Shown here in pieces: positions 1 to 64,000 of a DNA stretch of 64,000 nt. The number at the start of each line of letters is the position of its first letter. Positions within the stretch are counted from its first letter, which is position 1. The DNA is from Alphaproteobacteria bacterium (GTDB taxonomy: Bacteria > Pseudomonadota > Alphaproteobacteria > UBA8366 > GCA-2717185): the NCBI GenBank assembly GCA_028822585.1, contig JAPKDL010000005.1, positions 16,528 to 80,527 of the forward strand, given 5' to 3'. The translations under genes and the position numbers were made by a program. The notes below the pieces were generated by a model. It did not search any database and had not been told where the DNA came from. It saw only the letters and a program-made list of their open reading frames with translations.

Positions 1-360
1 GGCTGGTAGGTCCGCGCTGGACTTTTCTCAACGATTTAGTCTGACCCAATGCGGTGTGTCGCCAGCGAGAGTAATACGCCCTCGAATCCTGGGGGAAATC
101 TGCCCCGACTTGACTATCTTTTCACCCATAAGGCTATAAAAATAAAATATAATCGGTAACGCCCTCCTCGCGAAATCGATTAAATATCGGGAATTGCGGT
201 TCACCGTGTTCACTCAATTCGGCGTCGAGCCGGAATCGTCGAACAGCTACAAGCGATATATTAGGTAGGCCTCAATAAAGCGTCTGGCACACACACATCT
301 GAGGCGATAGCCTATCACATTCAACGAAATAGCGGCTCACATAACTTGAAAGATGATATC

Positions 361-1374
361 ATGGCGACGAATGACGACTGGCTTGCGCAGGTTCAGGAAG
401 ACACGATCGACCCGGGTCGCCCCATTTGCGACACACATCATCACCTTTGGGATTTCCGTGAGGGGCGAGTCGATAGCCGCTATCTAATGGAGGAACTCCA
501 GCTCGATTTACAGACCGGTCACAACATCGTCTCGACGGTGTTCGTCGACTGTCACGCCATGTACCGCGCCAGCGGCCCTGAAGAGATGCGCCCCGTCGGC
601 GAGGTCGAATTCGTTAATGGTGTGGCCGCCATGGCGGAGTCAGGCATGTATGGCGAGACGAAAGTCGCCGCCGGCATCATCAGCCACGCGAATTTAACCC
701 TGGGATCACAGGTGAAGGGCGTATTGGAAGCTTTAATTACCGCGGCACCCGATCGGTTTCGCGGCATTCGTCACAACGGCGCCTGGGACGCAGACCCAGG
801 CGTCGGAAACGCGCGCAACGTCACCGGCCCGGACTTGTACCTGGAGCCTAAATTTCGTGAAGGGTTCGCCGAACTCGAACCGCTCAGCCTTGTCTTTGAA
901 GGTGTCTGCCGCCATCCACAGCTTCCCAATTTCGTGGATTTGGCGCGCGCCTTTCCCAGCACGACTATGGTGTTGAACCATTTGGGCGGCGTCGCAGGCG
1001 TCGGCGTCTATGCAGGCAAACACGAAGAAATATTTAGTGAGTGGAAAAAGAGCATCGCCGATTTGGCTGCCTGCCCTAACATTATTATGAAACTCGGCGG
1101 CATCAATATGGAATACGCCGGTTTCGGTTGGCACGAAAAGCCCAAGCCCGCGACGAGTCAGGAACTCTGCGATGCAACGAAGCGTTATTACGAAACCGCC
1201 ATCGAACATTTCGGCCCCGACCGTTGTATGTTTGAATCGAACTTTCCCGTCGACAAGGTCAGCTGCAGCTATCACGTCTTGTGGAACGCCTTCAAGCGGA
1301 TCGCGAAAAATTATTCAGCCGAAGAACGCACCTTCCTGTTTCACGACACCGCCACGCGCGTTTATTCACTGTAA
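361..1374 (+). CDS. Amidohydrolase-2 family metal-dependent hydrolase (lactonase/decarboxylase-type TIM barrel), tandem paralog 1
   Basis: Track ORF 346..1374. It carries 'ICDTHHHLWDF' (N-terminal HxH metal motif), 'VLNHLGG' and 'CMFESNFPVDK'. I moved the start from TTG 346 to ATG 361 because 'MATNDDWLAQVQ' aligns with 'MAANDQWLAQIQ' of the next gene. Confidence 0.8.
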   Translation: MATNDDWLAQVQEDTIDPGRPICDTHHHLWDFREGRVDSRYLMEELQLDLQTGHNIVSTVFVDCHAMYRASGPEEMRPVGEVEFVNGVAAMAESGMYGETKVAAGIISHANLTLGSQVKGVLEALITAAPDRFRGIRHNGAWDADPGVGNARNVTGPDLYLEPKFREGFAELEPLSLVFEGVCRHPQLPNFVDLARAFPSTTMVLNHLGGVAGVGVYAGKHEEIFSEWKKSIADLAACPNIIMKLGGINMEYAGFGWHEKPKPATSQELCDATKRYYETAIEHFGPDRCMFESNFPVDKVSCSYHVLWNAFKRIAKNYSAEERTFLFHDTATRVYSL

Positions 1375-1388
1375 GGGAAAACGCAATC

Positions 1389-2402
1389 ATGGCGGCAAAC
1401 GACCAATGGCTCGCGCAAATCCAGGAAGATATCATCGACCCGGACCAACCCATCTGCGACCCTCACCACCATCTATGGGGCCATCGCGACGGCAATGTTG
1501 AACCGCGCTATCTGATGGAAGAGATTCAGCAGGACGTGCAAAGTGGGCACAACATCGTGGCCACGGTTTTCATTGAATGCAACGCCATGTATCGCATCAG
1601 CGGGCCCAAGGAAATGCAACCCGTGGGCGAGATCGAGTTCGTAAATGGCGTCGCCGCCATGGCGGAGTCCGGCGCATACGGCAAAACCAAAATCGCCGCG
1701 GGCATTATCGGATTTGCAGACTTGCAGCTTGGGTCGCGGGTGAAAGGCGTATTGGAAGCCCAGATCGCCGCCGCCCCCAACCGCTTTCGCGGCATCCGAC
1801 GCACCGGCGCCTGGGACGCGGACCCGGTGATCAGTAGTGGCGCCGGCGTGACGGGGCCAGGTCTGTACATGGACAATACATTTCGCGAAGGGCTGGCAGA
1901 AATTGCGCCCCTGGGTCTGATTTTCGAAGGAGTCTGCCGACATCCGCAGATTTCAGAGTTTCAAAATCTAGCCAACACCTTTCCTGATACCACAATGGTT
2001 TTGAACCACATCGGTAGCATCGCGGGCGTGGGACGTTACGCCGGAAAGCGAGACGAAATTTTCGAATCCTGGAAGAAGGACATGTTCAACCTCGCTACGT
2101 GCCCAAACGTCGTCGTGAAACTTGGCGGCATTAACCGGGATTACAACGGGTTCGGCTGGCATGAAAAACCAACGCCACCTTCCAGTCAGGAGCTTTGCGA
2201 GGCGACGAAACATTATTACGAAATCGTCATCGAATACTTTGGCGCGGATCGCTGCATGTTCGAGTCCAACTTTCCCATTGATAAAGTCAGTTGTAGCTAC
2301 GCCAGCCTGTGGAATTCATTCAAACGTGTGGCCGCGGATTGTTCAGCCAACGAACGCGCCCAACTTTTCCACGACACCGCAGCGCGGGTGTATCGGCTAT
2401 AG
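1389..2402 (+). CDS. Amidohydrolase-2 family metal-dependent hydrolase, tandem paralog 2
   Basis: Track ORF 1281..2402. The internal ATG at 1389 lies 14 nt after the paralog 1 stop and gives a colinear protein with 'ICDPHHHLWGH', 'VLNHIGS' and 'CMFESNFPIDK'. The 1281 start would overlap the upstream gene by 94 nt. Confidence 0.8.
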   Translation: MAANDQWLAQIQEDIIDPDQPICDPHHHLWGHRDGNVEPRYLMEEIQQDVQSGHNIVATVFIECNAMYRISGPKEMQPVGEIEFVNGVAAMAESGAYGKTKIAAGIIGFADLQLGSRVKGVLEAQIAAAPNRFRGIRRTGAWDADPVISSGAGVTGPGLYMDNTFREGLAEIAPLGLIFEGVCRHPQISEFQNLANTFPDTTMVLNHIGSIAGVGRYAGKRDEIFESWKKDMFNLATCPNVVVKLGGINRDYNGFGWHEKPTPPSSQELCEATKHYYEIVIEYFGADRCMFESNFPIDKVSCSYASLWNSFKRVAADCSANERAQLFHDTAARVYRL

Positions 2403-2406
2403 CCCC

Positions 2407-3663
2407 CTATTCCACAGCGCCTTTTATTGAATTCGGTGGGTTGATTTGTCGGTCGGGCACAATTGAATTCCCACCGAGATACTTCTCGTATTCGTCATCG
2501 CTGGCGCGGCAGATATCCCGCAGCATCCACAACGCCCGGCCAAACGTGGTTTCATTAAACAACCAATTCTCCACGCGCAGGCTAGCACCGTAGCCTGGCT
2601 GGGCGGTAATCGATTCGGTATAATACGCCTTCAAATCCTCGTAAGCGAGTTTCAGCACACGCCCTTTTTCTAAATCATCCCGTGGGGCGCGCGTGCTTTG
2701 ATCTTCCAGAAAATCCGCCAAAAATTTCGCCGCGGCCTTGATTTCGAGCCCGCTAGGCCCAACCGTCGTTCGGCCCCGCGAACGAACCGCCAAATCATAC
2801 CACGGCGCCAATCCATCGATTTCACCCAATAAGGCCTGGCCCAGCACGCTGGCGGGGGCGTTGGCGTCAGGAAGCTTCGGCAAGTCGATCGCACAGACCA
2901 TGCCGGTCATCGCATCTTCATCATATTCAACGCCGTCGTCGGGAACATCTTCCGTACAATCGATCAACACGGGTCCAGATTCCCGATCCAGCAATCCCAA
3001 CGCCGCCATCAACACGCGCGTTTGAAACGCGACATCGCCCGGCACGCCCAATGGCCGCCCCAGTTCGAACGGTACCCACAACGCGCGCGGCGGGTTCGTC
3101 TTTTCGGTATGGATGCGGATCAGGCTGATTTGCGTTGTCGCCAAGCCTTCTTCTTCAAATATAATAGCAAGCCCGCCAACGGCGCGCGTGCATTTCGGTC
3201 ATATGGGGACCAGTAGGACGGTGTCCACTCCGTCGGCCTTCATGGTCCTCGCCATGGCACGCGCCGACCCCGCCAAATCCGATGGGTGCGCGGCACCGGA
3301 AACCGTAAAATGGAAATCCGCGACCGATCCGATAACGCCATCATCAGCCAGTTCATGCAGACGTTCTATCGGAAAACAGACATTGAGATCCGCTTGAAAT
3401 CCAGTTCGGTCGAAGTTCACCGACGAGTGGGTCATCACCACCTCACCGGGATCAACATCGCCAGGGATCACGCGGTAATCCGTTGCGCCACGCTGATAAA
3501 CGGCGTCGTCACGTAAATTTAGCGCAGCGGTTGAAATCAGAGAAATGCGTCGTTCGCTAAGCGGCTTGGGCGTCACGAAAGGCGTACGTCCTTCGAACCC
3601 GGAACAATCCAATTCGATCATCATCTTCCGCTCACTCAGCGGTATCGTGTCCAGTCGCGCCAT
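2407..3663 (-). CDS. PrdB/GrdB-family reductase-like protein, candidate selenoprotein (track ORFs 3199..3663 and 2407..3144 joined through in-frame TGA 3199..3201)
   Basis: The two ORFs are in the same frame. Read-through gives '...DTVLLVPI-U-PKCTRAVGGLAIIFEEEGLATTQI...', a UxxC motif. 'DLNVCFPIERLHELADDGVIG' resembles clostridial PrdB as I remember it. The read-through product is 418 codons with no other stop. Confidence 0.75.
3167..3191 (-). promoter_or_regulatory. Candidate SECIS-like hairpin 7 nt downstream of the in-frame UGA
   Basis: mRNA 5'-GCACGCGCGCC-GUU-GGCGGGCUUGC-3'. It forms 9 Watson-Crick pairs with two internal mismatches, and the apical GUU loop lies about 20 nt after the UGA. 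It was folded by eye only. Confidence 0.35.
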
Positions 3664-3673
3664 ACCTACACCC

Positions 3674-4906
3674 TTAAAAATTATGTGTACGGCGCCATTG
3701 TCCCGCCAACTCCAAGACCCTGTCGATGTCTTCTTCGTTATTAAACATGTGCAACGAAAAACGAAGAATACCGCGTCGAATTGTCAACTGCACATTGTGT
3801 TCTGCTAGATAGTCATATAACGACTGCATCGCAGGATCATCCGTACCATCATGCTGACCGGTGCCGATTTCGCCCACTGCAACAAGGCCCGCCAGATGCG
3901 GCCCAGGTTCCCCGCCGCACACCGGCAGGCCAATATTTAAAAATCCACCCGCCAATCGATGGGCCAACGAGACAACGCGCGCCTCTACCTGGTCCGGTCC
4001 GATGTCCAACATCAATGTCAACGGTGGCCTGACCGCGGCCGCCGCCATAAAATTATAATTGCCCAAATCAAAGCGCCGCGCGCCGGGCATCAGCTTCCAA
4101 TCATCCCCGCCGAGTGCGGCTTCATGGGCACCTTCACCGAAATCAACACCGAACCGCGCCAAATAAGCCGGGGTCAAACGATTCGCCCAATCGTTCCGGC
4201 AATACAAAAAGCCCATGCCGTATAAACCCAACAAACCCTTTTGGGTGGAGACTGCCATGGCATCAATGTATTCCGCCGCGACATCGGTTTTCAAAACACC
4301 GACCGACTGCACCCCATCCACCAAAAACAACGCGTCATGTTCCCGACAGACCCGCCCAACGGCCGCCATGTCAGACCGGAACCCCGGTGCAAAAGTGACG
4401 CTCGACAAGGTCACCGCACGCGTATTACCGTCTATAGCGCTGATCATCTGGTCCACCGGCATGACGCCATCACCCGCCGATATTACGCGAAGCTCAACGC
4501 CAAACCGCCGCGCCGCGTGCCGCCACGGATAAACATTATTGGGGTGTTCCAAATCCAGGCACAGAACCGCGTTGTCGCCGGGGCGCCATTCGATGGCTGC
4601 GATTATCGCGTTCAATCCTTCGGAAACATTCTTAGTGATCGCGACTTCTTCCGCGCCTGCATTGATGAGTCGGGCAAAATCGCTCCGCGCGCCTTCAACC
4701 GCGTCGAACATCGCCGGTTTGTCACCCCCTTCATGCATGCGCGCATCCAGCATTGTATCGATCGCCGCACGGGAGTCCCGCATCAACAATCCACGCGCCG
4801 CCGTGTTCATGTAGGTGGATTCCACCGCACCCGGAAAGCGCTTTCGAATAGCTTCAAAATCCACGATTGCCGTACCATTCATCATAAAATCTCCCAAAAT
4901 ATACAT
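3674..4906 (-). CDS. Class V aminotransferase-fold PLP-dependent enzyme (cysteine desulfurase / selenocysteine lyase / epimerase-like)
   Basis: 410 aa. 'AVSTQKGLLGLYGMGFLY' is a PLP-lysine region typical of class V fold enzymes, and 'VYMNTAARG'-type N-terminus is present. The gene ends 10 nt before the PrdB-like start. The start could also be a nearby internal Met. Confidence 0.7.
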   Translation of the reverse strand: MYILGDFMMNGTAIVDFEAIRKRFPGAVESTYMNTAARGLLMRDSRAAIDTMLDARMHEGGDKPAMFDAVEGARSDFARLINAGAEEVAITKNVSEGLNAIIAAIEWRPGDNAVLCLDLEHPNNVYPWRHAARRFGVELRVISAGDGVMPVDQMISAIDGNTRAVTLSSVTFAPGFRSDMAAVGRVCREHDALFLVDGVQSVGVLKTDVAAEYIDAMAVSTQKGLLGLYGMGFLYCRNDWANRLTPAYLARFGVDFGEGAHEAALGGDDWKLMPGARRFDLGNYNFMAAAAVRPPLTLMLDIGPDQVEARVVSLAHRLAGGFLNIGLPVCGGEPGPHLAGLVAVGEIGTGQHDGTDDPAMQSLYDYLAEHNVQLTIRRGILRFSLHMFNNEEDIDRVLELAGQWRRTHNF

Positions 4907-4948
4907 TCAACCTAATACGGCGAATTATCCCATAAAACACCTGCCCGC

Positions 4949-5692
4949 TCAGGTCTTCGCGAACGCACGTTTCATTTCCTCACGATACGCGCGAATGCGT
5001 CCTGATAATCCTGGCGTACTAGCGGAATGAACCAAATCGGCCATATCGTCAGACCGGGTGTCCGCCGCTGTCGCACGGAATAACGCCGCTGTCGCCCTCA
5101 CCGAGATCGCTTCAGCCTCCTGACTAGCTTGATTAACGATCTTTGGCCACGCCACTTGATCTGCAACTTCAGTGGCAAAATTAAGGCGCGCCGCGTCTAC
5201 CCCATCAAAGGTTCGGCCCGCGTTTTGTATGTCTCTCGCTGCATCCTGGCCGACTCGCAAAACCAACCGCCTGGCACCGAGAACAATGCCAAAGGCGAGG
5301 CCCGGCATTCGAAATTTTACATCCGCCACGCTCACTCGACGGCTGCAGGCGCAAAACAAATCAGCCCCGGCACCAAAATTTCGACCATGCGCCAGAGCAA
5401 CTGTAGGCAGTGGCATGTGGTGCAACGTTTGCAACATCACCTCTATCCGCAACAACCGAAGAATAAGGTCTCCATCACTCAAGGAGTCGAAATCTGACAG
5501 ATCGAACCCGGAACACAGCGACTTGCCAGTTCCCTCGACAACTACAAGCCGCGTGCCATCCTCACTCGCATTCTGCAAGGCCTCGATCAACGCTTCGGTC
5601 AAGGCCGGGTTTAGCGCATTTGCGCGATCTGGTCTGTTCAACGTCAATCGCGTTCGACCACCTTCGCGCGTCACGGTTAATTCAGACGCCAT
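4949..5692 (-). CDS. Enoyl-CoA hydratase/isomerase (crotonase) family protein
   Basis: 247 aa. 'VVVEGTGKSLCSGFDLSDF' and 'HGRNFGAGADLF' are oxyanion-hole segments of crotonases. Confidence 0.8.
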   Translation of the reverse strand: MASELTVTREGGRTRLTLNRPDRANALNPALTEALIEALQNASEDGTRLVVVEGTGKSLCSGFDLSDFDSLSDGDLILRLLRIEVMLQTLHHMPLPTVALAHGRNFGAGADLFCACSRRVSVADVKFRMPGLAFGIVLGARRLVLRVGQDAARDIQNAGRTFDGVDAARLNFATEVADQVAWPKIVNQASQEAEAISVRATAALFRATAADTRSDDMADLVHSASTPGLSGRIRAYREEMKRAFAKT

Positions 5693-5734
5693 GTTTACTT
5701 CCTTTGTATAAAATCATCTTATCGCGCGTATGGT

Positions 5735-6781
5735 CTACCATTCGGTCGCGAACCCTTTGAAGGGCGACGCGATTTTTTGAATGTCCTGGACCAAATCAGG
5801 CGTTAGGTCTGGGGATGTATCCGGCGCCGCAATCGCGCTAACGGAATCACTTAACCCACCGAAACGATCTTCAATGGCCTTGGCGATTTCATCGTGGCGC
5901 CCCACGGCGGCGAACAGATGCACCACCTCATCTGACACTTCCGCCGCCATTTCATCCCATTTCCCCGCCTTCGACAACCGGTGTAGCTTGCCGCCAAGTT
6001 CGGTCAAACCATGCAGTTCGAACACCGGCCAATAGGTCCGCGTCGAACCGTAAAATGCTACACGGTACCTTACATATTCAAATATCTTGTCGACGGTTTC
6101 CTGATCCGGTCCAGTGACGATAAATCCGCCGCCAGAAATTTCAAAATTCTCCCGGGTCAAATTTGATTTTTCCAGCCCTTCGCCGACCCGTTTCATCACC
6201 ACTTCTTCCACGTAACGTCGGGTACAGAACGGATGCAATTGCGCGCCATCGCAGTATCGACCCGCCACCCGAAGCATCGCCGGACCCACCGCCGCAATGG
6301 TGATCGGCGTCATCGGCAAGTTAGTCTTCTCCGGTACAAAATGCGGTGTCATCAAGGTAAAGCGATAATGTTCACCAACGTAATCGAGCGGCTCCCCATT
6401 TTCCCAGCACCGCCAGATGGCGCGCAAGGCTTGGACATATTCCTTCATACGCGGCGCCGGCGGCGTCCAGGGTGCGCTGAACCGGCGTTCATTATGGCCT
6501 TTCACCTGACTGCCCAGCCCCAGCTTAAATCGCCCGCTCGACGCCAATTGCAGGTCATGCGACATGTTGGCCACTGCCATCGGGCTGCGCGCAAACGCGA
6601 TGGCGATGCCGGTCATCAATTGGACGCATTCCGTTGTCGTCGCTGCAATGGCGAGCGGCAGGAACGGGTTGTTCGAATTCTCCATCGTGCTGACGGCGTC
6701 GAACCCAGCCGCTTCCGCCGCTTGCGCTGCTGGCGTTGTCTGATTCAGGTTTTCTTGTTGCAACCCCGTGGTAACCCGCAT
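5735..6781 (-). CDS. Luciferase-like monooxygenase (LLM) family oxidoreductase, F420/flavin-dependent type
   Basis: 348 aa. 'GRFKLGLGSQVKGHNERRF' and the overall LLM-like layout were recognised by eye. Confidence 0.7.
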   Translation of the reverse strand: MRVTTGLQQENLNQTTPAAQAAEAAGFDAVSTMENSNNPFLPLAIAATTTECVQLMTGIAIAFARSPMAVANMSHDLQLASSGRFKLGLGSQVKGHNERRFSAPWTPPAPRMKEYVQALRAIWRCWENGEPLDYVGEHYRFTLMTPHFVPEKTNLPMTPITIAAVGPAMLRVAGRYCDGAQLHPFCTRRYVEEVVMKRVGEGLEKSNLTRENFEISGGGFIVTGPDQETVDKIFEYVRYRVAFYGSTRTYWPVFELHGLTELGGKLHRLSKAGKWDEMAAEVSDEVVHLFAAVGRHDEIAKAIEDRFGGLSDSVSAIAAPDTSPDLTPDLVQDIQKIASPFKGFATEW

Positions 6782-6850
6782 TGTCTAATTCCTCACGTTT
6801 GATATTATTCTCTCATATTCTAAAGTGTCGAAGTAGAGGGATCACGCACT

Positions 6851-7876
6851 ATGACCACAATGAAATATGGTTTGTTTGTCCGCAGCCAATACCCCGAAGG
6901 TGACGACATGGCCGTTCGCTTCGAAGAGCTTATGGTGCAGGCGCGGTTGGCCGAAAAAATCGGCTTCTCCAGCATCCTCAAAGGCCAGCACTACGCCGGA
7001 TACCCGTTGCAGGAATTACAGCAGGTGCCCTTCCTCGCCCGCGTCATGACCGAGTGTCCTTCCCTCAGCCTGATCACCGGCGTCGTATTGTTATCGCTAC
7101 ACAAACCTCTCGACATCGCCGAACAACTCGCGACCTTGGACATTATGTCGAAAGGCCGTCTGATCTTCGGTGCCGGGCTAGGGTACCGCGATGTTGAATT
7201 AAAGGCGTTCGGTACCAATATGGCGGAACGCGCCTCCCGGTTTGAAGAAAATCTGGACGCTATCATACAACTCTGGACCAACCCCCCGGTGACGATGAAG
7301 GGCTCGCATTTTGAACTCGACAATGTCACCCCGTCGAGCCGCCCGGTGCAAAAGCCGCGCCCGCCGATCTGGATTGGGGCCAATGCCGACGTTGCCGTGG
7401 AACGCGCAGCACGCCTGAGCGACGCCTGGTTCATCAATCCACACCAGCGTCTGGACACCATTGAACGCCAACTGGACGTCTACAAACGTGCCCTCGACGC
7501 CGCCGACAAACCCTTCCCCGACGAGCTTCCGCTAATGCGCGAATTATTCGTCGCCCCAACGCGGGAGGAAGCGAAACGTCTCGCCCAGCCCTACCTGGAA
7601 GAGAAGTACAAAATTTACGCCCAATGGGGCCAGAACAAAGCCATGCCGGATGGCGACAACGACCTCTCCATGACCTTCGACGAACTGGCCGATGGCCGCT
7701 TCATTTTTGGCTCTCCGGACGAAGTGACCGAACAAATCATACGCTTTAACAAAACCTTAGGTGCCAACCACCTCGTCTTTAGTCCACACTGGGTCGGCAT
7801 GCCCAATAACCTGGTTCTCGACATGATGAACATCATGGCCGAAGAGGTCCTGCCCCAAGTCGCGCAAGCGCTGTGA
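6851..7876 (+). CDS. LLM class flavin-dependent oxidoreductase
   Basis: 341 aa. 'SKGRLIFGAGLGYRDVELKAFG' and 'PPIWIGA' are typical of luciferase-like monooxygenases. The gene is divergent from 5735..6781. Confidence 0.75.
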   Translation: MTTMKYGLFVRSQYPEGDDMAVRFEELMVQARLAEKIGFSSILKGQHYAGYPLQELQQVPFLARVMTECPSLSLITGVVLLSLHKPLDIAEQLATLDIMSKGRLIFGAGLGYRDVELKAFGTNMAERASRFEENLDAIIQLWTNPPVTMKGSHFELDNVTPSSRPVQKPRPPIWIGANADVAVERAARLSDAWFINPHQRLDTIERQLDVYKRALDAADKPFPDELPLMRELFVAPTREEAKRLAQPYLEEKYKIYAQWGQNKAMPDGDNDLSMTFDELADGRFIFGSPDEVTEQIIRFNKTLGANHLVFSPHWVGMPNNLVLDMMNIMAEEVLPQVAQAL

Positions 7877-7895
7877 ACCCAACGTGGCACAGGGC

Positions 7896-9170
7896 CTATA
7901 GCACCGAAACAGCCGTCTTGAACGCCGCCAATGTTTGCGCGATATCGGCGTCGTCGTGGGCCAGTGAAGCGTAAAATTTCTTTGGACCCTTCAAGATACC
8001 GCTGCCCCGCAAGCTGGCGTTGAACCGCGCCGCCCGCGCCGCATCGGCAGTGAGCGCGCTGCGGTAATCGGTGACCGCACCATCGGTGAAGAATACGTCG
8101 AACATCGGCGGCTCGCCCACCACTTGCCCTGGGACACCCGCCGTCGCCAGCATGTCGCGCAAACCGTCCATCAAAATGCGCCCGGTCTCGAAAATTCGTT
8201 CATAGGCCCCGGGTCGCCGTAAAATCTCCAATGTCGCAAGCCCCGCGACGGCGGCAACCGGATTGCCGCTCAATGTACTAATTTGCACCATAAACTCATC
8301 GTTTGGGACCGTATCTTTGTCGAAATGAACCATGTAGTCCTCTCGCCCAGCGACCAGCGCCAACGGGAACCCGCCGCCGACGACCTTCCCCATCGCGCAG
8401 AGATCAGGCACGACACCATAATATTCCTGTGCACCCCCATAGGCGAAACGGAACCCGGTCACGACCTCGTCGTATATCAACGCGATCCCGCATTCCGTAG
8501 TCACGTCGCGCAGCGCTTGTAAAAACCCAGGCGCCGGTGGCATGAGCCGTTGCAAAGGCTCGACGATAACCCCCGCCAATTCATGCGCGTGGTCGCGGAT
8601 CAGACTGACCGCGGCATCCGCATCATTGAAAGGCGCAATCAACATCTCGTCCCGCACCCGTTGCGGAATCCCTGGCGTGTCCGGCGTGGCTTGCGGGAAA
8701 TTGCCGGGGCGTGCGGGCGCCATGCTCATCAGCGCATAATCATGCATGCCGTGAAAGCCACCCTCGAACTTCAAAATTTTGTCACGCTTGGTGTGCGTGC
8801 GCGCAACACGCATGGCGTAGAACGTCGCTTCCGAGCCGCTGTTGACAAAGCGCACCTTGTCGGCGCACGCCACCGCGTCCACGACTTCTGCCGCCAGTCG
8901 CACGCCGTGTTCATTATTGGCGAAATACGTGGTCCCCAGCGGGATTTGAGCCTGCACCGCCGCCGTCACCTCCGGGTGCGCATGCCCGACCAACATCGGC
9001 CCGGACCCCAAGAGATAATCGACATATTCCGCACCATCCATGTCCCAGACACGCCCGCCCTTGCCCGCGCGGATCATGACATCGACGCCAACATTGCCGA
9101 ACGATCCCCCCGGCAACACGCGCCGGGCCATATCCTGTAATGGTTCTGTCTCTTGAATTTCCGCACTCAT
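7896..9170 (-). CDS. Class III aminotransferase (glutamate-1-semialdehyde aminomutase-like paralog)
   Basis: 424 aa. It carries 'NSGSEATFYAMRVARTHT', 'FEGGFHG' and 'AMGKVVGGGFP' (PLP lysine region). Confidence 0.8.
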   Translation of the reverse strand: MSAEIQETEPLQDMARRVLPGGSFGNVGVDVMIRAGKGGRVWDMDGAEYVDYLLGSGPMLVGHAHPEVTAAVQAQIPLGTTYFANNEHGVRLAAEVVDAVACADKVRFVNSGSEATFYAMRVARTHTKRDKILKFEGGFHGMHDYALMSMAPARPGNFPQATPDTPGIPQRVRDEMLIAPFNDADAAVSLIRDHAHELAGVIVEPLQRLMPPAPGFLQALRDVTTECGIALIYDEVVTGFRFAYGGAQEYYGVVPDLCAMGKVVGGGFPLALVAGREDYMVHFDKDTVPNDEFMVQISTLSGNPVAAVAGLATLEILRRPGAYERIFETGRILMDGLRDMLATAGVPGQVVGEPPMFDVFFTDGAVTDYRSALTADAARAARFNASLRGSGILKGPKKFYASLAHDDADIAQTLAAFKTAVSVL

Positions 9171-9369
9171 TGCGCCGCCTCCCAGAACATATCAATCCAA
9201 AACCTCAATTTAAAGCGCCCCCGGCAAAAGGAAAACCCCCACAACACCCCATCACCTCCAAGCCATCGGTACGCTCGAAACCCTCAGAAAAAAGGCGTCA
9301 GCGGCAATTCGCAGCAGCGCCACTATCCAAAAACCCCTAAAATATTAACCCCAGATAATATTAGTTAGC

Positions 9370-9594
9370 CTACGGGCTGTTGAAACAACCGCTCCCCTGT
9401 CCTCGACGGCCCTTGCGGTTACCACCAAAGTAACTCTCGTCAACTTCGATTTCACCGTCAAATAACGCCTCGCCTTCGGCTTCCAGTTCAAGCGCCACTA
9501 TCTCCCGTCAACGCTGGAAATAAGACGCCACCGTTTTGCGATTAACCCCACACAACGCCGCAGCCATTCGCGCCGTCGTGCCGGCAACAAAATG
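9370..9594 (-). pseudogene. IS1595-family (ISXO2-like) transposase fragment with internal stop
   Basis: My minus-strand translation is 'HFVAGTTARMAAALCGVNRKTVASYFQR*REIVALELEAEGEALFDGEIEVDESYFGGNRKGRRGQGSG'. 'EIEVDESYFGG.RKG.RG' is the first-Asp region of IS1595 DDE transposases. The fragment is bounded by stops on both sides, has an internal TGA at 9508..9510, and lacks the rest of the DDE domain. Confidence 0.7.
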
Positions 9595-9675
9595 CTAGGC
9601 AGGCGGGCCTAGTTAATGCTTACAAGCGGAGCCTACCCTATTCTCACACCATCCAATGTAGTACCTAACCAGCTT

Positions 9676-9847
9676 TATCTGGGACAGCAGCTAATAATAT
9701 TAGGCCGCGCCAACGCGGACTCCAGCAAGCCTTCATCGCGAATACCTTCAGCACACCATGTTCGGCAATTTGTTCAGCATGTATCACGAGATATGGCGCA
9801 TCGATTTCGCAACCTCGATTGGTGCAAAGTGTTGCATAATGCACCAA
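9676..9847 (-). pseudogene. Doc (death-on-curing, Fic-fold) toxin N-terminal fragment, frameshifted and truncated
   Basis: One minus-strand frame reads '...YLVIHAEQIAEHG'. After a 1-nt shift it continues 'AEGIRDEGLLESALARPNII'. 'GIRD.GLLESAL.RP' is the conserved Doc N-terminal motif. The Fic-motif half of the protein is absent. Confidence 0.55.
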
Positions 9848-9906
9848 ATGTTAATAACACCTCGCTATAGAGTGAATGCGAACGCCTCTTCGATTTTATT
9901 GGGCGC

Positions 9907-11820
9907 TTGCTGACGGTTTTAAAATACCCAACCCCTTGTGGAGATTCAGTCGTGCGAAATTCAAAAACGGTTCTTTTCGACAACAACCCTGGTCGCAATG
10001 CGCAGACGGTTGGCATTGCGCGGGAACTAGGCACGGATATTGACCTTATTCATGAACCTTCGATTGGCGTGATTGGCAACAAAGGCGATTCCCAATGTTA
10101 TTTGGGCGTCCAGAAAAAGGTCGAAGTCATCCATGAACGCCTGCGACAAAAAATGGGCCGCGGTGCAGATCAGATGCCCATGCGGTTGGTGCAGCCGGAA
10201 TATACCGTCGCGACCTCGGACGGGATGCGCAACGGCACGCGCGAAATGCGCTACTCTTTGATTGGCCGCGAAGTGACCCACGACACGGTTTGCGAACATT
10301 TAAGCGCCAGTGGCCTTGAAGGAACCGTCGCCGTAGTTGCGTGCGACAAGCCGCCGGTCGGCACCTTATCCGCCATCCTGGAACATGACCGGCCCGCCAT
10401 CATCATGTCCGATGGCCCCATTCGCCCCGGTGTGGATTCCACCACTAATGAGCCCATCGATATCATTTCCGGCTTTCAAATCGCGGGCAGCGACGATGAG
10501 GAGCTGAAAAAACGCATCGCTTGCGAGGCCTGCCCCGGTTATGGCAGTTGCGGCGGCATGTTCACCTACAACACCATGCAGACCTTTATTGCGGTCGTCG
10601 GCATGGAGCCGTTGCATATGGTTTCGCCACCGTCGGACGATGCGCGGCGGTTGGACCAATTTCCCGACGAGCTCGTGTCCTATTTGAACGGCATGATCGA
10701 CGCCGATCTGACGCCCCGGAAAATTGTCAGCCGCGACTCTATCCGCAATGCGATGATTGTCGCTTTGGCGGTCGGCGGATCAACAAATGTACTGCTGCAT
10801 GGTCCGGAAATAGCGCGCGCCGCCGGATATGGCGATTTCTCCAGGGACATCATGTCGCCGGAAGAATTCAACCACCTGTCCCAAAACGTGGTGCCGGTCT
10901 TGGTCGACGCCCGTCCCTTTGGCCATTATTCGATGGTCGATATCGACGAAAAAGGCGGCATACAGGTAATCGTCAAGGAACTGCTGGACGCCGGATTGCT
11001 GAACGGCAATACGATGACCTGCACCGGTGAGACCTTGGCCCAACAGGTGGCGCGCCTCGATCCCCCCACCCCCGATGGCGAGGTTATCTATACGGTCGAA
11101 AACCCCTACAAGCCGACCGGCGGTTTGCGGGTGTTGGGCGGCAATCTATCGCCGGAATTCAGCGCCGTGCTGAAACTGGCGGGCGTTGAAGGCGGCCTTG
11201 AAGACAATGTGTTTGTCGGCAAGGCGCGGATATTCGACAGTGAAAGCGACTTACTCCAATCGCTGGAAAATGAACCCCAAATCTTTGGCAACCACGATAT
11301 GGTCATCGTGCGCTACGAAGGCCCCAGCGGCGCGCCGGGGATGCCGGAAATGCTCGACTCCACTTCCCGGATCACAACGCTGTGCCGAGAAAAGAATATT
11401 ATCGTCGGCCTAATGACGGACGCCCGGTTTTCTGGCGGGTCGGTCGGGCTGGTAATCGGGCATGTCGGCCCCGAAGCCGCCCTTGGCGGGCCCATCGCGT
11501 TTTTGGAAGATGGCGATGAAATTGTTGTGGATTTGAACGCCAATGAGCTCAACTGCACTGAGCTATCCGACGGCGCGACCGTAGCTGAACGAAAAGCTGC
11601 CTGGCAGAAAATTGTCGCCGCCAATGGCGGCATGCACCACTCTGTTGGCATTGCGGACACCCGTTTGCTCAATCGGATGCGGCGGTCGGCTGTGTCGGCT
11701 ATTTACGGCGCGGGCATGCATCCGGACCGGGAGCTTTGGGTCAGTGAACCAAGAGAGCCGGTCAAAACAACGTTCATACCGACAAACAAATTTCGCGCGG
11801 CATCCGGTAAGGCTTTCTAG
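9907..11820 (+). CDS. IlvD/Edd family dehydratase (dihydroxy-acid / sugar-acid dehydratase)
   Basis: 637 aa. It carries 'VVACDKPPVG', 'GYGSCGGMFTYNTMQ', 'GGSTNVLLH' and 'TDARFSGGS'. The true start is uncertain; GTG 9951 is also possible. Confidence 0.8.
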   Translation: MLTVLKYPTPCGDSVVRNSKTVLFDNNPGRNAQTVGIARELGTDIDLIHEPSIGVIGNKGDSQCYLGVQKKVEVIHERLRQKMGRGADQMPMRLVQPEYTVATSDGMRNGTREMRYSLIGREVTHDTVCEHLSASGLEGTVAVVACDKPPVGTLSAILEHDRPAIIMSDGPIRPGVDSTTNEPIDIISGFQIAGSDDEELKKRIACEACPGYGSCGGMFTYNTMQTFIAVVGMEPLHMVSPPSDDARRLDQFPDELVSYLNGMIDADLTPRKIVSRDSIRNAMIVALAVGGSTNVLLHGPEIARAAGYGDFSRDIMSPEEFNHLSQNVVPVLVDARPFGHYSMVDIDEKGGIQVIVKELLDAGLLNGNTMTCTGETLAQQVARLDPPTPDGEVIYTVENPYKPTGGLRVLGGNLSPEFSAVLKLAGVEGGLEDNVFVGKARIFDSESDLLQSLENEPQIFGNHDMVIVRYEGPSGAPGMPEMLDSTSRITTLCREKNIIVGLMTDARFSGGSVGLVIGHVGPEAALGGPIAFLEDGDEIVVDLNANELNCTELSDGATVAERKAAWQKIVAANGGMHHSVGIADTRLLNRMRRSAVSAIYGAGMHPDRELWVSEPREPVKTTFIPTNKFRAASGKAF

Positions 11821-11889
11821 TGTCCTTTAAAACGTCACGCCGAACAACAATACTGGAGATCATTTTTAAATCCGTACAGGAGCTAAGCG

Positions 11890-12660
11890 ATGTCTAAGGC
11901 AGTCGTTGGCGTCATCGGGTCCAAGTATCAGGTTGATGGCCGCTTCGCCTCGCAGCGGGTTGGCGAGCGGAATCTTCGCGCCGTGGCCGATGTGGCCGAG
12001 GCGTTGCCAATTATCTTCGCTGGCTCACCTGAGATAACGGATATCGGCGCGCTTTTGGATGTCGTCGATGGCGTACTGCTGACCGGCGCGCGGGCGAATG
12101 TACACCCGTCCCATTTCGGCGTAGACGCTCATCCTAGTCATGAACCCTACGACGAAAGCCGGGACGAAGTGGCGTTGGAACTGACACGAGCTTGCGTGGA
12201 ACAGAGCATTCCAATTTTCGGCGTCTGCCGTGGCTTTCAGGAAATAAATGTCGCCTTCGGGAGTTCCTTGCATCCGGAAATTCGGGACCTGCCAGGGCGC
12301 ATGAACCACCGGGCGCCACGGTTGGAATCAGGCGAGATGCATCCCGACCCGGAAGTCGTGTTCGCGGACCGCCATGACATCAATCTGGTGTCCGGCGGCG
12401 TCTTCGCAAACCTTTTTGGCTGCGAGACCATTCGCGTCAACTCGCTCCATGGTCAGGGCGTCTCCAAACTCGGCGACCGCGTTGTCGTGGAAGGCGTGGC
12501 CGAGGACAGCACCGTTGAAGCGATTCGGATCGCCGACGCGCCGGGATTCGCCCTAGGCGTTCAATGGCACGCCGAGTATGATCCACAAAGCAATCCTATA
12601 AATCGCGCTTTGTTTAAAGCCTTTGGCGAAGCGTTGTCCGAGTATAAACGCTCGAAGTAA
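11890..12660 (+). CDS. Gamma-glutamyl-GABA hydrolase (PuuD)-like class I glutamine amidotransferase / peptidase C26
   Basis: 256 aa. 'IFGVCRGFQEINVAFGSSL' is the nucleophile-Cys elbow, and 'GVQWHAEY' is also present. Confidence 0.75.
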   Translation: MSKAVVGVIGSKYQVDGRFASQRVGERNLRAVADVAEALPIIFAGSPEITDIGALLDVVDGVLLTGARANVHPSHFGVDAHPSHEPYDESRDEVALELTRACVEQSIPIFGVCRGFQEINVAFGSSLHPEIRDLPGRMNHRAPRLESGEMHPDPEVVFADRHDINLVSGGVFANLFGCETIRVNSLHGQGVSKLGDRVVVEGVAEDSTVEAIRIADAPGFALGVQWHAEYDPQSNPINRALFKAFGEALSEYKRSK

Positions 12661-12712
12661 TATTCTAGGTCAACGGCGATTTCGCCCCGACCTGCATGCT
12701 GAAAGAAAAACC

Positions 12713-14848
12713 ATGACCGTATTCGAAGGCGTCGTTCCGGCGCTCGATCAGGCATTGCAAAAACGGGGTTACGACACCTTAACCCCCGTGCAGGAATCGA
12801 TGCGGGATCCAAAACTCGTCAGCGCCGATTTACTGGTGTCGGCACAGACAGGATCCGGCAAGACCGTCGCATTTGGAATATCTCTAGCCCCCACATTATT
12901 GGACGGCGCGGACCGATTTTCCCGTGGGTCGGCGCCTCTGGCGCTGGTGGTGGCACCCACACGGGAACTTGCGTTGCAGGTCAAGCGTGAACTGGAATGG
13001 CTGTACGCGATTACGGGCGCTTCCATTGCGTCCTGCGTCGGTGGTATGGACATGCGCACCGAACGCCGCACGCTGGACCGGGGGGCGCATATCGTCGTCG
13101 GCACGCCAGGACGGTTGCGTGATCACATTGAGCGCGGGTCGCTGGACACGACAGCGTTCAAAGCAATTGTATTGGACGAAGCCGACGAGATGCTGGATCT
13201 CGGCTTCCGCGACGATTTGGAATACATCCTGGACGCCACGCCATCGGACCGGCGCACCTTGATGTTTTCGGCCACGGTACCGCGCGGCATTGCTAATCTG
13301 GCCAAGCGCTACCAAAAAAATGCAGTGCGCGTCGCAACTACATCGGAACGCGAACAACATGGCGACATCGAATACCGCGCCCTGACCGTTGCGCCCAACG
13401 ACCGGGAAAACGCGATAATCAATGTACTGCGATATTTCGAGGCACCAAGCGCACTGGTGTTTTGCGCCACCCGCGCCACCGTCAACCACATGACAAGCCG
13501 CTTTACCAACCGGGGGTTTTCCGTCGTAGCGCTGTCCGGCGAGTTGAGTCAGAACGAACGCACCCACGCTCTTCAAGCCATGCGAGACGGCCGCGCGCGC
13601 ATCTGTATCGCCACCGATGTCGCGGCGCGCGGCATCGATTTGCCGAATCTGGAATTGGTGATCCACGCTGACATTCCGCGCAACAGCGATACCCTACTGC
13701 ACCGAAGCGGCCGCACCGGGCGCGCCGGACGCAAAGGCGTCTGCGCCTTGATCGTGCCGTATAATTTACGCTCTCGTACCGACCGGTTGTTGCGCGGCGC
13801 CAACGTCACAGCTAAATGGGCCAAGCCGCCCTCAGCCGACGATATTTTGAAACGCGATGATGAACGCATCCTTGCAGACCCCACCCTAAGCGACCCGGTG
13901 ACGGCGGACGAACAGGAATTCGTTCAGGCCATTTTGGCCCAACATGGCGCTGAACAGGTCGCCGCCGCCTTCACCCGATTGTATCGGGCGGGTCGTTCCG
14001 CGCCGGAAGAATTGCTGGACGCCGCGCCTCAGGATCGGCAGCGACAGCAGGCGCCCAAACAGCCAAGGCGCGGCTCGGGCGATGCCGATTTTCCCAACGG
14101 GGTCTGGTTTTCCTTGTCTGTGGGACGCAAGCATACCGCCGAACCCCGCTGGTTGTTGCCAATGTTGTGCCGCGCCGGTCACCTGACCAAACGAGATATT
14201 GGCGCCATAAAAATCCAGGAAGAAGAATCCCATGTAGAGCTGTCCTCCGACAGCGTCGAGCGATTTCTGGAAGCCATCGGGACGGAAGGGGTGATCGAAA
14301 AGAACATTACGATCAAACGCCTGGATAATGCTCCGACGGGAGGTGAACAGGCGGCACCTAAACAGAGTCAAAAACCAACCCAGCAGCCACGCCGCGATCG
14401 GGAGCCAGCGCGAAAGTTCAACCATCAGCCATCTGATCGGAAGGCATCTGACCAGAAACCATCCGACCGTAAGCCATCCGAGTATAAACCTGCGAAGCGT
14501 GCCCAAAAAGAAATAGTGTCCAGCAGGGCACCCGAAACTAAAACCTCTGGAGCCAAAACGTCCGAAGCTGGAGCGTCCGAAGCCAGGACAAATGCAGGCA
14601 AACCCTCAGGCCGTGACACCTCTCACAACAAATCGTCTGAACGAAAACCGTCTGAAGACAAACCTTCGGGTCATAAAAAAGGCTGGGCCAAAGCAAAACC
14701 AAAAGCAAAACCCAGCTTCAAGAAACCGCGCAAGACGATGACGCTGAAAACCGCCAAGCCCCATCCCCAAGCGACCGCCCAAAACGACGGATCGTTTAAA
14801 CCCGGCTGCACGCCGCTAAAACGAAAAAAAATCCGCAAAGACCGATAA
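12713..14848 (+). CDS. DEAD-box ATP-dependent RNA helicase with DbpA-type RNA-binding domain and long basic low-complexity tail
   Basis: Helicase motifs are 'AQTGSGKT', 'VLDEADEML', 'FSATVP' and 'HRSGRTGRAG'. 'GVWFSLSVGRKHTAEPRWLL' is DbpA-like. I took the start at ATG 12713 ('MTVFEG...'), because the track start 12623 overlaps the upstream gene. Confidence 0.85.
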   Translation: MTVFEGVVPALDQALQKRGYDTLTPVQESMRDPKLVSADLLVSAQTGSGKTVAFGISLAPTLLDGADRFSRGSAPLALVVAPTRELALQVKRELEWLYAITGASIASCVGGMDMRTERRTLDRGAHIVVGTPGRLRDHIERGSLDTTAFKAIVLDEADEMLDLGFRDDLEYILDATPSDRRTLMFSATVPRGIANLAKRYQKNAVRVATTSEREQHGDIEYRALTVAPNDRENAIINVLRYFEAPSALVFCATRATVNHMTSRFTNRGFSVVALSGELSQNERTHALQAMRDGRARICIATDVAARGIDLPNLELVIHADIPRNSDTLLHRSGRTGRAGRKGVCALIVPYNLRSRTDRLLRGANVTAKWAKPPSADDILKRDDERILADPTLSDPVTADEQEFVQAILAQHGAEQVAAAFTRLYRAGRSAPEELLDAAPQDRQRQQAPKQPRRGSGDADFPNGVWFSLSVGRKHTAEPRWLLPMLCRAGHLTKRDIGAIKIQEEESHVELSSDSVERFLEAIGTEGVIEKNITIKRLDNAPTGGEQAAPKQSQKPTQQPRRDREPARKFNHQPSDRKASDQKPSDRKPSEYKPAKRAQKEIVSSRAPETKTSGAKTSEAGASEARTNAGKPSGRDTSHNKSSERKPSEDKPSGHKKGWAKAKPKAKPSFKKPRKTMTLKTAKPHPQATAQNDGSFKPGCTPLKRKKIRKDR
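14429..14488 (+). repeat. Four imperfect in-frame 15-nt tandem repeats encoding (P/A)S(D/E)xK pentapeptides in the helicase tail
   Basis: The units are ccatctgatcggaag, gcatctgaccagaaa, ccatccgaccgtaag and ccatccgagtataaa. They encode PSDRK-ASDQK-PSDRK-PSEYK. Confidence 0.7.
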
Positions 14849-14867
14849 CGCCAAGAATGGCGTCGGT

Positions 14868-16553
14868 CTAATCTCCGCCTCCATAGTATTCCGCCAGATA
14901 TGCCGCGCTGAATTTTTCGCTGCGCCGATCTTCCTCGACATGTTGAGGGTCGCGTTTCGACGGTTTGCCATAACCGCCAGCGCCGGGGGTTTCGACCACA
15001 ATTTTTTCGCCCGGCCCAACGCGGATGCCCGCCGGTTTAATTTCCAACTGGACTGCCGCACCCTCAACTGCAACATGCTGAAAGTGACCCGAAGCGCCCG
15101 GCGCGCCGCCAAAAATACCCCAGGGCTGGTTGCGGAACCGTTCCCCCGCGCCGTTGAAGTCACAAGTATGGCCGACCGTTGATATGACCCGGCGCAGTCC
15201 CATGCCACCGCGAAATTCCCCAGCCCCGCCAGAATCTTCTACGAAACCGTAGCTTTCAACCAGCAGCGGGTATTCCATTTCGATGGCTTCCACGGGCAGG
15301 TTCGACGTGTTGGTAATGTGCACCTGGACACCGTCTGTACCGTCGCGGTCATTGCGCCCACCAAAACCACCACCCAAGGTTTCCAGGTACAGATATCCCA
15401 CCCCCGTGTTCGGATCGATGCCGGAAAACACCGCCGTCACATTCGCTCCGTTGGAGGCGCCCACGGCGGCGTCAGGCAACGCATCCGCCAGCGCGCCAAT
15501 GATGATGTCGGCAACCCGTTGGCAGGTATTTGCGCGGGCGGCGACTGTCGCCGGAGCAACACAATCCAGCAACGTTCCCTTTTCCGTCGTAATTTTACAC
15601 ACGTCCAATACCCCCTGATTGTTGGGAATATCCGGATCGACCAGCGCCTTCAGAGAATAACATACCGATGCCTGGGTCGCATTGTCGGTCAAATTTATAT
15701 TGCCCAGAACCTGTGGCGATGTGCCGGTGAAATCGAAATGGATTTGGTCTCCTGCTTTTTCAATGCGCAATTTTATGGGAATATCAATAGCGCCCAATCC
15801 ATCGTCGTCCATCACGTCCTCGAAGATGTATTCGCCATCAGGAATCGTTGCGATGGCGGCGCGCATACGTCGCTCCGTTCGGACGACAATGTCTTTAAAT
15901 GCGACGCGCACCACGTCATTTCCGTAGGTGCCAGTAATTTCAGCCAACCGCCGTGCGCCCAACCGGCAGGACGCAATCTGAGCGTAATAATCGCCGCGGC
16001 GTTCTTCGGGCAGGCGGACATTCAACAAGATTAAATCCAGGAGATCCTGTTGCAGTTCGCCTTTGCGGAACAATTTCAGCACAGGAATACGGAGGCCTTC
16101 CTGATAAATTTCCGACATGCCGCCCGCCATCGACCCCGGCGCCATACCGCCGATATCTGCGTGGTGCGCGATATTGCAGACAAAGGCGATGATTTCACCT
16201 TCCGAAAACACCGGCATCGCCATGTTAACGTCGGGCAGATGCGTGCCACCAGCGACATGAGGGTCATTGGCTATGAACAAATCGCCGTCTTCAATCTCGT
16301 TGAGTGGGTATTTCAACAACAAACATTTCATCAGGCCAATCATCGAGGCTAAATGAATCGGCAGGGAATTTTCCGCCTGAACAATCAAACCGCCGCGCAC
16401 ATCACATATTGCCGTGGAGTGATCTCGACGTTCCTTGATGTTGGTCGAATAGGCGCTGCGCATCAGCGCTATATAAGTCTCGTCAGTGACGGAGCGCAGC
16501 GCATTGAACAAAATTTCAAGCGTAATTGAATCAAGTGTGGGTGAGGTGCTCAT
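14868..16553 (-). CDS. hyuB: Hydantoinase B/oxoprolinase family protein (pair 1, beta)
   Basis: 561 aa with 'FIANDPHVAGGTHLPDVN'. Its start overlaps the stop of the upstream A subunit by 4 nt. Confidence 0.8.
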   Translation of the reverse strand: MSTSPTLDSITLEILFNALRSVTDETYIALMRSAYSTNIKERRDHSTAICDVRGGLIVQAENSLPIHLASMIGLMKCLLLKYPLNEIEDGDLFIANDPHVAGGTHLPDVNMAMPVFSEGEIIAFVCNIAHHADIGGMAPGSMAGGMSEIYQEGLRIPVLKLFRKGELQQDLLDLILLNVRLPEERRGDYYAQIASCRLGARRLAEITGTYGNDVVRVAFKDIVVRTERRMRAAIATIPDGEYIFEDVMDDDGLGAIDIPIKLRIEKAGDQIHFDFTGTSPQVLGNINLTDNATQASVCYSLKALVDPDIPNNQGVLDVCKITTEKGTLLDCVAPATVAARANTCQRVADIIIGALADALPDAAVGASNGANVTAVFSGIDPNTGVGYLYLETLGGGFGGRNDRDGTDGVQVHITNTSNLPVEAIEMEYPLLVESYGFVEDSGGAGEFRGGMGLRRVISTVGHTCDFNGAGERFRNQPWGIFGGAPGASGHFQHVAVEGAAVQLEIKPAGIRVGPGEKIVVETPGAGGYGKPSKRDPQHVEEDRRSEKFSAAYLAEYYGGGD

Positions 16554-18616
16554 GGCGCAATCTCAATAATTAGGTTCAATTGGATATCGACAGTGGCGAG
16601 GTCGCCGGGATGCACGACTGTGGTGGTGTCCAGTTGGCCGATAATGGCCGGTCCAGCGATGGCGTCGCCCGCGCGCAACGCGGCGCGATCATAAAGCGGC
16701 GTATCGTCAGCATTATCCGCATCGAAATATACCAACCGACGGCCTACCGGCGTAGGATCTCCACCTTCTGAAACTTCGCCAGCTGGCGCCTCATCTGGTT
16801 TACGAAGCCGCCCCCGCGCGGTCAGGCGGAAATTGACCACCTCCACCGGGTCATCGGGATTATGAAAGCCATAGCTCTGTTCGTGCGCTTCAAAGAATAA
16901 TTTTTTCATGCGTGCAACATCCGGCAAATGTAGCGCCCGCTCTGCGCCCTCAACCTGATCGACAGCGACGCCCAATTCAAAATTCTGCCCGACATAGCGC
17001 ATGTCGATGACAAGATCGAGACGACGCGCGTCCGGTTCAACGCCTTCATCGGCAAACCACGCCGCCGCGTCTTTCGCCAGTCCTTCCACACGCCCGGCCA
17101 TTTCAGCAACGGCATCATCTGCCACAAGGGTCCGGGCACTGGCGACAAAATTTTCCTTTAAATCGGACACGACTAACCCTTGCGCGCACAAAATTCCTGG
17201 CGCGGCGGGCACGATAACTTGCCCAACGCCCAGCGCCCGCGCCACGTCGACCGCATGCAACGGTCCCGCCCCGCCAAGCGGCATTAATGCGAAACGCCGG
17301 GGATCATGACCACGTTCAATGGAGATCACCCGGATCGCGCGCACCATATTGGCTACAACTATGCCCAACACCCCATGCGCCGTGCGTTCAACCGTATACC
17401 CCAACTGATCCGCCAAAGGCCGCAACGCATTGGTCGCAGCCACCTTATCCAGCCCCATGGAGCCGCCCAACAGACCGTCTTCGGACAAGCGCCCCAGAAC
17501 AAGATTGGCGTCCGATACGGTCGGCTCGGTTCCCCCCATGCCATAACACGCAGGTCCGGGGTCAGCCCCGGCGCTGGCCGGGCCCACCTTCAACAACCCG
17601 TCGCGGTCGAACCAGGCGATGGACCCGCCGCCGGCCCCCACCGTGTGGACATCGACCATCGGCAAACGGATCGGGAATTCCGCAATGCTTTGGTCGAAAT
17701 TAACGCTCGCCTCGCCATTGCGGATCAAACAGACATCGGCGCTGGTGCCGCCCATATCCAGCGTCACCACATCGGGTCGACCTGCGGCGCGTCCAATATG
17801 CCCTGCCCCCACGACGCCCGCCGCCGGACCGGACAGCGCGGTGCGGATTGGATAAACGCAGGCGCGGTCCGCCGACATCAACCCGCCGCTAGATTGGTTG
17901 ATTCCCAATTTTGCATCCGGTGCCAACGTCGATAGTTCGTCCTGAAGAAACGTCATGTAGCGACTGACCAACGGCTGCAAATAGGCGTTCAGTACGGTGG
18001 TCGAAAAGCGTTCGTATTCGCGAAATTCCGGCTGCACATCTGACGATAATGACACGTCTACGCCCGGCACCGCTTTGCGCAACGCCACGCCGATACGGTT
18101 TTCATGTTCGGGGTTCACGAACGCGAACAGCAAACACACTGCAACGGCTTTTACGTCAGCTTCGACAATTTGAGCCACGACCGCATCAATCGCCGCATCG
18201 TCGAGCGGTTTGATCACTTGGCCCTTGGCGCCTATGCGTTCGGAAATTTCAAACCGTTGGTGCCGCGGTGCCAGAGGTTGCGGATAATCCGCCTTCAAGT
18301 CATAGAGTTTGGGTCGAATTTGACGTCCAATTTCCAACAGATCGCGGAACCCTTCGGTGGTGATCAGGGCGACCGGCGTGCCACGTCGCTGGATCAGCGC
18401 GTTGGTAGCCACCGTGGTCCCATGCGCCAACCGTGCGATGGAACCCGGAGCAATCGCCTGGGCCTCGCACAAATCTCGGAGTCCCTGGAGGATAGCCGCG
18501 CCCGGATTGTCCGGCGTGGAGGGCGTTTTGTGGACACAACACCGCCCTGACGCATCATCGAAGGCGAAAAAATCCGTGAACGTACCGCCAACGTCACATC
18601 CAACATACCAAGCCAT
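16550..18616 (-). CDS. hyuA: Hydantoinase A/oxoprolinase family protein (pair 1, alpha)
   Basis: 'WYVGCDVGGTFTDFF' is the N-terminal ATPase motif, and 'LDMGGTSADV' is also present. I chose ATG 18616 ('MAWYVG'), which has AAGGA upstream. The track start 18682 would overlap the previous gene. Confidence 0.8.
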   Translation of the reverse strand: MAWYVGCDVGGTFTDFFAFDDASGRCCVHKTPSTPDNPGAAILQGLRDLCEAQAIAPGSIARLAHGTTVATNALIQRRGTPVALITTEGFRDLLEIGRQIRPKLYDLKADYPQPLAPRHQRFEISERIGAKGQVIKPLDDAAIDAVVAQIVEADVKAVAVCLLFAFVNPEHENRIGVALRKAVPGVDVSLSSDVQPEFREYERFSTTVLNAYLQPLVSRYMTFLQDELSTLAPDAKLGINQSSGGLMSADRACVYPIRTALSGPAAGVVGAGHIGRAAGRPDVVTLDMGGTSADVCLIRNGEASVNFDQSIAEFPIRLPMVDVHTVGAGGGSIAWFDRDGLLKVGPASAGADPGPACYGMGGTEPTVSDANLVLGRLSEDGLLGGSMGLDKVAATNALRPLADQLGYTVERTAHGVLGIVVANMVRAIRVISIERGHDPRRFALMPLGGAGPLHAVDVARALGVGQVIVPAAPGILCAQGLVVSDLKENFVASARTLVADDAVAEMAGRVEGLAKDAAAWFADEGVEPDARRLDLVIDMRYVGQNFELGVAVDQVEGAERALHLPDVARMKKLFFEAHEQSYGFHNPDDPVEVVNFRLTARGRLRKPDEAPAGEVSEGGDPTPVGRRLVYFDADNADDTPLYDRAALRAGDAIAGPAIIGQLDTTTVVHPGDLATVDIQLNLIIEIAP

Positions 18617-18647
18617 TCGTTTTCCTTTAAAGCTACATACGCTTGAT

Positions 18648-19823
18648 CTACCCGAGTCGGTAGTCGAGCCCATCCTTCGCACAAACGCCAGGATGGTTCG
18701 CTAGATTTTTCATGTCCAGATCGATCCCGAGCCCTGGCGCGCCAGAGAGATGAAACTTGCCATCGGCGATTCGATGCCCGCAATCCTGCACAACTGAGTC
18801 ATAGAGCGGCGTTTCACCGACTTGCAATTCAAGCCAACTAAAGTTGGACAACCCGACGCAAGCATGCGCAGACGCCGCCGTGCAAACAGGTCCCGTCGGG
18901 TTATGCGGCGCGATGGTCATCGAAAATCCTGCGGCAGCGCTCGCAATCGCATGAATACCAGCGATCCCACCGCAATACTTAACGTCCGGCATCAACACAT
19001 CATGAGACTCGGCGGCACCGAATATCCCGACATCGCGCGCTGACACCATGGTCTCGCATCCCGACGTAATAATTCCATGCGGCGCGGCCAATTTTCGCAA
19101 CTTCGCCCACCCTGCCAAAGCGTCGCCATGTTCTGACATCGGACACTCGATCCAGTGCGGACGAAGCGGGGCTAATTGTGCGACCAGCGCCTCCACATCG
19201 TCCGCGCCAAGCCGCCAATGGCAATCGATCAACAAGGCCGTTTCCACGCCAATGGCACCGCGAATTGCGGCGACCCTTTCGACGCCCACTCTAATGCGCC
19301 GATTACGTTCAGAATCATCCATTTCAGCCTTGGCTATGCCGCTGGGCAAAACACCATCAAACGGCGCGATCTTCACCGCGGCGAAACCCGCATTCAACGC
19401 ATCCGTTGCTTGTTTCGCACAGCCTTCGGGTGACCGGTCCCGCGTCGCGCGGTTGATGTTGGCATAAAGCAAAATTTCCTGGCGTTGACTCGGTCCAAAA
19501 TAGTCATGCGCCGGACGCCCCGCGCGCTTGCCCCAAATATCGTTCAACGCCTGTTCGATTGCACTCGACGCCGCATGCCACGCCCGACCGCCGGCCGCAT
19601 GCGGTTGAGGAACCAACAGGCGCCGTGCGACGTCTTCCAGCATCCCGCGCAAATCTTCCGCCCGCCGTTCAACGGCCAACTTTACGAAATCCTCGTACCC
19701 ATTCAAACTCGCCTCGCCCCACCCATAGAGGCCATCTTCCGAGGTCACCTTTACAAAAATCCAATTCGTGCGAGCCGATACGCCGAAAACAAACGCTTCA
19801 ATAGCCTCGATTTTATTTGTCAT
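18648..19823 (-). CDS. Enolase-superfamily enzyme (mandelate racemase/muconate lactonizing family; acid-sugar dehydratase-like)
   Basis: 391 aa. 'NWIFVKVTSEDGLYGWGEASL' is an N-terminal capping-domain motif typical of GalD/ManD-like members. Confidence 0.75.
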   Translation of the reverse strand: MTNKIEAIEAFVFGVSARTNWIFVKVTSEDGLYGWGEASLNGYEDFVKLAVERRAEDLRGMLEDVARRLLVPQPHAAGGRAWHAASSAIEQALNDIWGKRAGRPAHDYFGPSQRQEILLYANINRATRDRSPEGCAKQATDALNAGFAAVKIAPFDGVLPSGIAKAEMDDSERNRRIRVGVERVAAIRGAIGVETALLIDCHWRLGADDVEALVAQLAPLRPHWIECPMSEHGDALAGWAKLRKLAAPHGIITSGCETMVSARDVGIFGAAESHDVLMPDVKYCGGIAGIHAIASAAAGFSMTIAPHNPTGPVCTAASAHACVGLSNFSWLELQVGETPLYDSVVQDCGHRIADGKFHLSGAPGLGIDLDMKNLANHPGVCAKDGLDYRLG

Positions 19824-19828
19824 GTTTT

Positions 19829-20761
19829 TTAAGCCTGCGCCGCTTCGGCCAAACCGGGCATGTCAAAGTTCCGCTGCATCAAGCCGGACAACAATTCGGC
19901 CTTTTGCGCATCGCTCAACGCCATCAATGGGGGCCGCACAGTTTCCCAGGACGCATCGCCGCTGTAATGTGCCGACGCGACCTTTAACGCCGGAATCATC
20001 GGGAAGGGCTGAAAGACGCCGCGAATATCATCTAGCGCCGCCTGTTTATCGTCAGCGTCGGGTGCTTGCCAGTTTTCATGCAAATTGGCGATGGCGGCGG
20101 GGTTGACGTTAGCTGTCGCGGAAATGCACCCCGCGCCGCCCGCGCGCATGTTCTGCAGCAAAAACGTCTCGCTGCCCGCCAAGACGCGGAAGTCATCCCA
20201 ACCGCGCTTGATCATGCCTTCGGTGTTGCCCCAATCACCGGAACTGTCCTTCACGCCGACGACGGTTTCGGGATAGGCCCCCACCAGCCGCTCAATTAGA
20301 TCAAGCGATAGGCCGACCTGGGAAACGGGGGGAATATGATAGAGGTAGATCCGCAAATTCGAACTGCCGACCCGTTCGATGACCTCTGCAAAGCAACGGT
20401 ACAATCCATCGTCGCTGACGCCTTTGTAATAAAACGGCGGCAACATCAAAACACCACCGCAACCGGCCTTCACCGCATGCGCTGTCATTTTCACGGAATC
20501 GCCGAGGGCGCAGCACCCGGTGCCGGGCATCAGCTTTACCGGGTCAATGCCAGCGTCGATCAAACGGTCGAGCAAATCGAGTTTTTCTTCAACCGTTAAC
20601 GAATTAGCTTCACTGTTCGTGCCAAACACGGAGAGCCCCACATTTTGCGACAACATCCATCGGCATTGTTGAATAAACCGTTCAGCATCGGGGCTCAAAT
20701 CCTCGTTAAAAGGTGTAATAACCGGGGTTAAAACGCCGGAAAATCGCTCAGGTGCGCTCAT
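19829..20761 (-). CDS. Dihydrodipicolinate synthase/N-acetylneuraminate lyase family class I aldolase
   Basis: 'GVLTPVITPF', 'FGTNSEANSLT', 'YLYHIP' and 'VGVKDSSG' (Schiff-base Lys) are present. I chose ATG 20761, which is preceded by GAGGAA. The track start is 20797. Confidence 0.8.
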   Translation of the reverse strand: MSAPERFSGVLTPVITPFNEDLSPDAERFIQQCRWMLSQNVGLSVFGTNSEANSLTVEEKLDLLDRLIDAGIDPVKLMPGTGCCALGDSVKMTAHAVKAGCGGVLMLPPFYYKGVSDDGLYRCFAEVIERVGSSNLRIYLYHIPPVSQVGLSLDLIERLVGAYPETVVGVKDSSGDWGNTEGMIKRGWDDFRVLAGSETFLLQNMRAGGAGCISATANVNPAAIANLHENWQAPDADDKQAALDDIRGVFQPFPMIPALKVASAHYSGDASWETVRPPLMALSDAQKAELLSGLMQRNFDMPGLAEAAQA

Positions 20762-20890
20762 GGTGATGGTTCCTCTCAGGGAATTCTGCGAAAGCACACC
20801 CGTCGTAACGTGATTGGGCAGATTTGTCGACAGGCTGGACGAGGTTAACCTTCCCCCTTAACCTGACGCAGTATTTCAGGGAGCGACGCT

Positions 20891-22918
20891 GTGACCAACA
20901 AACTTCATTTTGACATTACCGACTGCACGCCCTTCGCCGAGGGTCATGAATTTGGCGACGCTGGCGCCTATGAACGGCTGCGCGGTTGGGTGCGTTACGC
21001 TGTCGATCCCAATGCGCCCGCGCAATCCACCGTCGTCGATATCGACAAGGCGCCGGTAAACGCCGAAGGGTTGGTCGAATTTTCCGCCGAAGTTTACATC
21101 CTACGCCCAGTGGACTCGGCCAAAGGCAATAAACGCGTGTTTTACGACTACGGCAATCGCGGCAGCCTGCGCGCGGTGCAGTACTTCAACGAAGCCCCTC
21201 ATTCAAACGACCCCACGACGTTGGAACACTCGGGTAACGGTTATTTCTTCCGCCGCGGATATACGTTGGTGTGGAGCGCCTGGCAGGGTGATTTGTTGCC
21301 CGGTGACGACCGTGTTGTGATGGAGTTGCCCGTCGCCACCGACGGCGGCAAGCCAATCACCGGCATGGTCCGCCAAGAATTTATCCCTGCCGAACCAAAA
21401 TTTTGTTTCCCCTTATCCGGCAGACCCGCCACGCGAAGCCACCCCACCACATCGCTGGACACGTCCAAAGCCAGTTTGACCAAGCGACGTTATCCAGCAT
21501 CCGAACGCATCGCTATTCCCAGCGACAAATGGCGGTACGCCCTATCGCTAAGCGGCACCGGCGTATCCGGCGAAACCGCCACGCGCGGCGCCAGTGAAAA
21601 TTCGATCATTCCATCCCCGCAATTCATCTATCTGGACGAAGGCTTCCAGCCCGGTTGGATCTATGAGCTGATTTACGAAGCCCACAGCCCGCTGGTGATG
21701 GGGTTAGGTCATGTCGCGGTGCGGGATTTAGTCAGCTTCCTGAAATACAACGATGTCGACGCCAAGGGCGCGCCCAGTCCCGTGGGCCCGGTGGAAAAAG
21801 CGTATGGCTGGGGTCGGTCACAAACCGGACGCTGCCTGCGCGATTTTCTGTACCGAGGATTCAACGCAGATGCGCAAGGTAGAAAGGTGTTCGACGGCGC
21901 CATACCCCATGTCGCGGGCGCAGGCCGAATGTGGCTCAACCATCGCTTCGCCAATGCGGTTTCGATGGCGGGTCAACAATACGAAGACCATTACATTCTG
22001 GCCGACCAATTTCCGTTCGCCTACGCAGAAAGCACCGATCACCTAACCGGCAAGACCGACGCCATCTTAAAACGCCCCGACACCGACCCGCATGTCATGC
22101 ACACGCAAACAGCGTCGGAATACTGGCAACGCCGGGGCTCGTTGGCGCACACCGACACGCAAGGGAATGACCTGCCGGAACCGGACAACGTGCGCCTGTA
22201 TCTATGGTCCAGTTCGCAGCATCAGGCGAATCCCATCGACGCCACGCCCGTCAGAGGCGTCTGCCAGAATTTGAACAACAACGTGAACACGGCGATGATC
22301 TTCCGCGCCTTGTTGGACGCCATGGATGATTGGGTCACCAATGATGCGCCGCCGCCGGACTCGCGTATTCCCAAGCGCGAAGACGGCACTATGGCGACTT
22401 ATAAGGAATGGCGCGAACAATTCCCTGACATCCCAGGGCAAATGGTAACGACCGGCCCCGCTGGCCTGCCGCTGGTGGATCATGGCCCGGATGTGGATCG
22501 CGGCCTTCTAACCACATTTCCGCCGGAAATCGTAGACTTAGACGGTTACACCATTCAAATTCCCGCTGTGGATTCCGACGGTAACGACGTCGCAGGCATT
22601 CGCGCGCCCATGGTGCAGGCACCGCTCGGCACTTATACTGGATGGAACACGCGCCGTCAGGGCTACGGCACCGGCGCGAATTATGAATTCAGCGGCAGCT
22701 ACATTCCGTTCATGGATTCACCGGAAGAACGCAATTTCATCAGCGATCCCCGGCCCTCCATATTGGAACGCTATGCGACGCCGGAAGGCTACGTCGACGC
22801 CATCGAGGAAGCCGCCAAAAGATTAGTTTCCGACCGCCTAATGTTGGAAGAGGATATCGAGCGGACAAAAAATTGCGCCAGCGATTGGGGTCGCCCACGC
22901 CATACAACAAAGCTTTAA
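20891..22918 (+). CDS. Conserved hypothetical 675-aa protein (possibly the 'alpha/beta hydrolase domain-containing' family of large uncharacterised proteins)
   Basis: It is a long uninterrupted ORF with a GTG start after AGGGAG. The N-terminus 'FAEGHEFGDAGAYERLRGWVRYAVDPNAP...VDIDKAP' resembles a family I recall only as uncharacterised. I identified no catalytic motif. Confidence 0.5.
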   Translation: MTNKLHFDITDCTPFAEGHEFGDAGAYERLRGWVRYAVDPNAPAQSTVVDIDKAPVNAEGLVEFSAEVYILRPVDSAKGNKRVFYDYGNRGSLRAVQYFNEAPHSNDPTTLEHSGNGYFFRRGYTLVWSAWQGDLLPGDDRVVMELPVATDGGKPITGMVRQEFIPAEPKFCFPLSGRPATRSHPTTSLDTSKASLTKRRYPASERIAIPSDKWRYALSLSGTGVSGETATRGASENSIIPSPQFIYLDEGFQPGWIYELIYEAHSPLVMGLGHVAVRDLVSFLKYNDVDAKGAPSPVGPVEKAYGWGRSQTGRCLRDFLYRGFNADAQGRKVFDGAIPHVAGAGRMWLNHRFANAVSMAGQQYEDHYILADQFPFAYAESTDHLTGKTDAILKRPDTDPHVMHTQTASEYWQRRGSLAHTDTQGNDLPEPDNVRLYLWSSSQHQANPIDATPVRGVCQNLNNNVNTAMIFRALLDAMDDWVTNDAPPPDSRIPKREDGTMATYKEWREQFPDIPGQMVTTGPAGLPLVDHGPDVDRGLLTTFPPEIVDLDGYTIQIPAVDSDGNDVAGIRAPMVQAPLGTYTGWNTRRQGYGTGANYEFSGSYIPFMDSPEERNFISDPRPSILERYATPEGYVDAIEEAAKRLVSDRLMLEEDIERTKNCASDWGRPRHTTKL

Positions 22919-22945
22919 CAACCAAACATCTTTGGGAGAAAATTC

Positions 22946-23887
22946 ATGAATCTAGCCAAAAATTTAGCAGGAAAATCCGCCATCGTCACTGGCGCCGGGC
23001 GCGGCATAGGCCGTGGAATCGCCATGTTGCTGGCCAAAGAAGGCGCCAGCGTCATCGTTAACGATCCCGGCGTGGGACGCGGCGGCGAAGCGGAAGACAC
23101 GAGCCCGGCGGACGACGTCGTTGCGGAAATCACCGCAGCGGGTGGAACCGCCATCGCCAACAAGGACTCGGTCGCCGACTACGCCAACGCCGGGCGTATG
23201 ATCAAGCAATGCGTGGACACTTATGGCAAGCTAGACATCCTGGTGAACGTTGCAGGCATGTTGCGCGAACGCATGATCTGGAACATGACCGAAGACGATT
23301 TCGATCAGGTCATTTCGGTTCATCTGAAAGGCCACTGGAATATGTGCCATCACGCCACCAAGGTGATGCGCACCGCGCGCCAGGGCCGCATTATTAATTT
23401 CTCCTCCGACGCTTTCAAAGGCGCCATCGGGCAATGTAACTATTCCGCCGCCAAGGCGGGCATTATTGGCCTGACGCGATCCATCGCACGGGAATGCGGG
23501 CGCTACGGCATCACCGCCAACGCCATCTGCCCTATGGCAGCCACACGCATGACCGTAAACGATGCGGTCATCGCCGGTTGGCAACGCCGTCTGGACGCCG
23601 GGCTTCTAACACAATCGCAATATGACGCGCGCATGGCGATGCCGGGGCCAGAGTTTGTGGCACCCATCGTCGCATATCTGAGCACGGATGACGCGGAAGA
23701 CGTCAACGGACAATTGTTCCACGCCGAACGTTCGCGTGTTCACACGTATTATTTTGGCGAAGAGGCGCGGTCGATATACAAGGAAGACGATGGCGGCATG
23801 TTCACCGTGGATGAATTGAAGTCGATGGTGCCCGAAGGGTTAATGGCTGGCATCCCCAACATCGCTCCGCGCGAAGACCCCAAGTAA
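22946..23887 (+). CDS. SDR family oxidoreductase with C-terminal extension
   Basis: 313 aa with 'VTGAGRGIGRGIA' (TGxxxGxG) and 'YSAAKAG' (YxxxK). Confidence 0.85.
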   Translation: MNLAKNLAGKSAIVTGAGRGIGRGIAMLLAKEGASVIVNDPGVGRGGEAEDTSPADDVVAEITAAGGTAIANKDSVADYANAGRMIKQCVDTYGKLDILVNVAGMLRERMIWNMTEDDFDQVISVHLKGHWNMCHHATKVMRTARQGRIINFSSDAFKGAIGQCNYSAAKAGIIGLTRSIARECGRYGITANAICPMAATRMTVNDAVIAGWQRRLDAGLLTQSQYDARMAMPGPEFVAPIVAYLSTDDAEDVNGQLFHAERSRVHTYYFGEEARSIYKEDDGGMFTVDELKSMVPEGLMAGIPNIAPREDPK

Positions 23888-23903
23888 CCTAGCGGGTCAC
23901 CAA

Positions 23904-26339
23904 ATGTCAAAACCTCTTCCCGGCCATGCCCGCGTTGTCATCATTGGCGGCGGCGTGGCCGGGTGCGCCGTGGCCTATCATCTAGCAAAAATAGGCATCA
24001 CCGATGTCGTGCTGATGGAGCGAAAGCAACTGACCAGCGGCACCACCTGGCACGCCGCTGGTCTGATCGGACAATTGCGCGCCACCAAAAACCTGACAGA
24101 GCTGGCGAAATACACCGCCGAACTCTACGCCAATCTGGAAGCTGAAACCGGACAGGCGACGGGCTTCAAACAAAACGGCTCCCTAAGTCTCGCCACAACG
24201 CATGAACGATTGGAGGAATGGCGGCGCGCCGCCGATATGGCAAAAGTCTTTGGATTAGAGGTGGAAGAGGTCAGCCTCGCCGAAGCGCAAGCACTGCACC
24301 CGTTGATCAATGTGGACGATCTGGTCGGCGCCGTCTTCCTGCCGAAAGACGGACAGATCAACCCCGCTGACGTGACGCAAGCTATGGCAAAGGGCGCGCG
24401 CAGCGCCGGAATTGGCATATTTGAGAACATCAAGGTCACGGCAATCACCCAGAAGGATAGCCGGGTCACTGGCGTACGCACAGACCAAGGCGATATCACC
24501 TGCGATGTGATCGTCAATTGCGCGGGCATGTGGGGCCAGGATGTCGGCGCGATGGCGGGTGTCGGCGTGCCCCTGCACGCCTGTGAACATTTCTATGTGG
24601 TGACCGAACCTATCGAGGGTGCAACCCCCACCCTGCCTGTGCTGCGCGACCAGGACAATTACGCCTATTACAAGGAAGACGCCGGAAAAATTTTGCTTGG
24701 CGCCTTCGAGCCCAACGCAAAGCCTTGGGGCATGGACGGCATTTCCAACGATTTCTGCTTCGATGAAATACCCCCGGACATCGACCACTTCATGCCGGTG
24801 TTGGAACGCGCCATCAAGCGTATGCCCGCACTGGAAACGGCCGGGATCCGCACCTGGTTCTGCGGCCCGGAAAGTTTCACCCCGGACGACCGCTACCATC
24901 TGGGCGAAGCACCCAACCTGAAAGGATTCTTCATCGCCTGTGGATTCAACTCCATCGGCATCCAATCAGCGGGCGGCGTTGGCAAGGTGCTGGCGGATTG
25001 GATCAAGGACGGCCATCCGCCCCTGGATTTATGGGACGTGGATATCCGCCGCAACATGCCGTTCCAGACCAACTGCAAATATCTACACGACCGGGTCACC
25101 GAAGGCCTGGGTTTACTCTACGCGGAACATTGGCCGTTCCGGCAATACGAGACTGCGCGCGGCGTGCGCAAGTCAGTCCTGCATGATCGCCTGGCCAAGG
25201 TGGGCGCTTGTTTTGGGGAAACCGCAGGCTGGGAACGCGCCAACTGGTTCGCCCCAAAAGGCGTCGCGCCCGTGTATGAATATTCTTACGGACGGCAAAA
25301 TTGGTTCGACCACTCTGCCGCCGAACACAATGCGGTGCGGGAAAATATTGGCCTGTTCGACTTAACCTCTTTTGCTAATTTTACAGTACAAGGATCTGAT
25401 TCTAAAGCAACTTTAAACAAAATATGCGCCAACAATGTTGATGTCGCGCCGGGCCGGACCATCTACACCCAATGGCTCAATGAACGCGGCGGCATCGAAG
25501 CCGACTTGACCGTCACCCGCATCGCCGAAGATGAATATTTCATCGTCACGGCAGGTGCGACGCAAATTCGCGACTTCCAGTGGCTGAAGGATCACATCGG
25601 CGACGCCCGCGCTACGGTAACGGACGTAACGGCAGGATACGCGGTGCTGGCGATCATGGGACCCAACGCACGCACTTTTCTCGCCACGATCACCGGCGCC
25701 GACCTTTCCAACGACGCCTTCCCATTTGGCGCCAGTCAGGAGATTGACATCGGATACGGGCGCGTGCGCGCAACACGGCTGTCCTATGTCGGCGAATTGG
25801 GCTGGGAACTCTATATTCCCACCGACATGGCCCAACACGTATACGACGTAATCGTGGAAGCGGGCGCGGCGTTCGAATTAAAACATGCGGGATATCACGC
25901 ACTAAATTCCCTGCGCATCGAAAAAGCCTACCGCCATTGGGGTCACGACATCACCGACGAAGACACCCCGTTGGAAGCCGGACTGGGTTTCGCGGTGGCG
26001 TGGGACAAACCGGGCGGTTTCATCGGTCGCGACGTCCTCTTGCGTCAACGCGAAGACGGCGTGCGCAAATGCCTGATGCAATTCCTGCTGAGCGACCCCA
26101 CCAAACTGCTGTACCACAACGAACCCATCTGGCGCGAAGGTGCGTTGGCGGGATACATCACGTCCGCTATGTACGGCCACACGCTGGGCGGCTCCGTAGG
26201 GCTCGGCTACATCACCGGCGAACCGGGCGACGACTCGCTCACCGGCGCCTACGAAATCAGCGTTGCGGGTGAACGCGTCCCAGCGGCAGCATCGCTACGC
26301 CCCATGTATGACCCGGCGAGCAAGCGGCTGCGGGGGTAG
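23904..26339 (+). CDS. FAD-dependent oxidoreductase fused to GcvT-type aminomethyltransferase domain (dimethylglycine/sarcosine dehydrogenase family)
   Basis: 811 aa. 'VVIIGGGVAGCAVAYHLAK' is a dinucleotide-binding motif. The C-terminal half has folate-binding GcvT-like segments ('GLFDLTSF', 'SYVGELGWELY'). Confidence 0.85.
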   Translation: MSKPLPGHARVVIIGGGVAGCAVAYHLAKIGITDVVLMERKQLTSGTTWHAAGLIGQLRATKNLTELAKYTAELYANLEAETGQATGFKQNGSLSLATTHERLEEWRRAADMAKVFGLEVEEVSLAEAQALHPLINVDDLVGAVFLPKDGQINPADVTQAMAKGARSAGIGIFENIKVTAITQKDSRVTGVRTDQGDITCDVIVNCAGMWGQDVGAMAGVGVPLHACEHFYVVTEPIEGATPTLPVLRDQDNYAYYKEDAGKILLGAFEPNAKPWGMDGISNDFCFDEIPPDIDHFMPVLERAIKRMPALETAGIRTWFCGPESFTPDDRYHLGEAPNLKGFFIACGFNSIGIQSAGGVGKVLADWIKDGHPPLDLWDVDIRRNMPFQTNCKYLHDRVTEGLGLLYAEHWPFRQYETARGVRKSVLHDRLAKVGACFGETAGWERANWFAPKGVAPVYEYSYGRQNWFDHSAAEHNAVRENIGLFDLTSFANFTVQGSDSKATLNKICANNVDVAPGRTIYTQWLNERGGIEADLTVTRIAEDEYFIVTAGATQIRDFQWLKDHIGDARATVTDVTAGYAVLAIMGPNARTFLATITGADLSNDAFPFGASQEIDIGYGRVRATRLSYVGELGWELYIPTDMAQHVYDVIVEAGAAFELKHAGYHALNSLRIEKAYRHWGHDITDEDTPLEAGLGFAVAWDKPGGFIGRDVLLRQREDGVRKCLMQFLLSDPTKLLYHNEPIWREGALAGYITSAMYGHTLGGSVGLGYITGEPGDDSLTGAYEISVAGERVPAAASLRPMYDPASKRLRG

Positions 26340-26395
26340 CGCTTAGCAACGCTGCTGAAAATCAATTTGGCACACCCTTGCATTTTGAAAAATAC

Positions 26396-26422
26396 GTCAT
26401 TCCCGCGAAGGCGGGTATCCAG
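26396..26422. repeat. REP-like palindromic element 'GTCATTCCCGCGAAGGCGGGTATCCAG'
   Basis: It has a 5-bp GC stem (cccgc/gcggg) with a GAAG loop and lies in a convergent intergenic gap. The sequence type recurs widely in proteobacterial intergenic regions, as far as I remember. Confidence 0.6.
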
Positions 26423-26457
26423 TTAGATGGTGGAGATTTCGAGAATTTTAGCCCCTA

Positions 26458-27162
26458 TTAATCCAATTCCATCCCGAGTTCATCACCATAAACGCGCCGT
26501 CCTTTTGACGTAACAGTGACGGACCGCGTTCCCTCGACGCGGCGGATCCAGCCTTCGGTGAAACTGTGCGTGCATAAGGCGTCGCCGACGGTGCCCGCGA
26601 TATGGGGGCGCCGCTCGCTCCAATCCAAGCACGGACGACAGAGGGCGCGTTTCGACGCCTTGCGGCGAGAGGCCATGAGTGCCTCGATATCAATCCCAAT
26701 CCCGTTCAAAAATTTAACACCCGCGTTTGTCACCGCACCGGAACCTTCAGAGAACTCAACGTAACCGGCGTCGACCAAGGCGTCCGCGAGCGCGATTCCC
26801 ACCCCACCGGCGAGATGATTGTAACAGGTTCGCCCCGCCCGCATGGTTTTGTCACGGGGGCCTACAGAAATGCGCGCAGGGTCCCATGTCGCGGCGTCCG
26901 GCATAATGCGTTCCACTATTTGTACTATCGCCGGTGACGCCAATCGATAGTAATCGCGGCGGCGATGTTGCAGGACGCCCAGCAATCCCGTTTCATCTAT
27001 GCGCGCCAGATGATCTTTAGCGATTTGTGGCGTAACCCCTGCGGCGCGAGCTAATTCCGGTGCCGTCAACGCGCGCCCGCGCCTTAAGGCGTTGAGCATC
27101 CCCGCGCAGATCGGACTCTCCGCAAGCATCGCCAGCGCCGAAATTTTAGCAATAGCAGCCAT
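26458..27162 (-). CDS. ArsR-type winged-HTH transcriptional regulator with C-terminal extension
   Basis: 234 aa. The N-terminal HTH is 'LTAPELARAAGVTPQIAKDHLARIDETGLL...RRRDYYRL', and 'CYNHLAG' is also present. The gene is divergent from 27277.. Confidence 0.7.
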   Translation of the reverse strand: MAAIAKISALAMLAESPICAGMLNALRRGRALTAPELARAAGVTPQIAKDHLARIDETGLLGVLQHRRRDYYRLASPAIVQIVERIMPDAATWDPARISVGPRDKTMRAGRTCYNHLAGGVGIALADALVDAGYVEFSEGSGAVTNAGVKFLNGIGIDIEALMASRRKASKRALCRPCLDWSERRPHIAGTVGDALCTHSFTEGWIRRVEGTRSVTVTSKGRRVYGDELGMELD

Positions 27163-27276
27163 GTGTGAATCCCCTGTGAAGGCGTTATCAGTATACGCAT
27201 ATCCATCTAATTCAGACCACAGCGCCGTTGTCGCAATCCTGATCGTGCGCTACCGTGGCACCCGAAAGGACCACGC

Positions 27277-27771
27277 ATGACCGGAGGACAGCATCCAAAA
27301 CAATTTGGGGTACTAAGCGTCGATGACCGGCAGGGTTATAGCGGGTTGGCATTTGTCCAGGCGCTGGTCTCGGGAGCACTCCCCCACAATAACATGGTCC
27401 GCACGTTGGGCTACGATATCCTCGAGGCGTCGGAGGGTTGCGTCATTGTCATCGCGACGCCGAATACGGACCACCTCAACCCAGCAGGTGGCGTGCATGG
27501 CGGACTGGCCGCGACCTTGCTCGATTCGGCCATGGGGCTGGCCGTGCAATCCACATTGGGCCAAGGCCTGGGGTCGACCACCTTGGAATTCAAGATTTTT
27601 CTGCTGCGGCCCGTCACACCGAATACCGGTCTGATCCGCGCCGAAGGACAGGTCTTGAAGGCGGGCTGCCGGGTCAGCACGACGGAGGGAAAGTTAACCG
27701 ACAGCCAAAACCGGCTACTCGCCCACGCCACGACAACCTGTTTGGTCTTTGAATACCCACCCGAAGGGTAG
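27277..27771 (+). CDS. PaaI-family hotdog-fold thioesterase
   Basis: 164 aa. 'GGVHGGLAATLLDSAMGLAV' is characteristic of PaaI/YbgC-like thioesterases. Confidence 0.75.
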   Translation: MTGGQHPKQFGVLSVDDRQGYSGLAFVQALVSGALPHNNMVRTLGYDILEASEGCVIVIATPNTDHLNPAGGVHGGLAATLLDSAMGLAVQSTLGQGLGSTTLEFKIFLLRPVTPNTGLIRAEGQVLKAGCRVSTTEGKLTDSQNRLLAHATTTCLVFEYPPEG

Positions 27772-27784
27772 AGGCGGCACAATC

Positions 27785-29263
27785 ATGACCGCGTTAATCG
27801 CCTTACTCCCCTGCGCCGCCGTTCTCATCACCGTTCTAGGGTTTCGGCTTAGCGGCATTGTCGCCGCCTCTGCAGCGGCGGCGACAGCCTTCGTTATTTG
27901 GCTTGCAGGCATCTTCGTGGGGCCGTCAACACAATCACTTTGGCGCGCGTTTCAGGATACGATCCTTCTGGAGTTATTGGTCGCGGCAGTTATTCTGCCC
28001 GGCATTCTGTTTGTCGAGATCAGCAGCCGGGGCGGCGCGTTAAACACGATCAACGATATTCTGCGCATCCTGGAGCTCAGCAAACCAAAAGCAGCGATAT
28101 TCATTGCGACCGGTGTGGGCGTGATGCTGGAATCCCTCACCGGACTGGGCGTTTCGTTGCTGGTGACCGTGCCGTTATTGATGGCCCTGGTCGAACGGTA
28201 CCGCGCCATTGGACTGGCCCTTGTTAGCATGAGCTTGATGCCATGGGGCGGACTGTCAATTTCAGTGCTGGTTGGCGCCGAGCTTGGCGGCCTACAGACC
28301 AGAGATTTGAGCCTGATGGTGTGGCGGGTCAGCGGCCCGGTCGCCGCCGCTCTACCGATGTTGTGCTTGATGTTCGTTCCCAAGCCATCGATCCATGACC
28401 TGACATTCGCGATCCTTGCAGGCCTCCTCCTGTCCAGCGCCATCGGGGTGGCGACATACTGGATTGGCGTCGAGGTCGCCGGGGTTGCAGGCGGACTCGC
28501 CGTCATTGCGTTGTCGATGTTACAGGGCCTGCAGGGGTCGCACGCGGGCAAAGCAAATGGCCTCGGCGCGGCGCTCACCGCACCTGCGCTCCGACCCTAC
28601 GCAATTCTGATTATTGCGGTTGTCGCACAAAAACTACTGATCCCACTTCTAAACGACGCCGGGATCGCCCCGGCACTGTCAACTGGGCGCATCACCTTCA
28701 CGTTGTTGAGCTCACCCGGCGTTGCGTTACTGGCCGCATCAATCGCGTCTCTCGCCCTACAGCGCCAGCAGGATCATGGCAGCGCCACAAAACTTCCACC
28801 GTCAGTCTTGCGGCGGGCCTGGCGTCCGTTGACGAGCATCGCACTCTTTTTAGCGTCGGCCCGCTTGTTGGTGGAAAGCGGAGCCATCACCGCCCTCGCC
28901 AATCTTCTGGCTGGTCTTGGGGCCTATCCCGCCGTGGCCGCCGTAACCTCCCTGGGCGCGTTGAGCGGCTACGTCACCGGCAGCGGCGTCGCAGCGAACG
29001 CTCTCTTCCTGTCGGGTGCCACCTCCGCCGGGCGGATTTTCGGCGCCGAGGCGTTGTTTGCAGCCTTGCAAAATAGTGCTGCAAGCCACGCCGCGATGGC
29101 GGCGCTTCCGGTTGCAGCAATTCTCCTATCCGCATTGCCCCATCGCACATCGGCGGACGACCACACGGCCATGTCCCTAGGGCTACGCCTTTCCGCCTTA
29201 TTGGTCATGATCATATTTATGACAGGCGCGTTGCTCTTGGCGACGGGATTGCATCAACCGTAA
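27785..29263 (+). CDS. L-lactate permease (LctP) family transporter
   Basis: It is polytopic and hydrophobic. 'GYVTGSGVAANALFLSG' and 'GVGVMLESLTGLGVS' resemble E. coli LldP segments from memory. I took the start at ATG 27785; the track start 27749 overlaps the upstream gene. Confidence 0.55.
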   Translation: MTALIALLPCAAVLITVLGFRLSGIVAASAAAATAFVIWLAGIFVGPSTQSLWRAFQDTILLELLVAAVILPGILFVEISSRGGALNTINDILRILELSKPKAAIFIATGVGVMLESLTGLGVSLLVTVPLLMALVERYRAIGLALVSMSLMPWGGLSISVLVGAELGGLQTRDLSLMVWRVSGPVAAALPMLCLMFVPKPSIHDLTFAILAGLLLSSAIGVATYWIGVEVAGVAGGLAVIALSMLQGLQGSHAGKANGLGAALTAPALRPYAILIIAVVAQKLLIPLLNDAGIAPALSTGRITFTLLSSPGVALLAASIASLALQRQQDHGSATKLPPSVLRRAWRPLTSIALFLASARLLVESGAITALANLLAGLGAYPAVAAVTSLGALSGYVTGSGVAANALFLSGATSAGRIFGAEALFAALQNSAASHAAMAALPVAAILLSALPHRTSADDHTAMSLGLRLSALLVMIIFMTGALLLATGLHQP

Positions 29264-29343
29264 GCCTCTAGCCTTCCCAACATGAACGTGCGTCTTCCAC
29301 AAATTACGCTTAGGCTCTCCACCTTGAATCAAGGAGCAAATGT

Positions 29344-30594
29344 TTGCGTAAAATTGGGGTTGGCAGTTTCGGGAAGACGCTCGCGCCATTTGAGGTGCGT
29401 AGCTACCGGTTTCAATGGCCCGCCGATCTTCTGACCTCCTGGGCGTTCGAAATGGAGACGATCATTCTCGGCTGGTTCGTGCTAGTCAAGACTGACTCAG
29501 TATTCATGCTGACCGCGTTCGCCTCCCTGCAATATATCGGCGCGTTGATAGCCCCCATGTTCGGCGTCGCCGCGGACCGAGTGGGCCGCCGGGCGATGCT
29601 ATGCTGGATGCGCGCATCCTACACCATTCTCGCGAGCGTGTTAATGACACTGGGTCTGCTGGACATATTGACCGCGTATCATGTGTTCGCTATCGCCGCC
29701 TTGATGGGGGTAATCCGTCCGTCCGACCTGGTCATGCGGAATTCTCTGATCGGCGACACCATGCCGCGCAGCCATTTGATGCCCGCCATCGGCGTGGGCC
29801 GCACGACGCAGGATTCAGCGCGGGTCGCCGGCGCCTTGGCGGGGGCCGGCCTGTTTTCCGCCTTTGGCATCGGGACCGCGTATATTTTCGTGGTAATCTT
29901 TTACGCCGCCAGCCTGTGCTTCACCTTTGGCGTTTCCCGCATTCGCCCTGCGGATATTATCCGCGATGGCAAGTCGGCACCGCCGCCAAAAGTTTCGCCG
30001 TGGCGGGATTTGAAGGACGGCCTTCTGTTCGTCTGGCGGACGCCGCCGGTGCGCGCGGCGATGTGGCTGGCGTTCCAGGTCAATTTGACCGCCTACCCGG
30101 TGTTCCTCGGACTGATGCCCTATGTCGCAAAGAAAATCTATCATGTCGATGAAAACGGATTGGGACTGCTGGTCGCGTGCTACGCCAGCGGCGCATTCGT
30201 TGGATCCCTGATCATGGCGTGGACCGGCGGATCACGTCGACCCGCCGTGTTCATGGTGACGTTCATTTTTTGCTGGTACGCGTTGCTGATGGTGTTTTCA
30301 CAAATGACCACTATGGCGACGGGCGCACCCATTTTGGTGCTGGTGGGTATGGTGCAGACCACGGCGATGATATCCATGGCGGTAACATTGCTACAATCCG
30401 TGGACGATCAATACCGGGGCCGGGTAATGGGCGTCCGGTCGTTGGCAATATACAGCCTGCCCTGGGGATTGTTGTTGTCCGGCGTTTTGGTCGAACGCGT
30501 AGGATACGCCCCTACTGTCGTATTTTATTGCGTTGTCGGCATTTTCTTCACCGCTATAATCGCCGTAAAATATCGCGATGTTTTGCGACGATGA
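29344..30594 (+). CDS. MFS transporter
   Basis: 416 aa with about 12 hydrophobic segments and 'GVAADRVGRR' (MFS loop 2-3 motif). The TTG start lies 7 nt after AAGGAG. Confidence 0.7.
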   Translation: MRKIGVGSFGKTLAPFEVRSYRFQWPADLLTSWAFEMETIILGWFVLVKTDSVFMLTAFASLQYIGALIAPMFGVAADRVGRRAMLCWMRASYTILASVLMTLGLLDILTAYHVFAIAALMGVIRPSDLVMRNSLIGDTMPRSHLMPAIGVGRTTQDSARVAGALAGAGLFSAFGIGTAYIFVVIFYAASLCFTFGVSRIRPADIIRDGKSAPPPKVSPWRDLKDGLLFVWRTPPVRAAMWLAFQVNLTAYPVFLGLMPYVAKKIYHVDENGLGLLVACYASGAFVGSLIMAWTGGSRRPAVFMVTFIFCWYALLMVFSQMTTMATGAPILVLVGMVQTTAMISMAVTLLQSVDDQYRGRVMGVRSLAIYSLPWGLLLSGVLVERVGYAPTVVFYCVVGIFFTAIIAVKYRDVLRR

Positions 30595-30625
30595 TAATTT
30601 CTGCGTGACCGTGTAAGGTGACCCT

Positions 30626-31927
30626 ATGCTGACACAAAATGAAAACGACCTTCTAACCCTGACCAGTGCTAATGCGCCCATGGGTCAGTATTTCCGCCGC
30701 TTCTGGCAACCCGTCGCGCTGTCCAGTGAACTGCCCGATCGCGATGGCGAACCGTTGCGCGTTAATGTCATGGGCGAACAATTGGTCGCCTTCCGGGATA
30801 CCGAAGGGCAGATCGGATTGTTCGACCGACGCTGCCCCCATCGCGGAGCTGATTTGTTTTTCGGACGCAACGAAGAATGTGGCCTGCGCTGCGTCTATCA
30901 CGGGTGGAAGTTTGACGTGACCGGCAAGGCGGTTGATCTGCCCAACGTACCACCCGGCGTCCGACATCACGACACCGTTCACATTAAATCCTACCCGGTG
31001 CGCGAATTTGGTGAAATCGTTTGGGCTTATATGGGACCACCCGCGGATAAACTGCCCGAAATTCCACAGTTGGAGTTTGGGCTGGTCCCAGAATCGCATC
31101 GCTATGTCAGCAAGAAGCTACAGGAATGCAACTGGGCGCAGACCATGGAAGGCGATCTGGACACCTCGCATTTTTCCTTCCTGCACATGCCCGCCCCTGG
31201 CGTCGCATCCAACGCCAATCCGGACGCGCCTGCGGATGAACGGCGCTTGCGCTGGATTCGCAACGACCCGATGCCGCAATTTTCCCTCAAGGCGCATGAG
31301 TGCGGGTTTGTAGTCGGCGGCGCCCGCGACGCGGATGACGGCGATACCTACTGGCGCATGACGCAATTCCTGTTACCCGCGCACGGCACCGGGCCATCTA
31401 CTTTTCCCGGTGAAACCTATTTCGGCTTCACGATCGTGCCCATCGATGACCACTCTCATTGGCTATATGGCTACGCCTGGAATCCAGACCGCCCCATCGG
31501 AAATGCGGAACGAGCGAAGATGGATGAAGGCCACGGTGTTCTGGCAAAGGTCGATCCCAACTTCACCGCCTATCGTAACAAGGGCAACGACTATTTGATC
31601 GACCGCGAAGACCAGAAGCATAACACCTTCACTGGTGTCAAAGGGTTAGCGGAACAGGACGCGATGATCCAAGAATCCCAGGGGTTGATCTTCGACCGCA
31701 CCAGAGAAACCCTGACCGCCACCGACGCCGCTATCGTTCGCTTCCGCCGAATGGTAATGGAAGGCGCTCAGGCGCTGGCCAACAACGGCGAAGAACCGCA
31801 AGCGCCATGGCTGCACGACAGCTACCACACAAGACCGGGAAGCTGGATCGCTGCGGAAGGCATGCCGTTCGAAGACGTTCTGGTGGAACGATTCGGCGAC
31901 CCACTGGGCCGGGTGAACAGCAATTAA
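30626..31927 (+). CDS. Rieske [2Fe-2S] oxygenase alpha subunit, phthalate-dioxygenase-like (class IA)
   Basis: The Rieske motif is 'CPHRGADLFFGRNEECGLRCVYHGWKF' (CxH...CxxH). The N-terminus 'ENDLLTLTSANAPMGQYFRRFWQP' is typical of the phthalate family. No reductase gene is adjacent. Confidence 0.8.
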   Translation: MLTQNENDLLTLTSANAPMGQYFRRFWQPVALSSELPDRDGEPLRVNVMGEQLVAFRDTEGQIGLFDRRCPHRGADLFFGRNEECGLRCVYHGWKFDVTGKAVDLPNVPPGVRHHDTVHIKSYPVREFGEIVWAYMGPPADKLPEIPQLEFGLVPESHRYVSKKLQECNWAQTMEGDLDTSHFSFLHMPAPGVASNANPDAPADERRLRWIRNDPMPQFSLKAHECGFVVGGARDADDGDTYWRMTQFLLPAHGTGPSTFPGETYFGFTIVPIDDHSHWLYGYAWNPDRPIGNAERAKMDEGHGVLAKVDPNFTAYRNKGNDYLIDREDQKHNTFTGVKGLAEQDAMIQESQGLIFDRTRETLTATDAAIVRFRRMVMEGAQALANNGEEPQAPWLHDSYHTRPGSWIAAEGMPFEDVLVERFGDPLGRVNSN

Positions 31928-31939
31928 GGCGGCGTAGCG

Positions 31940-32791
31940 CTACCCGTTGGCCTTGCCGATCTTCTCCAACTCCGCCGTCATGCCAGTACCGGGATGGTCA
32001 ACCGCCCATTCCAGGAGTTCAGCGTTCAACCAGTAGAACGCTTCATCAACGGAATCGGTGATGTGGAACAAATCAGTGTCGAGCAGATCAATCGTGCCGA
32101 ATTCGACCATCGGTTCAAACTCAACGATCTTTCCCCAATAGTCGCCGCCAAACAGAACAATGGGCAGCTTGCCGCGAATTTTATCCGTCTGTACCAAGGC
32201 AAAGACTTCCATGAATTCGTCCAGTGTGCCAAATCCACCTGGCATGATAGCCACCGCCTTGGCCAAATAGACCAGCCAGAATTTGCGCATGAAGAAGTAG
32301 TGGAATTAAAACGCCAATCCATCGGAAATATACTCATTGGGATATTGTTCAAAGAGCAGTGAAATATTCATACTGATTGTCGTACCGCCAGCTTCTTCGG
32401 CTCTCCGGTTCGCCGCGTCCATAATGCCGGGACCACCGCCGGTGACAACCGAAAAGTGCTGGCTGCTGCCAAGCCCATTGTCGCCAAGTTCCTGCGCCCA
32501 AACCGTTAACCGCGCCGTCAACTCCCGCGATTCTACATAATACTTCGACATTTCGACCGCCCGATTGGCGCGCCTGAGGTCGTTTGCAGACGCATCTACC
32601 GACAACGCTTTCAGAGCGGCTTCCGAATTTTCGCGCGCCTCAATCCGGGCCGAGCCTAAAAACACCAACGTGTCTTCGATACCGGCGTCGCGCAGCCGTT
32701 TTTCCGGGTCCAGATATTCCACCATGATCCGCATAACCCACGCATCGCGGCTGTTGACGAAATCTGTATTTCAAATGGCTCTATCGGGCAT
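31940..32791 (-). pseudogene. LOG/TIGR00730-family (lysine-decarboxylase-like) gene interrupted by two in-frame nonsense codons
   Basis: The single-frame reading is 'MPDRAI*NTDFVNSRDAWVMRIMVEYLDPE...GGGPGIMDAANR...ISDGLAF*FHYFFMRKF...PGGFGTLDEF'. The TGA is at 32771..32773 and the TAA at 32306..32308. Both conserved LOG motifs are present but are separated by the TAA. Confidence 0.7.
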
Positions 32792-32904
32792 GTGACAGGG
32801 CATTGGAATTACTCCTCTTTAATTTTATTGTACGCTAAGTATACGAACGCAAAGCCTAACAAACGCCTTACACAACGATGTCGCCAGCGACAAGGACACC
32901 ACCT

Positions 32905-33525
32905 ATGAAAATGTACGTCACCCACACCTCGCCCTATGCACGGCTGTCCCGTATGGTCGCCATCGAAAAGGGCCTGGAGAATCAGGTCGAAATCATCGCC
33001 GCGCAAACCCGCACCGAAGACAGTCCGTATTACGACATCAATCCGTCCGGGCGTGTACCGTATCTGGTACTTGATGACGGCACAGGTTTGGAAGAATCAG
33101 CACTGATTTGCTACTACCTGGATCATTACGACAGCGCACCAACCTTATTTCCGCAAGACGAGAGCGCAATTTTCCAGGTAAAACGACTGGAAGCCATCGC
33201 GCGGAGCATGTTGGACGGCATGGGCGTGTGGGGCCGTGAATTCGTCTACCGCCCTCCGGAACTTCGGTCAGACTTCATCATCCGTCACGAAACCGCCCGC
33301 GCCTTTCGCATGTGCGATGTTTTTGAAGACGAAGTTGAAAACCCAGTCATGACCGGGTTGGTAAACATGGCGCAGCTCACTTTGGCCTGCGTGTTTCACG
33401 GCCGCGACAACCAGCCCGACGGATTCAACTGGCGCAACGGACGACCCAAACTCACCGCCTGGGTGGACAGGATCGGCGAGCGGGCATCGGTCGCCAACAC
33501 GCTGCCACCGCCGCCGAAACATTGA
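32905..33525 (+). CDS. Glutathione S-transferase family protein
   Basis: 'MKMYVTHTSPYARLSRM' and 'GRVPYLVLDDGTGLEESALICYYL' form a thioredoxin-like GST N-domain with the G-site 'ES'. I took the start at ATG 32905. Confidence 0.7.
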   Translation: MKMYVTHTSPYARLSRMVAIEKGLENQVEIIAAQTRTEDSPYYDINPSGRVPYLVLDDGTGLEESALICYYLDHYDSAPTLFPQDESAIFQVKRLEAIARSMLDGMGVWGREFVYRPPELRSDFIIRHETARAFRMCDVFEDEVENPVMTGLVNMAQLTLACVFHGRDNQPDGFNWRNGRPKLTAWVDRIGERASVANTLPPPPKH

Positions 33526-33563
33526 TTGGAAAATCCAAACAGCTATGAAACCGCGTGACATGA

Positions 33564-33895
33564 CCGAAGACAGACCTCATATCCGGCTCGCCAGGCTCGG
33601 GCGGCATTGACGCGACGAAAATACCCGGTGCCCTAGCGGCGGGGCATGCAGGCTCCAATATGTTGATAGCGATGTTCCCGCGCATGATCGAACCTAACTT
33701 CGAACCGGCGGGCTATGCGCGGAAAATTCTCAAAGACCTCGAAATGTTGCACAATCTGGCCAAAATTATGTCCGGATCATCTCCGGTGTGCCGCCAGACC
33801 GCCAGCCTGTTCCGCATCCTGAATTCAACGGGACATGAGGGGGACTGGACGGCATCGCCGTCTTGAAGCTCTTTGACGGCAGGGGGTCGGTTTAA
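33564..33895 (+). pseudogene. C-terminal remnant of a 6PGDH/3-hydroxyisobutyrate-dehydrogenase-family (tartronate semialdehyde reductase-like) gene
   Basis: The translation is '...AGHAGSNMLIAMFPRMIEPNFEPAGYARKILKDLEMLHNLAKI...', then 'GLDGIAVLKLFDG' after a frameshift. The Rossmann N-terminal domain is missing and the GST gene ends at 33525. Confidence 0.55.
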
Positions 33896-33908
33896 GCGCC
33901 GGTCACCC

Positions 33909-34355
33909 CTACGCAAGAAACCGCGGCGCATAAACGACCGGTCCAGAGTCACCCTTTAATGCGTTTGGCGTCATTTCCAACGCCGTAAAATACGCCCTTG
34001 GATACTCAGTCTCGAACGCCTCGCTCAAAGCGACGCTGAATCCATACCGCGTGGAATACATAGGGCCACCAAGTACAAAGGCCGCCTTCCAATGCTCACG
34101 TGCCGCCTGCGTTAGACCGTCACGCATGAACACCCCGCCAACCCCTAGGTTCTGATACTTTGGCGATATAACCACAGGCACCATTTTCAAAAATTGCCTG
34201 AGCGCCTAAAGTCACGAAATAACCCATGGTAAATGTTACCGTCACACCTTTACACAACCGTAGAAAAATAGCTGTTCCGCCCTTTTTCAAAGAACCGACC
34301 AAATCAACTTCACCGAGCAGGCCAAAAGCTTCCCGAATACATTACGTATGACGAC
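33909..34355 (-). pseudogene. GNAT N-acetyltransferase (YhbS-like) disrupted by frameshift(s)
   Basis: The C-part ORF 33909..34190 reads 'VVISPKYQNLGVGGVFM...STRYGF' (motif A). The N-part 'IREAFGLLGEVDLVGSLKKGG...' is in another frame (ORF 34120..34302) and is preceded by a stop. Confidence 0.55.
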
Positions 34356-34407
34356 TTAGCCTTCCTATGTTTCGGAAATTATAATAACATTCGTGGTAAA
34401 GTTGGTC

Positions 34408-35310
34408 TCACATAGGCCGATATATTCGTTCGGCATTATCATGGAACAACGCGGCCTGATCGAGCGGTTTAAACCCGGTGACTATTGTCTTGAAGCCGTT
34501 AAAAATACTGGCAAACCCACCACAAATTCTATCAACCGGAAAATTGGAGGCAAACATGCAGCGCTCGACGCCGAACAGCGCGATGGTCTCTCTCACCACG
34601 CCACCATTTCGGTCCACCGTCCAATCTTGTCCTGGCACGCCCAGTCCGGATATTTTAACCGCCGTGTTGGGCTGTTCGGCGAAGACAGACATCGCGGCGC
34701 GCCACGCGATCACTCCGGCGTCGCTGCGGTCAGATGGCAAACCTGTGTGGTTCAGAATAATCAACGTGTCAGGAAAGTCCTGAGCCAACCGCGCGGCCTC
34801 AGCCAAATGCCACCACGGCGTTTGCAAATCGTAATGGAGCCCATGGCTCTTTAATAAACTATAGCCTTCGCGAAAATTGGGATCGTCCATCGACCCCGGT
34901 GCGCCCACAACAACTTTCTCCGGTGACAACGCGGCCTTAGGTTTCTGCCGAACGCTCCGCACTAAAGGAAAGGCCGCGTGGCCGTCAAGAACCACCGCGA
35001 TGTCGTCCCGGTCAAACCAAGCCTGACCGACAATTGCGTTAGGATACCCTGTCGCATCATGCAATTTGTGCAACCATCTAGTTTCGCCAACGGGGTCGCT
35101 CTCGTCCCACTCCGCTTCCATATGAACCGTCTTCACAACATTCAATCCCGCAGCGTCGCGTTGGTAATCTTTGATCAAATAATTCTGACAAATATCAGAG
35201 TAATCCCCATAGCGAAACGGAATCTGCGGCGTTCGGCACAGCCAAGAGTGTCGGCCCATCTCTAGATCCCAAAAATGATGATGGGCGTCGATTATAGGAA
35301 AGTCAGCCAT
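34408..35310 (-). CDS. Amidohydrolase-2 family metal-dependent hydrolase (third family member)
   Basis: 300 aa with 'IIDAHHHFWD', 'IILNHTGLP' and 'CMFASNFPVD'. Confidence 0.8.
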   Translation of the reverse strand: MADFPIIDAHHHFWDLEMGRHSWLCRTPQIPFRYGDYSDICQNYLIKDYQRDAAGLNVVKTVHMEAEWDESDPVGETRWLHKLHDATGYPNAIVGQAWFDRDDIAVVLDGHAAFPLVRSVRQKPKAALSPEKVVVGAPGSMDDPNFREGYSLLKSHGLHYDLQTPWWHLAEAARLAQDFPDTLIILNHTGLPSDRSDAGVIAWRAAMSVFAEQPNTAVKISGLGVPGQDWTVDRNGGVVRETIALFGVERCMFASNFPVDRICGGFASIFNGFKTIVTGFKPLDQAALFHDNAERIYRPM

Positions 35311-35402
35311 CTCGTGGATTTATCCATCATCTTGTGTGCAACCTAAAAACGCCGTTTAATCTTATGTGCATTATTCTTTCGGGCAATGAGAAAGAGGCAA
35401 AC

Positions 35403-36257
35403 ATGCCAAAAATACTTACGGAAACACAAGTCGCGGGTTACCATGAGAAAGGCTATGCCTTTCCCTTCTCTGCGATGCGTGCGGAGGACGCGCGCAAGTA
35501 CCGCGAAAAACTCGAAGCACATGAAGCGCAAATTGGCGGAAAGCTAACCGAGCTTGGCGGCTCCGCTCGATTCAAAAACCAGCTGTTGCTCACCTGGGTC
35601 AATGATCTGGTCAAACATCCCACTATACTGGATGCAGTCGAAGATATAATCGGGCCGAATATTATGTGCTATACAAGTACGTTTTTTATCAAGGAGCCAA
35701 ACAGTCCAGCGATTGCCGGATGGCATCAGGACTCAACCTATTTTGGATTGCGCCCACACGAGCATATCACCGCCTGGCTGGCGTTGTCGGCATCGACAGC
35801 AGATAGCGGGTGCCTGGAATTCTTACCAAAGAATCTGAGGCAGTTGAAACACCAGGAAAATGCCATGGAACACAGCGTTAATGGTGGCAAACAAAAAATT
35901 ATCGAAGGGTTTGACAGTAAGAACGCTATATTGGCACCCATAGAACCAGGATCATTTTCATTACACAACACATTGTGTATTCACCGCTCAGCACCGAACA
36001 ATTCATCCTACCGGCGGATCGGCATCGGGATCAGCTATATCCCAACACAGGTTCGCTGTGTTGGCTCGCAACGAATGTACGCAATGCTGGTTCGTGGCCA
36101 GGATTCATACGGACATTTCGACCTGGAACCCTCCCCCAAATCCGATTTAGACGCCGACGCCCAAGCCGCACACGACGCTGTCTATAAACGCTACCGAGAA
36201 AACTATAACGAACAGCTTGATTGGCACAAAACAGGGCGCTCGGTCCCAGATTCGTAA
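35403..36257 (+). CDS. Phytanoyl-CoA dioxygenase (PhyH) family Fe(II)/2-oxoglutarate dioxygenase
   Basis: 'GWHQDSTYF' (HxD) and the distal 'LCIHRSAPN' are present. I took the start at ATG 35403 after GAGAAAGAGG. The track start is 35334. Confidence 0.75.
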   Translation: MPKILTETQVAGYHEKGYAFPFSAMRAEDARKYREKLEAHEAQIGGKLTELGGSARFKNQLLLTWVNDLVKHPTILDAVEDIIGPNIMCYTSTFFIKEPNSPAIAGWHQDSTYFGLRPHEHITAWLALSASTADSGCLEFLPKNLRQLKHQENAMEHSVNGGKQKIIEGFDSKNAILAPIEPGSFSLHNTLCIHRSAPNNSSYRRIGIGISYIPTQVRCVGSQRMYAMLVRGQDSYGHFDLEPSPKSDLDADAQAAHDAVYKRYRENYNEQLDWHKTGRSVPDS

Positions 36258-36265
36258 TTGCGAGC

Positions 36266-37132
36266 CTACGCAACAGCCATATCTGAAACGCCCAGGGGAA
36301 CTTCCCCCACGACGGTGACGCGCTGCATGTGGCGGCGATGGCCCGAATAATCGTTCAACGCGTTATGCAGTACACAGCGATTGTCCCAAAATGCTACCGA
36401 ATCCTTTCGCCACCGCAGACGGCAAGTGAATTCCGGTTTGACCGCGTGGGCGCCAAGAAATTTTAACAGCGGGCGGCTTTCCGCCTCACTCCACCCTTTA
36501 ACGCCAATTGTGTATATGTCGTTGATAAACAGACAGCGTCGCCCGGTGTCCGCATGCACCCGGATGAACGGGTGTTCCCACGTCGATTCCGACGTCTCAT
36601 CCGCTTCAATTGTCATCGCCGCGCGGCTACGACTGGCAATGGCTTTTGCGGAATAGGACCGGCGTGGACTGTGGATCGCCGTCAACCCATCCAGCATGTC
36701 TTTCATGCCGCTGGACAAGGTTTCATAGGCCAGATGCAAGTTTGAAAACATCGTGTCGCCACCGACGGCGGGCACCTCCCGCGCGTATAGTATGGAGCCT
36801 AAGGGCGGTTCCCGCTTAAAGCTGAAATCAGAATGCCAGGCGCCACCGAAATTGACTTCGTCCCGCGCGGTTTTGACGACTTCGATAATAGCCGGGTAGT
36901 CATCCATCCCCTTCACAAAGGGCGCGATGTCCAAGTCACCGAACCGTCGGCCAAACGCCAAAAGCTGTTCCGGCGTCATGTTCTGGTCGCGGAACATGAT
37001 CACCAAGTGGTCGCGAAACGCCTGTTTGACTTCCGCAAAGGTTTCATCGTCGAGATTGGCGAGATCAACGCCGCCAATTTCGGCGCCCATGGCACCGGAT
37101 ATCGGCGATACGGCAAGTCGTTTATAGATCAT
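36266..37132 (-). CDS. TauD/TfdA family Fe(II)/2-oxoglutarate dioxygenase (tandem copy 2)
   Basis: 288 aa with 'WHSDFSFKREPPLGSILYAREVPAVGGDTMFSN' (HxD plus the TauD core). Confidence 0.85.
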   Translation of the reverse strand: MIYKRLAVSPISGAMGAEIGGVDLANLDDETFAEVKQAFRDHLVIMFRDQNMTPEQLLAFGRRFGDLDIAPFVKGMDDYPAIIEVVKTARDEVNFGGAWHSDFSFKREPPLGSILYAREVPAVGGDTMFSNLHLAYETLSSGMKDMLDGLTAIHSPRRSYSAKAIASRSRAAMTIEADETSESTWEHPFIRVHADTGRRCLFINDIYTIGVKGWSEAESRPLLKFLGAHAVKPEFTCRLRWRKDSVAFWDNRCVLHNALNDYSGHRRHMQRVTVVGEVPLGVSDMAVA

Positions 37133-37165
37133 ATTCTGCTCTCATAAATTGATACATTCTATGTG

Positions 37166-38008
37166 CTATACAGGCCGTTCCCCGGTGATAGACAAACGAT
37201 ACATTTCCCGCCGATGACCATGATAATCATTCACCGCCAGATGCTGAGCCGCGCAATTATCCCACACCGCCAGCACGTTGGGTTCCCACTGATAGCGGCA
37301 CGTAAATTCCGGGCGCTGCTGGCATTGATACAAATATTCCAGCAACGGCTGGCTTTCAGCGTCAGTCCAGCCTTCGATCCGCGCGGTGTGCAAGGCGTCC
37401 ACATATATCACCTTGCGACCATTGATCGGGTGGGTGCGCACCAAAGGATGCGCCGCTTCCAGCACCGCTTTATCATGGCCAGACAATTTAACGCTTTGAT
37501 ATGAATTTCCCACCGCGCGGCCCCCACCTCTTCGCACCGCCGTACTGTGGACCGCACGCAATCCGGCCAGGGTTTCCTTCAACCCGTCAGATAGCGCGTC
37601 ATAGGCCAGGTACATATTGGCGAACAAGGTGTCTCCGCCCGCTGGCGGCGTCTCCACCGAATACAACGCCGTCGCCTTGGGCGGGATGTCGGCGTAGGTG
37701 GTGTCGGTGTGCCAGCCTTCACCAAAATTCTTGGTTTCATGCGGTTCTTTGACCAGGGAGAACACACGGGGTTCTTCGGGCAGACCCGGTGAAAAGGGAT
37801 ATTTTCCAACCGGCCCAAAATGACTGACAACATCCGCCAACGCCGTCGGGTTGAGAGTCTGGCCAGGGAAAAACAACGCGATCCTATCCAGATAAAGCGC
37901 GTGGATTTCATCCCAAACATCGTCGCTCGCGTTCGCCAAATCAACGCCGCGCACCTCCGCGCCAATGGCACCGCTCAACGATTGGTGATCAATATATCTG
38001 TAATTCAT
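37166..38008 (-). CDS. TauD/TfdA family Fe(II)/2-oxoglutarate dioxygenase (tandem copy 1)
   Basis: 280 aa with 'WHTDTTYADIPPKATALYSVETPPAGGDTLFAN'. Confidence 0.85.
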   Translation of the reverse strand: MNYRYIDHQSLSGAIGAEVRGVDLANASDDVWDEIHALYLDRIALFFPGQTLNPTALADVVSHFGPVGKYPFSPGLPEEPRVFSLVKEPHETKNFGEGWHTDTTYADIPPKATALYSVETPPAGGDTLFANMYLAYDALSDGLKETLAGLRAVHSTAVRRGGGRAVGNSYQSVKLSGHDKAVLEAAHPLVRTHPINGRKVIYVDALHTARIEGWTDAESQPLLEYLYQCQQRPEFTCRYQWEPNVLAVWDNCAAQHLAVNDYHGHRREMYRLSITGERPV

Positions 38009-38107
38009 AACGCCAAACTATCCACCGCCAACAGCCTCTTTACAAGCGCGAAGGGATCGTTACCAATGCGGATTGCATAGGCTAATTGTCGCGGAGGCAA
38101 GAAAATA

Positions 38108-39424
38108 ATGGCTAAATTTCTCAAGTCGGGATTGAACAAATCTGAACGTGACGACGCGGACGCCAAGGTGCGCGCCCAAGTCGAATCTATTCTCGGCGAT
38201 ATCGAAGAACGCGGCGACGCCGCTGTTCGTGACCTGTCCAAAAAATTTGACGCTTGGAGCCCACAGGACTTCCGGTTGTCGGAAGCCGACATCGAAGCCG
38301 CTCTCAGCAAAGTCGCAAAGCGTGATTTGGACGACATTCGCTTCGCCCAAGAGCAAGTACGCAATTTCGCCACCATCCAGAAAGACAGCATGGCCGAAAT
38401 CGAAGTCGAAACCATGCCCGGTGTCGTGCTGGGGCACAAGAATATCCCGGTCAATTCCGTTGGGTGTTATGTCCCCGGCGGCAAATACCCCATGATCGCC
38501 TCAGCCCATATGAGCGTCGTCACCGCCAAGGTCGCGGGCGTCAAACGGATCGTCGCGTCGGCCCCACCCCAAGGCGGCGCGCCTCACCCCGCAATTGTTG
38601 CGGCTATGCATCTGGGTGGCGCGGATGAAATACTCGTCATTGGAGGCATCCAGGCCGTGGCGGCGATGGCGATGGGCACCCAAACCTTAGCGCCGGTGGA
38701 TATGCTGGTCGGGCCAGGCAACATGTTCGTGGCGGAAGCCAAACGGCAACTCTATGGCCGGGTTGGCATCGACTTATTCGCCGGCCCGACGGAAACGTTG
38801 ATTATCGCCGACGACACCGTTGATGCGGAACTTTGCGCTATCGATTTGCTGGGCCAGGCAGAACATGGCCCAACCTCCCCCGCCGTTTTGATGACCACCT
38901 CAGAAACCCTGGCGCGCGCGACTCTGCAAGAAGTTGATCGCCAGCTGGAGGTATTACCAACGGCAAAAATCGCACGCGAATCCTGGGCCAACTACGGCGC
39001 GGTTATATTATGTGAGAGCGTGGAAGAGATGCGGATCGAAGCCGACAAGCTGGCCTTTGAACATGTCCAGGTAATGACCGAAGACCCAGATTATTTTCTG
39101 AACAACATGACCAATTATGGCGCGCTGTTCCTAGGCCCCCGCACCAATGTGTCTTATGGCGACAAGGTGATCGGCACCAACCATACCCTGCCCACAAAAC
39201 GCGCAGGTCGTTACACGGGCGGCTTATGGGTTGGCAAATTCATCAAGACGCACACCTATCAACGGATTCTGACTGACGAAGCGTCCGCAAAAATTGGTGA
39301 ATATTGTTCACGGCTTTGCATGCTGGAAGGGTTTGCAGGCCATGCGGAACAGGCCAATATACGCGTGCGTCGTTATGGCGGGCGCAACATTGAACCCTAC
39401 ACCGCCGTGGAACCACTCTCGTGA
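38108..39424 (+). CDS. Histidinol-dehydrogenase-family NAD-dependent 4-electron alcohol/aldehyde dehydrogenase (catabolic paralog, HpsN-like possible)
   Basis: 438 aa with '[12 protein letters not shown]', '[17 protein letters not shown]' and 'GTNHTLPT'. It is not in a his-operon context, and its stop overlaps the next start (GTGA). Confidence 0.75.
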
Positions 39425-40353
39425 GCGGCCATATCGCAATCGCCGGTGGCGGATTGGTGGGCTCCGGCTGGGCTATCGTATTCGCGCGCGCCGGTGAGTC
39501 CGTGCGAATCTACGACGCCGACGCCAACATCCGAAATGGCATCATGGATGTCATCCGAGGACAACTAGAAGATCTAAAGGACAACCGCCTTGTCGATGAT
39601 GTCAACGCCATACTGGACCGCATCCAGGTGTGCAGCACCCTGCAATATGCGATTGGCGGAGCGATTTACGTCCAGGAATCCGTATTCGAACAGACCGACG
39701 TGAAAACCGAAATCAGCGCTGCCATTGCGCCATTGCTAAGCGATGGCGCGGTGGTCGGAAGCTCCACCTCCGGCATTCCCGCATCGGACTTCACCGAGAA
39801 CCTGACAAACCGGAACAGGTTTCTGGTCGCCCACCCCGTCAACCCACCTTATCTGGCACCCATCGTGGAGATCGTACCAACGCCGTGGACTGACGAATCC
39901 GCCGTAGAAAGCGCCATGGCGTTGATGCGCACGGTTGGCCAGTCCCCGGTATTGGTGCGGCGTGAAATCAAAGGCTTTCTACTTAATCGCTTGCAAGGCG
40001 CCTTGTTGCGCGAGGCCTGGGCGCTGTTTGAAGGGGGATACGCCAGCGCCGAAGACATCGACAAAACCGTATCGGAAGGACTGGGCCTGCGTTGGTCCTT
40101 CATGGGTCCGTTCGAAACAATTGACCTCAACGCGCCCGGCGGCGTCAAGGATTACGCCGAACGGCTAGGGCCTCTGTACCACGCCATCGACGCCTCGCGC
40201 GACAATCCACAGCCGTGGAGCCCAGATTTAATCCGTGCCGTCGAAGCGGAACGTCGAACGGTGCTGCCCAAAGCTGACTTGGCCAAACGCCGTAATTGGC
40301 GGGATCGGCGGTTGATGGCCTTGGCCGCGCATAAAGCCTCCTTAAAGGATTAA
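39421..40353 (+). CDS. 3-hydroxyacyl-CoA dehydrogenase family, lambda-crystallin / L-gulonate-3-DH / L-carnitine-DH-like
   Basis: '[18 protein letters not shown]' is a Rossmann motif. '[18 protein letters not shown]' and '[17 protein letters not shown]' closely match CRYL1-type sequences from memory. The start is GTG. Confidence 0.75.
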
Positions 40354-40358
40354 GCGAT

Positions 40359-41132
40359 ATGGACGACGCGCTTACCAAAACAATCGAAGCCTTTCGCCTG
40401 GATGGCCTCCAGGGGGTCGTAACCGGGGCATCTCGTGGTCTGGGGAAAGGCTGCGCACTGGCGCTGGCGGGCGCCGGGGCGGATGTTACGGTGATCGGGC
40501 GCAATCAGGTGGATTTGGACTCCGTCGCGGAAGAAATTCGCGCCGTGGGTCGGAAAGCAACCGTCATCACGGTCGATGTGACCAATATCGATTTGTTTGC
40601 AGACAAGCTCGGCGAACTATCTCGCATTGATATTTTCGTCAACAACGCCGGGACGAACCGTCCACAGCCGTTCTTGTCGGTCGATCCGGAAACCTATGAC
40701 GCCCTGATGGATGTAAACTTACGCGGCGCGTTTTTCGCAGCCCAGGCGGCGGCGCGGATGATGGTGGCGGCGAAACGCGGTGGGTCGATCATTAACATGT
40801 CCAGTCAGGCGGGACACCGCGCGCTGCGCGACCGAACCGTCTATTCCGCCAGTAAATTCGGATTGGAAGGCTTGACCAAGGCGATGGCCTTTGAATTGGC
40901 GGAACATAGCATCCGCGTCAATGCGGTGGCGCCAACCTTTGTCGAAACTCCCTTGGCCAACCAGTTCCTGCAAAATAAGGACTTTCGGAATTATGTCGAA
41001 GGCAAGATCAGACTACCCCGGCTTGGACAAGTCGACGACGTCGCGGCGGCGGTGCTGTATCTCGCGTCTCCCGCTGCTTCCATGGTCACGGGGACGTCGC
41101 TGCTAGTGGATGGCGGCTGGACGATTCACTGA
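40359..41132 (+). CDS. SDR family oxidoreductase
   Basis: 257 aa with 'VTGASRGLGKGCA' and 'YSASKFG'. Confidence 0.85.
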   Translation: MDDALTKTIEAFRLDGLQGVVTGASRGLGKGCALALAGAGADVTVIGRNQVDLDSVAEEIRAVGRKATVITVDVTNIDLFADKLGELSRIDIFVNNAGTNRPQPFLSVDPETYDALMDVNLRGAFFAAQAAARMMVAAKRGGSIINMSSQAGHRALRDRTVYSASKFGLEGLTKAMAFELAEHSIRVNAVAPTFVETPLANQFLQNKDFRNYVEGKIRLPRLGQVDDVAAAVLYLASPAASMVTGTSLLVDGGWTIH

Positions 41133-41831
41133 TGTCCCTGAGATGTGGAGGGCCCTGCGATAGGCCGCGTTACAGTCACCACGGTCCCAACGCCAATTTT
41201 GCTTTCAGTCACAAGCGCGCCTACATAAGGTTCGACGAAGGATTTTACAATGGCTAAGCCAAGGCCCGTGCCTTCCTGGAGTTTATATGGATCGGAGTCC
41301 ACACGTAACGTATAAAAGGTCCAGTGAGATCTAGAATTTTGTCCTTTGGCACACCAAGCCCGGCATCTCGAATTTCAAATTTCAAGATATCGTTAGTCGC
41401 CAACACCGTTAATGTAACTCTGCCGTACTTCATGGTGAATGCTGTAGCATTTGACAAAAGGTTCGAAACGATCGGCTTGAGGGCCCAGTAATCGGCTACG
41501 GTTTCCGGTAGGATGTTTGGAAGTTTTTTAGAAAAGCGAAATTTTTTTGCACCATTTCTTCGTCAAAAACAGGGGTGCAGTCCTGAATGGTTTCGTGAAG
41601 GTTAAGTGGTGTCGCTTGGATCTGATGTTTCTCAGCTTCAATCGCAGACAAGTGCAAAAGACATTTGATCAGGTTTAACAAATGTCCGCCGCTAGACTCG
41701 ATATCCTTGGCATATTCATCCATCCCCGCTTCGATCAAGGTTGTATCTTCGGCGCTCATCCGCTTGCGCATGTCGACGCTGGTCACTTCGCCTACGAAGA
41801 CCGGATGAATTTGGCGGATGGTAGCGCTCAC
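41126..41831 (-). pseudogene. Degraded sensor histidine kinase (HisKA + HATPase_c fragments in three frames) headed by a TfdA/TauD-like N-terminal fragment
   Basis: ORF 41496..41831 reads 'IRQIHPVFVGEVTSVDMRKRMSAEDTTLIEAGMDEY' (TfdA-like) followed by 'SGGHLLNLIKCLLHLSAIEAEKHQIQATPLNL' (HisKA). ORF 41254..41457 reads 'LKFEIRDAGLGVPKDKI'. A further frame reads 'EGTGLGLAIVKSFVEPYVGALVTESKIGVGTVVTV', ending at 41126. Confidence 0.65.
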
Positions 41832-41955
41832 GATAGGACTCCCTGAAAATCCTTTAGCGCTGCTGGCTTGCGGGTCTATTCCCAGGCAGCGTATAATTGT
41901 GGTCCGAGTTAGGCAAACTCAGCCGGTGCGGCAAATTCAACAGGAGCAACATAAT

Positions 41956-43149
41956 ATGAGTGGTGGTCCCTTGGATGGAATCCGCGTCATTGACATGACG
42001 ACGGTCGTCGTCGGCCCTATTTGCGGGCGAACCCTGGCGGACCAAGGCGCGGAGGTTATCAAGGTCGAAGCACCCGGCGGCGACCTCCTGCGCACCATGG
42101 CGCAGGGCAGCCGCAATCCCGGCATGTCCGGCAAGTTTATGAATTTCAACCGCAACAAACGCTCAATCTGCCTGAACCTGAAACATCCCGACGGTGCCGC
42201 AGCGATGAAGAAATTAATCCAAAGCGCCGACGTCTTCGTCAGCAACGTGCGGCCGGAAGCGTTGGAACGCGCTGGATTGGACGCCGACTCCCTGCTCGCG
42301 GAAAACCCGCGCTTGATCCATTGCGGCATACTGGCCTTCGGGCGCGGCGGGCGGTACTACAATCGCCCCGCCTATGACCCCATCATCCAAAGCCTGTCCG
42401 GTGTCGCCGGCACGTTCGAACGCGCCATTGGCCAACCTCGATTTGTGCCGATGGTGATGACCGATCACGTCACTGGTCTTATCGCCGCACAATGCATCGG
42501 GTTCGCCCTGTATCGCCGGGAACGCACCGGCAAAGGGGAAGCCGTTGAAGTGCCGATGCTAGAAAACATGGCGTCCTTCGTCACCAGCGAGCATCTGGGC
42601 GCGGCCACCTTTGATCCGCCCGTTGGGCCCACCGGCGATGGCCGCTTGTTGAACAAAGACTACCGTCCGCTGGCCACGGTCGACGGCTATATCACCGTTG
42701 GCCCCAACACCAACCCGCAGGCCTTCGCTTTTTTCGACGCCATCGGACGCCCCGAACTCAAAACCGACCCGCGTTTCGATAGCGCCGCCCACCGGTCCGC
42801 CCACGCGGCGGATTATTTCCAGGTACGGGGCGAAGGATTGCTGCAAAAAACCACGGATGAGTGGCTGGATATTTTCGAAAAACTAGATGTGCCCGCGGCA
42901 CGGTACAATTCCATCGATGATTTGATGGAGGACCCCCACCTCAACGACGTCAATTTCTTCACCACCGAAGACCACCCCAGCGAGGGCCGCATCCGGCGCA
43001 CCAAAATCCCCAATGTCTTTCACGGCGGCATGCGCAAAGACGAACTGCCCGCGCCGCTCCTGGGACAGCACACCGGTGACGTGTTGCAGGAAATTGGCTA
43101 TAGCGACGAAGATATCACGCGCATGTGCGACGAAGGGGCGGTGTCCTAA
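41956..43149 (+). CDS. Family III (CaiB/BaiF-type) CoA-transferase
   Basis: 'GPLDGIRVIDMTTVVVGPICGRTLADQGAEVIKVE' is the canonical N-terminus. I took the start at ATG 41956 after CAGGAG. The track start 41818 adds an implausible 46-aa leader. Confidence 0.85.
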   Translation: MSGGPLDGIRVIDMTTVVVGPICGRTLADQGAEVIKVEAPGGDLLRTMAQGSRNPGMSGKFMNFNRNKRSICLNLKHPDGAAAMKKLIQSADVFVSNVRPEALERAGLDADSLLAENPRLIHCGILAFGRGGRYYNRPAYDPIIQSLSGVAGTFERAIGQPRFVPMVMTDHVTGLIAAQCIGFALYRRERTGKGEAVEVPMLENMASFVTSEHLGAATFDPPVGPTGDGRLLNKDYRPLATVDGYITVGPNTNPQAFAFFDAIGRPELKTDPRFDSAAHRSAHAADYFQVRGEGLLQKTTDEWLDIFEKLDVPAARYNSIDDLMEDPHLNDVNFFTTEDHPSEGRIRRTKIPNVFHGGMRKDELPAPLLGQHTGDVLQEIGYSDEDITRMCDEGAVS

Positions 43150-43713
43150 GTTTTGCGTTAAGCGTTGAGTAGAGATTCCATTGCAAACAAAATTAGTGAA
43201 ATAATTTCGTGGAGAGCCCACTTTGACGGATCATCGACGCCAAGGTTTTAGATAGGGTATCCTGGTCAATGTTATGAACATGAGACCGTAATCACACACC
43301 GTTTACCGTTAATATGAGCATCATAAATTCTGCGGCTTCCTTTTCGCTGAACTTGCCAAAAACCGGTTTCTTCAAGAATTCCTACACCGGCCTATAGTTT
43401 ACGCAGGCGACGGAAGCATTATTCCGGCGCGGCCGTCACCGTTGCCGTTCGGTTTGAAGATTGCCTGGAAGACAAGCCGGGCAAACTTTATAAGCAATGC
43501 AAAAGGAGCCTTCCGCCTTAAAAGTGCAGATTGTTCGTCTTCGGGAAGCGTGCGAATATATTGGACATACTAAGACATGGCTATATCCAGCGATTGTCCT
43601 GTCCTTCTGCATATATTCTGATTAGATTTTTCATCGGCTGACTCTGAGTTACCAAAGTCTACCCTTCCCCCGTGTCGCACGGTAACGCCCTTACAGCGAC
43701 ATTTGAATTCTCT

Positions 43714-44499
43714 TTAGTGCGTAGTGTAACCACCATCAATAAGTAAATCCGTCCCCTGCATGTAGGTCGCGTCCGTCACCGCCAGGTAATAGGCGAGCTC
43801 GGCAACTTCTTCGGGCTTACCGAAGCGGCCTGAGCGCAAATACGACGTGCGCGTTTCCGCGTAATCCGGGTCGTTCTCCAACCGGTCGAGGATCGGTTGG
43901 GTCAACACGGGACCGGGACTGATGGCGTTCACGATTATGTTTTCCCGCCCCAATTCATAAGCCATGGTTTTGGTCAGATGGATCAACGCTGCCTTGGTCA
44001 AACCATACACGGCGCGATTATCAAAGGTGATGTGTCCCATTTGGCTGGCGATATGAATGATCCGCCCCCCGCCTTGTTCGCGCATCGTCGGCAACACCGC
44101 CTGGCTGGCGAAAAATGCCGCCGACACATTAACCGCCACTATTTTATCAAACTCTTCGCGGGTGAAATCACCAAACTTCACATGGTCACGGATGCCTGCG
44201 TTGTTCACCAACACATCAATGCGGCCAAATTTTGCCACCGCGGCGGCGATCATGGCTTCCGGTGCATCGGGTTTGGACAGGTCGAATAAGCCCGTTTCCA
44301 CCACGCCGTTCCCTGGGCATAGCTTCCGGCACTCTTCCGACACTTTCGCCAAACCATCCGCCGTTCCTTCAGCAGCGAGGAAGAGCGACGCGCCTTCGGC
44401 GGCGTAACGGCGGCCAATGGCGTCCCCAAGCCCCTTTTCCGTCGACGCGCCAGTAATGACCGCAACCTTGCCCACTAATTGCCCATCCAAGTTCCCCAT
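43714..44499 (-). CDS. SDR family oxidoreductase
   Basis: 261 aa with 'VITGASTEKGLGDAIG', 'NNAG' and 'YGLTKAA'. Confidence 0.85.
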   Translation of the reverse strand: MGNLDGQLVGKVAVITGASTEKGLGDAIGRRYAAEGASLFLAAEGTADGLAKVSEECRKLCPGNGVVETGLFDLSKPDAPEAMIAAAVAKFGRIDVLVNNAGIRDHVKFGDFTREEFDKIVAVNVSAAFFASQAVLPTMREQGGGRIIHIASQMGHITFDNRAVYGLTKAALIHLTKTMAYELGRENIIVNAISPGPVLTQPILDRLENDPDYAETRTSYLRSGRFGKPEEVAELAYYLAVTDATYMQGTDLLIDGGYTTH

Positions 44500-44529
44500 A
44501 CCGCGACCCCCCCATTTTTGTTTCCAGGC

Positions 44530-45165
44530 TCAAGCCTGTTTCCGCACAATCGCGTGGATACGGTCGTGCAACTCAACATGTTCAGGATCATCGAAACCCA
44601 GCCGTTCATAGGCTTTGACCATGGCAGACAGATATTCATAGCACCAGCCGTTCGGCCCTTTCGCCCCGGACATGACCCAGGCCTTGTCTTCAAGTGACAA
44701 CTCGCCCGCAAAATTTTGATGCGCCTCATTGGCGACATAAACCACGCCGTGCACGATACCCTGTTCCGTTTCCAACGGTAGCCAAGGCGCGTGATAAACG
44801 CCCGATGACATTTCCCGAACCCACAACGCCTCCAACACCTCTTCAAGGGTATGATCATTAGCCAATCGAAATGCGACGCCTTTTATCGGACCACCGCCGG
44901 GCACGATGCCCAAGCCTAGACCCGGCCGTTCCGGGCTGCCGCGCCCTCGCGTAGTCCAGAAACAGAACGAGCGGCGATGATCGTTTAGCGTCGCAATGCG
45001 TTTTTCCGCTGGTTCAAAACGGGGGTCCCACATCAACGATCCGTATCCGAAGATCCAAATATCATCGCCATTGGGGTTGCGCGACAATGTGTCCGCCATG
45101 TTGGCGCGGCGCACCTCATCAGGGAAATTGAACGGTTTCAATTCCTTTGGTAATTCAACAGTCAT
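44530..45165 (-). CDS. chaC: ChaC-family gamma-glutamylcyclotransferase
   Basis: 211 aa. 'IWIFGYGSLMWDPRF' is the ChaC/GGCT signature. Confidence 0.75.
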   Translation of the reverse strand: MTVELPKELKPFNFPDEVRRANMADTLSRNPNGDDIWIFGYGSLMWDPRFEPAEKRIATLNDHRRSFCFWTTRGRGSPERPGLGLGIVPGGGPIKGVAFRLANDHTLEEVLEALWVREMSSGVYHAPWLPLETEQGIVHGVVYVANEAHQNFAGELSLEDKAWVMSGAKGPNGWCYEYLSAMVKAYERLGFDDPEHVELHDRIHAIVRKQA

Positions 45166-45172
45166 CGTAGTG

Positions 45173-47851
45173 CTACAAAGTCCCTAGCGCTTCGCGCAGA
45201 CAATAATTCAACATCCCGCCATGTGCGTAATATTGGACATCGACGACCGTGTCCAAACGGCTGGTCAACTCAATGTCCTCATGGCTTCCATCGGCGCGCG
45301 TGATGCGGCACGCGACATTCATGCGCGGCGTCAGCGCGCCATCCAACCCGGTGATATCGAAAGTCTCGCCACCGTCCAGCGCCAGTGTCTTGCGCGTTAC
45401 ACCCTTTGGAAACTCCAGGGGCATGACGCCCATGCCAATCAGATTGGAGCGATGAATGCGTTCCAGACTTTCCGCGATGACCGCGCGAACGCCCAGCATC
45501 TTCGTGCCCTTCGCTGCCCAGTCCCGTGACGACCCCGTGCCGTAATATTCGCCACCAATCACCACCAACGGCACATTGTCCGCTGCGTATTTGACTGCAG
45601 CGTCAAAGACGCTCATCACCATACCCGACGGCATGTGACGGGTGAACCCGCCTTCAGTGCCCGGCACCATTTCATTGCGGAAGCGAATATTTGCGAAGGT
45701 GCCGCGGATCATGACTTCATGGTTCGTGCGCCGCGTGCCATAGATATTGAAATCCTGCGGCTCAACGCCCCGGTCCAGCAGGTATTGCCCGGCAGGAATA
45801 TCCACTGGAATGGCGCCTACCGGCGAAATATGATCCGTCGTGGTCATGTCTCCCGCCATGATCAGCGGTCGCGCACCGTGGATATTCGCGACCGGCGCCG
45901 GCTTCAGCCCGGCACCTTCGAACAGTGGCGGCAACTTGATATACGTACTGTCTTCATTCCAATCGAAGGTCACGCCGTTGGAAACAGGCAATGCCGCCCA
46001 CCGGTCGTCGCCATCGAAAGCGGTGGCATAGCGCGCTTGATACAAATCGGGCGTCACAGCGGCGGCAATCACAGCGTCGATGTCCGATTGGCTGGGCCAG
46101 ACGTCTTTGAGGTAAACAGGCGCACCGTCTGCGCCCTCGCCCAACGGCTCACGGGTCAAATCCCGGTCCAGAACGCCCGTAATCGCGTAAGCGACGACCA
46201 GCGGCGGCGACGCCAAATAATTCACTCGGCACAACGGATGGACCCGGCCTTCGAAATTCCTATTGCCGGACAACACCGCGCCAACGACACGGTCACTGTC
46301 ATTGATGGTTTGGGTAATATTTTTATCCAGCGGGCCCGACAAACCGCCGCAACTCATGCAGCCAAAGCCGACGATGTTGAACCCAAGCGTATTCAAATCA
46401 TCCTGCAATCCGGCTTTCTCTAGATAGTCGGCGACGACAGCGGACCCCGGCGACAACGATGTCTTCACCCAAGGCTGAACCTTCAACCCCTTCGCCACCG
46501 CGTTGCGGGCCAGCAATCCCGCACCAATCATGACCGCCGGATTGGAGGTGTTGGTGCAACTTGCAATCGCCGCCAACACAACCGCGCCGTCCTGTAATTC
46601 ATAATCAGCGCCTTCGACAGCAGCCGCGGCGCCATCACGACCCATGTCGGCCATGGCGTCGGTATAGCTTTTGGGTACCTGGCTCAACGAAGTGCGCTGG
46701 TTGGGGCGATAAGGCCCAGCGAGACTGGTTTCGATATCACCAAGATCAATGTTGACGATGTCCTTGAACGCCGGGTCACTGTCACCGCGCCACAACCCTT
46801 GTTCCTTGGCATAGGCTTCCACCAGCGCGATCTGATCCGCGTCACGGCCCGTGGTGCGCAGGAAATCGAGCGTCCGGTTATCGATGGGGAAATATCCCAT
46901 CGTCGCGCCATATTCTGGTGCCATGTTGGACAAGGTCGCGCGATCGGTTAGCGCAAGGTTTTCCAGACCTGGACCGCAGAATTCAACGAACTTTCCGACA
47001 ACGCCATGCGCGCGTAGCCGTTCCGTTACGGTTAGAACCGCGTCCGTGGCCGTCGTACCTTCCGGCAACGACCCCGTCACCCGGCATCCGACCACTTCGG
47101 GTATCAGCATCGATACGGGCTGCCCCAACATGGCCGCGCCCGCTTCCAACCCACCAACGCCCCACCCCATAATGCCCAGGGAATTGATCATCGGCGTGTG
47201 GCTGTCCATGCCCAACAACGTGTCGGGATAGGCGTAGTGTTCGCCATCCCTGTCTTCCGTCCAAACTACGCGGCCAATATGTTCCAGATTGACCTGATGC
47301 AGAATGCCCGCGCCCGGCGGCGCCACGCGGATATTGCTGTAATTTTCCTGCGCCCATTTTACAAAGCTGTAGCGTTCACTGTTGCGTTCATATTCGCGCG
47401 TCATATTTCGCGCCAAGGCGTCGGGCGTTCCGTGGAAATCAACGGTGACCGAATGATCAATGATCAAATCAATCGGCAGACGCGGGTTAATCGACGCCGG
47501 GTCGCCGCCCAACGCTTTCACTGCATCACGCATGGCGGATAAATCGACCAGCAAGGGCACGCCAGACATATCCGGCATAAGGATACGCACGGGATGAAAC
47601 GCCACTTCACGTTCCGGCGCGTCCTGATCCGCCCAACGGCCCAACACGCCGAGATCATCTCGCGAGACCGAGATGCTATCCAAATTCCGCAGTAGATTTT
47701 CGGTCAACACCAACAGTGATTTCGGCAACCGAGAAAAATCTCCCATCCCCGATTCTTCCGCAACGCGCAAGCTGTGATAGCAATATTTTGCGTCGCCGAC
47801 AGTCAGGCGTCGCACAAAATCCGAACTCGAATTACCAGCCATAAAGGTCAC
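45173..47851 (-). CDS. acnA: Aconitate hydratase A
   Basis: 892 aa. It carries 'IDHSVTVD', 'IASCTNTSNP', 'GFGCMSCGG' (Fe-S Cys ligand regions) and C-terminal 'GGEYYGTGSSRDWAAKG'. Confidence 0.9.
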   Translation of the reverse strand: MTFMAGNSSSDFVRRLTVGDAKYCYHSLRVAEESGMGDFSRLPKSLLVLTENLLRNLDSISVSRDDLGVLGRWADQDAPEREVAFHPVRILMPDMSGVPLLVDLSAMRDAVKALGGDPASINPRLPIDLIIDHSVTVDFHGTPDALARNMTREYERNSERYSFVKWAQENYSNIRVAPPGAGILHQVNLEHIGRVVWTEDRDGEHYAYPDTLLGMDSHTPMINSLGIMGWGVGGLEAGAAMLGQPVSMLIPEVVGCRVTGSLPEGTTATDAVLTVTERLRAHGVVGKFVEFCGPGLENLALTDRATLSNMAPEYGATMGYFPIDNRTLDFLRTTGRDADQIALVEAYAKEQGLWRGDSDPAFKDIVNIDLGDIETSLAGPYRPNQRTSLSQVPKSYTDAMADMGRDGAAAAVEGADYELQDGAVVLAAIASCTNTSNPAVMIGAGLLARNAVAKGLKVQPWVKTSLSPGSAVVADYLEKAGLQDDLNTLGFNIVGFGCMSCGGLSGPLDKNITQTINDSDRVVGAVLSGNRNFEGRVHPLCRVNYLASPPLVVAYAITGVLDRDLTREPLGEGADGAPVYLKDVWPSQSDIDAVIAAAVTPDLYQARYATAFDGDDRWAALPVSNGVTFDWNEDSTYIKLPPLFEGAGLKPAPVANIHGARPLIMAGDMTTTDHISPVGAIPVDIPAGQYLLDRGVEPQDFNIYGTRRTNHEVMIRGTFANIRFRNEMVPGTEGGFTRHMPSGMVMSVFDAAVKYAADNVPLVVIGGEYYGTGSSRDWAAKGTKMLGVRAVIAESLERIHRSNLIGMGVMPLEFPKGVTRKTLALDGGETFDITGLDGALTPRMNVACRITRADGSHEDIELTSRLDTVVDVQYYAHGGMLNYCLREALGTL

Positions 47852-47885
47852 TCCGTCTATTGGTGGGTTTGATCAACGCCAAAGA

Positions 47886-48746
47886 TTAAACGGCGTATTT
47901 TTCGTCCAACGCCATATATTTTGCACTGTTGATCGCGACTTCCCGATCGTCGAAAGTCGCCATTACATCGCTCAATGATTCCGTGTGTCCGTCGCGCAGG
48001 ATCGCGTCGGCGGCCTGGCGCATGGCGTGCATCGCCGCACGTTGCAGATCGCCCGGCGCAATCACCAAATTGATCCCTAGTTCTTCCAGCTTGGCGCGCT
48101 GCAACACCGGCGTCTTACCGCTCCAAAACATGTTCAGCAACTTCGGCTGTGAAAATTCCGTCGAAATTCGTTCGATCTGCTCCACAGTCGTCGGCGCTTC
48201 GATAAACGCCACATCGGCGCCCGCTTCCATGTAGAGATGCATCCGATCTAACGCCGCATCGAAACCTTCGACCGCAACGGAGTCCGTGCGTGCGATGACA
48301 ATGAGATCGTCGTCTGCGGCGTTGTCTTTGATCGCGCGAATCTTCGACGCCAATTCCGCCGCCGGCACAACCGCTTTGCCTTCCATGTGGCCGCAGCGTT
48401 TCGGGAACACTTGGTCTTCGATGTGGAACCCGGCGACGCCCGCTCGTTCGAACCCTTTCAACGTGTGCAGAGCGTTCAACGCATTGCCATACCCCGTATC
48501 AAAATCCGCAATGACCGGCACATCAACGGAATCGACGATTTGCTCCAACCGCTCGACAATCTGCACCGGGTTAAACAATCCCATGTCCGGAATACCGGTG
48601 CTGCGCGCGATGCCGCCGCCGGTGGCGTATAAAAGCTCCGCCCCTGCCGCTTGCGCAATGCGCGCCGACAAGCCGTCATATACGCCGGGTATCAAGTAGG
48701 TTTTGCCGGTTTCGATAAGCTTTCGCAACGCTGTCGTTTTACGCAT
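47886..48746 (-). CDS. Isocitrate lyase/PEP mutase superfamily lyase (methylisocitrate-lyase / oxaloacetate-decarboxylase-like)
   Basis: 286 aa. 'GFHIEDQVFPKRCGHMEGK' carries the lyase-type K(R)CGH loop, not the PEP-mutase EDKxxxxxNS motif. Confidence 0.75.
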   Translation of the reverse strand: MRKTTALRKLIETGKTYLIPGVYDGLSARIAQAAGAELLYATGGGIARSTGIPDMGLFNPVQIVERLEQIVDSVDVPVIADFDTGYGNALNALHTLKGFERAGVAGFHIEDQVFPKRCGHMEGKAVVPAAELASKIRAIKDNAADDDLIVIARTDSVAVEGFDAALDRMHLYMEAGADVAFIEAPTTVEQIERISTEFSQPKLLNMFWSGKTPVLQRAKLEELGINLVIAPGDLQRAAMHAMRQAADAILRDGHTESLSDVMATFDDREVAINSAKYMALDEKYAV

Positions 48747-48790
48747 TCGAGATTTTCCTTTGTCCTTAACGTTTAAGATTAATCAGTCCG

Positions 48791-48919
48791 TCAGCGCTTG
48801 AAGCGCCGCCGCCACATCATCCGCCGCGAGACGATCGGGTCTTCGCGTTTACAATCCGCAGCTGTCACCTCCAAGCGGCGCCAGGGCGTATCAATCTTGA
48901 CAGCTTTGAAACTGCTCAT
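48791..48919 (-). CDS. Possible 42-aa micro-ORF between the TPP decarboxylase beta gene and the ICL-family gene
   Basis: My translation is 'MSSFKAVKIDTPWRRLEVTAADCKREDPIVSRRMMWRRRFKR'. The ATG is preceded by GAGG at 7 nt. It has the same orientation as its flanks and fills an otherwise 197-nt gap. It is below the track's length cutoff. Confidence 0.25.
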   Translation of the reverse strand: MSSFKAVKIDTPWRRLEVTAADCKREDPIVSRRMMWRRRFKR

Positions 48920-48946
48920 ATCACGACCTCGCTCTAAAAGGTGGAC

Positions 48947-49537
48947 TTACGCTGGCCCAAATTCTCCCCTTAAATCCTGGATCACTTCGGTGCGCGTGCG
49001 CGTCTGCCAGGGACGGCGACTGCCAATCGCTTCGTTCTGCACTTCCGGGTAGACCTTCAACGCCACAAAGATGGGGCCAGGGTTTTCAAGAATCCCCGGA
49101 AGATCATTCTTCAAATCCTCGATTTCAGTATACGCCAGCGCCTTGGGATACCCGGCGCCCTTCGCAATAGCCGCGTAATCAACGTTTTTCGCGTTCGGCA
49201 CCGGTTGCCCGCCAGTCGTTGCGTAGCATTCATTATCCAACAGGAAATGATAGAAATTCAACGGCTTCTGTTCTGCAATAGTCACCATCATACCGAGGCT
49301 CATCAGAATATCGCCTTCGGAATCAAACAGGATCACCTTGCGTTCGGGTCGCGCCAGCGCCAATCCAAACCCGAACCCCGCATGCCCCCCCATGGCCGGG
49401 TCGCCCATCGGCGCATCCAGTCCTTCGTTATCGGTCATGGGCACCCAGTGGCGTCCGCCCCGGCCGGGCACTACAAGAGCGTCACCGCGATAAGGTTTGA
49501 AGGCTTCAAGCACATCTACTGTATTCATCATCGCCAA
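48947..49537 (-). CDS. Sulfopyruvate/phosphonopyruvate decarboxylase family, beta (TPP-binding C-terminal) subunit
   Basis: 196 aa. 'FDSEGDILMSLGMMVTIAEQKPLNFYHFLLDNECYATTGGQ' is a TPP-binding GDG...NN-type motif in ComE-like form. Confidence 0.7.
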   Translation of the reverse strand: MAMMNTVDVLEAFKPYRGDALVVPGRGGRHWVPMTDNEGLDAPMGDPAMGGHAGFGFGLALARPERKVILFDSEGDILMSLGMMVTIAEQKPLNFYHFLLDNECYATTGGQPVPNAKNVDYAAIAKGAGYPKALAYTEIEDLKNDLPGILENPGPIFVALKVYPEVQNEAIGSRRPWQTRTRTEVIQDLRGEFGPA

Positions 49538-49542
49538 TACCC

Positions 49543-50091
49543 CTACCGATTGAAGCCGTGAAATTCGTCGGCAATCAGCACGACGACGGGCTTTTTAGTG
49601 CGTTCAGCTTCTTCAAAGGCAATTGAAATTCGCGGCGCATCCGCATCGCCTTCCACCAAATAATAACTCAGATTAAAGGCGTTTAAAAACCGCTCGGTGT
49701 AGGTCGCCGCCGTGTCCTTGTTGACGCCGTGACGCGTATACCCGCGATACCCGACCATCAACACAACCGGGATTTCCAGGCTCATCAGCCAGCCGCGAAT
49801 GGAATCGCCCGACTCCATCATGCCCGTGTTCTGGATCAGGATGATTGGCGTGCGACCTCCTGAGTAAAGCCCCGCTGCAATCGAACACGCATGCCCTTCC
49901 CGGCTGACCCCAACCAACCGCAACGACGGTTCCGCCTGCATTAGCAGAAACAGCCAGTTGGTTTCGCTGTCCGGCAACCAAACAACATCGGTGACGTCGT
50001 TTTTTCTCATTTCGTCCAAGACCGCTTCCGGACTTAGAACGGCGACCGCCACATCATCCATGGTGTTCTCCCCCAAATACATTGCCATCAA
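49543..50091 (-). CDS. Sulfopyruvate/phosphonopyruvate decarboxylase family, alpha (TPP pyrimidine-binding) subunit
   Basis: 182 aa. 'SREGHACSIAAGLYSGGRTPIILIQNTGMMESGDSI...VVLMVGYRG' resembles ComD / the Ppd N-terminal half. The stop lies 5 nt before the beta start. Confidence 0.7.
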   Translation of the reverse strand: MMAMYLGENTMDDVAVAVLSPEAVLDEMRKNDVTDVVWLPDSETNWLFLLMQAEPSLRLVGVSREGHACSIAAGLYSGGRTPIILIQNTGMMESGDSIRGWLMSLEIPVVLMVGYRGYTRHGVNKDTAATYTERFLNAFNLSYYLVEGDADAPRISIAFEEAERTKKPVVVLIADEFHGFNR

Positions 50092-50314
50092 TTCATGGCG
50101 CGGGAGCCTACATCACCGGTTTCGGATCGTACACCTTATGAAATGAGGTATCGTTAATAGAAAGCGAATGAAGCGCGAAAGCTTTGCGCTAATAGCCCAG
50201 GAGAAACAGTTCCATATCCACCGGTAAGGGCAGAAAAATTCCACCCTCACCAATTCACTGGTGAAATAATCTATCGCCAAAGACCTGAACACCCCAATCC
50301 CGGCATCCTAAGAG

Positions 50315-50656
50315 TTAGCCTATTTTCGTTTCTAGCTTCCGCGACGTGGGTTCATAGTCCTGATGTAACGCGCGGTGCATTTTGACACGTCTGTCCATAC
50401 GCGATTCCTCGCCTGAACAGGCGTAAAAAATATCGCATATCTGGCGCATTTGAATTCGACGTGAAAACCACGATATTACGCCGCGCCAACCGACCACTTT
50501 GGATGTAAGGCGCAAACAATTCTTCTGGGAAAGCAACCGATGGGGGGGGGTGACATCGGAAAACATCACCACCGGCTTTTCTACCGCCAACATAAGGGTA
50601 AGCTCCCTACCCTCGTGTGAGCCGATCTCTGGCCGAATTATATCTTCGTCATACAT
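50315..50656 (-). CDS. Hypothetical 113-aa protein containing a C9 (plus-strand G9) homopolymer
   Basis: This is the only ORF in an 810-bp AT-richer gap. I recognised no motif. See the finding on the homopolymer. Confidence 0.35.
   Translation of the reverse strand: MYDEDIIRPEIGSHEGRELTLMLAVEKPVVMFSDVTPPHRLLSQKNCLRLTSKVVGWRGVISWFSRRIQMRQICDIFYACSGEESRMDRRVKMHRALHQDYEPTSRKLETKIG
50542..50550. repeat. G9 homopolymer tract (C9 on the coding strand of ORF 50315..50656)
   Basis: The sequence is 'ccga t ggggggggg tgac'. It encodes 'TPP' within 'FSDVTPPHR'. Confidence 0.9.
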
Positions 50657-50904
50657 AACAGTTTGTCTGGTTTACTCAAAAAACCGGCCCCTTAAATGGA
50701 CGCGAACCGAAAGAATAAATTGCAGGGGTCAGCCACACTAGCCGCATAGGAAAACATTTTCTGCAGCGTCTTTCAGACAGAAAGGGTGAAATTGCCGTTC
50801 AGACCTGATGGGTGTTGTGAACACGGTGCCAATACAGCATTCTTCCGGACCTTCGCCCCGCCTATTTCAAACGGCGGCGCGTTTGTTATTTTGGAGCCTT
50901 GTGA

Positions 50905-53004
50905 ATGTCCGACTACTCCCTTGGCGTCGATATCGGCGGCACCTTCACCGATATCGTTGTCTACGACCACACCACCAACCAGCAGCTCAACCGGAAAGTC
51001 CTCACCACCCATGACGACCCGTCCCGTGCGGTCATTGACGGCGCCGCGCATTTGTTGGACGCGCATGAATTGGACCCCGGTGAATTTTCGCGCTTCGTGC
51101 ATGCCACGACGTTGTTCACCAACGCCCTGGTTGAACGAAAAGGCGCCGTCACCGGGTTGTTGACGACGGACGGGTTCCGCGATTTTCTCGAAATTGGTCG
51201 CGAACGAAAATACGAGCTTTACGACATCGCGATTGAAAAACCAGAACCCCTGGTGCCGCGCGACCTGCGCCGGGAAGTTATCGAGCGGATAACGTCCGAC
51301 GGCGCGGTCCGAACCCCGTTGGACACGAACAGCCTGTTCACCTCCGCCGACCGATTGATTACGTCCGGCGCGGAATCCATCGCCATTGTGTTCCTGCATT
51401 CGTATTTAAACGCCGCCCATGAACGCGAGGCGCTGGACGCGCTGACCACGAAATACCCCGACGTTAGCTTCACCGCGTCTTTTGAAGTCGCGCCGGAAAT
51501 TCGCGAATACGAACGCGGGTCGACCACGGTCGCCAACGCCTATGTCAAACCATTGGCGGAAAATTACCTGGAATCTCTGGCGGGCAAGATCGCCGGCCTG
51601 GGCGTGGACGCCACATTGTTGTTGATGATTTCCAGTGGCGGGTTGACCCATGTCGCCGAAGCCAAACGAACGCCAGTCCAGATGTTGGAATCCGGCCCGG
51701 CGGCGGGCGCATTGGCGGGCGCGTTCTTTGGTGCCGAAGACGCAGGCGGAAATCTGTTGGCATTCGACATGGGCGGCACCACCGCCAAGCTCAGTCTTGT
51801 GGATGATGGCGAGCCGTTGATCGCTTACACCTTTGAAGCCGCGCGGCAAAAGCGTTTCATGGAAAACAGCGGATTGCCGATCCGCATCTCGACCATTGAA
51901 TTGATCGAGATTGGCGCGGGCGGCGGCTCCATCGCCCATACCGACGCTTTGGGTCTATTGAAAGTCGGGCCGCGCAGCGCCGGGTCGGAACCTGGCCCCG
52001 CGGCCTATGGCCAGGGCGGGACAGCGGCCACGGTCACCGATGCTGATTTCGCGCTGGGTTATTTAAACGCCGACAATTTCGCGGGCGGCACCGTGACCAT
52101 CGATCTGGCCGCAGGAACCAAAGCGCTCGACAGCTTGGCCACGGAGACAGGCTTGAGCCGTGAACAGATCGCCTGGGGCGTGCATGACGTGGTCAATGAA
52201 AACATGGCCAGCGCCGCGCGCGTCCACATCGCCGAACGGGGCCGCGACCCGCGCAACTACGCCTTATTATGTACGGGCGGCGCCGGGCCGGTACATGCCT
52301 ATTACGTCGCCAAGAAGCTTGGCCTGAAACAAATTATTTGCCCGGCCTCGGCAGGCGTCGCCTCGGCATTAGGGTTATTGGTCGCGCCGGGGCGCGTGGA
52401 CCGTGTAGCTACGGTCGGCTTCCGGCTCAACGACCACGACCCCGCCGAACTAGAGTGCGTCTTCAACAATTTGGAACGGGACGCGCAAGGCGTTATCGCC
52501 GCCACCGGACTCGACCCCGCTTCTACGCAATTCAACCGCTTGGCCGATGGACGTTTCGTAGGACAAGGCTTCGACCTTGTCGTCAATTTGCCGGGTGGCC
52601 CCTATACCGGCGACCGGGCGAGTGTGCGTCAATCTCTCGTGGACGCGTTCATGGCGGGCTACCGTGAGAAATTTGGCCGCACCCCGCCCAACGTACCCAT
52701 CGAATTTATGAATGTCCGCCTGTCCGCCACGGCGCCCGTCCCCGGCGGCGAGGTGTTGTTGAGCGGCAACAAGGGCGGCGGCGGCGCAACGCCGACCGGA
52801 ACCCGCCCGGCCTACTTTCCCGAAACCGGCTACGTAGACACCGCTGTCTATGACCGCCCCGGCCTGCATGTCGGCGATGAATTCCCCGGCCCCGCCATTA
52901 TCGAAGATTCCGGCTCCACCCTGATTGTTGGGCCCGGTGCCAAGGTCCGCGTCGCAGACACCGGCAACGTTATCGTCACCCTACCCGAAGGAGCCTCAGT
53001 ATGA
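50905..53004 (+). CDS. hyuA: Hydantoinase A/oxoprolinase family protein (pair 2, alpha)
   Basis: 699 aa with 'YSLGVDIGGTFTDIV' and 'FDMGGTTAKL'. A 4-nt ATGA overlap links it to the next gene. Confidence 0.8.
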   Translation: MSDYSLGVDIGGTFTDIVVYDHTTNQQLNRKVLTTHDDPSRAVIDGAAHLLDAHELDPGEFSRFVHATTLFTNALVERKGAVTGLLTTDGFRDFLEIGRERKYELYDIAIEKPEPLVPRDLRREVIERITSDGAVRTPLDTNSLFTSADRLITSGAESIAIVFLHSYLNAAHEREALDALTTKYPDVSFTASFEVAPEIREYERGSTTVANAYVKPLAENYLESLAGKIAGLGVDATLLLMISSGGLTHVAEAKRTPVQMLESGPAAGALAGAFFGAEDAGGNLLAFDMGGTTAKLSLVDDGEPLIAYTFEAARQKRFMENSGLPIRISTIELIEIGAGGGSIAHTDALGLLKVGPRSAGSEPGPAAYGQGGTAATVTDADFALGYLNADNFAGGTVTIDLAAGTKALDSLATETGLSREQIAWGVHDVVNENMASAARVHIAERGRDPRNYALLCTGGAGPVHAYYVAKKLGLKQIICPASAGVASALGLLVAPGRVDRVATVGFRLNDHDPAELECVFNNLERDAQGVIAATGLDPASTQFNRLADGRFVGQGFDLVVNLPGGPYTGDRASVRQSLVDAFMAGYREKFGRTPPNVPIEFMNVRLSATAPVPGGEVLLSGNKGGGGATPTGTRPAYFPETGYVDTAVYDRPGLHVGDEFPGPAIIEDSGSTLIVGPGAKVRVADTGNVIVTLPEGASV

Positions 53005-54608
53005 CCGAACAAAAATCCCGTTATGACAGTATCCTTCTGGAAGTCGTGTGGACCCGGATGATTTCCATCGTTGATGAAGCCGCGAAGGCGATCGTGCGCA
53101 CCTCATTCTCGACCTTGTCCAATGAAGCCAACGATTTCGCCTGCGTCCTGACCGACAATCGCGGTTTTTCCCTGGCCCAGAACAGCGGCAGCATTCCCTC
53201 CTTCATCGCCACCCTGCCCGCAACCGTGCGCCACTTCATAGACGAAATCGGCTACGACAATTTAGAACCCGGCGACATTCTGATCACCAACGACCCGTGG
53301 AAAGGCACCGGCCATCTTAGCGATGTCTGTCTGGTATGCCCCATCTTCCGCGGAGGTCAGATCGTCGCCTTCGCCGCGACCACGTCACATGTGCCCGATA
53401 TCGGCGGGCGATTGCGCGCCATGGAATCGCGTCAGGTCTTCGAAGAAGGCGTCCAGATCCCCCTGATGAAGATCATCAGCGCAGGCAAGACCGACGAAAC
53501 CCTGGTGAAACTTCTGACCCAGAACGTGCGCACGCCAGAACAAACCATCGGCGACATCTGGGCGCAGATTAGCGCGTGTGAATTGATGCAAGACCGCTTG
53601 CAACGGCTGATGGACGACTACGCGCTGGACGAAATCACCGCGTTGGCCGACGAACTGTTCGACCGCGCGGAAGCCGCTATGCGCAAAGTGATTTCAGACG
53701 TGCCGGATGGAACCTACCGTTACACCATCGACACCGACGGCGCGGAGGAAACCTATCATTTCGCCGTCGCCGTGACAGTGAAGGACAGCGACATTCTGGT
53801 GGATTACGACGGGACCTCGCCGTCGCAACCGCGTGCGATCAACTGCGTCATGGCCTACACCTACGCTATGTCCGCCTACGCCATCAAATGCGCATTGTTG
53901 CCGGAATTGGCCAACAACGAAGGCATGTTCCGGCCCATCAAGGTAGTCGCCCCTAAAGACACATTGGTCAACCCGAGCTACCCCGCCGCCGTCGTGGCGC
54001 GGGCCAGTACGGGGCATTACCTGCCGGTCGTCGTGTTCGGCGCGCTGCAACAAGTCATCCCGAACAAGGTCATGGCCGCCGCAGGGTCACCGCTATGGGT
54101 GTTGACCCAAACCGGTATCAACGACGACGGCAAGCCCTACACCAACGTGCTGTTCTACAATGGCGGCATGGGGGCGACGTCGGGCAAGGACGGCGAAGGC
54201 TGCCTATCCTGGCCCAGCAATATTTCGTCCTCCCCCATTGAAATTTCCGAACGCAACAGTCCCCTGTTCTGTCAGTTTAAACGCTTTGCGGTCGGATCCG
54301 GCGGCAATGGTAAACATCGCGGCGGACTGGGCCAGGAGATTGAGTTCATATCGGAATCCGAACGCCCCATCATCACGCTCTTTATGGCCGAACGCACCCG
54401 CATCGCCGCTCCTGGATTCGACGGCGGCGAAGACGGCCAACATGGTGCGGTAAAAATCAACGGCAAGAATATCGACACCAACACCCAACACGTCATGTCC
54501 AAGGGCGAAACGGTCTATCTGCGCACGCCCGGCGGCGGTGGTTATGGTGACGCGAAGGACCGCCCGACGCATTTGACCAAACTCGACCGCAAACGCGGGT
54601 ATGTCTAA
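53001..54608 (+). CDS. hyuB: Hydantoinase B/oxoprolinase family protein (pair 2, beta)
   Basis: 535 aa with 'LITNDPWKGTGHLSDV'. Confidence 0.8.
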   Translation: MTEQKSRYDSILLEVVWTRMISIVDEAAKAIVRTSFSTLSNEANDFACVLTDNRGFSLAQNSGSIPSFIATLPATVRHFIDEIGYDNLEPGDILITNDPWKGTGHLSDVCLVCPIFRGGQIVAFAATTSHVPDIGGRLRAMESRQVFEEGVQIPLMKIISAGKTDETLVKLLTQNVRTPEQTIGDIWAQISACELMQDRLQRLMDDYALDEITALADELFDRAEAAMRKVISDVPDGTYRYTIDTDGAEETYHFAVAVTVKDSDILVDYDGTSPSQPRAINCVMAYTYAMSAYAIKCALLPELANNEGMFRPIKVVAPKDTLVNPSYPAAVVARASTGHYLPVVVFGALQQVIPNKVMAAAGSPLWVLTQTGINDDGKPYTNVLFYNGGMGATSGKDGEGCLSWPSNISSSPIEISERNSPLFCQFKRFAVGSGGNGKHRGGLGQEIEFISESERPIITLFMAERTRIAAPGFDGGEDGQHGAVKINGKNIDTNTQHVMSKGETVYLRTPGGGGYGDAKDRPTHLTKLDRKRGYV

Positions 54609-54674
54609 CCATATTGCGGACCGCGCCCAAAACTTTAAGATATTGACCCAACACCAACCAACAGAGGTAGCACT

Positions 54675-56555
54675 GTGTCCATCCAAACCGACCCCGAGAC
54701 CGGCCTAAAAATCTTCAACACGCGCGCCGCCAAAGCCACCGATAAAATCACTGGACAAGGATACGCCATTATCGACGACGAGGCGCTGAAGACGCTTCCC
54801 CCCGCTCCCCCCGGCGCAGCGTTCAACGCCCAGGAACAGGCGAAGTATCGCGAGTTCAAGGAAGCGCGCCAAGGTGCCGCGGATTACATGGCGATGGAAG
54901 GCGCGTTCAGCAAATATCTGGAAGACGTCTACTCCGAACCCCCGATCAAGCGTGAGGCCCTGACTGATGAATGTGAAATTCTGGTGGTCGGTGCCGGGTT
55001 CGCAGGGCTTCTGCTATGGTACAAGCTGCGCGCAGCAGGGTTCAAAGACGTCCGGTTTTGCGAAAAAGGCGGAGATGTGGGCGGCACGTGGTACTGGAAC
55101 CGCTATCCCGGCATTGCCTGCGACGTGGAATCCTACAGCTATCTGCCGCTGCTCGAAGAGATGGGCTACTATCCGACGATGAAGTTTGCCTCCGGGTTCG
55201 AAATCCTAGAATACTGCCAGTCGATGGCCACAAAATTCGGCTTCTATGACCATTGCCTGTTCCACACCACCGTTGAAAAATCCGACTGGGACGAGGCAGC
55301 GGGCCGTTGGACAGTGCACACCGACCGGGGCGACAAGATGCGCGCGCGTTATGTCGTCCTTGCCAATGGCATCTTGACGACGCCAAAACTGGCCCGCATA
55401 GATGGCATGGAAAGCTTCAAAGGCGACTCCTTCCACACCTCGCGCTGGAATTACCACGTCGACTTGAAAGACAAGCGCGTCGGCGTCATCGGGTCCGGCG
55501 CCACCGCCGTACAAGCGGTTCCAGAACTCGCCAAAATCGTCAAGGAACTCTATGTGTTTCAACGCACGCCCTCCTCCATCGACGTGCGCGACCAACGCGC
55601 CACGACGGCGGAAGAAATTGAGACGTGGTCGCAGGAACCCGGCTGGGCGCTGGCCCGGCGCGAACGGCTCGCCAAAATTTCATCAGGCCGAACCGCGTTG
55701 AAAGGCAATGACGACTACCTGTCCGGCAAGGTCGATGATTTCAAGGTGCGCAAAAAGCACAACTCAGTCCTGTCGCCGGAAGAGATGATGCAACGCCAGC
55801 TCAACTCCAACTTCCGCATCATGGAGCAAATCCGCGCTCGGGTGGACGCAACCGTCAAGGATCCCAAAACCGCCGAGGCGTTGAAACCTTACTACCCCTA
55901 TGGCTGCAAACGACCCGCCTTCCATGATGAATTCCTGGCTACCTTCAACAAGCCCCATGTCACACTGGTCGACACCGCGCCGTTGGGCGTCGCCAAGATC
56001 AACGAGGCGGGCATCGTCCATAACGGCGTGGAATATCCGGTCGATGTGCTGATTTACGCGACTGGGTTCCAGTGGATGGCGACGTCCACCTTCAACATGA
56101 TCACCGGGCGTGACGGCCAGGTCCTGCAGGAAAAGTGGAAGACAGGCGGCGTGAAGACGTTCCTGGGGTTACACAGCAACGGCTTCCCAAACCTATTCAT
56201 CATGTCTGGGCCCCAGGGCGGCGGCGGCCAGTTCAACTTTATCCGAGGGTTGGAAGCGCACACGGATTACGTGACCTGGATGATGGAGACCTTGCGCGAG
56301 CGCGGCGCAGGGATCGTCGACATTAAACAAGAGCCGGAAGACGCGTATGCCGAGCACTGCAAAGTTGTCGACATCGCGACGCGCCCGTTGCGTGACTGCG
56401 TATCGTATTACAACGGCGAAGGCAACGCGAACCCCGGCAGCCTAGCCTATTACGGCGGCCCGACAAAATGGCATGAACTGCGCACCGCCGCGCAAGAAAC
56501 GATGGACGTATACGTGTTCGAACCCGCCCCAGAAGGCGAAGTCGCGGCGGAGTAA
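54675..56555 (+). CDS. Type I Baeyer-Villiger monooxygenase (FAD/NADPH-dependent) with about 100-aa N-terminal extension (HAPMO-like)
   Basis: 'VVGAGFAGL' and 'VIGSGATAVQ' are Rossmann motifs. 'FKGDSFHTSRW' is the BVMO fingerprint FxGxxxHxxxW. The start is GTG. Confidence 0.85.
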   Translation: MSIQTDPETGLKIFNTRAAKATDKITGQGYAIIDDEALKTLPPAPPGAAFNAQEQAKYREFKEARQGAADYMAMEGAFSKYLEDVYSEPPIKREALTDECEILVVGAGFAGLLLWYKLRAAGFKDVRFCEKGGDVGGTWYWNRYPGIACDVESYSYLPLLEEMGYYPTMKFASGFEILEYCQSMATKFGFYDHCLFHTTVEKSDWDEAAGRWTVHTDRGDKMRARYVVLANGILTTPKLARIDGMESFKGDSFHTSRWNYHVDLKDKRVGVIGSGATAVQAVPELAKIVKELYVFQRTPSSIDVRDQRATTAEEIETWSQEPGWALARRERLAKISSGRTALKGNDDYLSGKVDDFKVRKKHNSVLSPEEMMQRQLNSNFRIMEQIRARVDATVKDPKTAEALKPYYPYGCKRPAFHDEFLATFNKPHVTLVDTAPLGVAKINEAGIVHNGVEYPVDVLIYATGFQWMATSTFNMITGRDGQVLQEKWKTGGVKTFLGLHSNGFPNLFIMSGPQGGGGQFNFIRGLEAHTDYVTWMMETLRERGAGIVDIKQEPEDAYAEHCKVVDIATRPLRDCVSYYNGEGNANPGSLAYYGGPTKWHELRTAAQETMDVYVFEPAPEGEVAAE

Positions 56556-56629
56556 AGCGGAATAGGAGACAGAATTGGCGGTGAAGTAGAGGCTAAATTA
56601 GCAACGGAATAAACGCCCCTTGAGTTGCC

Positions 56630-56649
56630 ATTCCTACGGAGGTAGGAAT
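56630..56649. repeat. Palindromic element attcctac-ggag-gtaggaat (possible weak terminator for the BVMO gene)
   Basis: It has an 8-bp perfect stem and a 4-nt loop, followed by 'tcatcttt'. Its 'attcct..ggagg' core is related to the repeats at 56693, 57671 and 57959. Confidence 0.45.
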
Positions 56650-56692
56650 TCATCTTTGCTGGAGGTCTCCGCATTTTCAAATGTTTCTGGAT

Positions 56693-56708
56693 CCCTGCCT
56701 CCGCAGGG
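56693..56708. repeat. Palindromic element ccctgc-ctcc-gcaggg (CCTGCCTCCGCAG core)
   Basis: It has a 6-bp stem. The 17-nt 'ggatccctgcctccgcag' nearly matches 'ggattcctgcctccgcag' at 57951..57968. Confidence 0.5.
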
Positions 56709-56747
56709 GTGACGGAATTTGGCAGAATGCTCGCAAGGAGAACCACC

Positions 56748-57602
56748 ATGACCACCGCCAACACATCCGGCGATCCCGTGCCCGCCATCCCCGAAGCCAA
56801 CGCCACCGGCGATGTCGCCAAAATCTACGCCGATATTCGCGCCACCCAACAGGCACCGGTGGTCAATTTGATCTGGCGGCATCTGGCGACATTCCCCGGC
56901 GGGTTGGCCTGGGCGTGGGAGTCCCTGAAACCGCTCTACCATAGCAACTCAATCCGCGCCGAAGCCGCCGCTCTGCGCGCCAGCGTGCAGCCTCCCGCGC
57001 TCAAAGGCCTGAGCCCCGCCGCGTTGACCTCTGCCGAGCTGTCGGCGTCGGACCTTGCGCATATAGCGATGATTTTACGCACTTATGAACGAAGCAACGC
57101 GACCAATATGATCGCCCTGGGCACGCTATTAAATCGCCTGAACGGCACGCCCTCTGACGCCAACGCCACGCCGGTGCCAGACACACCGCCCTACCAACCG
57201 GAAGCACCGATTGACGGCGAAATGCCCACACTGTTGACGCTCGACGCCATGGCGCCCTCGGTGGCAGCGCTGGTGCAAGACCTCAACCGGATCGGTGCCC
57301 GCGACGAGATTCTGGCCAGCATGTACCGCCATCTCGCCCATTGGCCCGCCTATCTGACGTTGGTGCACACGGTGATCGCCCCGTTCGGTGTGGACGACGA
57401 GCTGGAGCAGCTCATCAAGAACGTCACGGCGAACGCCCAAACCCGCGCCGCCCGCCTCAACGCCCAACTGGCCGACCCCACTACGACGCTCAGCCCAAAA
57501 GTAAAAGACCAATTGGGTGCCGCCCTAGCTGAATTTTTCCACGGGCCGATTTGTAAGATGGTCACGATAGTGCCGCTGATCCGGCGGGCCATGCCGGGTT
57601 AA
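56748..57602 (+). CDS. DehI-family (group I alpha-haloacid dehalogenase-like) protein
   Basis: 'VAKIYADIRATQQAPVVNLIWRHLATFPGGLAWAW' resembles P. putida DehI 'YEDIRLTLRVPWVAFGCRVLATFPGYLPLAW' from memory. A second pseudo-repeat reads 'MYRHLAHWPAYL'. I took the start at ATG 56748 after AAGGAG. Confidence 0.55.
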   Translation: MTTANTSGDPVPAIPEANATGDVAKIYADIRATQQAPVVNLIWRHLATFPGGLAWAWESLKPLYHSNSIRAEAAALRASVQPPALKGLSPAALTSAELSASDLAHIAMILRTYERSNATNMIALGTLLNRLNGTPSDANATPVPDTPPYQPEAPIDGEMPTLLTLDAMAPSVAALVQDLNRIGARDEILASMYRHLAHWPAYLTLVHTVIAPFGVDDELEQLIKNVTANAQTRAARLNAQLADPTTTLSPKVKDQLGAALAEFFHGPICKMVTIVPLIRRAMPG

Positions 57603-57670
57603 AGGATCGCCAAAGTGATTTAAAAAATCAATTTTCAACATTTTCGATTATCCCTGCCCAATAATTTCCA

Positions 57671-57993
57671 TCATTCCTGCCCCTTTCCGCCATTTCTGCG
57701 GAGGCGGAAACCATAAAACGCCTTAAACTCCGAATTTTATCAGGACAATTGAATGCACGTATAGGCACATAAGGGGATAAAAGGAGGGCAAAACGGATTA
57801 AATATCCTAAAACGGTAAACAATTCAGTTATTTTACTAAGGTATAGAAACCTCTGCATAAGTAGTGGACATAACATTCTCCGTTATACCCGGGCGCTTTA
57901 CGGCGGGGGAATACGGCAATGCTAGCGCTTTATATTTCTCTGCGGAGGACGGATTCCTGCCTCCGCAGAAATGGCGGAAAGGGGAAGGAATGA
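57671..57993. mobile_element. MITE-like / nested REP unit: 35-bp inverted ends (34/35 match) around a 253-bp AT-rich non-coding core
   Basis: The left end 57671..57705 is 'tcattcctgcccctttccgccatttctgcggaggc'. The right end 57959..57993 is its reverse complement with one mismatch. An extra local hairpin pairs 57939..57948 with 57960..57969. I saw no clear target-site duplication. Confidence 0.4.
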
Positions 57994-58116
57994 CAAATCG
58001 GGAGGGGTCCTTTGTAAAATTTCCACCGCCGCGCGGGATTTGTTATGATGGGGCCTAACGCTTTGAGGTGCGCCTTGTTCAACAATGAAGGGCACGCCCT
58101 GTTCACTTACTAGAGG

Positions 58117-58524
58117 ATGACGATTATGACCAAGAAGATACTTCTCGACCCGCTGGCGCCGCGCGCCAAACCGGTGCCGTTTTCCATGGGCGTGAAAGTG
58201 GGCGACACAATTTATGTATCCGGCCATGTGGCGCAGGACGCCAATGGCAAAGTGGTCGGCAAGGGCGATATGGCGGCGCAGACCCGGCAGGTTTTCGCCA
58301 ATATCGAAGCGGTCCTGGCGGAAGCGGGTGCCACCCTGGAGGACGTGGTGAAGATCACCACCTACATCACCGATATGAGCGCCTACGCCGCATTCAGCGC
58401 AGTGCGCGCCGAGATGTTTCCCAACGCGGGCATGGCGAGCGCCACCGTGGCGGGCGCGGTGTTGGTGTCGGACGACTTCATGGTCGAGGTTGAAGCCATT
58501 GCGGTTAAAGGTAGCGGCGATTAA
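58117..58524 (+). CDS. RidA/YjgF/UK114 family protein
   Basis: 135 aa. 'GDTIYVSGHVAQD', 'VVKITTYITDM' and 'MVEVEAIAV' are typical of the family. Confidence 0.8.
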   Translation: MTIMTKKILLDPLAPRAKPVPFSMGVKVGDTIYVSGHVAQDANGKVVGKGDMAAQTRQVFANIEAVLAEAGATLEDVVKITTYITDMSAYAAFSAVRAEMFPNAGMASATVAGAVLVSDDFMVEVEAIAVKGSGD

Positions 58525-58663
58525 AGGCAGCAGAGATTAGGGTAACAGGTATGGATTTGGAGGGCGGGCTCCCCTAGACTTTACTTATTTGGGACGCACA
58601 AGGTTTCTGGAGCATGATTTCTTGCGGGGCCCGCGCCCGTCTAAAGAACAAGAGGAATGACCA

Positions 58664-59515
58664 ATGAGCGAGACGACATCAAACCACGAACCCTATGCCG
58701 GTAAGGTCTTGGGTGAACTGCCCTTCATGTGCACGCCCAAGATGGTCGATGATTATTGCGAAGGACTGGCGGTGGATCGCGGGCGTTACAGTGAGCCCAG
58801 CTTTTGGAACGCCGCAGCGGCGCCGGCGATGATCGTCGGTGAGCTGGATTTCGGTTTTGACGGTGCCCGGTTCGACAACGCGTTCGGAAATTTGTGGATG
58901 CGCCAGGAGTGGAATTTCTTTCAACCGGTTTTTCCGGGCCGCGACTACCGCCGCGCCTCCACCGTGCTCGACGTCTACAAATGGCGCAATCGCTCCGTAG
59001 TGAAACAAGAAGTCAGCCTCTATGAGGGATCGACGCTAATCGTCCAGGGCATTCACCATCAAAGTTTCTTGTTGAACCAGAGTTCCGGAAAGGTCGCCTT
59101 GCGCGACCCGACCAAAAAGGAAGGCGTCCGCAAATTCCAGGCGCCGGACGGACAAGCCATCCCCAGCGTCGACCGCAACATTGATCTGGAAATGTGCGGC
59201 GTGTTTTTCCATGGCAGCCGCAGCTACCACACCAACAAGGATGCCTCAGAAGAGCTGGGCTTTGACGAAGTCGTGATTGGTGGCAAGATGACCATGTCGA
59301 TGGTGGGCGATATGATGGAACAGCGCTTTGGCCGGGGTTATTACGAAGGAGGGTCGCTGGATGTAAAGTTCACCAACATCGTGTGGCCAGATGAACATGT
59401 GACGGCGAAAGGGGTGGTCACCCGCGAGGAAGACGGCAAGGCCTATGTCACGGTGTGGATGGAAAAAGACGATGGCACGGTGGTGATCGTCGGCCAGGCG
59501 ACGGCGGTTCTCTAG
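58664..59515 (+). CDS. MaoC-like double hotdog-fold (dehydratase/hydratase-type) protein
   Basis: 283 aa. 'SYHTNKDASEELGFDEVVIGGKMTMSMVGDMM' resembles the MaoC hydratase motif region. Confidence 0.55.
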   Translation: MSETTSNHEPYAGKVLGELPFMCTPKMVDDYCEGLAVDRGRYSEPSFWNAAAAPAMIVGELDFGFDGARFDNAFGNLWMRQEWNFFQPVFPGRDYRRASTVLDVYKWRNRSVVKQEVSLYEGSTLIVQGIHHQSFLLNQSSGKVALRDPTKKEGVRKFQAPDGQAIPSVDRNIDLEMCGVFFHGSRSYHTNKDASEELGFDEVVIGGKMTMSMVGDMMEQRFGRGYYEGGSLDVKFTNIVWPDEHVTAKGVVTREEDGKAYVTVWMEKDDGTVVIVGQATAVL

Positions 59516-59551
59516 CGGGCGTGATGCTGTGTTCCTGTGGGGATTGGCGTC

Positions 59552-60031
59552 ATGAGAACTGACGTTTTCATCGCCTTGGGGACGAATATCGGCGACCGCG
59601 CGGCTAACTTGGACACCGCGCTGGCGGCCTTGGCGATGTTTGTGAACGATGTTGAACCGTCGCCGATCTATGAATCTGCGCCGAAATATGTGACGGATCA
59701 GCCCCGCTTCCTGAACATGGTCGCGCGCGGGAGTACGGCGTTGCGTGCGCCCGCGTTGTTGGCGAAGTTGAAGGCGCTTGAGGTCGATATGGGGCGTCAA
59801 CCCGGCATGCGCAACGGGCCGCGGTTGATCGATCTCGATATCGTGTATTACGGCGCCGCGATCATCGATACACCCGCGCTCACCGTGCCGCATCCAAGGC
59901 TGCGCGAGCGTGCGTTCGTGTTGCGACCCTTGGCGGATATAGACTCGAATCAGCGCGACCCGGTGACAGGCGCCACCGTCCGCGACATGCTAGCGGCGCT
60001 GGGGGACGGCGGTGATCTCGTCAGAATTTAG
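59552..60031 (+). CDS. folK: 2-amino-4-hydroxy-6-hydroxymethyldihydropteridine diphosphokinase
   Basis: It carries 'VFIALGTNIGDR', 'YESAP', 'IDLDIVYY' and 'LTVPHPRLRERAFVLRPLADI'. I took the start at ATG 59552; the track GTG is at 59537. Confidence 0.85.
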   Translation: MRTDVFIALGTNIGDRAANLDTALAALAMFVNDVEPSPIYESAPKYVTDQPRFLNMVARGSTALRAPALLAKLKALEVDMGRQPGMRNGPRLIDLDIVYYGAAIIDTPALTVPHPRLRERAFVLRPLADIDSNQRDPVTGATVRDMLAALGDGGDLVRI

Positions 60032-61788
60032 AACTGGTCTTCCGCAAAGGCGACGATCGATTCGCTTCCGTTTTGGATGGGTGCCAGAAGCGACGTCGCC
60101 TGGGACAGGATGTTTTCCGCGTAAAAGTGGGCGGTGCGCCGTTTTGCGATATGGAAGTCTAAATCGTCATCGTCCGCCGCCAGCGCGCCGCGCGCCATGA
60201 TGGCGCCGCCCGCCGTAAGGCCAAACAAGCGCAGATACGGCGTGGCGCCGGACAACGCCTTATCCGGCGCATCGCCCGCCTCCGTGACAAGCCAGCGCGT
60301 CGCAGTCTCCAACGTGTCCAACGCGGCGGATAGGTGGGTGTGGAGTGAGGTCAAAACCGTATCGGAGTCAGCCTCAAGCGCCGACAGCACGGTCCGAATT
60401 TCCAACGCATACTGCGCGACCGTATCACCGCCATCGCGGAGGACTTTGCGGGTCACCAGGTCAATTGCCTGAATGCCGTTGGTGCCTTCGTAGATCGGCG
60501 CGATCCGGGAATCGCGCCAGTGCTGGACAGCGCCGGTTTCCTCCATGTAACCCATGCCGCCATGCACCTGCACCCCCAGAGACGCGACCTCGACGCCCAT
60601 ATCGGTGCACCATGCTTTGACCACCGGGGTCAGCAGGTCGACGCGGCTGCGCGCCGCGCTGCGTACGTCGGAATCGGGATGCGCCCGCGTCACATCCAGA
60701 CTTGAGACAACATCGTAAATTAGGCCGCGCATGGCCTCGACCGTCGCCTTCATGGTCAACAGCATGCGCCGCACGTCGGGGTGGTTGATGATGGTCACTG
60801 GCTGTCCCGCCGCACCTTGGACGCGTTCCTTGGCGTAATCGCGCGCTTGTTGATAGGCGCGTTCGGCGATGGACAACCCTGTCAAGCCGATGCCCAGCCG
60901 AGCGTTGTTCATCATTGTGAACATGCAGTTGAGACCGCGATTTTCCTCGCCAATCAAAAACCCGACGGCGCCGTCATTATCACCAAACGACATGGTGCAG
61001 GTGGGACAGGCGTGGATGCCAAGTTTGTCTTCCAAGCTAACGCAGAAAACGTCGTTTCGCCCTCCCAGACTGCCATCAGGGTTCACCATGAATTTCGGGA
61101 CAATGAACAAAGAAACGCCCCGCGAACCTTCCGGCGCGTCAGGCGTGCGAGCCAACACCATATGGACAATGTTGTCCGTCATGTCGTGTTCACCCCAAGT
61201 GATGAATATCTTCTGACCCCGGATTCGGTAGTGATCACCTTCTTTTTCAGCGCGGCAGTGCAACGCCCCCACATCAGAGCCGGCTTGTGGCTCCGTCAAA
61301 TTCATTGTGCCGTTCCATTCGCCGGATACCAATTTTTCCAGATATAGCTCCTTTTGTTCCGAACTACCATGCGCGCTTAACAACTCCACGGCACCGCTAG
61401 TCAAGATAGGGCAAAGTCCCCAGGAATTATTTGCCGAAACCCACATTTCCGACGTGGCGAACCCTAACAACCATGGCAGTCCCTGTCCGCCATGTTCCGG
61501 GTCAAACGCCAAGCTGTTCCACCCCCCCTCGACATAAGCAGCGTAGGCTTCTTTAAAGCCCTCAGCGGTGCGCACCACGCCGTTTTCCAGAACCGCGCCT
61601 TGCTTGTCGCCGGAAAAATTAACGGGTGCCAACAAATCCTCCGCCAGCTTGCCCGCTTCTGCCAACAGGGCATCGCGCAAATCAGGCGTGGCGTCGGTGT
61701 AACCGGGAAGTACTGCCAAGGCGGGGAGCAAGCCCAAGGCGTCCATGGCAAAACGCATGTCTCGGATTGGTGCAGTGTAAGAGGTCAT
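60028..61788 (-). CDS. Long acyl-CoA dehydrogenase with C-terminal extension (DmdC/AcdA-like subgroup)
   Basis: 586 aa. The N-terminus 'YTAPIRDMRFAMD...EGGWNSLAFDPEHGGQGLP' and 'EGTNGIQAIDL' are typical of the roughly 590-aa ACAD subgroup. Confidence 0.8.
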   Translation of the reverse strand: MTSYTAPIRDMRFAMDALGLLPALAVLPGYTDATPDLRDALLAEAGKLAEDLLAPVNFSGDKQGAVLENGVVRTAEGFKEAYAAYVEGGWNSLAFDPEHGGQGLPWLLGFATSEMWVSANNSWGLCPILTSGAVELLSAHGSSEQKELYLEKLVSGEWNGTMNLTEPQAGSDVGALHCRAEKEGDHYRIRGQKIFITWGEHDMTDNIVHMVLARTPDAPEGSRGVSLFIVPKFMVNPDGSLGGRNDVFCVSLEDKLGIHACPTCTMSFGDNDGAVGFLIGEENRGLNCMFTMMNNARLGIGLTGLSIAERAYQQARDYAKERVQGAAGQPVTIINHPDVRRMLLTMKATVEAMRGLIYDVVSSLDVTRAHPDSDVRSAARSRVDLLTPVVKAWCTDMGVEVASLGVQVHGGMGYMEETGAVQHWRDSRIAPIYEGTNGIQAIDLVTRKVLRDGGDTVAQYALEIRTVLSALEADSDTVLTSLHTHLSAALDTLETATRWLVTEAGDAPDKALSGATPYLRLFGLTAGGAIMARGALAADDDDLDFHIAKRRTAHFYAENILSQATSLLAPIQNGSESIVAFAEDQF

Positions 61789-61827
61789 ATTGGCAGTCTC
61801 GTTCTGTGAGTGGCGTATAGACGTCGT

Positions 61828-63285
61828 TTAGAGAATTTTGCCAGGGTTCATAATGCCGTCTGGATCTATCGCCTGTTTAAAACGTCGCATCAAGTCCAGT
61901 TCCAAGGGGCTTTTGTATCGGATCATGTCTTTTTTTTTCAATTGCCCTACTCCATGTTCGGCGCTGAACGAGCCGTTCATGTCGTCCACTATATCATGCA
62001 CCATTTTTTTCACTTCTGACCACCGTGCCACAAAGGACTCAGAGGTCGCATTCTGAGGCTGATGATAGTTGTAATGGAGATTCCCGTCCCCGCAATGACC
62101 GAAAACAACCGGCCGGACGCCGGGGATCAACGCTTCCGCGGCGGTGTTGGCACGCCGGATAAATTCAGGTATTCGGCTGACCGGCACGGAAATGTCATGC
62201 TTGATGCTAGCGCCTTCGAAGGCCTGAGCCAGAACAACGCCTTCTCGAATGCGCCACAAATCGTTTCGTTGCGCTTCTGATTGGGCGATGACAGCGTCCA
62301 AAACCTGACCATTTTCAAAGGCAGATTCTAGAAATTTTTCCAACGCTTCCTGCATACCACCGCCCACGCGGGCATCCGAAAATTCAAACAAAGCATATTC
62401 GGCGTAATCGCCTTCGATGGGGTACGTCACACCTTCAATATGCCTAACCGCAAAGTCGAGCGGCGTCCGGCAAATGAGCTCAAAGCTTGTCACACGATCA
62501 CCACTGGCCGCGCGAGCATCCGCCAGCAATTCAATGGCAGCGTCCAGATCGCGCAACGCGACGAATGCGGTTTGAACATCCTTGGGTGCGGGGAATAACT
62601 TGCAAACCGCCGCAGTGATAATACCGAGCGTGCCCTCTCCCCCAATAAAGAGCTGCTTCAAATCATAGCCCGTATTGTCTTTTCGCAATCGTTTCAGCCC
62701 ATCCCAGATTTGCCCGTCAGGAAGCACGACTTCCAGCCCCAGCACCAGTTCGCGGGCGTTGCCATAGCGCAATACATTCACACCACCAGCGTTGGTGGAA
62801 ATATTGCCACCGATCTGGCAGCTACCTTCAGCGCCGAGGCTGAGCGGAAACAAACGGTCCTCGCTCGCAGCGGCGTTTTGCAGGTTCGCCAAGATGCAAC
62901 CCGCCTCCACGGTCACTGTGTAGTTCAACGGATCAATATCACGAATTTGGTTCATTCGGCTTAGACTCAACAAAACTTCGCCGCCATGGCCATGCGGAAC
63001 GCCGGCGCCAACCAGGCTTGTATTGCCGCCTTGGGGGACGATGGCGATTTTCCCCTCATGACAGACCTTTACGACAGCAGCGACTTCATCGGCCGTCGCG
63101 GGTCGGACAAACAAGGCGCATTTACCAAAATACAATCCGCGTTCATCGTTGATATGCATCTCCAGAATGGCGGGATCATTGCTCCATCCCTTATCCCCGA
63201 CAATGGCCTTGATCCGTGCAATCGCCTCGGCGCCCGGCGGCAATGGCTGCATCGATAATCGTGGCAAAATGTCATTGGAAGCCAT
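61828..63285 (-). CDS. FAD-linked oxidase (GlcD / D-2-hydroxyacid dehydrogenase family)
   Basis: 485 aa with 'VPQGGNTSLVGAGVP', 'GISTNAGG' and C-terminal 'SAEHGVGQLKK...DPDGIMNPGK'. Confidence 0.8.
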   Translation of the reverse strand: MASNDILPRLSMQPLPPGAEAIARIKAIVGDKGWSNDPAILEMHINDERGLYFGKCALFVRPATADEVAAVVKVCHEGKIAIVPQGGNTSLVGAGVPHGHGGEVLLSLSRMNQIRDIDPLNYTVTVEAGCILANLQNAAASEDRLFPLSLGAEGSCQIGGNISTNAGGVNVLRYGNARELVLGLEVVLPDGQIWDGLKRLRKDNTGYDLKQLFIGGEGTLGIITAAVCKLFPAPKDVQTAFVALRDLDAAIELLADARAASGDRVTSFELICRTPLDFAVRHIEGVTYPIEGDYAEYALFEFSDARVGGGMQEALEKFLESAFENGQVLDAVIAQSEAQRNDLWRIREGVVLAQAFEGASIKHDISVPVSRIPEFIRRANTAAEALIPGVRPVVFGHCGDGNLHYNYHQPQNATSESFVARWSEVKKMVHDIVDDMNGSFSAEHGVGQLKKKDMIRYKSPLELDLMRRFKQAIDPDGIMNPGKIL

Positions 63286-63393
63286 TATTGAATATCCAAA
63301 AGACTGGTTGTGAATTGATATTGTGAGAGCAACTAGAAATTTACCCTACAAGCCCTAAATTGTAGTGTGCAAGTTAAAGGCCTCATATTTTGA

Positions 63394-64000
63394 TTAACGG
63401 GCAGCGGCGCGCGCAAGGCGGTCGTTTATGGCGCAGCCCAGATCGTGATCGGGAATTGGCACCACTGCGATGCCCTGAAATTGACCGTCGTCCAGACGAT
63501 GCAGGCAATCGAACAGTCGGGCCGCGGCTTCTGTCAAATCACCGCTTGAGCTGAGATTTTCGATAGCCCCCGACGTTGGGCCAAAACCCAGCAAAGCTTC
63601 GCCAGGTTTGGCATGGACAGCGTTAAGGCGAACCGGCGTATCAGGTGCGTAATGGCGTCGCAGCATACCTGGCGCAGTAGGGACGTCATGTTCGTCCTTG
63701 GCGTCCATCCAGCCGCGTGCAACAGCGTACCCAAGCACCGACTCAATCGATTCCAACGTCACCCCACCAGGCCGCAAAATTGATGCTTCGTCACGTGATA
63801 GGTCGAGGATCGTAGACTCAACGCCAATGGCGCAGGGGCCATCGTCCAGGATCATCGCAGCCTTTTCGCCTAAATCCGCTGCGACATGCGCCGCGGTCGT
63901 TGGGCTGATTTGACCGGAACTGTTGGCGCTTGGCGCGGCGATCGGCGTTTGCGCTGCGTGAAGCAACGCGCGAGCGCCGTCATGGGCTGGCACACGAATA
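63394..64000 (-). CDS. L-threonylcarbamoyladenylate synthase (Sua5/YrdC/TsaC family), 5'-partial at the window edge
   Basis: 'IAAPSANSSGQISPTTAAHVAADLG' is the YrdC-domain motif, followed by a Sua5-type C-terminal domain. The reading frame is open to the end of the window. Confidence 0.8.
   Translation of the reverse strand, partial: IRVPAHDGARALLHAAQTPIAAPSANSSGQISPTTAAHVAADLGEKAAMILDDGPCAIGVESTILDLSRDEASILRPGGVTLESIESVLGYAVARGWMDAKDEHDVPTAPGMLRRHYAPDTPVRLNAVHAKPGEALLGFGPTSGAIENLSSSGDLTEAAARLFDCLHRLDDGQFQGIAVVPIPDHDLGCAINDRLARAAAR

Follow-up and report, generated by a model that had tools for sequence, protein, structure and literature searches.

A further likely member of the marine 'PrdB' selenoprotein family, encoded by an alphaproteobacterial gene that is called as two ORFs on either side of an in-frame UGA

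Selenoproteins bearing the name 'Proline reductase PrdB' are common in seawater. Zhang, Fomenko & Gladyshev (2005) recorded 42 such genes in the Sargasso Sea, and Zhang & Gladyshev (2008) counted 235 Sec forms and 110 Cys forms in the GOS data, with a pfam07355 assignment and a UxxC motif; in these surveys the PrdB-named family is among the most abundant of all selenoprotein families. A 'proline reductase' selenoprotein is also on record for Anaeromyxobacter dehalogenans and Geobacter uraniireducens. The clostridial protein called PrdB (TIGR04483; Kabisch et al. 1999) has a size of 26 kDa, and the GrdB, GrdF and GrdH proteins are covered by PF07355, TIGR01917/8 and NF040794/5. The selenoprotein literature lists UxxC as a motif of both PrdB and GrdB, and UxxCxxC is given for GrdB (PMC13188914). 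The hairpin that accompanies a bacterial Sec codon has a consensus model as well, that of Zhang & Gladyshev (2005), summarised in Fig. 2A of PMC13188914: a loop of 3-9 nt with a G in its first two positions, a stem of 4-16 bp, a UGA-to-loop distance of 16-37 nt, and a minimum free energy (MFE) of -7.5 kcal/mol or lower.

The window, by which we mean the whole 64-kb stretch of DNA analysed here, contains two ORFs that a mechanical listing reports separately, one of 154 aa (3199..3663) and one of 245 aa (2407..3144), both on the reverse strand. The original prediction was that these share a frame and form a single gene of 418 codons interrupted by a UGA. Reverse-strand translation bears this out, giving one frame of 419 codons with a single internal stop, a TGA, besides the terminal TAG, and the junction peptide reads as predicted (...DTVLLVPI-[UGA]-PKCTRAVGGLAIIFEEEG...). 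The N-terminus of the gene, MARLDTIPLSERK, lines up with the N-termini of full-length homologs, for which the pattern is MV(R/K)L.D.P..ER, and the gene is collinear over its entire length with Cys-containing homologs of 405-433 aa. No other convincing in-frame TGA candidate was found in the 64-kb window, the rest being off-frame or antisense ORFs of Pfam-supported genes. We conclude that this is almost certainly one gene whose in-frame UGA encodes selenocysteine. The best explanation as a whole, to which we assign a probability of about 90%, is a 418-residue selenoprotein gene with Sec inserted at the UGA by means of a bSECIS hairpin; that Sec is actually inserted in this organism we infer from sequence data. 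The features are collected in Table 1.

Table 1. Coordinates of the selenoprotein gene, its predicted elements and the upstream neighbour, in window positions
Feature	Position	Strand	Basis or remark
Complete selenoprotein gene (predicted)	2407..3663	(-)	ATG at 3663; 418 sense codons; Sec codon 155; TAG 2407..2409
UGA codon 155, putative Sec codon that opens the U-P-K-C redox motif	3199..3201	(-)	Aligns with Cys/TGA column
Cys158 codon (UGC), partner Cys of UxxC	3190..3192	(-)	Cys in all full-length protein homologs
17-nt core of the candidate bSECIS hairpin, beginning 11 nt past the UGA	3171..3187	(-)	MFE, pairing, wobble entropy, consensus criteria
Extended hairpin (core plus three outer pairs), GUU loop, starting 7 nt after the UGA	3167..3191	(-)	Partly conserved
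N-terminal PrdB/GrdB-like alpha/beta domain, about residues 1-235	2959..3663	(-)	NCBIfam HMMs
Invariant Cys257 codon, interdomain linker	2893..2895	(-)	No variation in alignments of 17 and of 36 sequences
All-helical, family-specific C-terminal domain (predicted), about residues 260-418 (about 160 aa)	2410..2886	(-)	Predicted model, searches
Class-V PLP enzyme, distantly cysteine-desulfurase/Sec-lyase-like	3674..4906	(-)	Pfam Aminotran_5; upstream, same strand

Is this a new selenoprotein? The supplements of both marine surveys contain sequences of the window type ('LLVPVUPNCTRAVGGLGHYFESEGI...PPRALWVPFELGRPFG...EDLKAYYYESVLAQPG'), and the marine family and the window protein have in common a signature, a long C-terminal region, the UxxC motif, the Pfam assignment and a marine origin, with no essential difference. 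Judged by these sequence features the gene is a further member of the marine 'PrdB' family, real but not new, selenoprotein papers having covered the family from 2005 onwards. As such it opens no new question and would not surprise specialists. What is added here is a quantified constraint on the SECIS element, linkage of related genes to sel genes, and evidence that PrdB is probably the wrong name.

The family assignment is best taken in two steps. That the protein belongs to the GrdB/PrdB group, as first proposed, is indicated by the Pfam GRDB model (PF07355; 24.3 bits against a gathering cutoff of 22), although the alignment is confined to residues 83-152 and breaks off right in front of Sec, at position 345 of the 347 in the model. 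Among named HMMs the highest score is that of PrdB (TIGR04483), which aligns with residues 32-224, and so spans the UGA, with an E-value of 1.3e-24. This score, however, amounts to 87 bits, where the equivalog cutoff is 300. The scores of TIGR01917, TIGR01918, NF040794 and NF040795 are 21.3, 30.3, 36 and 44.5 bits, against cutoffs of 602, 65, 800 and 775, respectively. Resemblance to GrdB, GrdF and GrdH consists of weak homology near Sec (residues 82-184 correspond to positions 273-377 of the GrdH model); a 270-residue N-terminal part of GrdB is missing from the window protein, and its motif, U-P-K-C-T-R-A, lacks the third Cys of UxxCxxC. By the tests run, then, the superfamily part of the proposal holds and the protein appears to be neither PrdB nor GrdB proper.

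It could nevertheless be a genuine D-proline reductase PrdB subunit whose PrdA partner is encoded elsewhere in the genome, an explanation that we regard as unlikely but that fares better than any other alternative considered here. Besides the PrdB model being the best match, over 193 residues, the UxxC motif is as listed for PrdB and the literature files the family under this name. Some 190 residues, including Sec, are homologous to the clostridial protein, and the two presumably share a selenol/thiol redox chemistry. Against it stand, in the first place, the HMM score and the length: the window protein has 418 aa, compared with about 240 for the 26-kDa PrdB, and the excess is a helical domain that PrdB lacks. 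This domain has no match in Pfam, NCBIfam or the PDB, and a search of 1.84 billion proteins found it, among the best 150 matches, solely in post-UGA fragments (291 aa or less) of this same family. Secondly, the window and related loci lack a PrdA pyruvoyl partner or prd operon close by, a distant genomic site for PrdA being possible. No PrdA- or GrdE-type gene is present among the 55 Pfam-scanned ORFs of the window, nor do grdA, grdE or grdC occur in its 64 kb. None recurs in the flanks of 80 related loci either: all-against-all clustering of the ORFs within 6 kb of 81 loci yielded no recurrent partner of any kind, PrdA-type proteins are absent from the 25 commonest Pfam families of 144 pooled flanking genes, and the neighbourhoods consist of unrelated catabolic genes. 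Finally, the hosts of the family are largely aerobic or non-fermentative and include many non-Stickland lineages, for example Rhodospirillaceae, SAR202 and Betaproteobacteria.

The lack of a PrdA-type pyruvoyl partner makes it improbable that the enzyme is a D-proline reductase. The shortfall in HMM score, the extra C-terminal domain and the missing partner make the PrdB name doubtful, and the last two, together with the non-fermentative hosts, leave the function that the name implies unsupported here, for a widespread family that has at least 581 genomic relatives.

The architecture can be described more closely. The N-terminal domain carries, besides U155-x-x-C158, an invariant block R183...PPRALWVPFELGRPLG.P.D..FQ. 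A structure model was made for a natural Cys homolog from Falsiroseomonas selenitidurans that is 45% identical to the window protein (P0080). In this model the CxxC lies between a strand (residues 150-154) and a helix (158-173), and residues 268-403 form seven helices; the equivalent of Cys257 falls in the only low-confidence stretch (blocks 241-260, pLDDT 59-65). We infer a role for this Cys. No relative was detected among solved structures by phmmer, by a 36-sequence profile, or by Foldseek with the confident P0080 model.

By analogy with GrdB and PrdB, the selenol of U155, placed at the strand-to-helix junction of the alpha/beta domain, might act as nucleophile or reductant. Cys158 would then resolve the intermediate to give a selenenylsulfide, which cellular thiols would re-reduce; such a cycle is suggested by the analogy. 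A flexible linker with the invariant Cys would join the alpha/beta domain to the helical one. The chances seem to us about even that the family is misnamed and is a self-contained, single-polypeptide selenoenzyme of mostly aerobic marine and freshwater heterotrophs rather than a proline-reductase subunit, combining a PrdB-like UxxC domain, a linker-borne invariant Cys and a helical domain found nowhere else. If so, one of the most abundant selenoproteins of the ocean is without a known function. A bolder version, in which Cys257 matures into a pyruvoyl group, as happens in PrdA and GrdE, is a long shot; were it true, one chain would supply both the carbonyl and the selenol, which in clostridia are split over two proteins.

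Turning to the UGA itself, the original prediction had placed it exactly where PrdB and GrdB carry Sec in their UxxC motif, and the alignments agree (U155-P-K-C158). All 12 full-length homologs have Cys at this column, in the motif PVCPxC(T/S)R, and the window Sec also falls opposite the Sec of a second PF07355 selenoprotein in the literature, Sargasso entry AACY01202822. A search for genomic relatives gave at least 581 matches, of which the best 80 loci were analysed. Every one of these 80, and five tandem paralogs, has TGA at the same column, with the protein conserved on both sides of it (P[VI]-U-PxCT.AVG). They include Alpha-, Beta- and Gammaproteobacteria, Dehalococcoidia/SAR202 and Desulfobacterota and come from at least four phyla. 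In the codon for Cys158, T and G (alignment columns 10-11) are invariant in 83 distinct sequences and the third position (column 12) is C or T. Orthologs 79-82% identical to the window gene are present in public MAGs, where they are unannotated or split.

Such splitting, expected from the outset, affects essentially all relatives in public data: for practically every close relative the C-terminal part is deposited as a 'hypothetical protein' of about 250 aa, and the N-terminal piece is labelled GRDB by a Pfam model that ends just short of Sec. Could the calls be right, with a 154-aa protein ending at the UGA and a separate 245-aa protein starting at the TTG at 3144? A 154-aa product is also to be expected whenever Sec insertion fails. 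The stretch of 18 codons that separates the TTG from the UGA (PKCTRAVGGLAIIFEEEG), however, is among the best conserved of the whole family and includes the partner Cys, the Cys-form homologs are continuous proteins of 405-433 aa that run on past the UGA position, and the called starts of the C-terminal fragments vary, lying anywhere from 21 to 156 nt beyond the TGA. Two separate genes are therefore very improbable, and the locus adds a further true selenoprotein gene to those cut in two by standard gene callers.

The sequence following the UGA was predicted to form a 25-nt hairpin with a GUU loop. This hairpin (3167..3191) is indeed the local RNA minimum-free-energy structure (-14.8 kcal/mol). 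Its stem has nine pairs in all, four above a G.G mismatch and two core plus three outer pairs below it. Taken singly, such folding is no evidence, because in this G+C-rich sequence shuffles fold as well (z = 0.37; 124 of 200 shuffles fold equally well), and we rejected it as a stand-alone argument. The significance of the hairpin comes, on the sequence data, from comparison. For this 86 sequences were used, 83 of them distinct; they are related and the changes among them few. The conserved element proved to be the 17-nt core, in which seven stacked positions (six pairs and the G.G mismatch, the latter kept in 61 of 83 family members) close the G-U-U loop (3178..3180). Pairing is found in 79.4% of cells in the core versus 35-47% for slid controls. 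At pair 16-30, 70 sequences have C-G and seven have U-A, a compensatory double change, and none of 500 shuffles attains the observed covariation score. It is of note that some of the compensatory changes may descend from a single event, in a Dehalococcoidia clade. Of the 83 sequences, 62 form the outer pair 11-35, 73 the pair 12-34 and 29 the pair 13-33; being conserved only in part, these outer pairs are probably not essential.

A difficulty in reading these data is that the hairpin is embedded in codons for T-R-A-V-G-G, so that its conservation overlaps that of the peptide CTRAVGG. The argument therefore rests on the wobble positions and the few compensatory changes. Third codon positions have an entropy of 0.16-0.59 bits within the stem, compared with 1.62-1.82 bits in the loop and flanks, and this synonymous-site constraint, together with compensation, points to selection on the RNA structure itself. 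As a control, of little weight as it turned out, Cys forms were inspected: the closest one keeps the hairpin, and three distant ones pair at one, five and five of the seven positions. Of the predicted 25-nt element, it is the shorter core that shows the constraint at the RNA level.

With a 3-nt GUU loop beginning G-U, a UGA-to-loop distance of 18 nt and an MFE well below the limit, the hairpin agrees with the bSECIS consensus on all four counts. Rfam scans, of the whole window at gathering thresholds and of 3050..3300 at E <= 10, turned up neither a SECIS nor any other credible RNA family; since existing models cover bacterial SECIS elements poorly, this is no counter-evidence. Like bacterial SECIS elements in general, the hairpin lies in the coding region just after the UGA and has a small apical loop starting with G-U and adequate stability, but its sequence is unrelated to that of the E. 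coli fdhF prototype. In fdhF the minimal element likewise consists of a 17-nt upper stem-loop separated from the UGA by 11 nt; its loop is larger and has a bulged U, whereas the window hairpin has a triloop. In the proposed mechanism SelB would bind the 17-nt G+C-rich hairpin with its G-U-N loop, 11 nt downstream of the UGA, and deliver the Sec-tRNA(Sec) that decodes codon 155. In practical terms the conserved SECIS (…ACG-CGC-GCC-GUN-GGC-GGG…) is a simple signature by which such genes could be recovered and correctly joined.

Another possibility is that the UGA is decoded as something other than Sec, having been reassigned to Trp or Gly or being read through by near-cognate insertion of Cys or Trp. 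None of selA, selB, selD and tRNA-Sec lies within the 64-kb window, a result that says little about a multi-Mb genome. Bacteria short of selenium are known to insert Trp or Cys, at a low level, at UGA codons meant for Sec. Reassignment, however, is contradicted by the ordinary use of TGA as a stop, which ends 10 of the 45 Pfam-supported genes of the window, where G+C is 52-59%, and is seen for example at 7874..7876 and 41130..41132; recoding is thus site-specific, as originally argued, rather than due to a variant code. The residue aligned with the UGA in homologs is Cys, not Trp or Gly, and the RNA-selected hairpin stands at a bSECIS distance. Relatives, furthermore, have Sec genes beside the selenoprotein gene. 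Nine tRNAs occur in the 80 related loci, and six of these are tRNA-Sec adjoining that gene; in at least seven loci (L032, L035, L037, L039, L040, L052 and L061) SelB, SelA and/or SelD are encoded within 8 kb; in L032 the order is selA-selB-selC-selD followed by the selenoprotein gene. The MAG that harbors one of the two closest orthologs (L002, 82% identity) also carries a tRNA-Sec, as judged by a pattern scan. Decoding other than as Sec accordingly has very little to recommend it.

Least credible of all is that the TGA is a nonsense mutation in a pseudogene or a sequencing or assembly error for a Cys codon (TGC/TGT): TGA and TGC are one base apart and it is precisely at this base that the closest Cys form (L081) departs, with the downstream sequence kept, from which it follows that TGA/Cys switches occur in the family, but the TGA recurs in all 80 loci, in the five paralogs and in an independent JGI metagenome contig (L091) that is 99.82% identical over 3321 bp and has six mismatches elsewhere, the protein downstream of the TGA is strongly conserved, and there is no further disruption of the frame. 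The reading of the locus as one selenoprotein gene stands, each originally proposed computational check that was run having favoured it.

The gene upstream of the selenoprotein gene finds its best NCBIfam match in SufS, with 105 bits against a cutoff of 475. Its stop lies 10 nt before the selenoprotein ATG, and the two genes are possibly co-transcribed because of this short gap. The neighbour is not conserved in relatives, just one of which (L008) has such an enzyme, at 31% identity. A synteny of LLM and ECH genes with the closest Cys form was apparent only, the genes not being orthologous. Besides the complete chromosome OZ219856, which also carries the family gene, three of the related loci, L019, L014 and L047, sit in complete genomes (OZ245851, OZ242258 and CP070694, respectively).

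Translation of the reverse strand across 2407..3663(-) gives a single frame of 419 codons that ends in TAG and whose sole internal stop is the TGA at 3199..3201 (codon 155), which together with the ORF list bears out the original prediction that two called ORFs share one frame around this codon. The genetic code of the window is standard: TGA is the stop of 10 of the 45 Pfam-supported window genes, both neighbours named in the prediction as having an ordinary TGA stop among them. Among 5.8 billion proteins searched, the close relatives (54-79% identity) are all ~250 aa and start just past the UGA, and the more distant ones (38-48% identity, 369-433 aa) are nearly or fully full-length. Every full-length homolog aligned has Cys in the UGA column (residue 155), as anticipated, within the motif PV-C-PxC-(T/S)-R, and the stretch from the UGA to the next possible start ranks among the best-conserved protein regions in the homolog alignment.

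Main features on the reverse strand of the window
Feature	Position	Strand	Detail
N-terminal ORF piece	3199..3663	-	154 aa (mechanical ORF list)
C-terminal ORF piece	2407..3144	-	245 aa (mechanical ORF list)
Conserved core element	3171..3187	-	17 nt, 11 nt past UGA, loop G-U-N
Class-V PLP enzyme	3674..4906	-	ends 10 nt before selenoprotein start codon

Does the in-frame TGA mark a selenocysteine, two separate genes, a pseudogene or a sequencing error? Searching one genome for each bacterial and archaeal species brought up at least 581 genomic relatives. The best 80 lie in metagenome-assembled genomes (MAGs) from the Alphaproteobacteria, among them Rhodospirillaceae (the closest, 82%), the Beta- and Gammaproteobacteria, Dehalococcoidia/SAR202, and the Desulfobacterota, among them Geobacter. 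All of these 80 have TGA at the exact column, with the protein conserved on both sides, and five tandem paralogs likewise have TGA there. The same TGA and hairpin also occur in an independent metagenome contig from JGI, which matches window 1..3321 at 99.82% identity (six mismatches). These data make the three other readings (two genes, a pseudogene, a sequencing error) untenable. Tandem paralog pairs occur in several genomes, at loci L025 (TGA 8459, 9688), L029, L030, L072 (6582, 7859) and L009 (792, 2042), where each copy has a separate in-frame TGA and hairpin.

The hairpin proposed as a recoding signal is present at 3167..3191(-) with its GUU loop, and the local RNA fold gives it -14.8 kcal/mol. 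In this G+C-rich context, 124 of 200 dinucleotide shuffles are equally or more stable (z 0.37), so the hairpin alone is no evidence, and the outer three of its pairs are seen in just 29 to 73 of the 83 sequences. A gap-free comparative alignment of 86 sequences was made over the 48 nt from the TGA onward (column n is window coordinate 3202-n). The proposed structure has 79.4% of cells paired, versus 35-47% after a shift of the 3' partners by 1-3 columns, and its covariation score was reached by none of 500 shuffles. At pair 16-30, 70 sequences have C-G and 7 have U-A; this double change includes the synonymous Gly substitution GGG to GGA. The clearest signal lies in the wobble positions, whose entropies in the stem are 0.44 bits (column 15, Thr ACN), 0.16 (column 18, Arg CGN), 0.48 (column 21, Ala GCN), 0.26 (column 27, Gly GGN) and 0.59 (column 30, Gly GGN); those in the flanks are 1.62 (column 6, Pro CCN), 1.80 (column 33, Leu CUN) and 1.77 (column 36, the next codon), and that in the loop is 1.76 (column 24, Val GUN). 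A G.G mismatch in the stem (window 3173/3185; columns 29/17) is kept in 61 of 83 distinct sequences, with G-C in 16; this irregularity could be a SelB recognition feature.

The published bSECIS consensus (PMC13188914) has a loop of 3-9 nt with G in its first two positions, a stem of 4-16 bp, a UGA-to-loop distance of 16-37 nt and a minimum free energy of -7.5 kcal/mol or lower. The window element agrees with all four of these published criteria; Rfam scans gave no model matching it. The closest Cys form, probably a recent Sec-to-Cys switch, reads TGC and has a near-identical hairpin. It lies at 6001-7110 of locus L081, contig JAMYGG010186929 (protein record P0049, 48% identical), where TGC stands for TGA and the hairpin, a near base-for-base match to window 3154..3201, looks like a relic SECIS left after conversion. 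Three distant Cys forms have 1, 5 and 5 of 7 core positions paired versus 6-7 in most Sec forms, a control that is only partly informative.

With the in-frame UGA confirmed, and its interpretation as recoding supported by the Cys column, the TGA conservation and the RNA-level constraint, we put the probability that the gene encodes Sec at about 0.9. The 64-kb window (55 ORFs scanned) has no tRNA, selA, selB or selD, a negative of little weight for so small a part of a larger genome. The 80 related loci (~1.2 Mb) have nine tRNA genes, six of them tRNA-Sec within a few kb of the window-gene homolog, and SelB, SelA and/or SelD lie no more than 8 kb from the homolog in seven (L032, L035, L037, L039, L040, L052, L061). 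The order in L032 (1290-9203) is selA, selB, tRNA-Sec, a SAM-methyltransferase, a SelD-like gene, then the PrdB-like gene; in a subset of relatives, the PrdB-like gene is inside or beside a selenocysteine-machinery cluster. A pattern scan also found tRNA-Sec in MAG OFTM273, which carries L002, one of the two closest orthologs among the best 80 of at least 581 relatives (82% identity), with MAG binning as a caveat.

The predicted PF07355/PrdB-family match holds for the U-to-C product, which scores 24.3 bits with Pfam GRDB (threshold 22; residues 83-152) and E 1.3e-24 with the NCBIfam PrdB model (residues 32-224, across the UGA position). The protein is not PrdB proper: it scores 87 bits against a cutoff of 300, has 418 residues versus about 240, and its searched neighbourhood holds no PrdA partner. 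Nor does it qualify as GrdB, GrdF or GrdH, given its scores, the lack of the UxxCxxC motif and its neighbouring genes. 'Proline reductase PrdB' (UxxC, pfam07355) was among the most abundant marine selenoproteins in the Sargasso Sea (2005; 42 genes) and GOS (2008; 235 genes) papers, whose supplements contain sequences plainly of this family, which share its signature and long C-terminus. A 2006 survey listed a 'proline reductase' selenoprotein in Anaeromyxobacter and Geobacter, and the Sec of the window protein aligns with that of another PF07355 selenoprotein in the Sargasso set. The window gene is therefore a further member of a known selenoprotein family, whose name 'PrdB' very likely misstates its function.

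The GRDB match (window 3208..3414) runs to position 345 of the 347 in the model, three residues short of Sec, which suggests a model that stops at the UGA. In public protein records (P0001-P0120, P0121-P0270), the halves after the UGA lack any Pfam domain and are filed as 'hypothetical proteins' of ~250 aa. Among 1.84 billion representative proteins, the C-terminal domain matched 492 clusters, the best 150 of which are only fragments of this family, all of 291 aa or less, and none of these 150 shows the domain in another architecture. Together these observations point to public gene calls systematically cutting the family short.

Sequence, profile and fold searches found no solved relatives. 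An AlphaFold model of the Cys homolog P0080 (45% identical; 36-sequence alignment) is confident (pLDDT 86, pTM 0.86). Its N-terminal domain is alpha/beta, with the CxxC between strand 150-154 and helix 158-173; such a strand-helix junction is the usual setting of a reactive Cys or Sec. The C-terminal domain is all-helical. The linker (residues 241-260), the sole low-confidence and probably flexible segment, holds a third, invariant Cys equivalent to window Cys257 (codon 2893..2895), which could be a relay thiol or processing site.

By analogy with established bacterial Sec decoding, SelB with GTP and Sec-tRNA(Sec) would bind the hairpin and read the UGA as Sec. Homology to GrdB and PrdB suggests that the U155 selenol may attack or reduce the substrate, that C158 would turn the adduct into a selenenylsulfide, and that thiols would re-reduce this; more speculatively, Cys257 might act as the relay thiol or be a pyruvoyl precursor.

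Comparison of related-locus flanks gave no conserved neighbour gene and no PrdA/GrdE-type pyruvoyl proprotein. The adjacent PLP enzyme, a suggestive pairing, is distantly SufS/Sec-lyase-like (SufS, 105 bits against a cutoff of 475; SclA, 50 bits); in relatives the pairing is not kept, recurring only in L008 (31% identity). Both genes belong to a same-strand row of four from 5735..6831(-) through 2407, with gaps of 42, 42 and 10 nt: an F420/LLM-class oxidoreductase (TIGR03617, 386 bits), an enoyl-CoA hydratase, the PLP enzyme and the selenoprotein. Ahead of the first gene, at 6831..6804, stands the best promoter-like site (10/12 matches), and the row is possibly an operon of this genome only. 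Catabolic genes abound in the window (14868..18682, 50905..54608, 23904..26339, 36266..38008), a typical picture for a marine heterotroph: two hydantoinase/oxoprolinase A+B pairs, a DAO-GCV_T fusion of the dimethylglycine/sarcosine-dehydrogenase type, two adjacent TauD-family dioxygenases, and several amidohydrolase_2, SDR and CoA-transferase genes. TauD genes also adjoin Cys-form homologs of the selenoprotein on other contigs (L085-L090).
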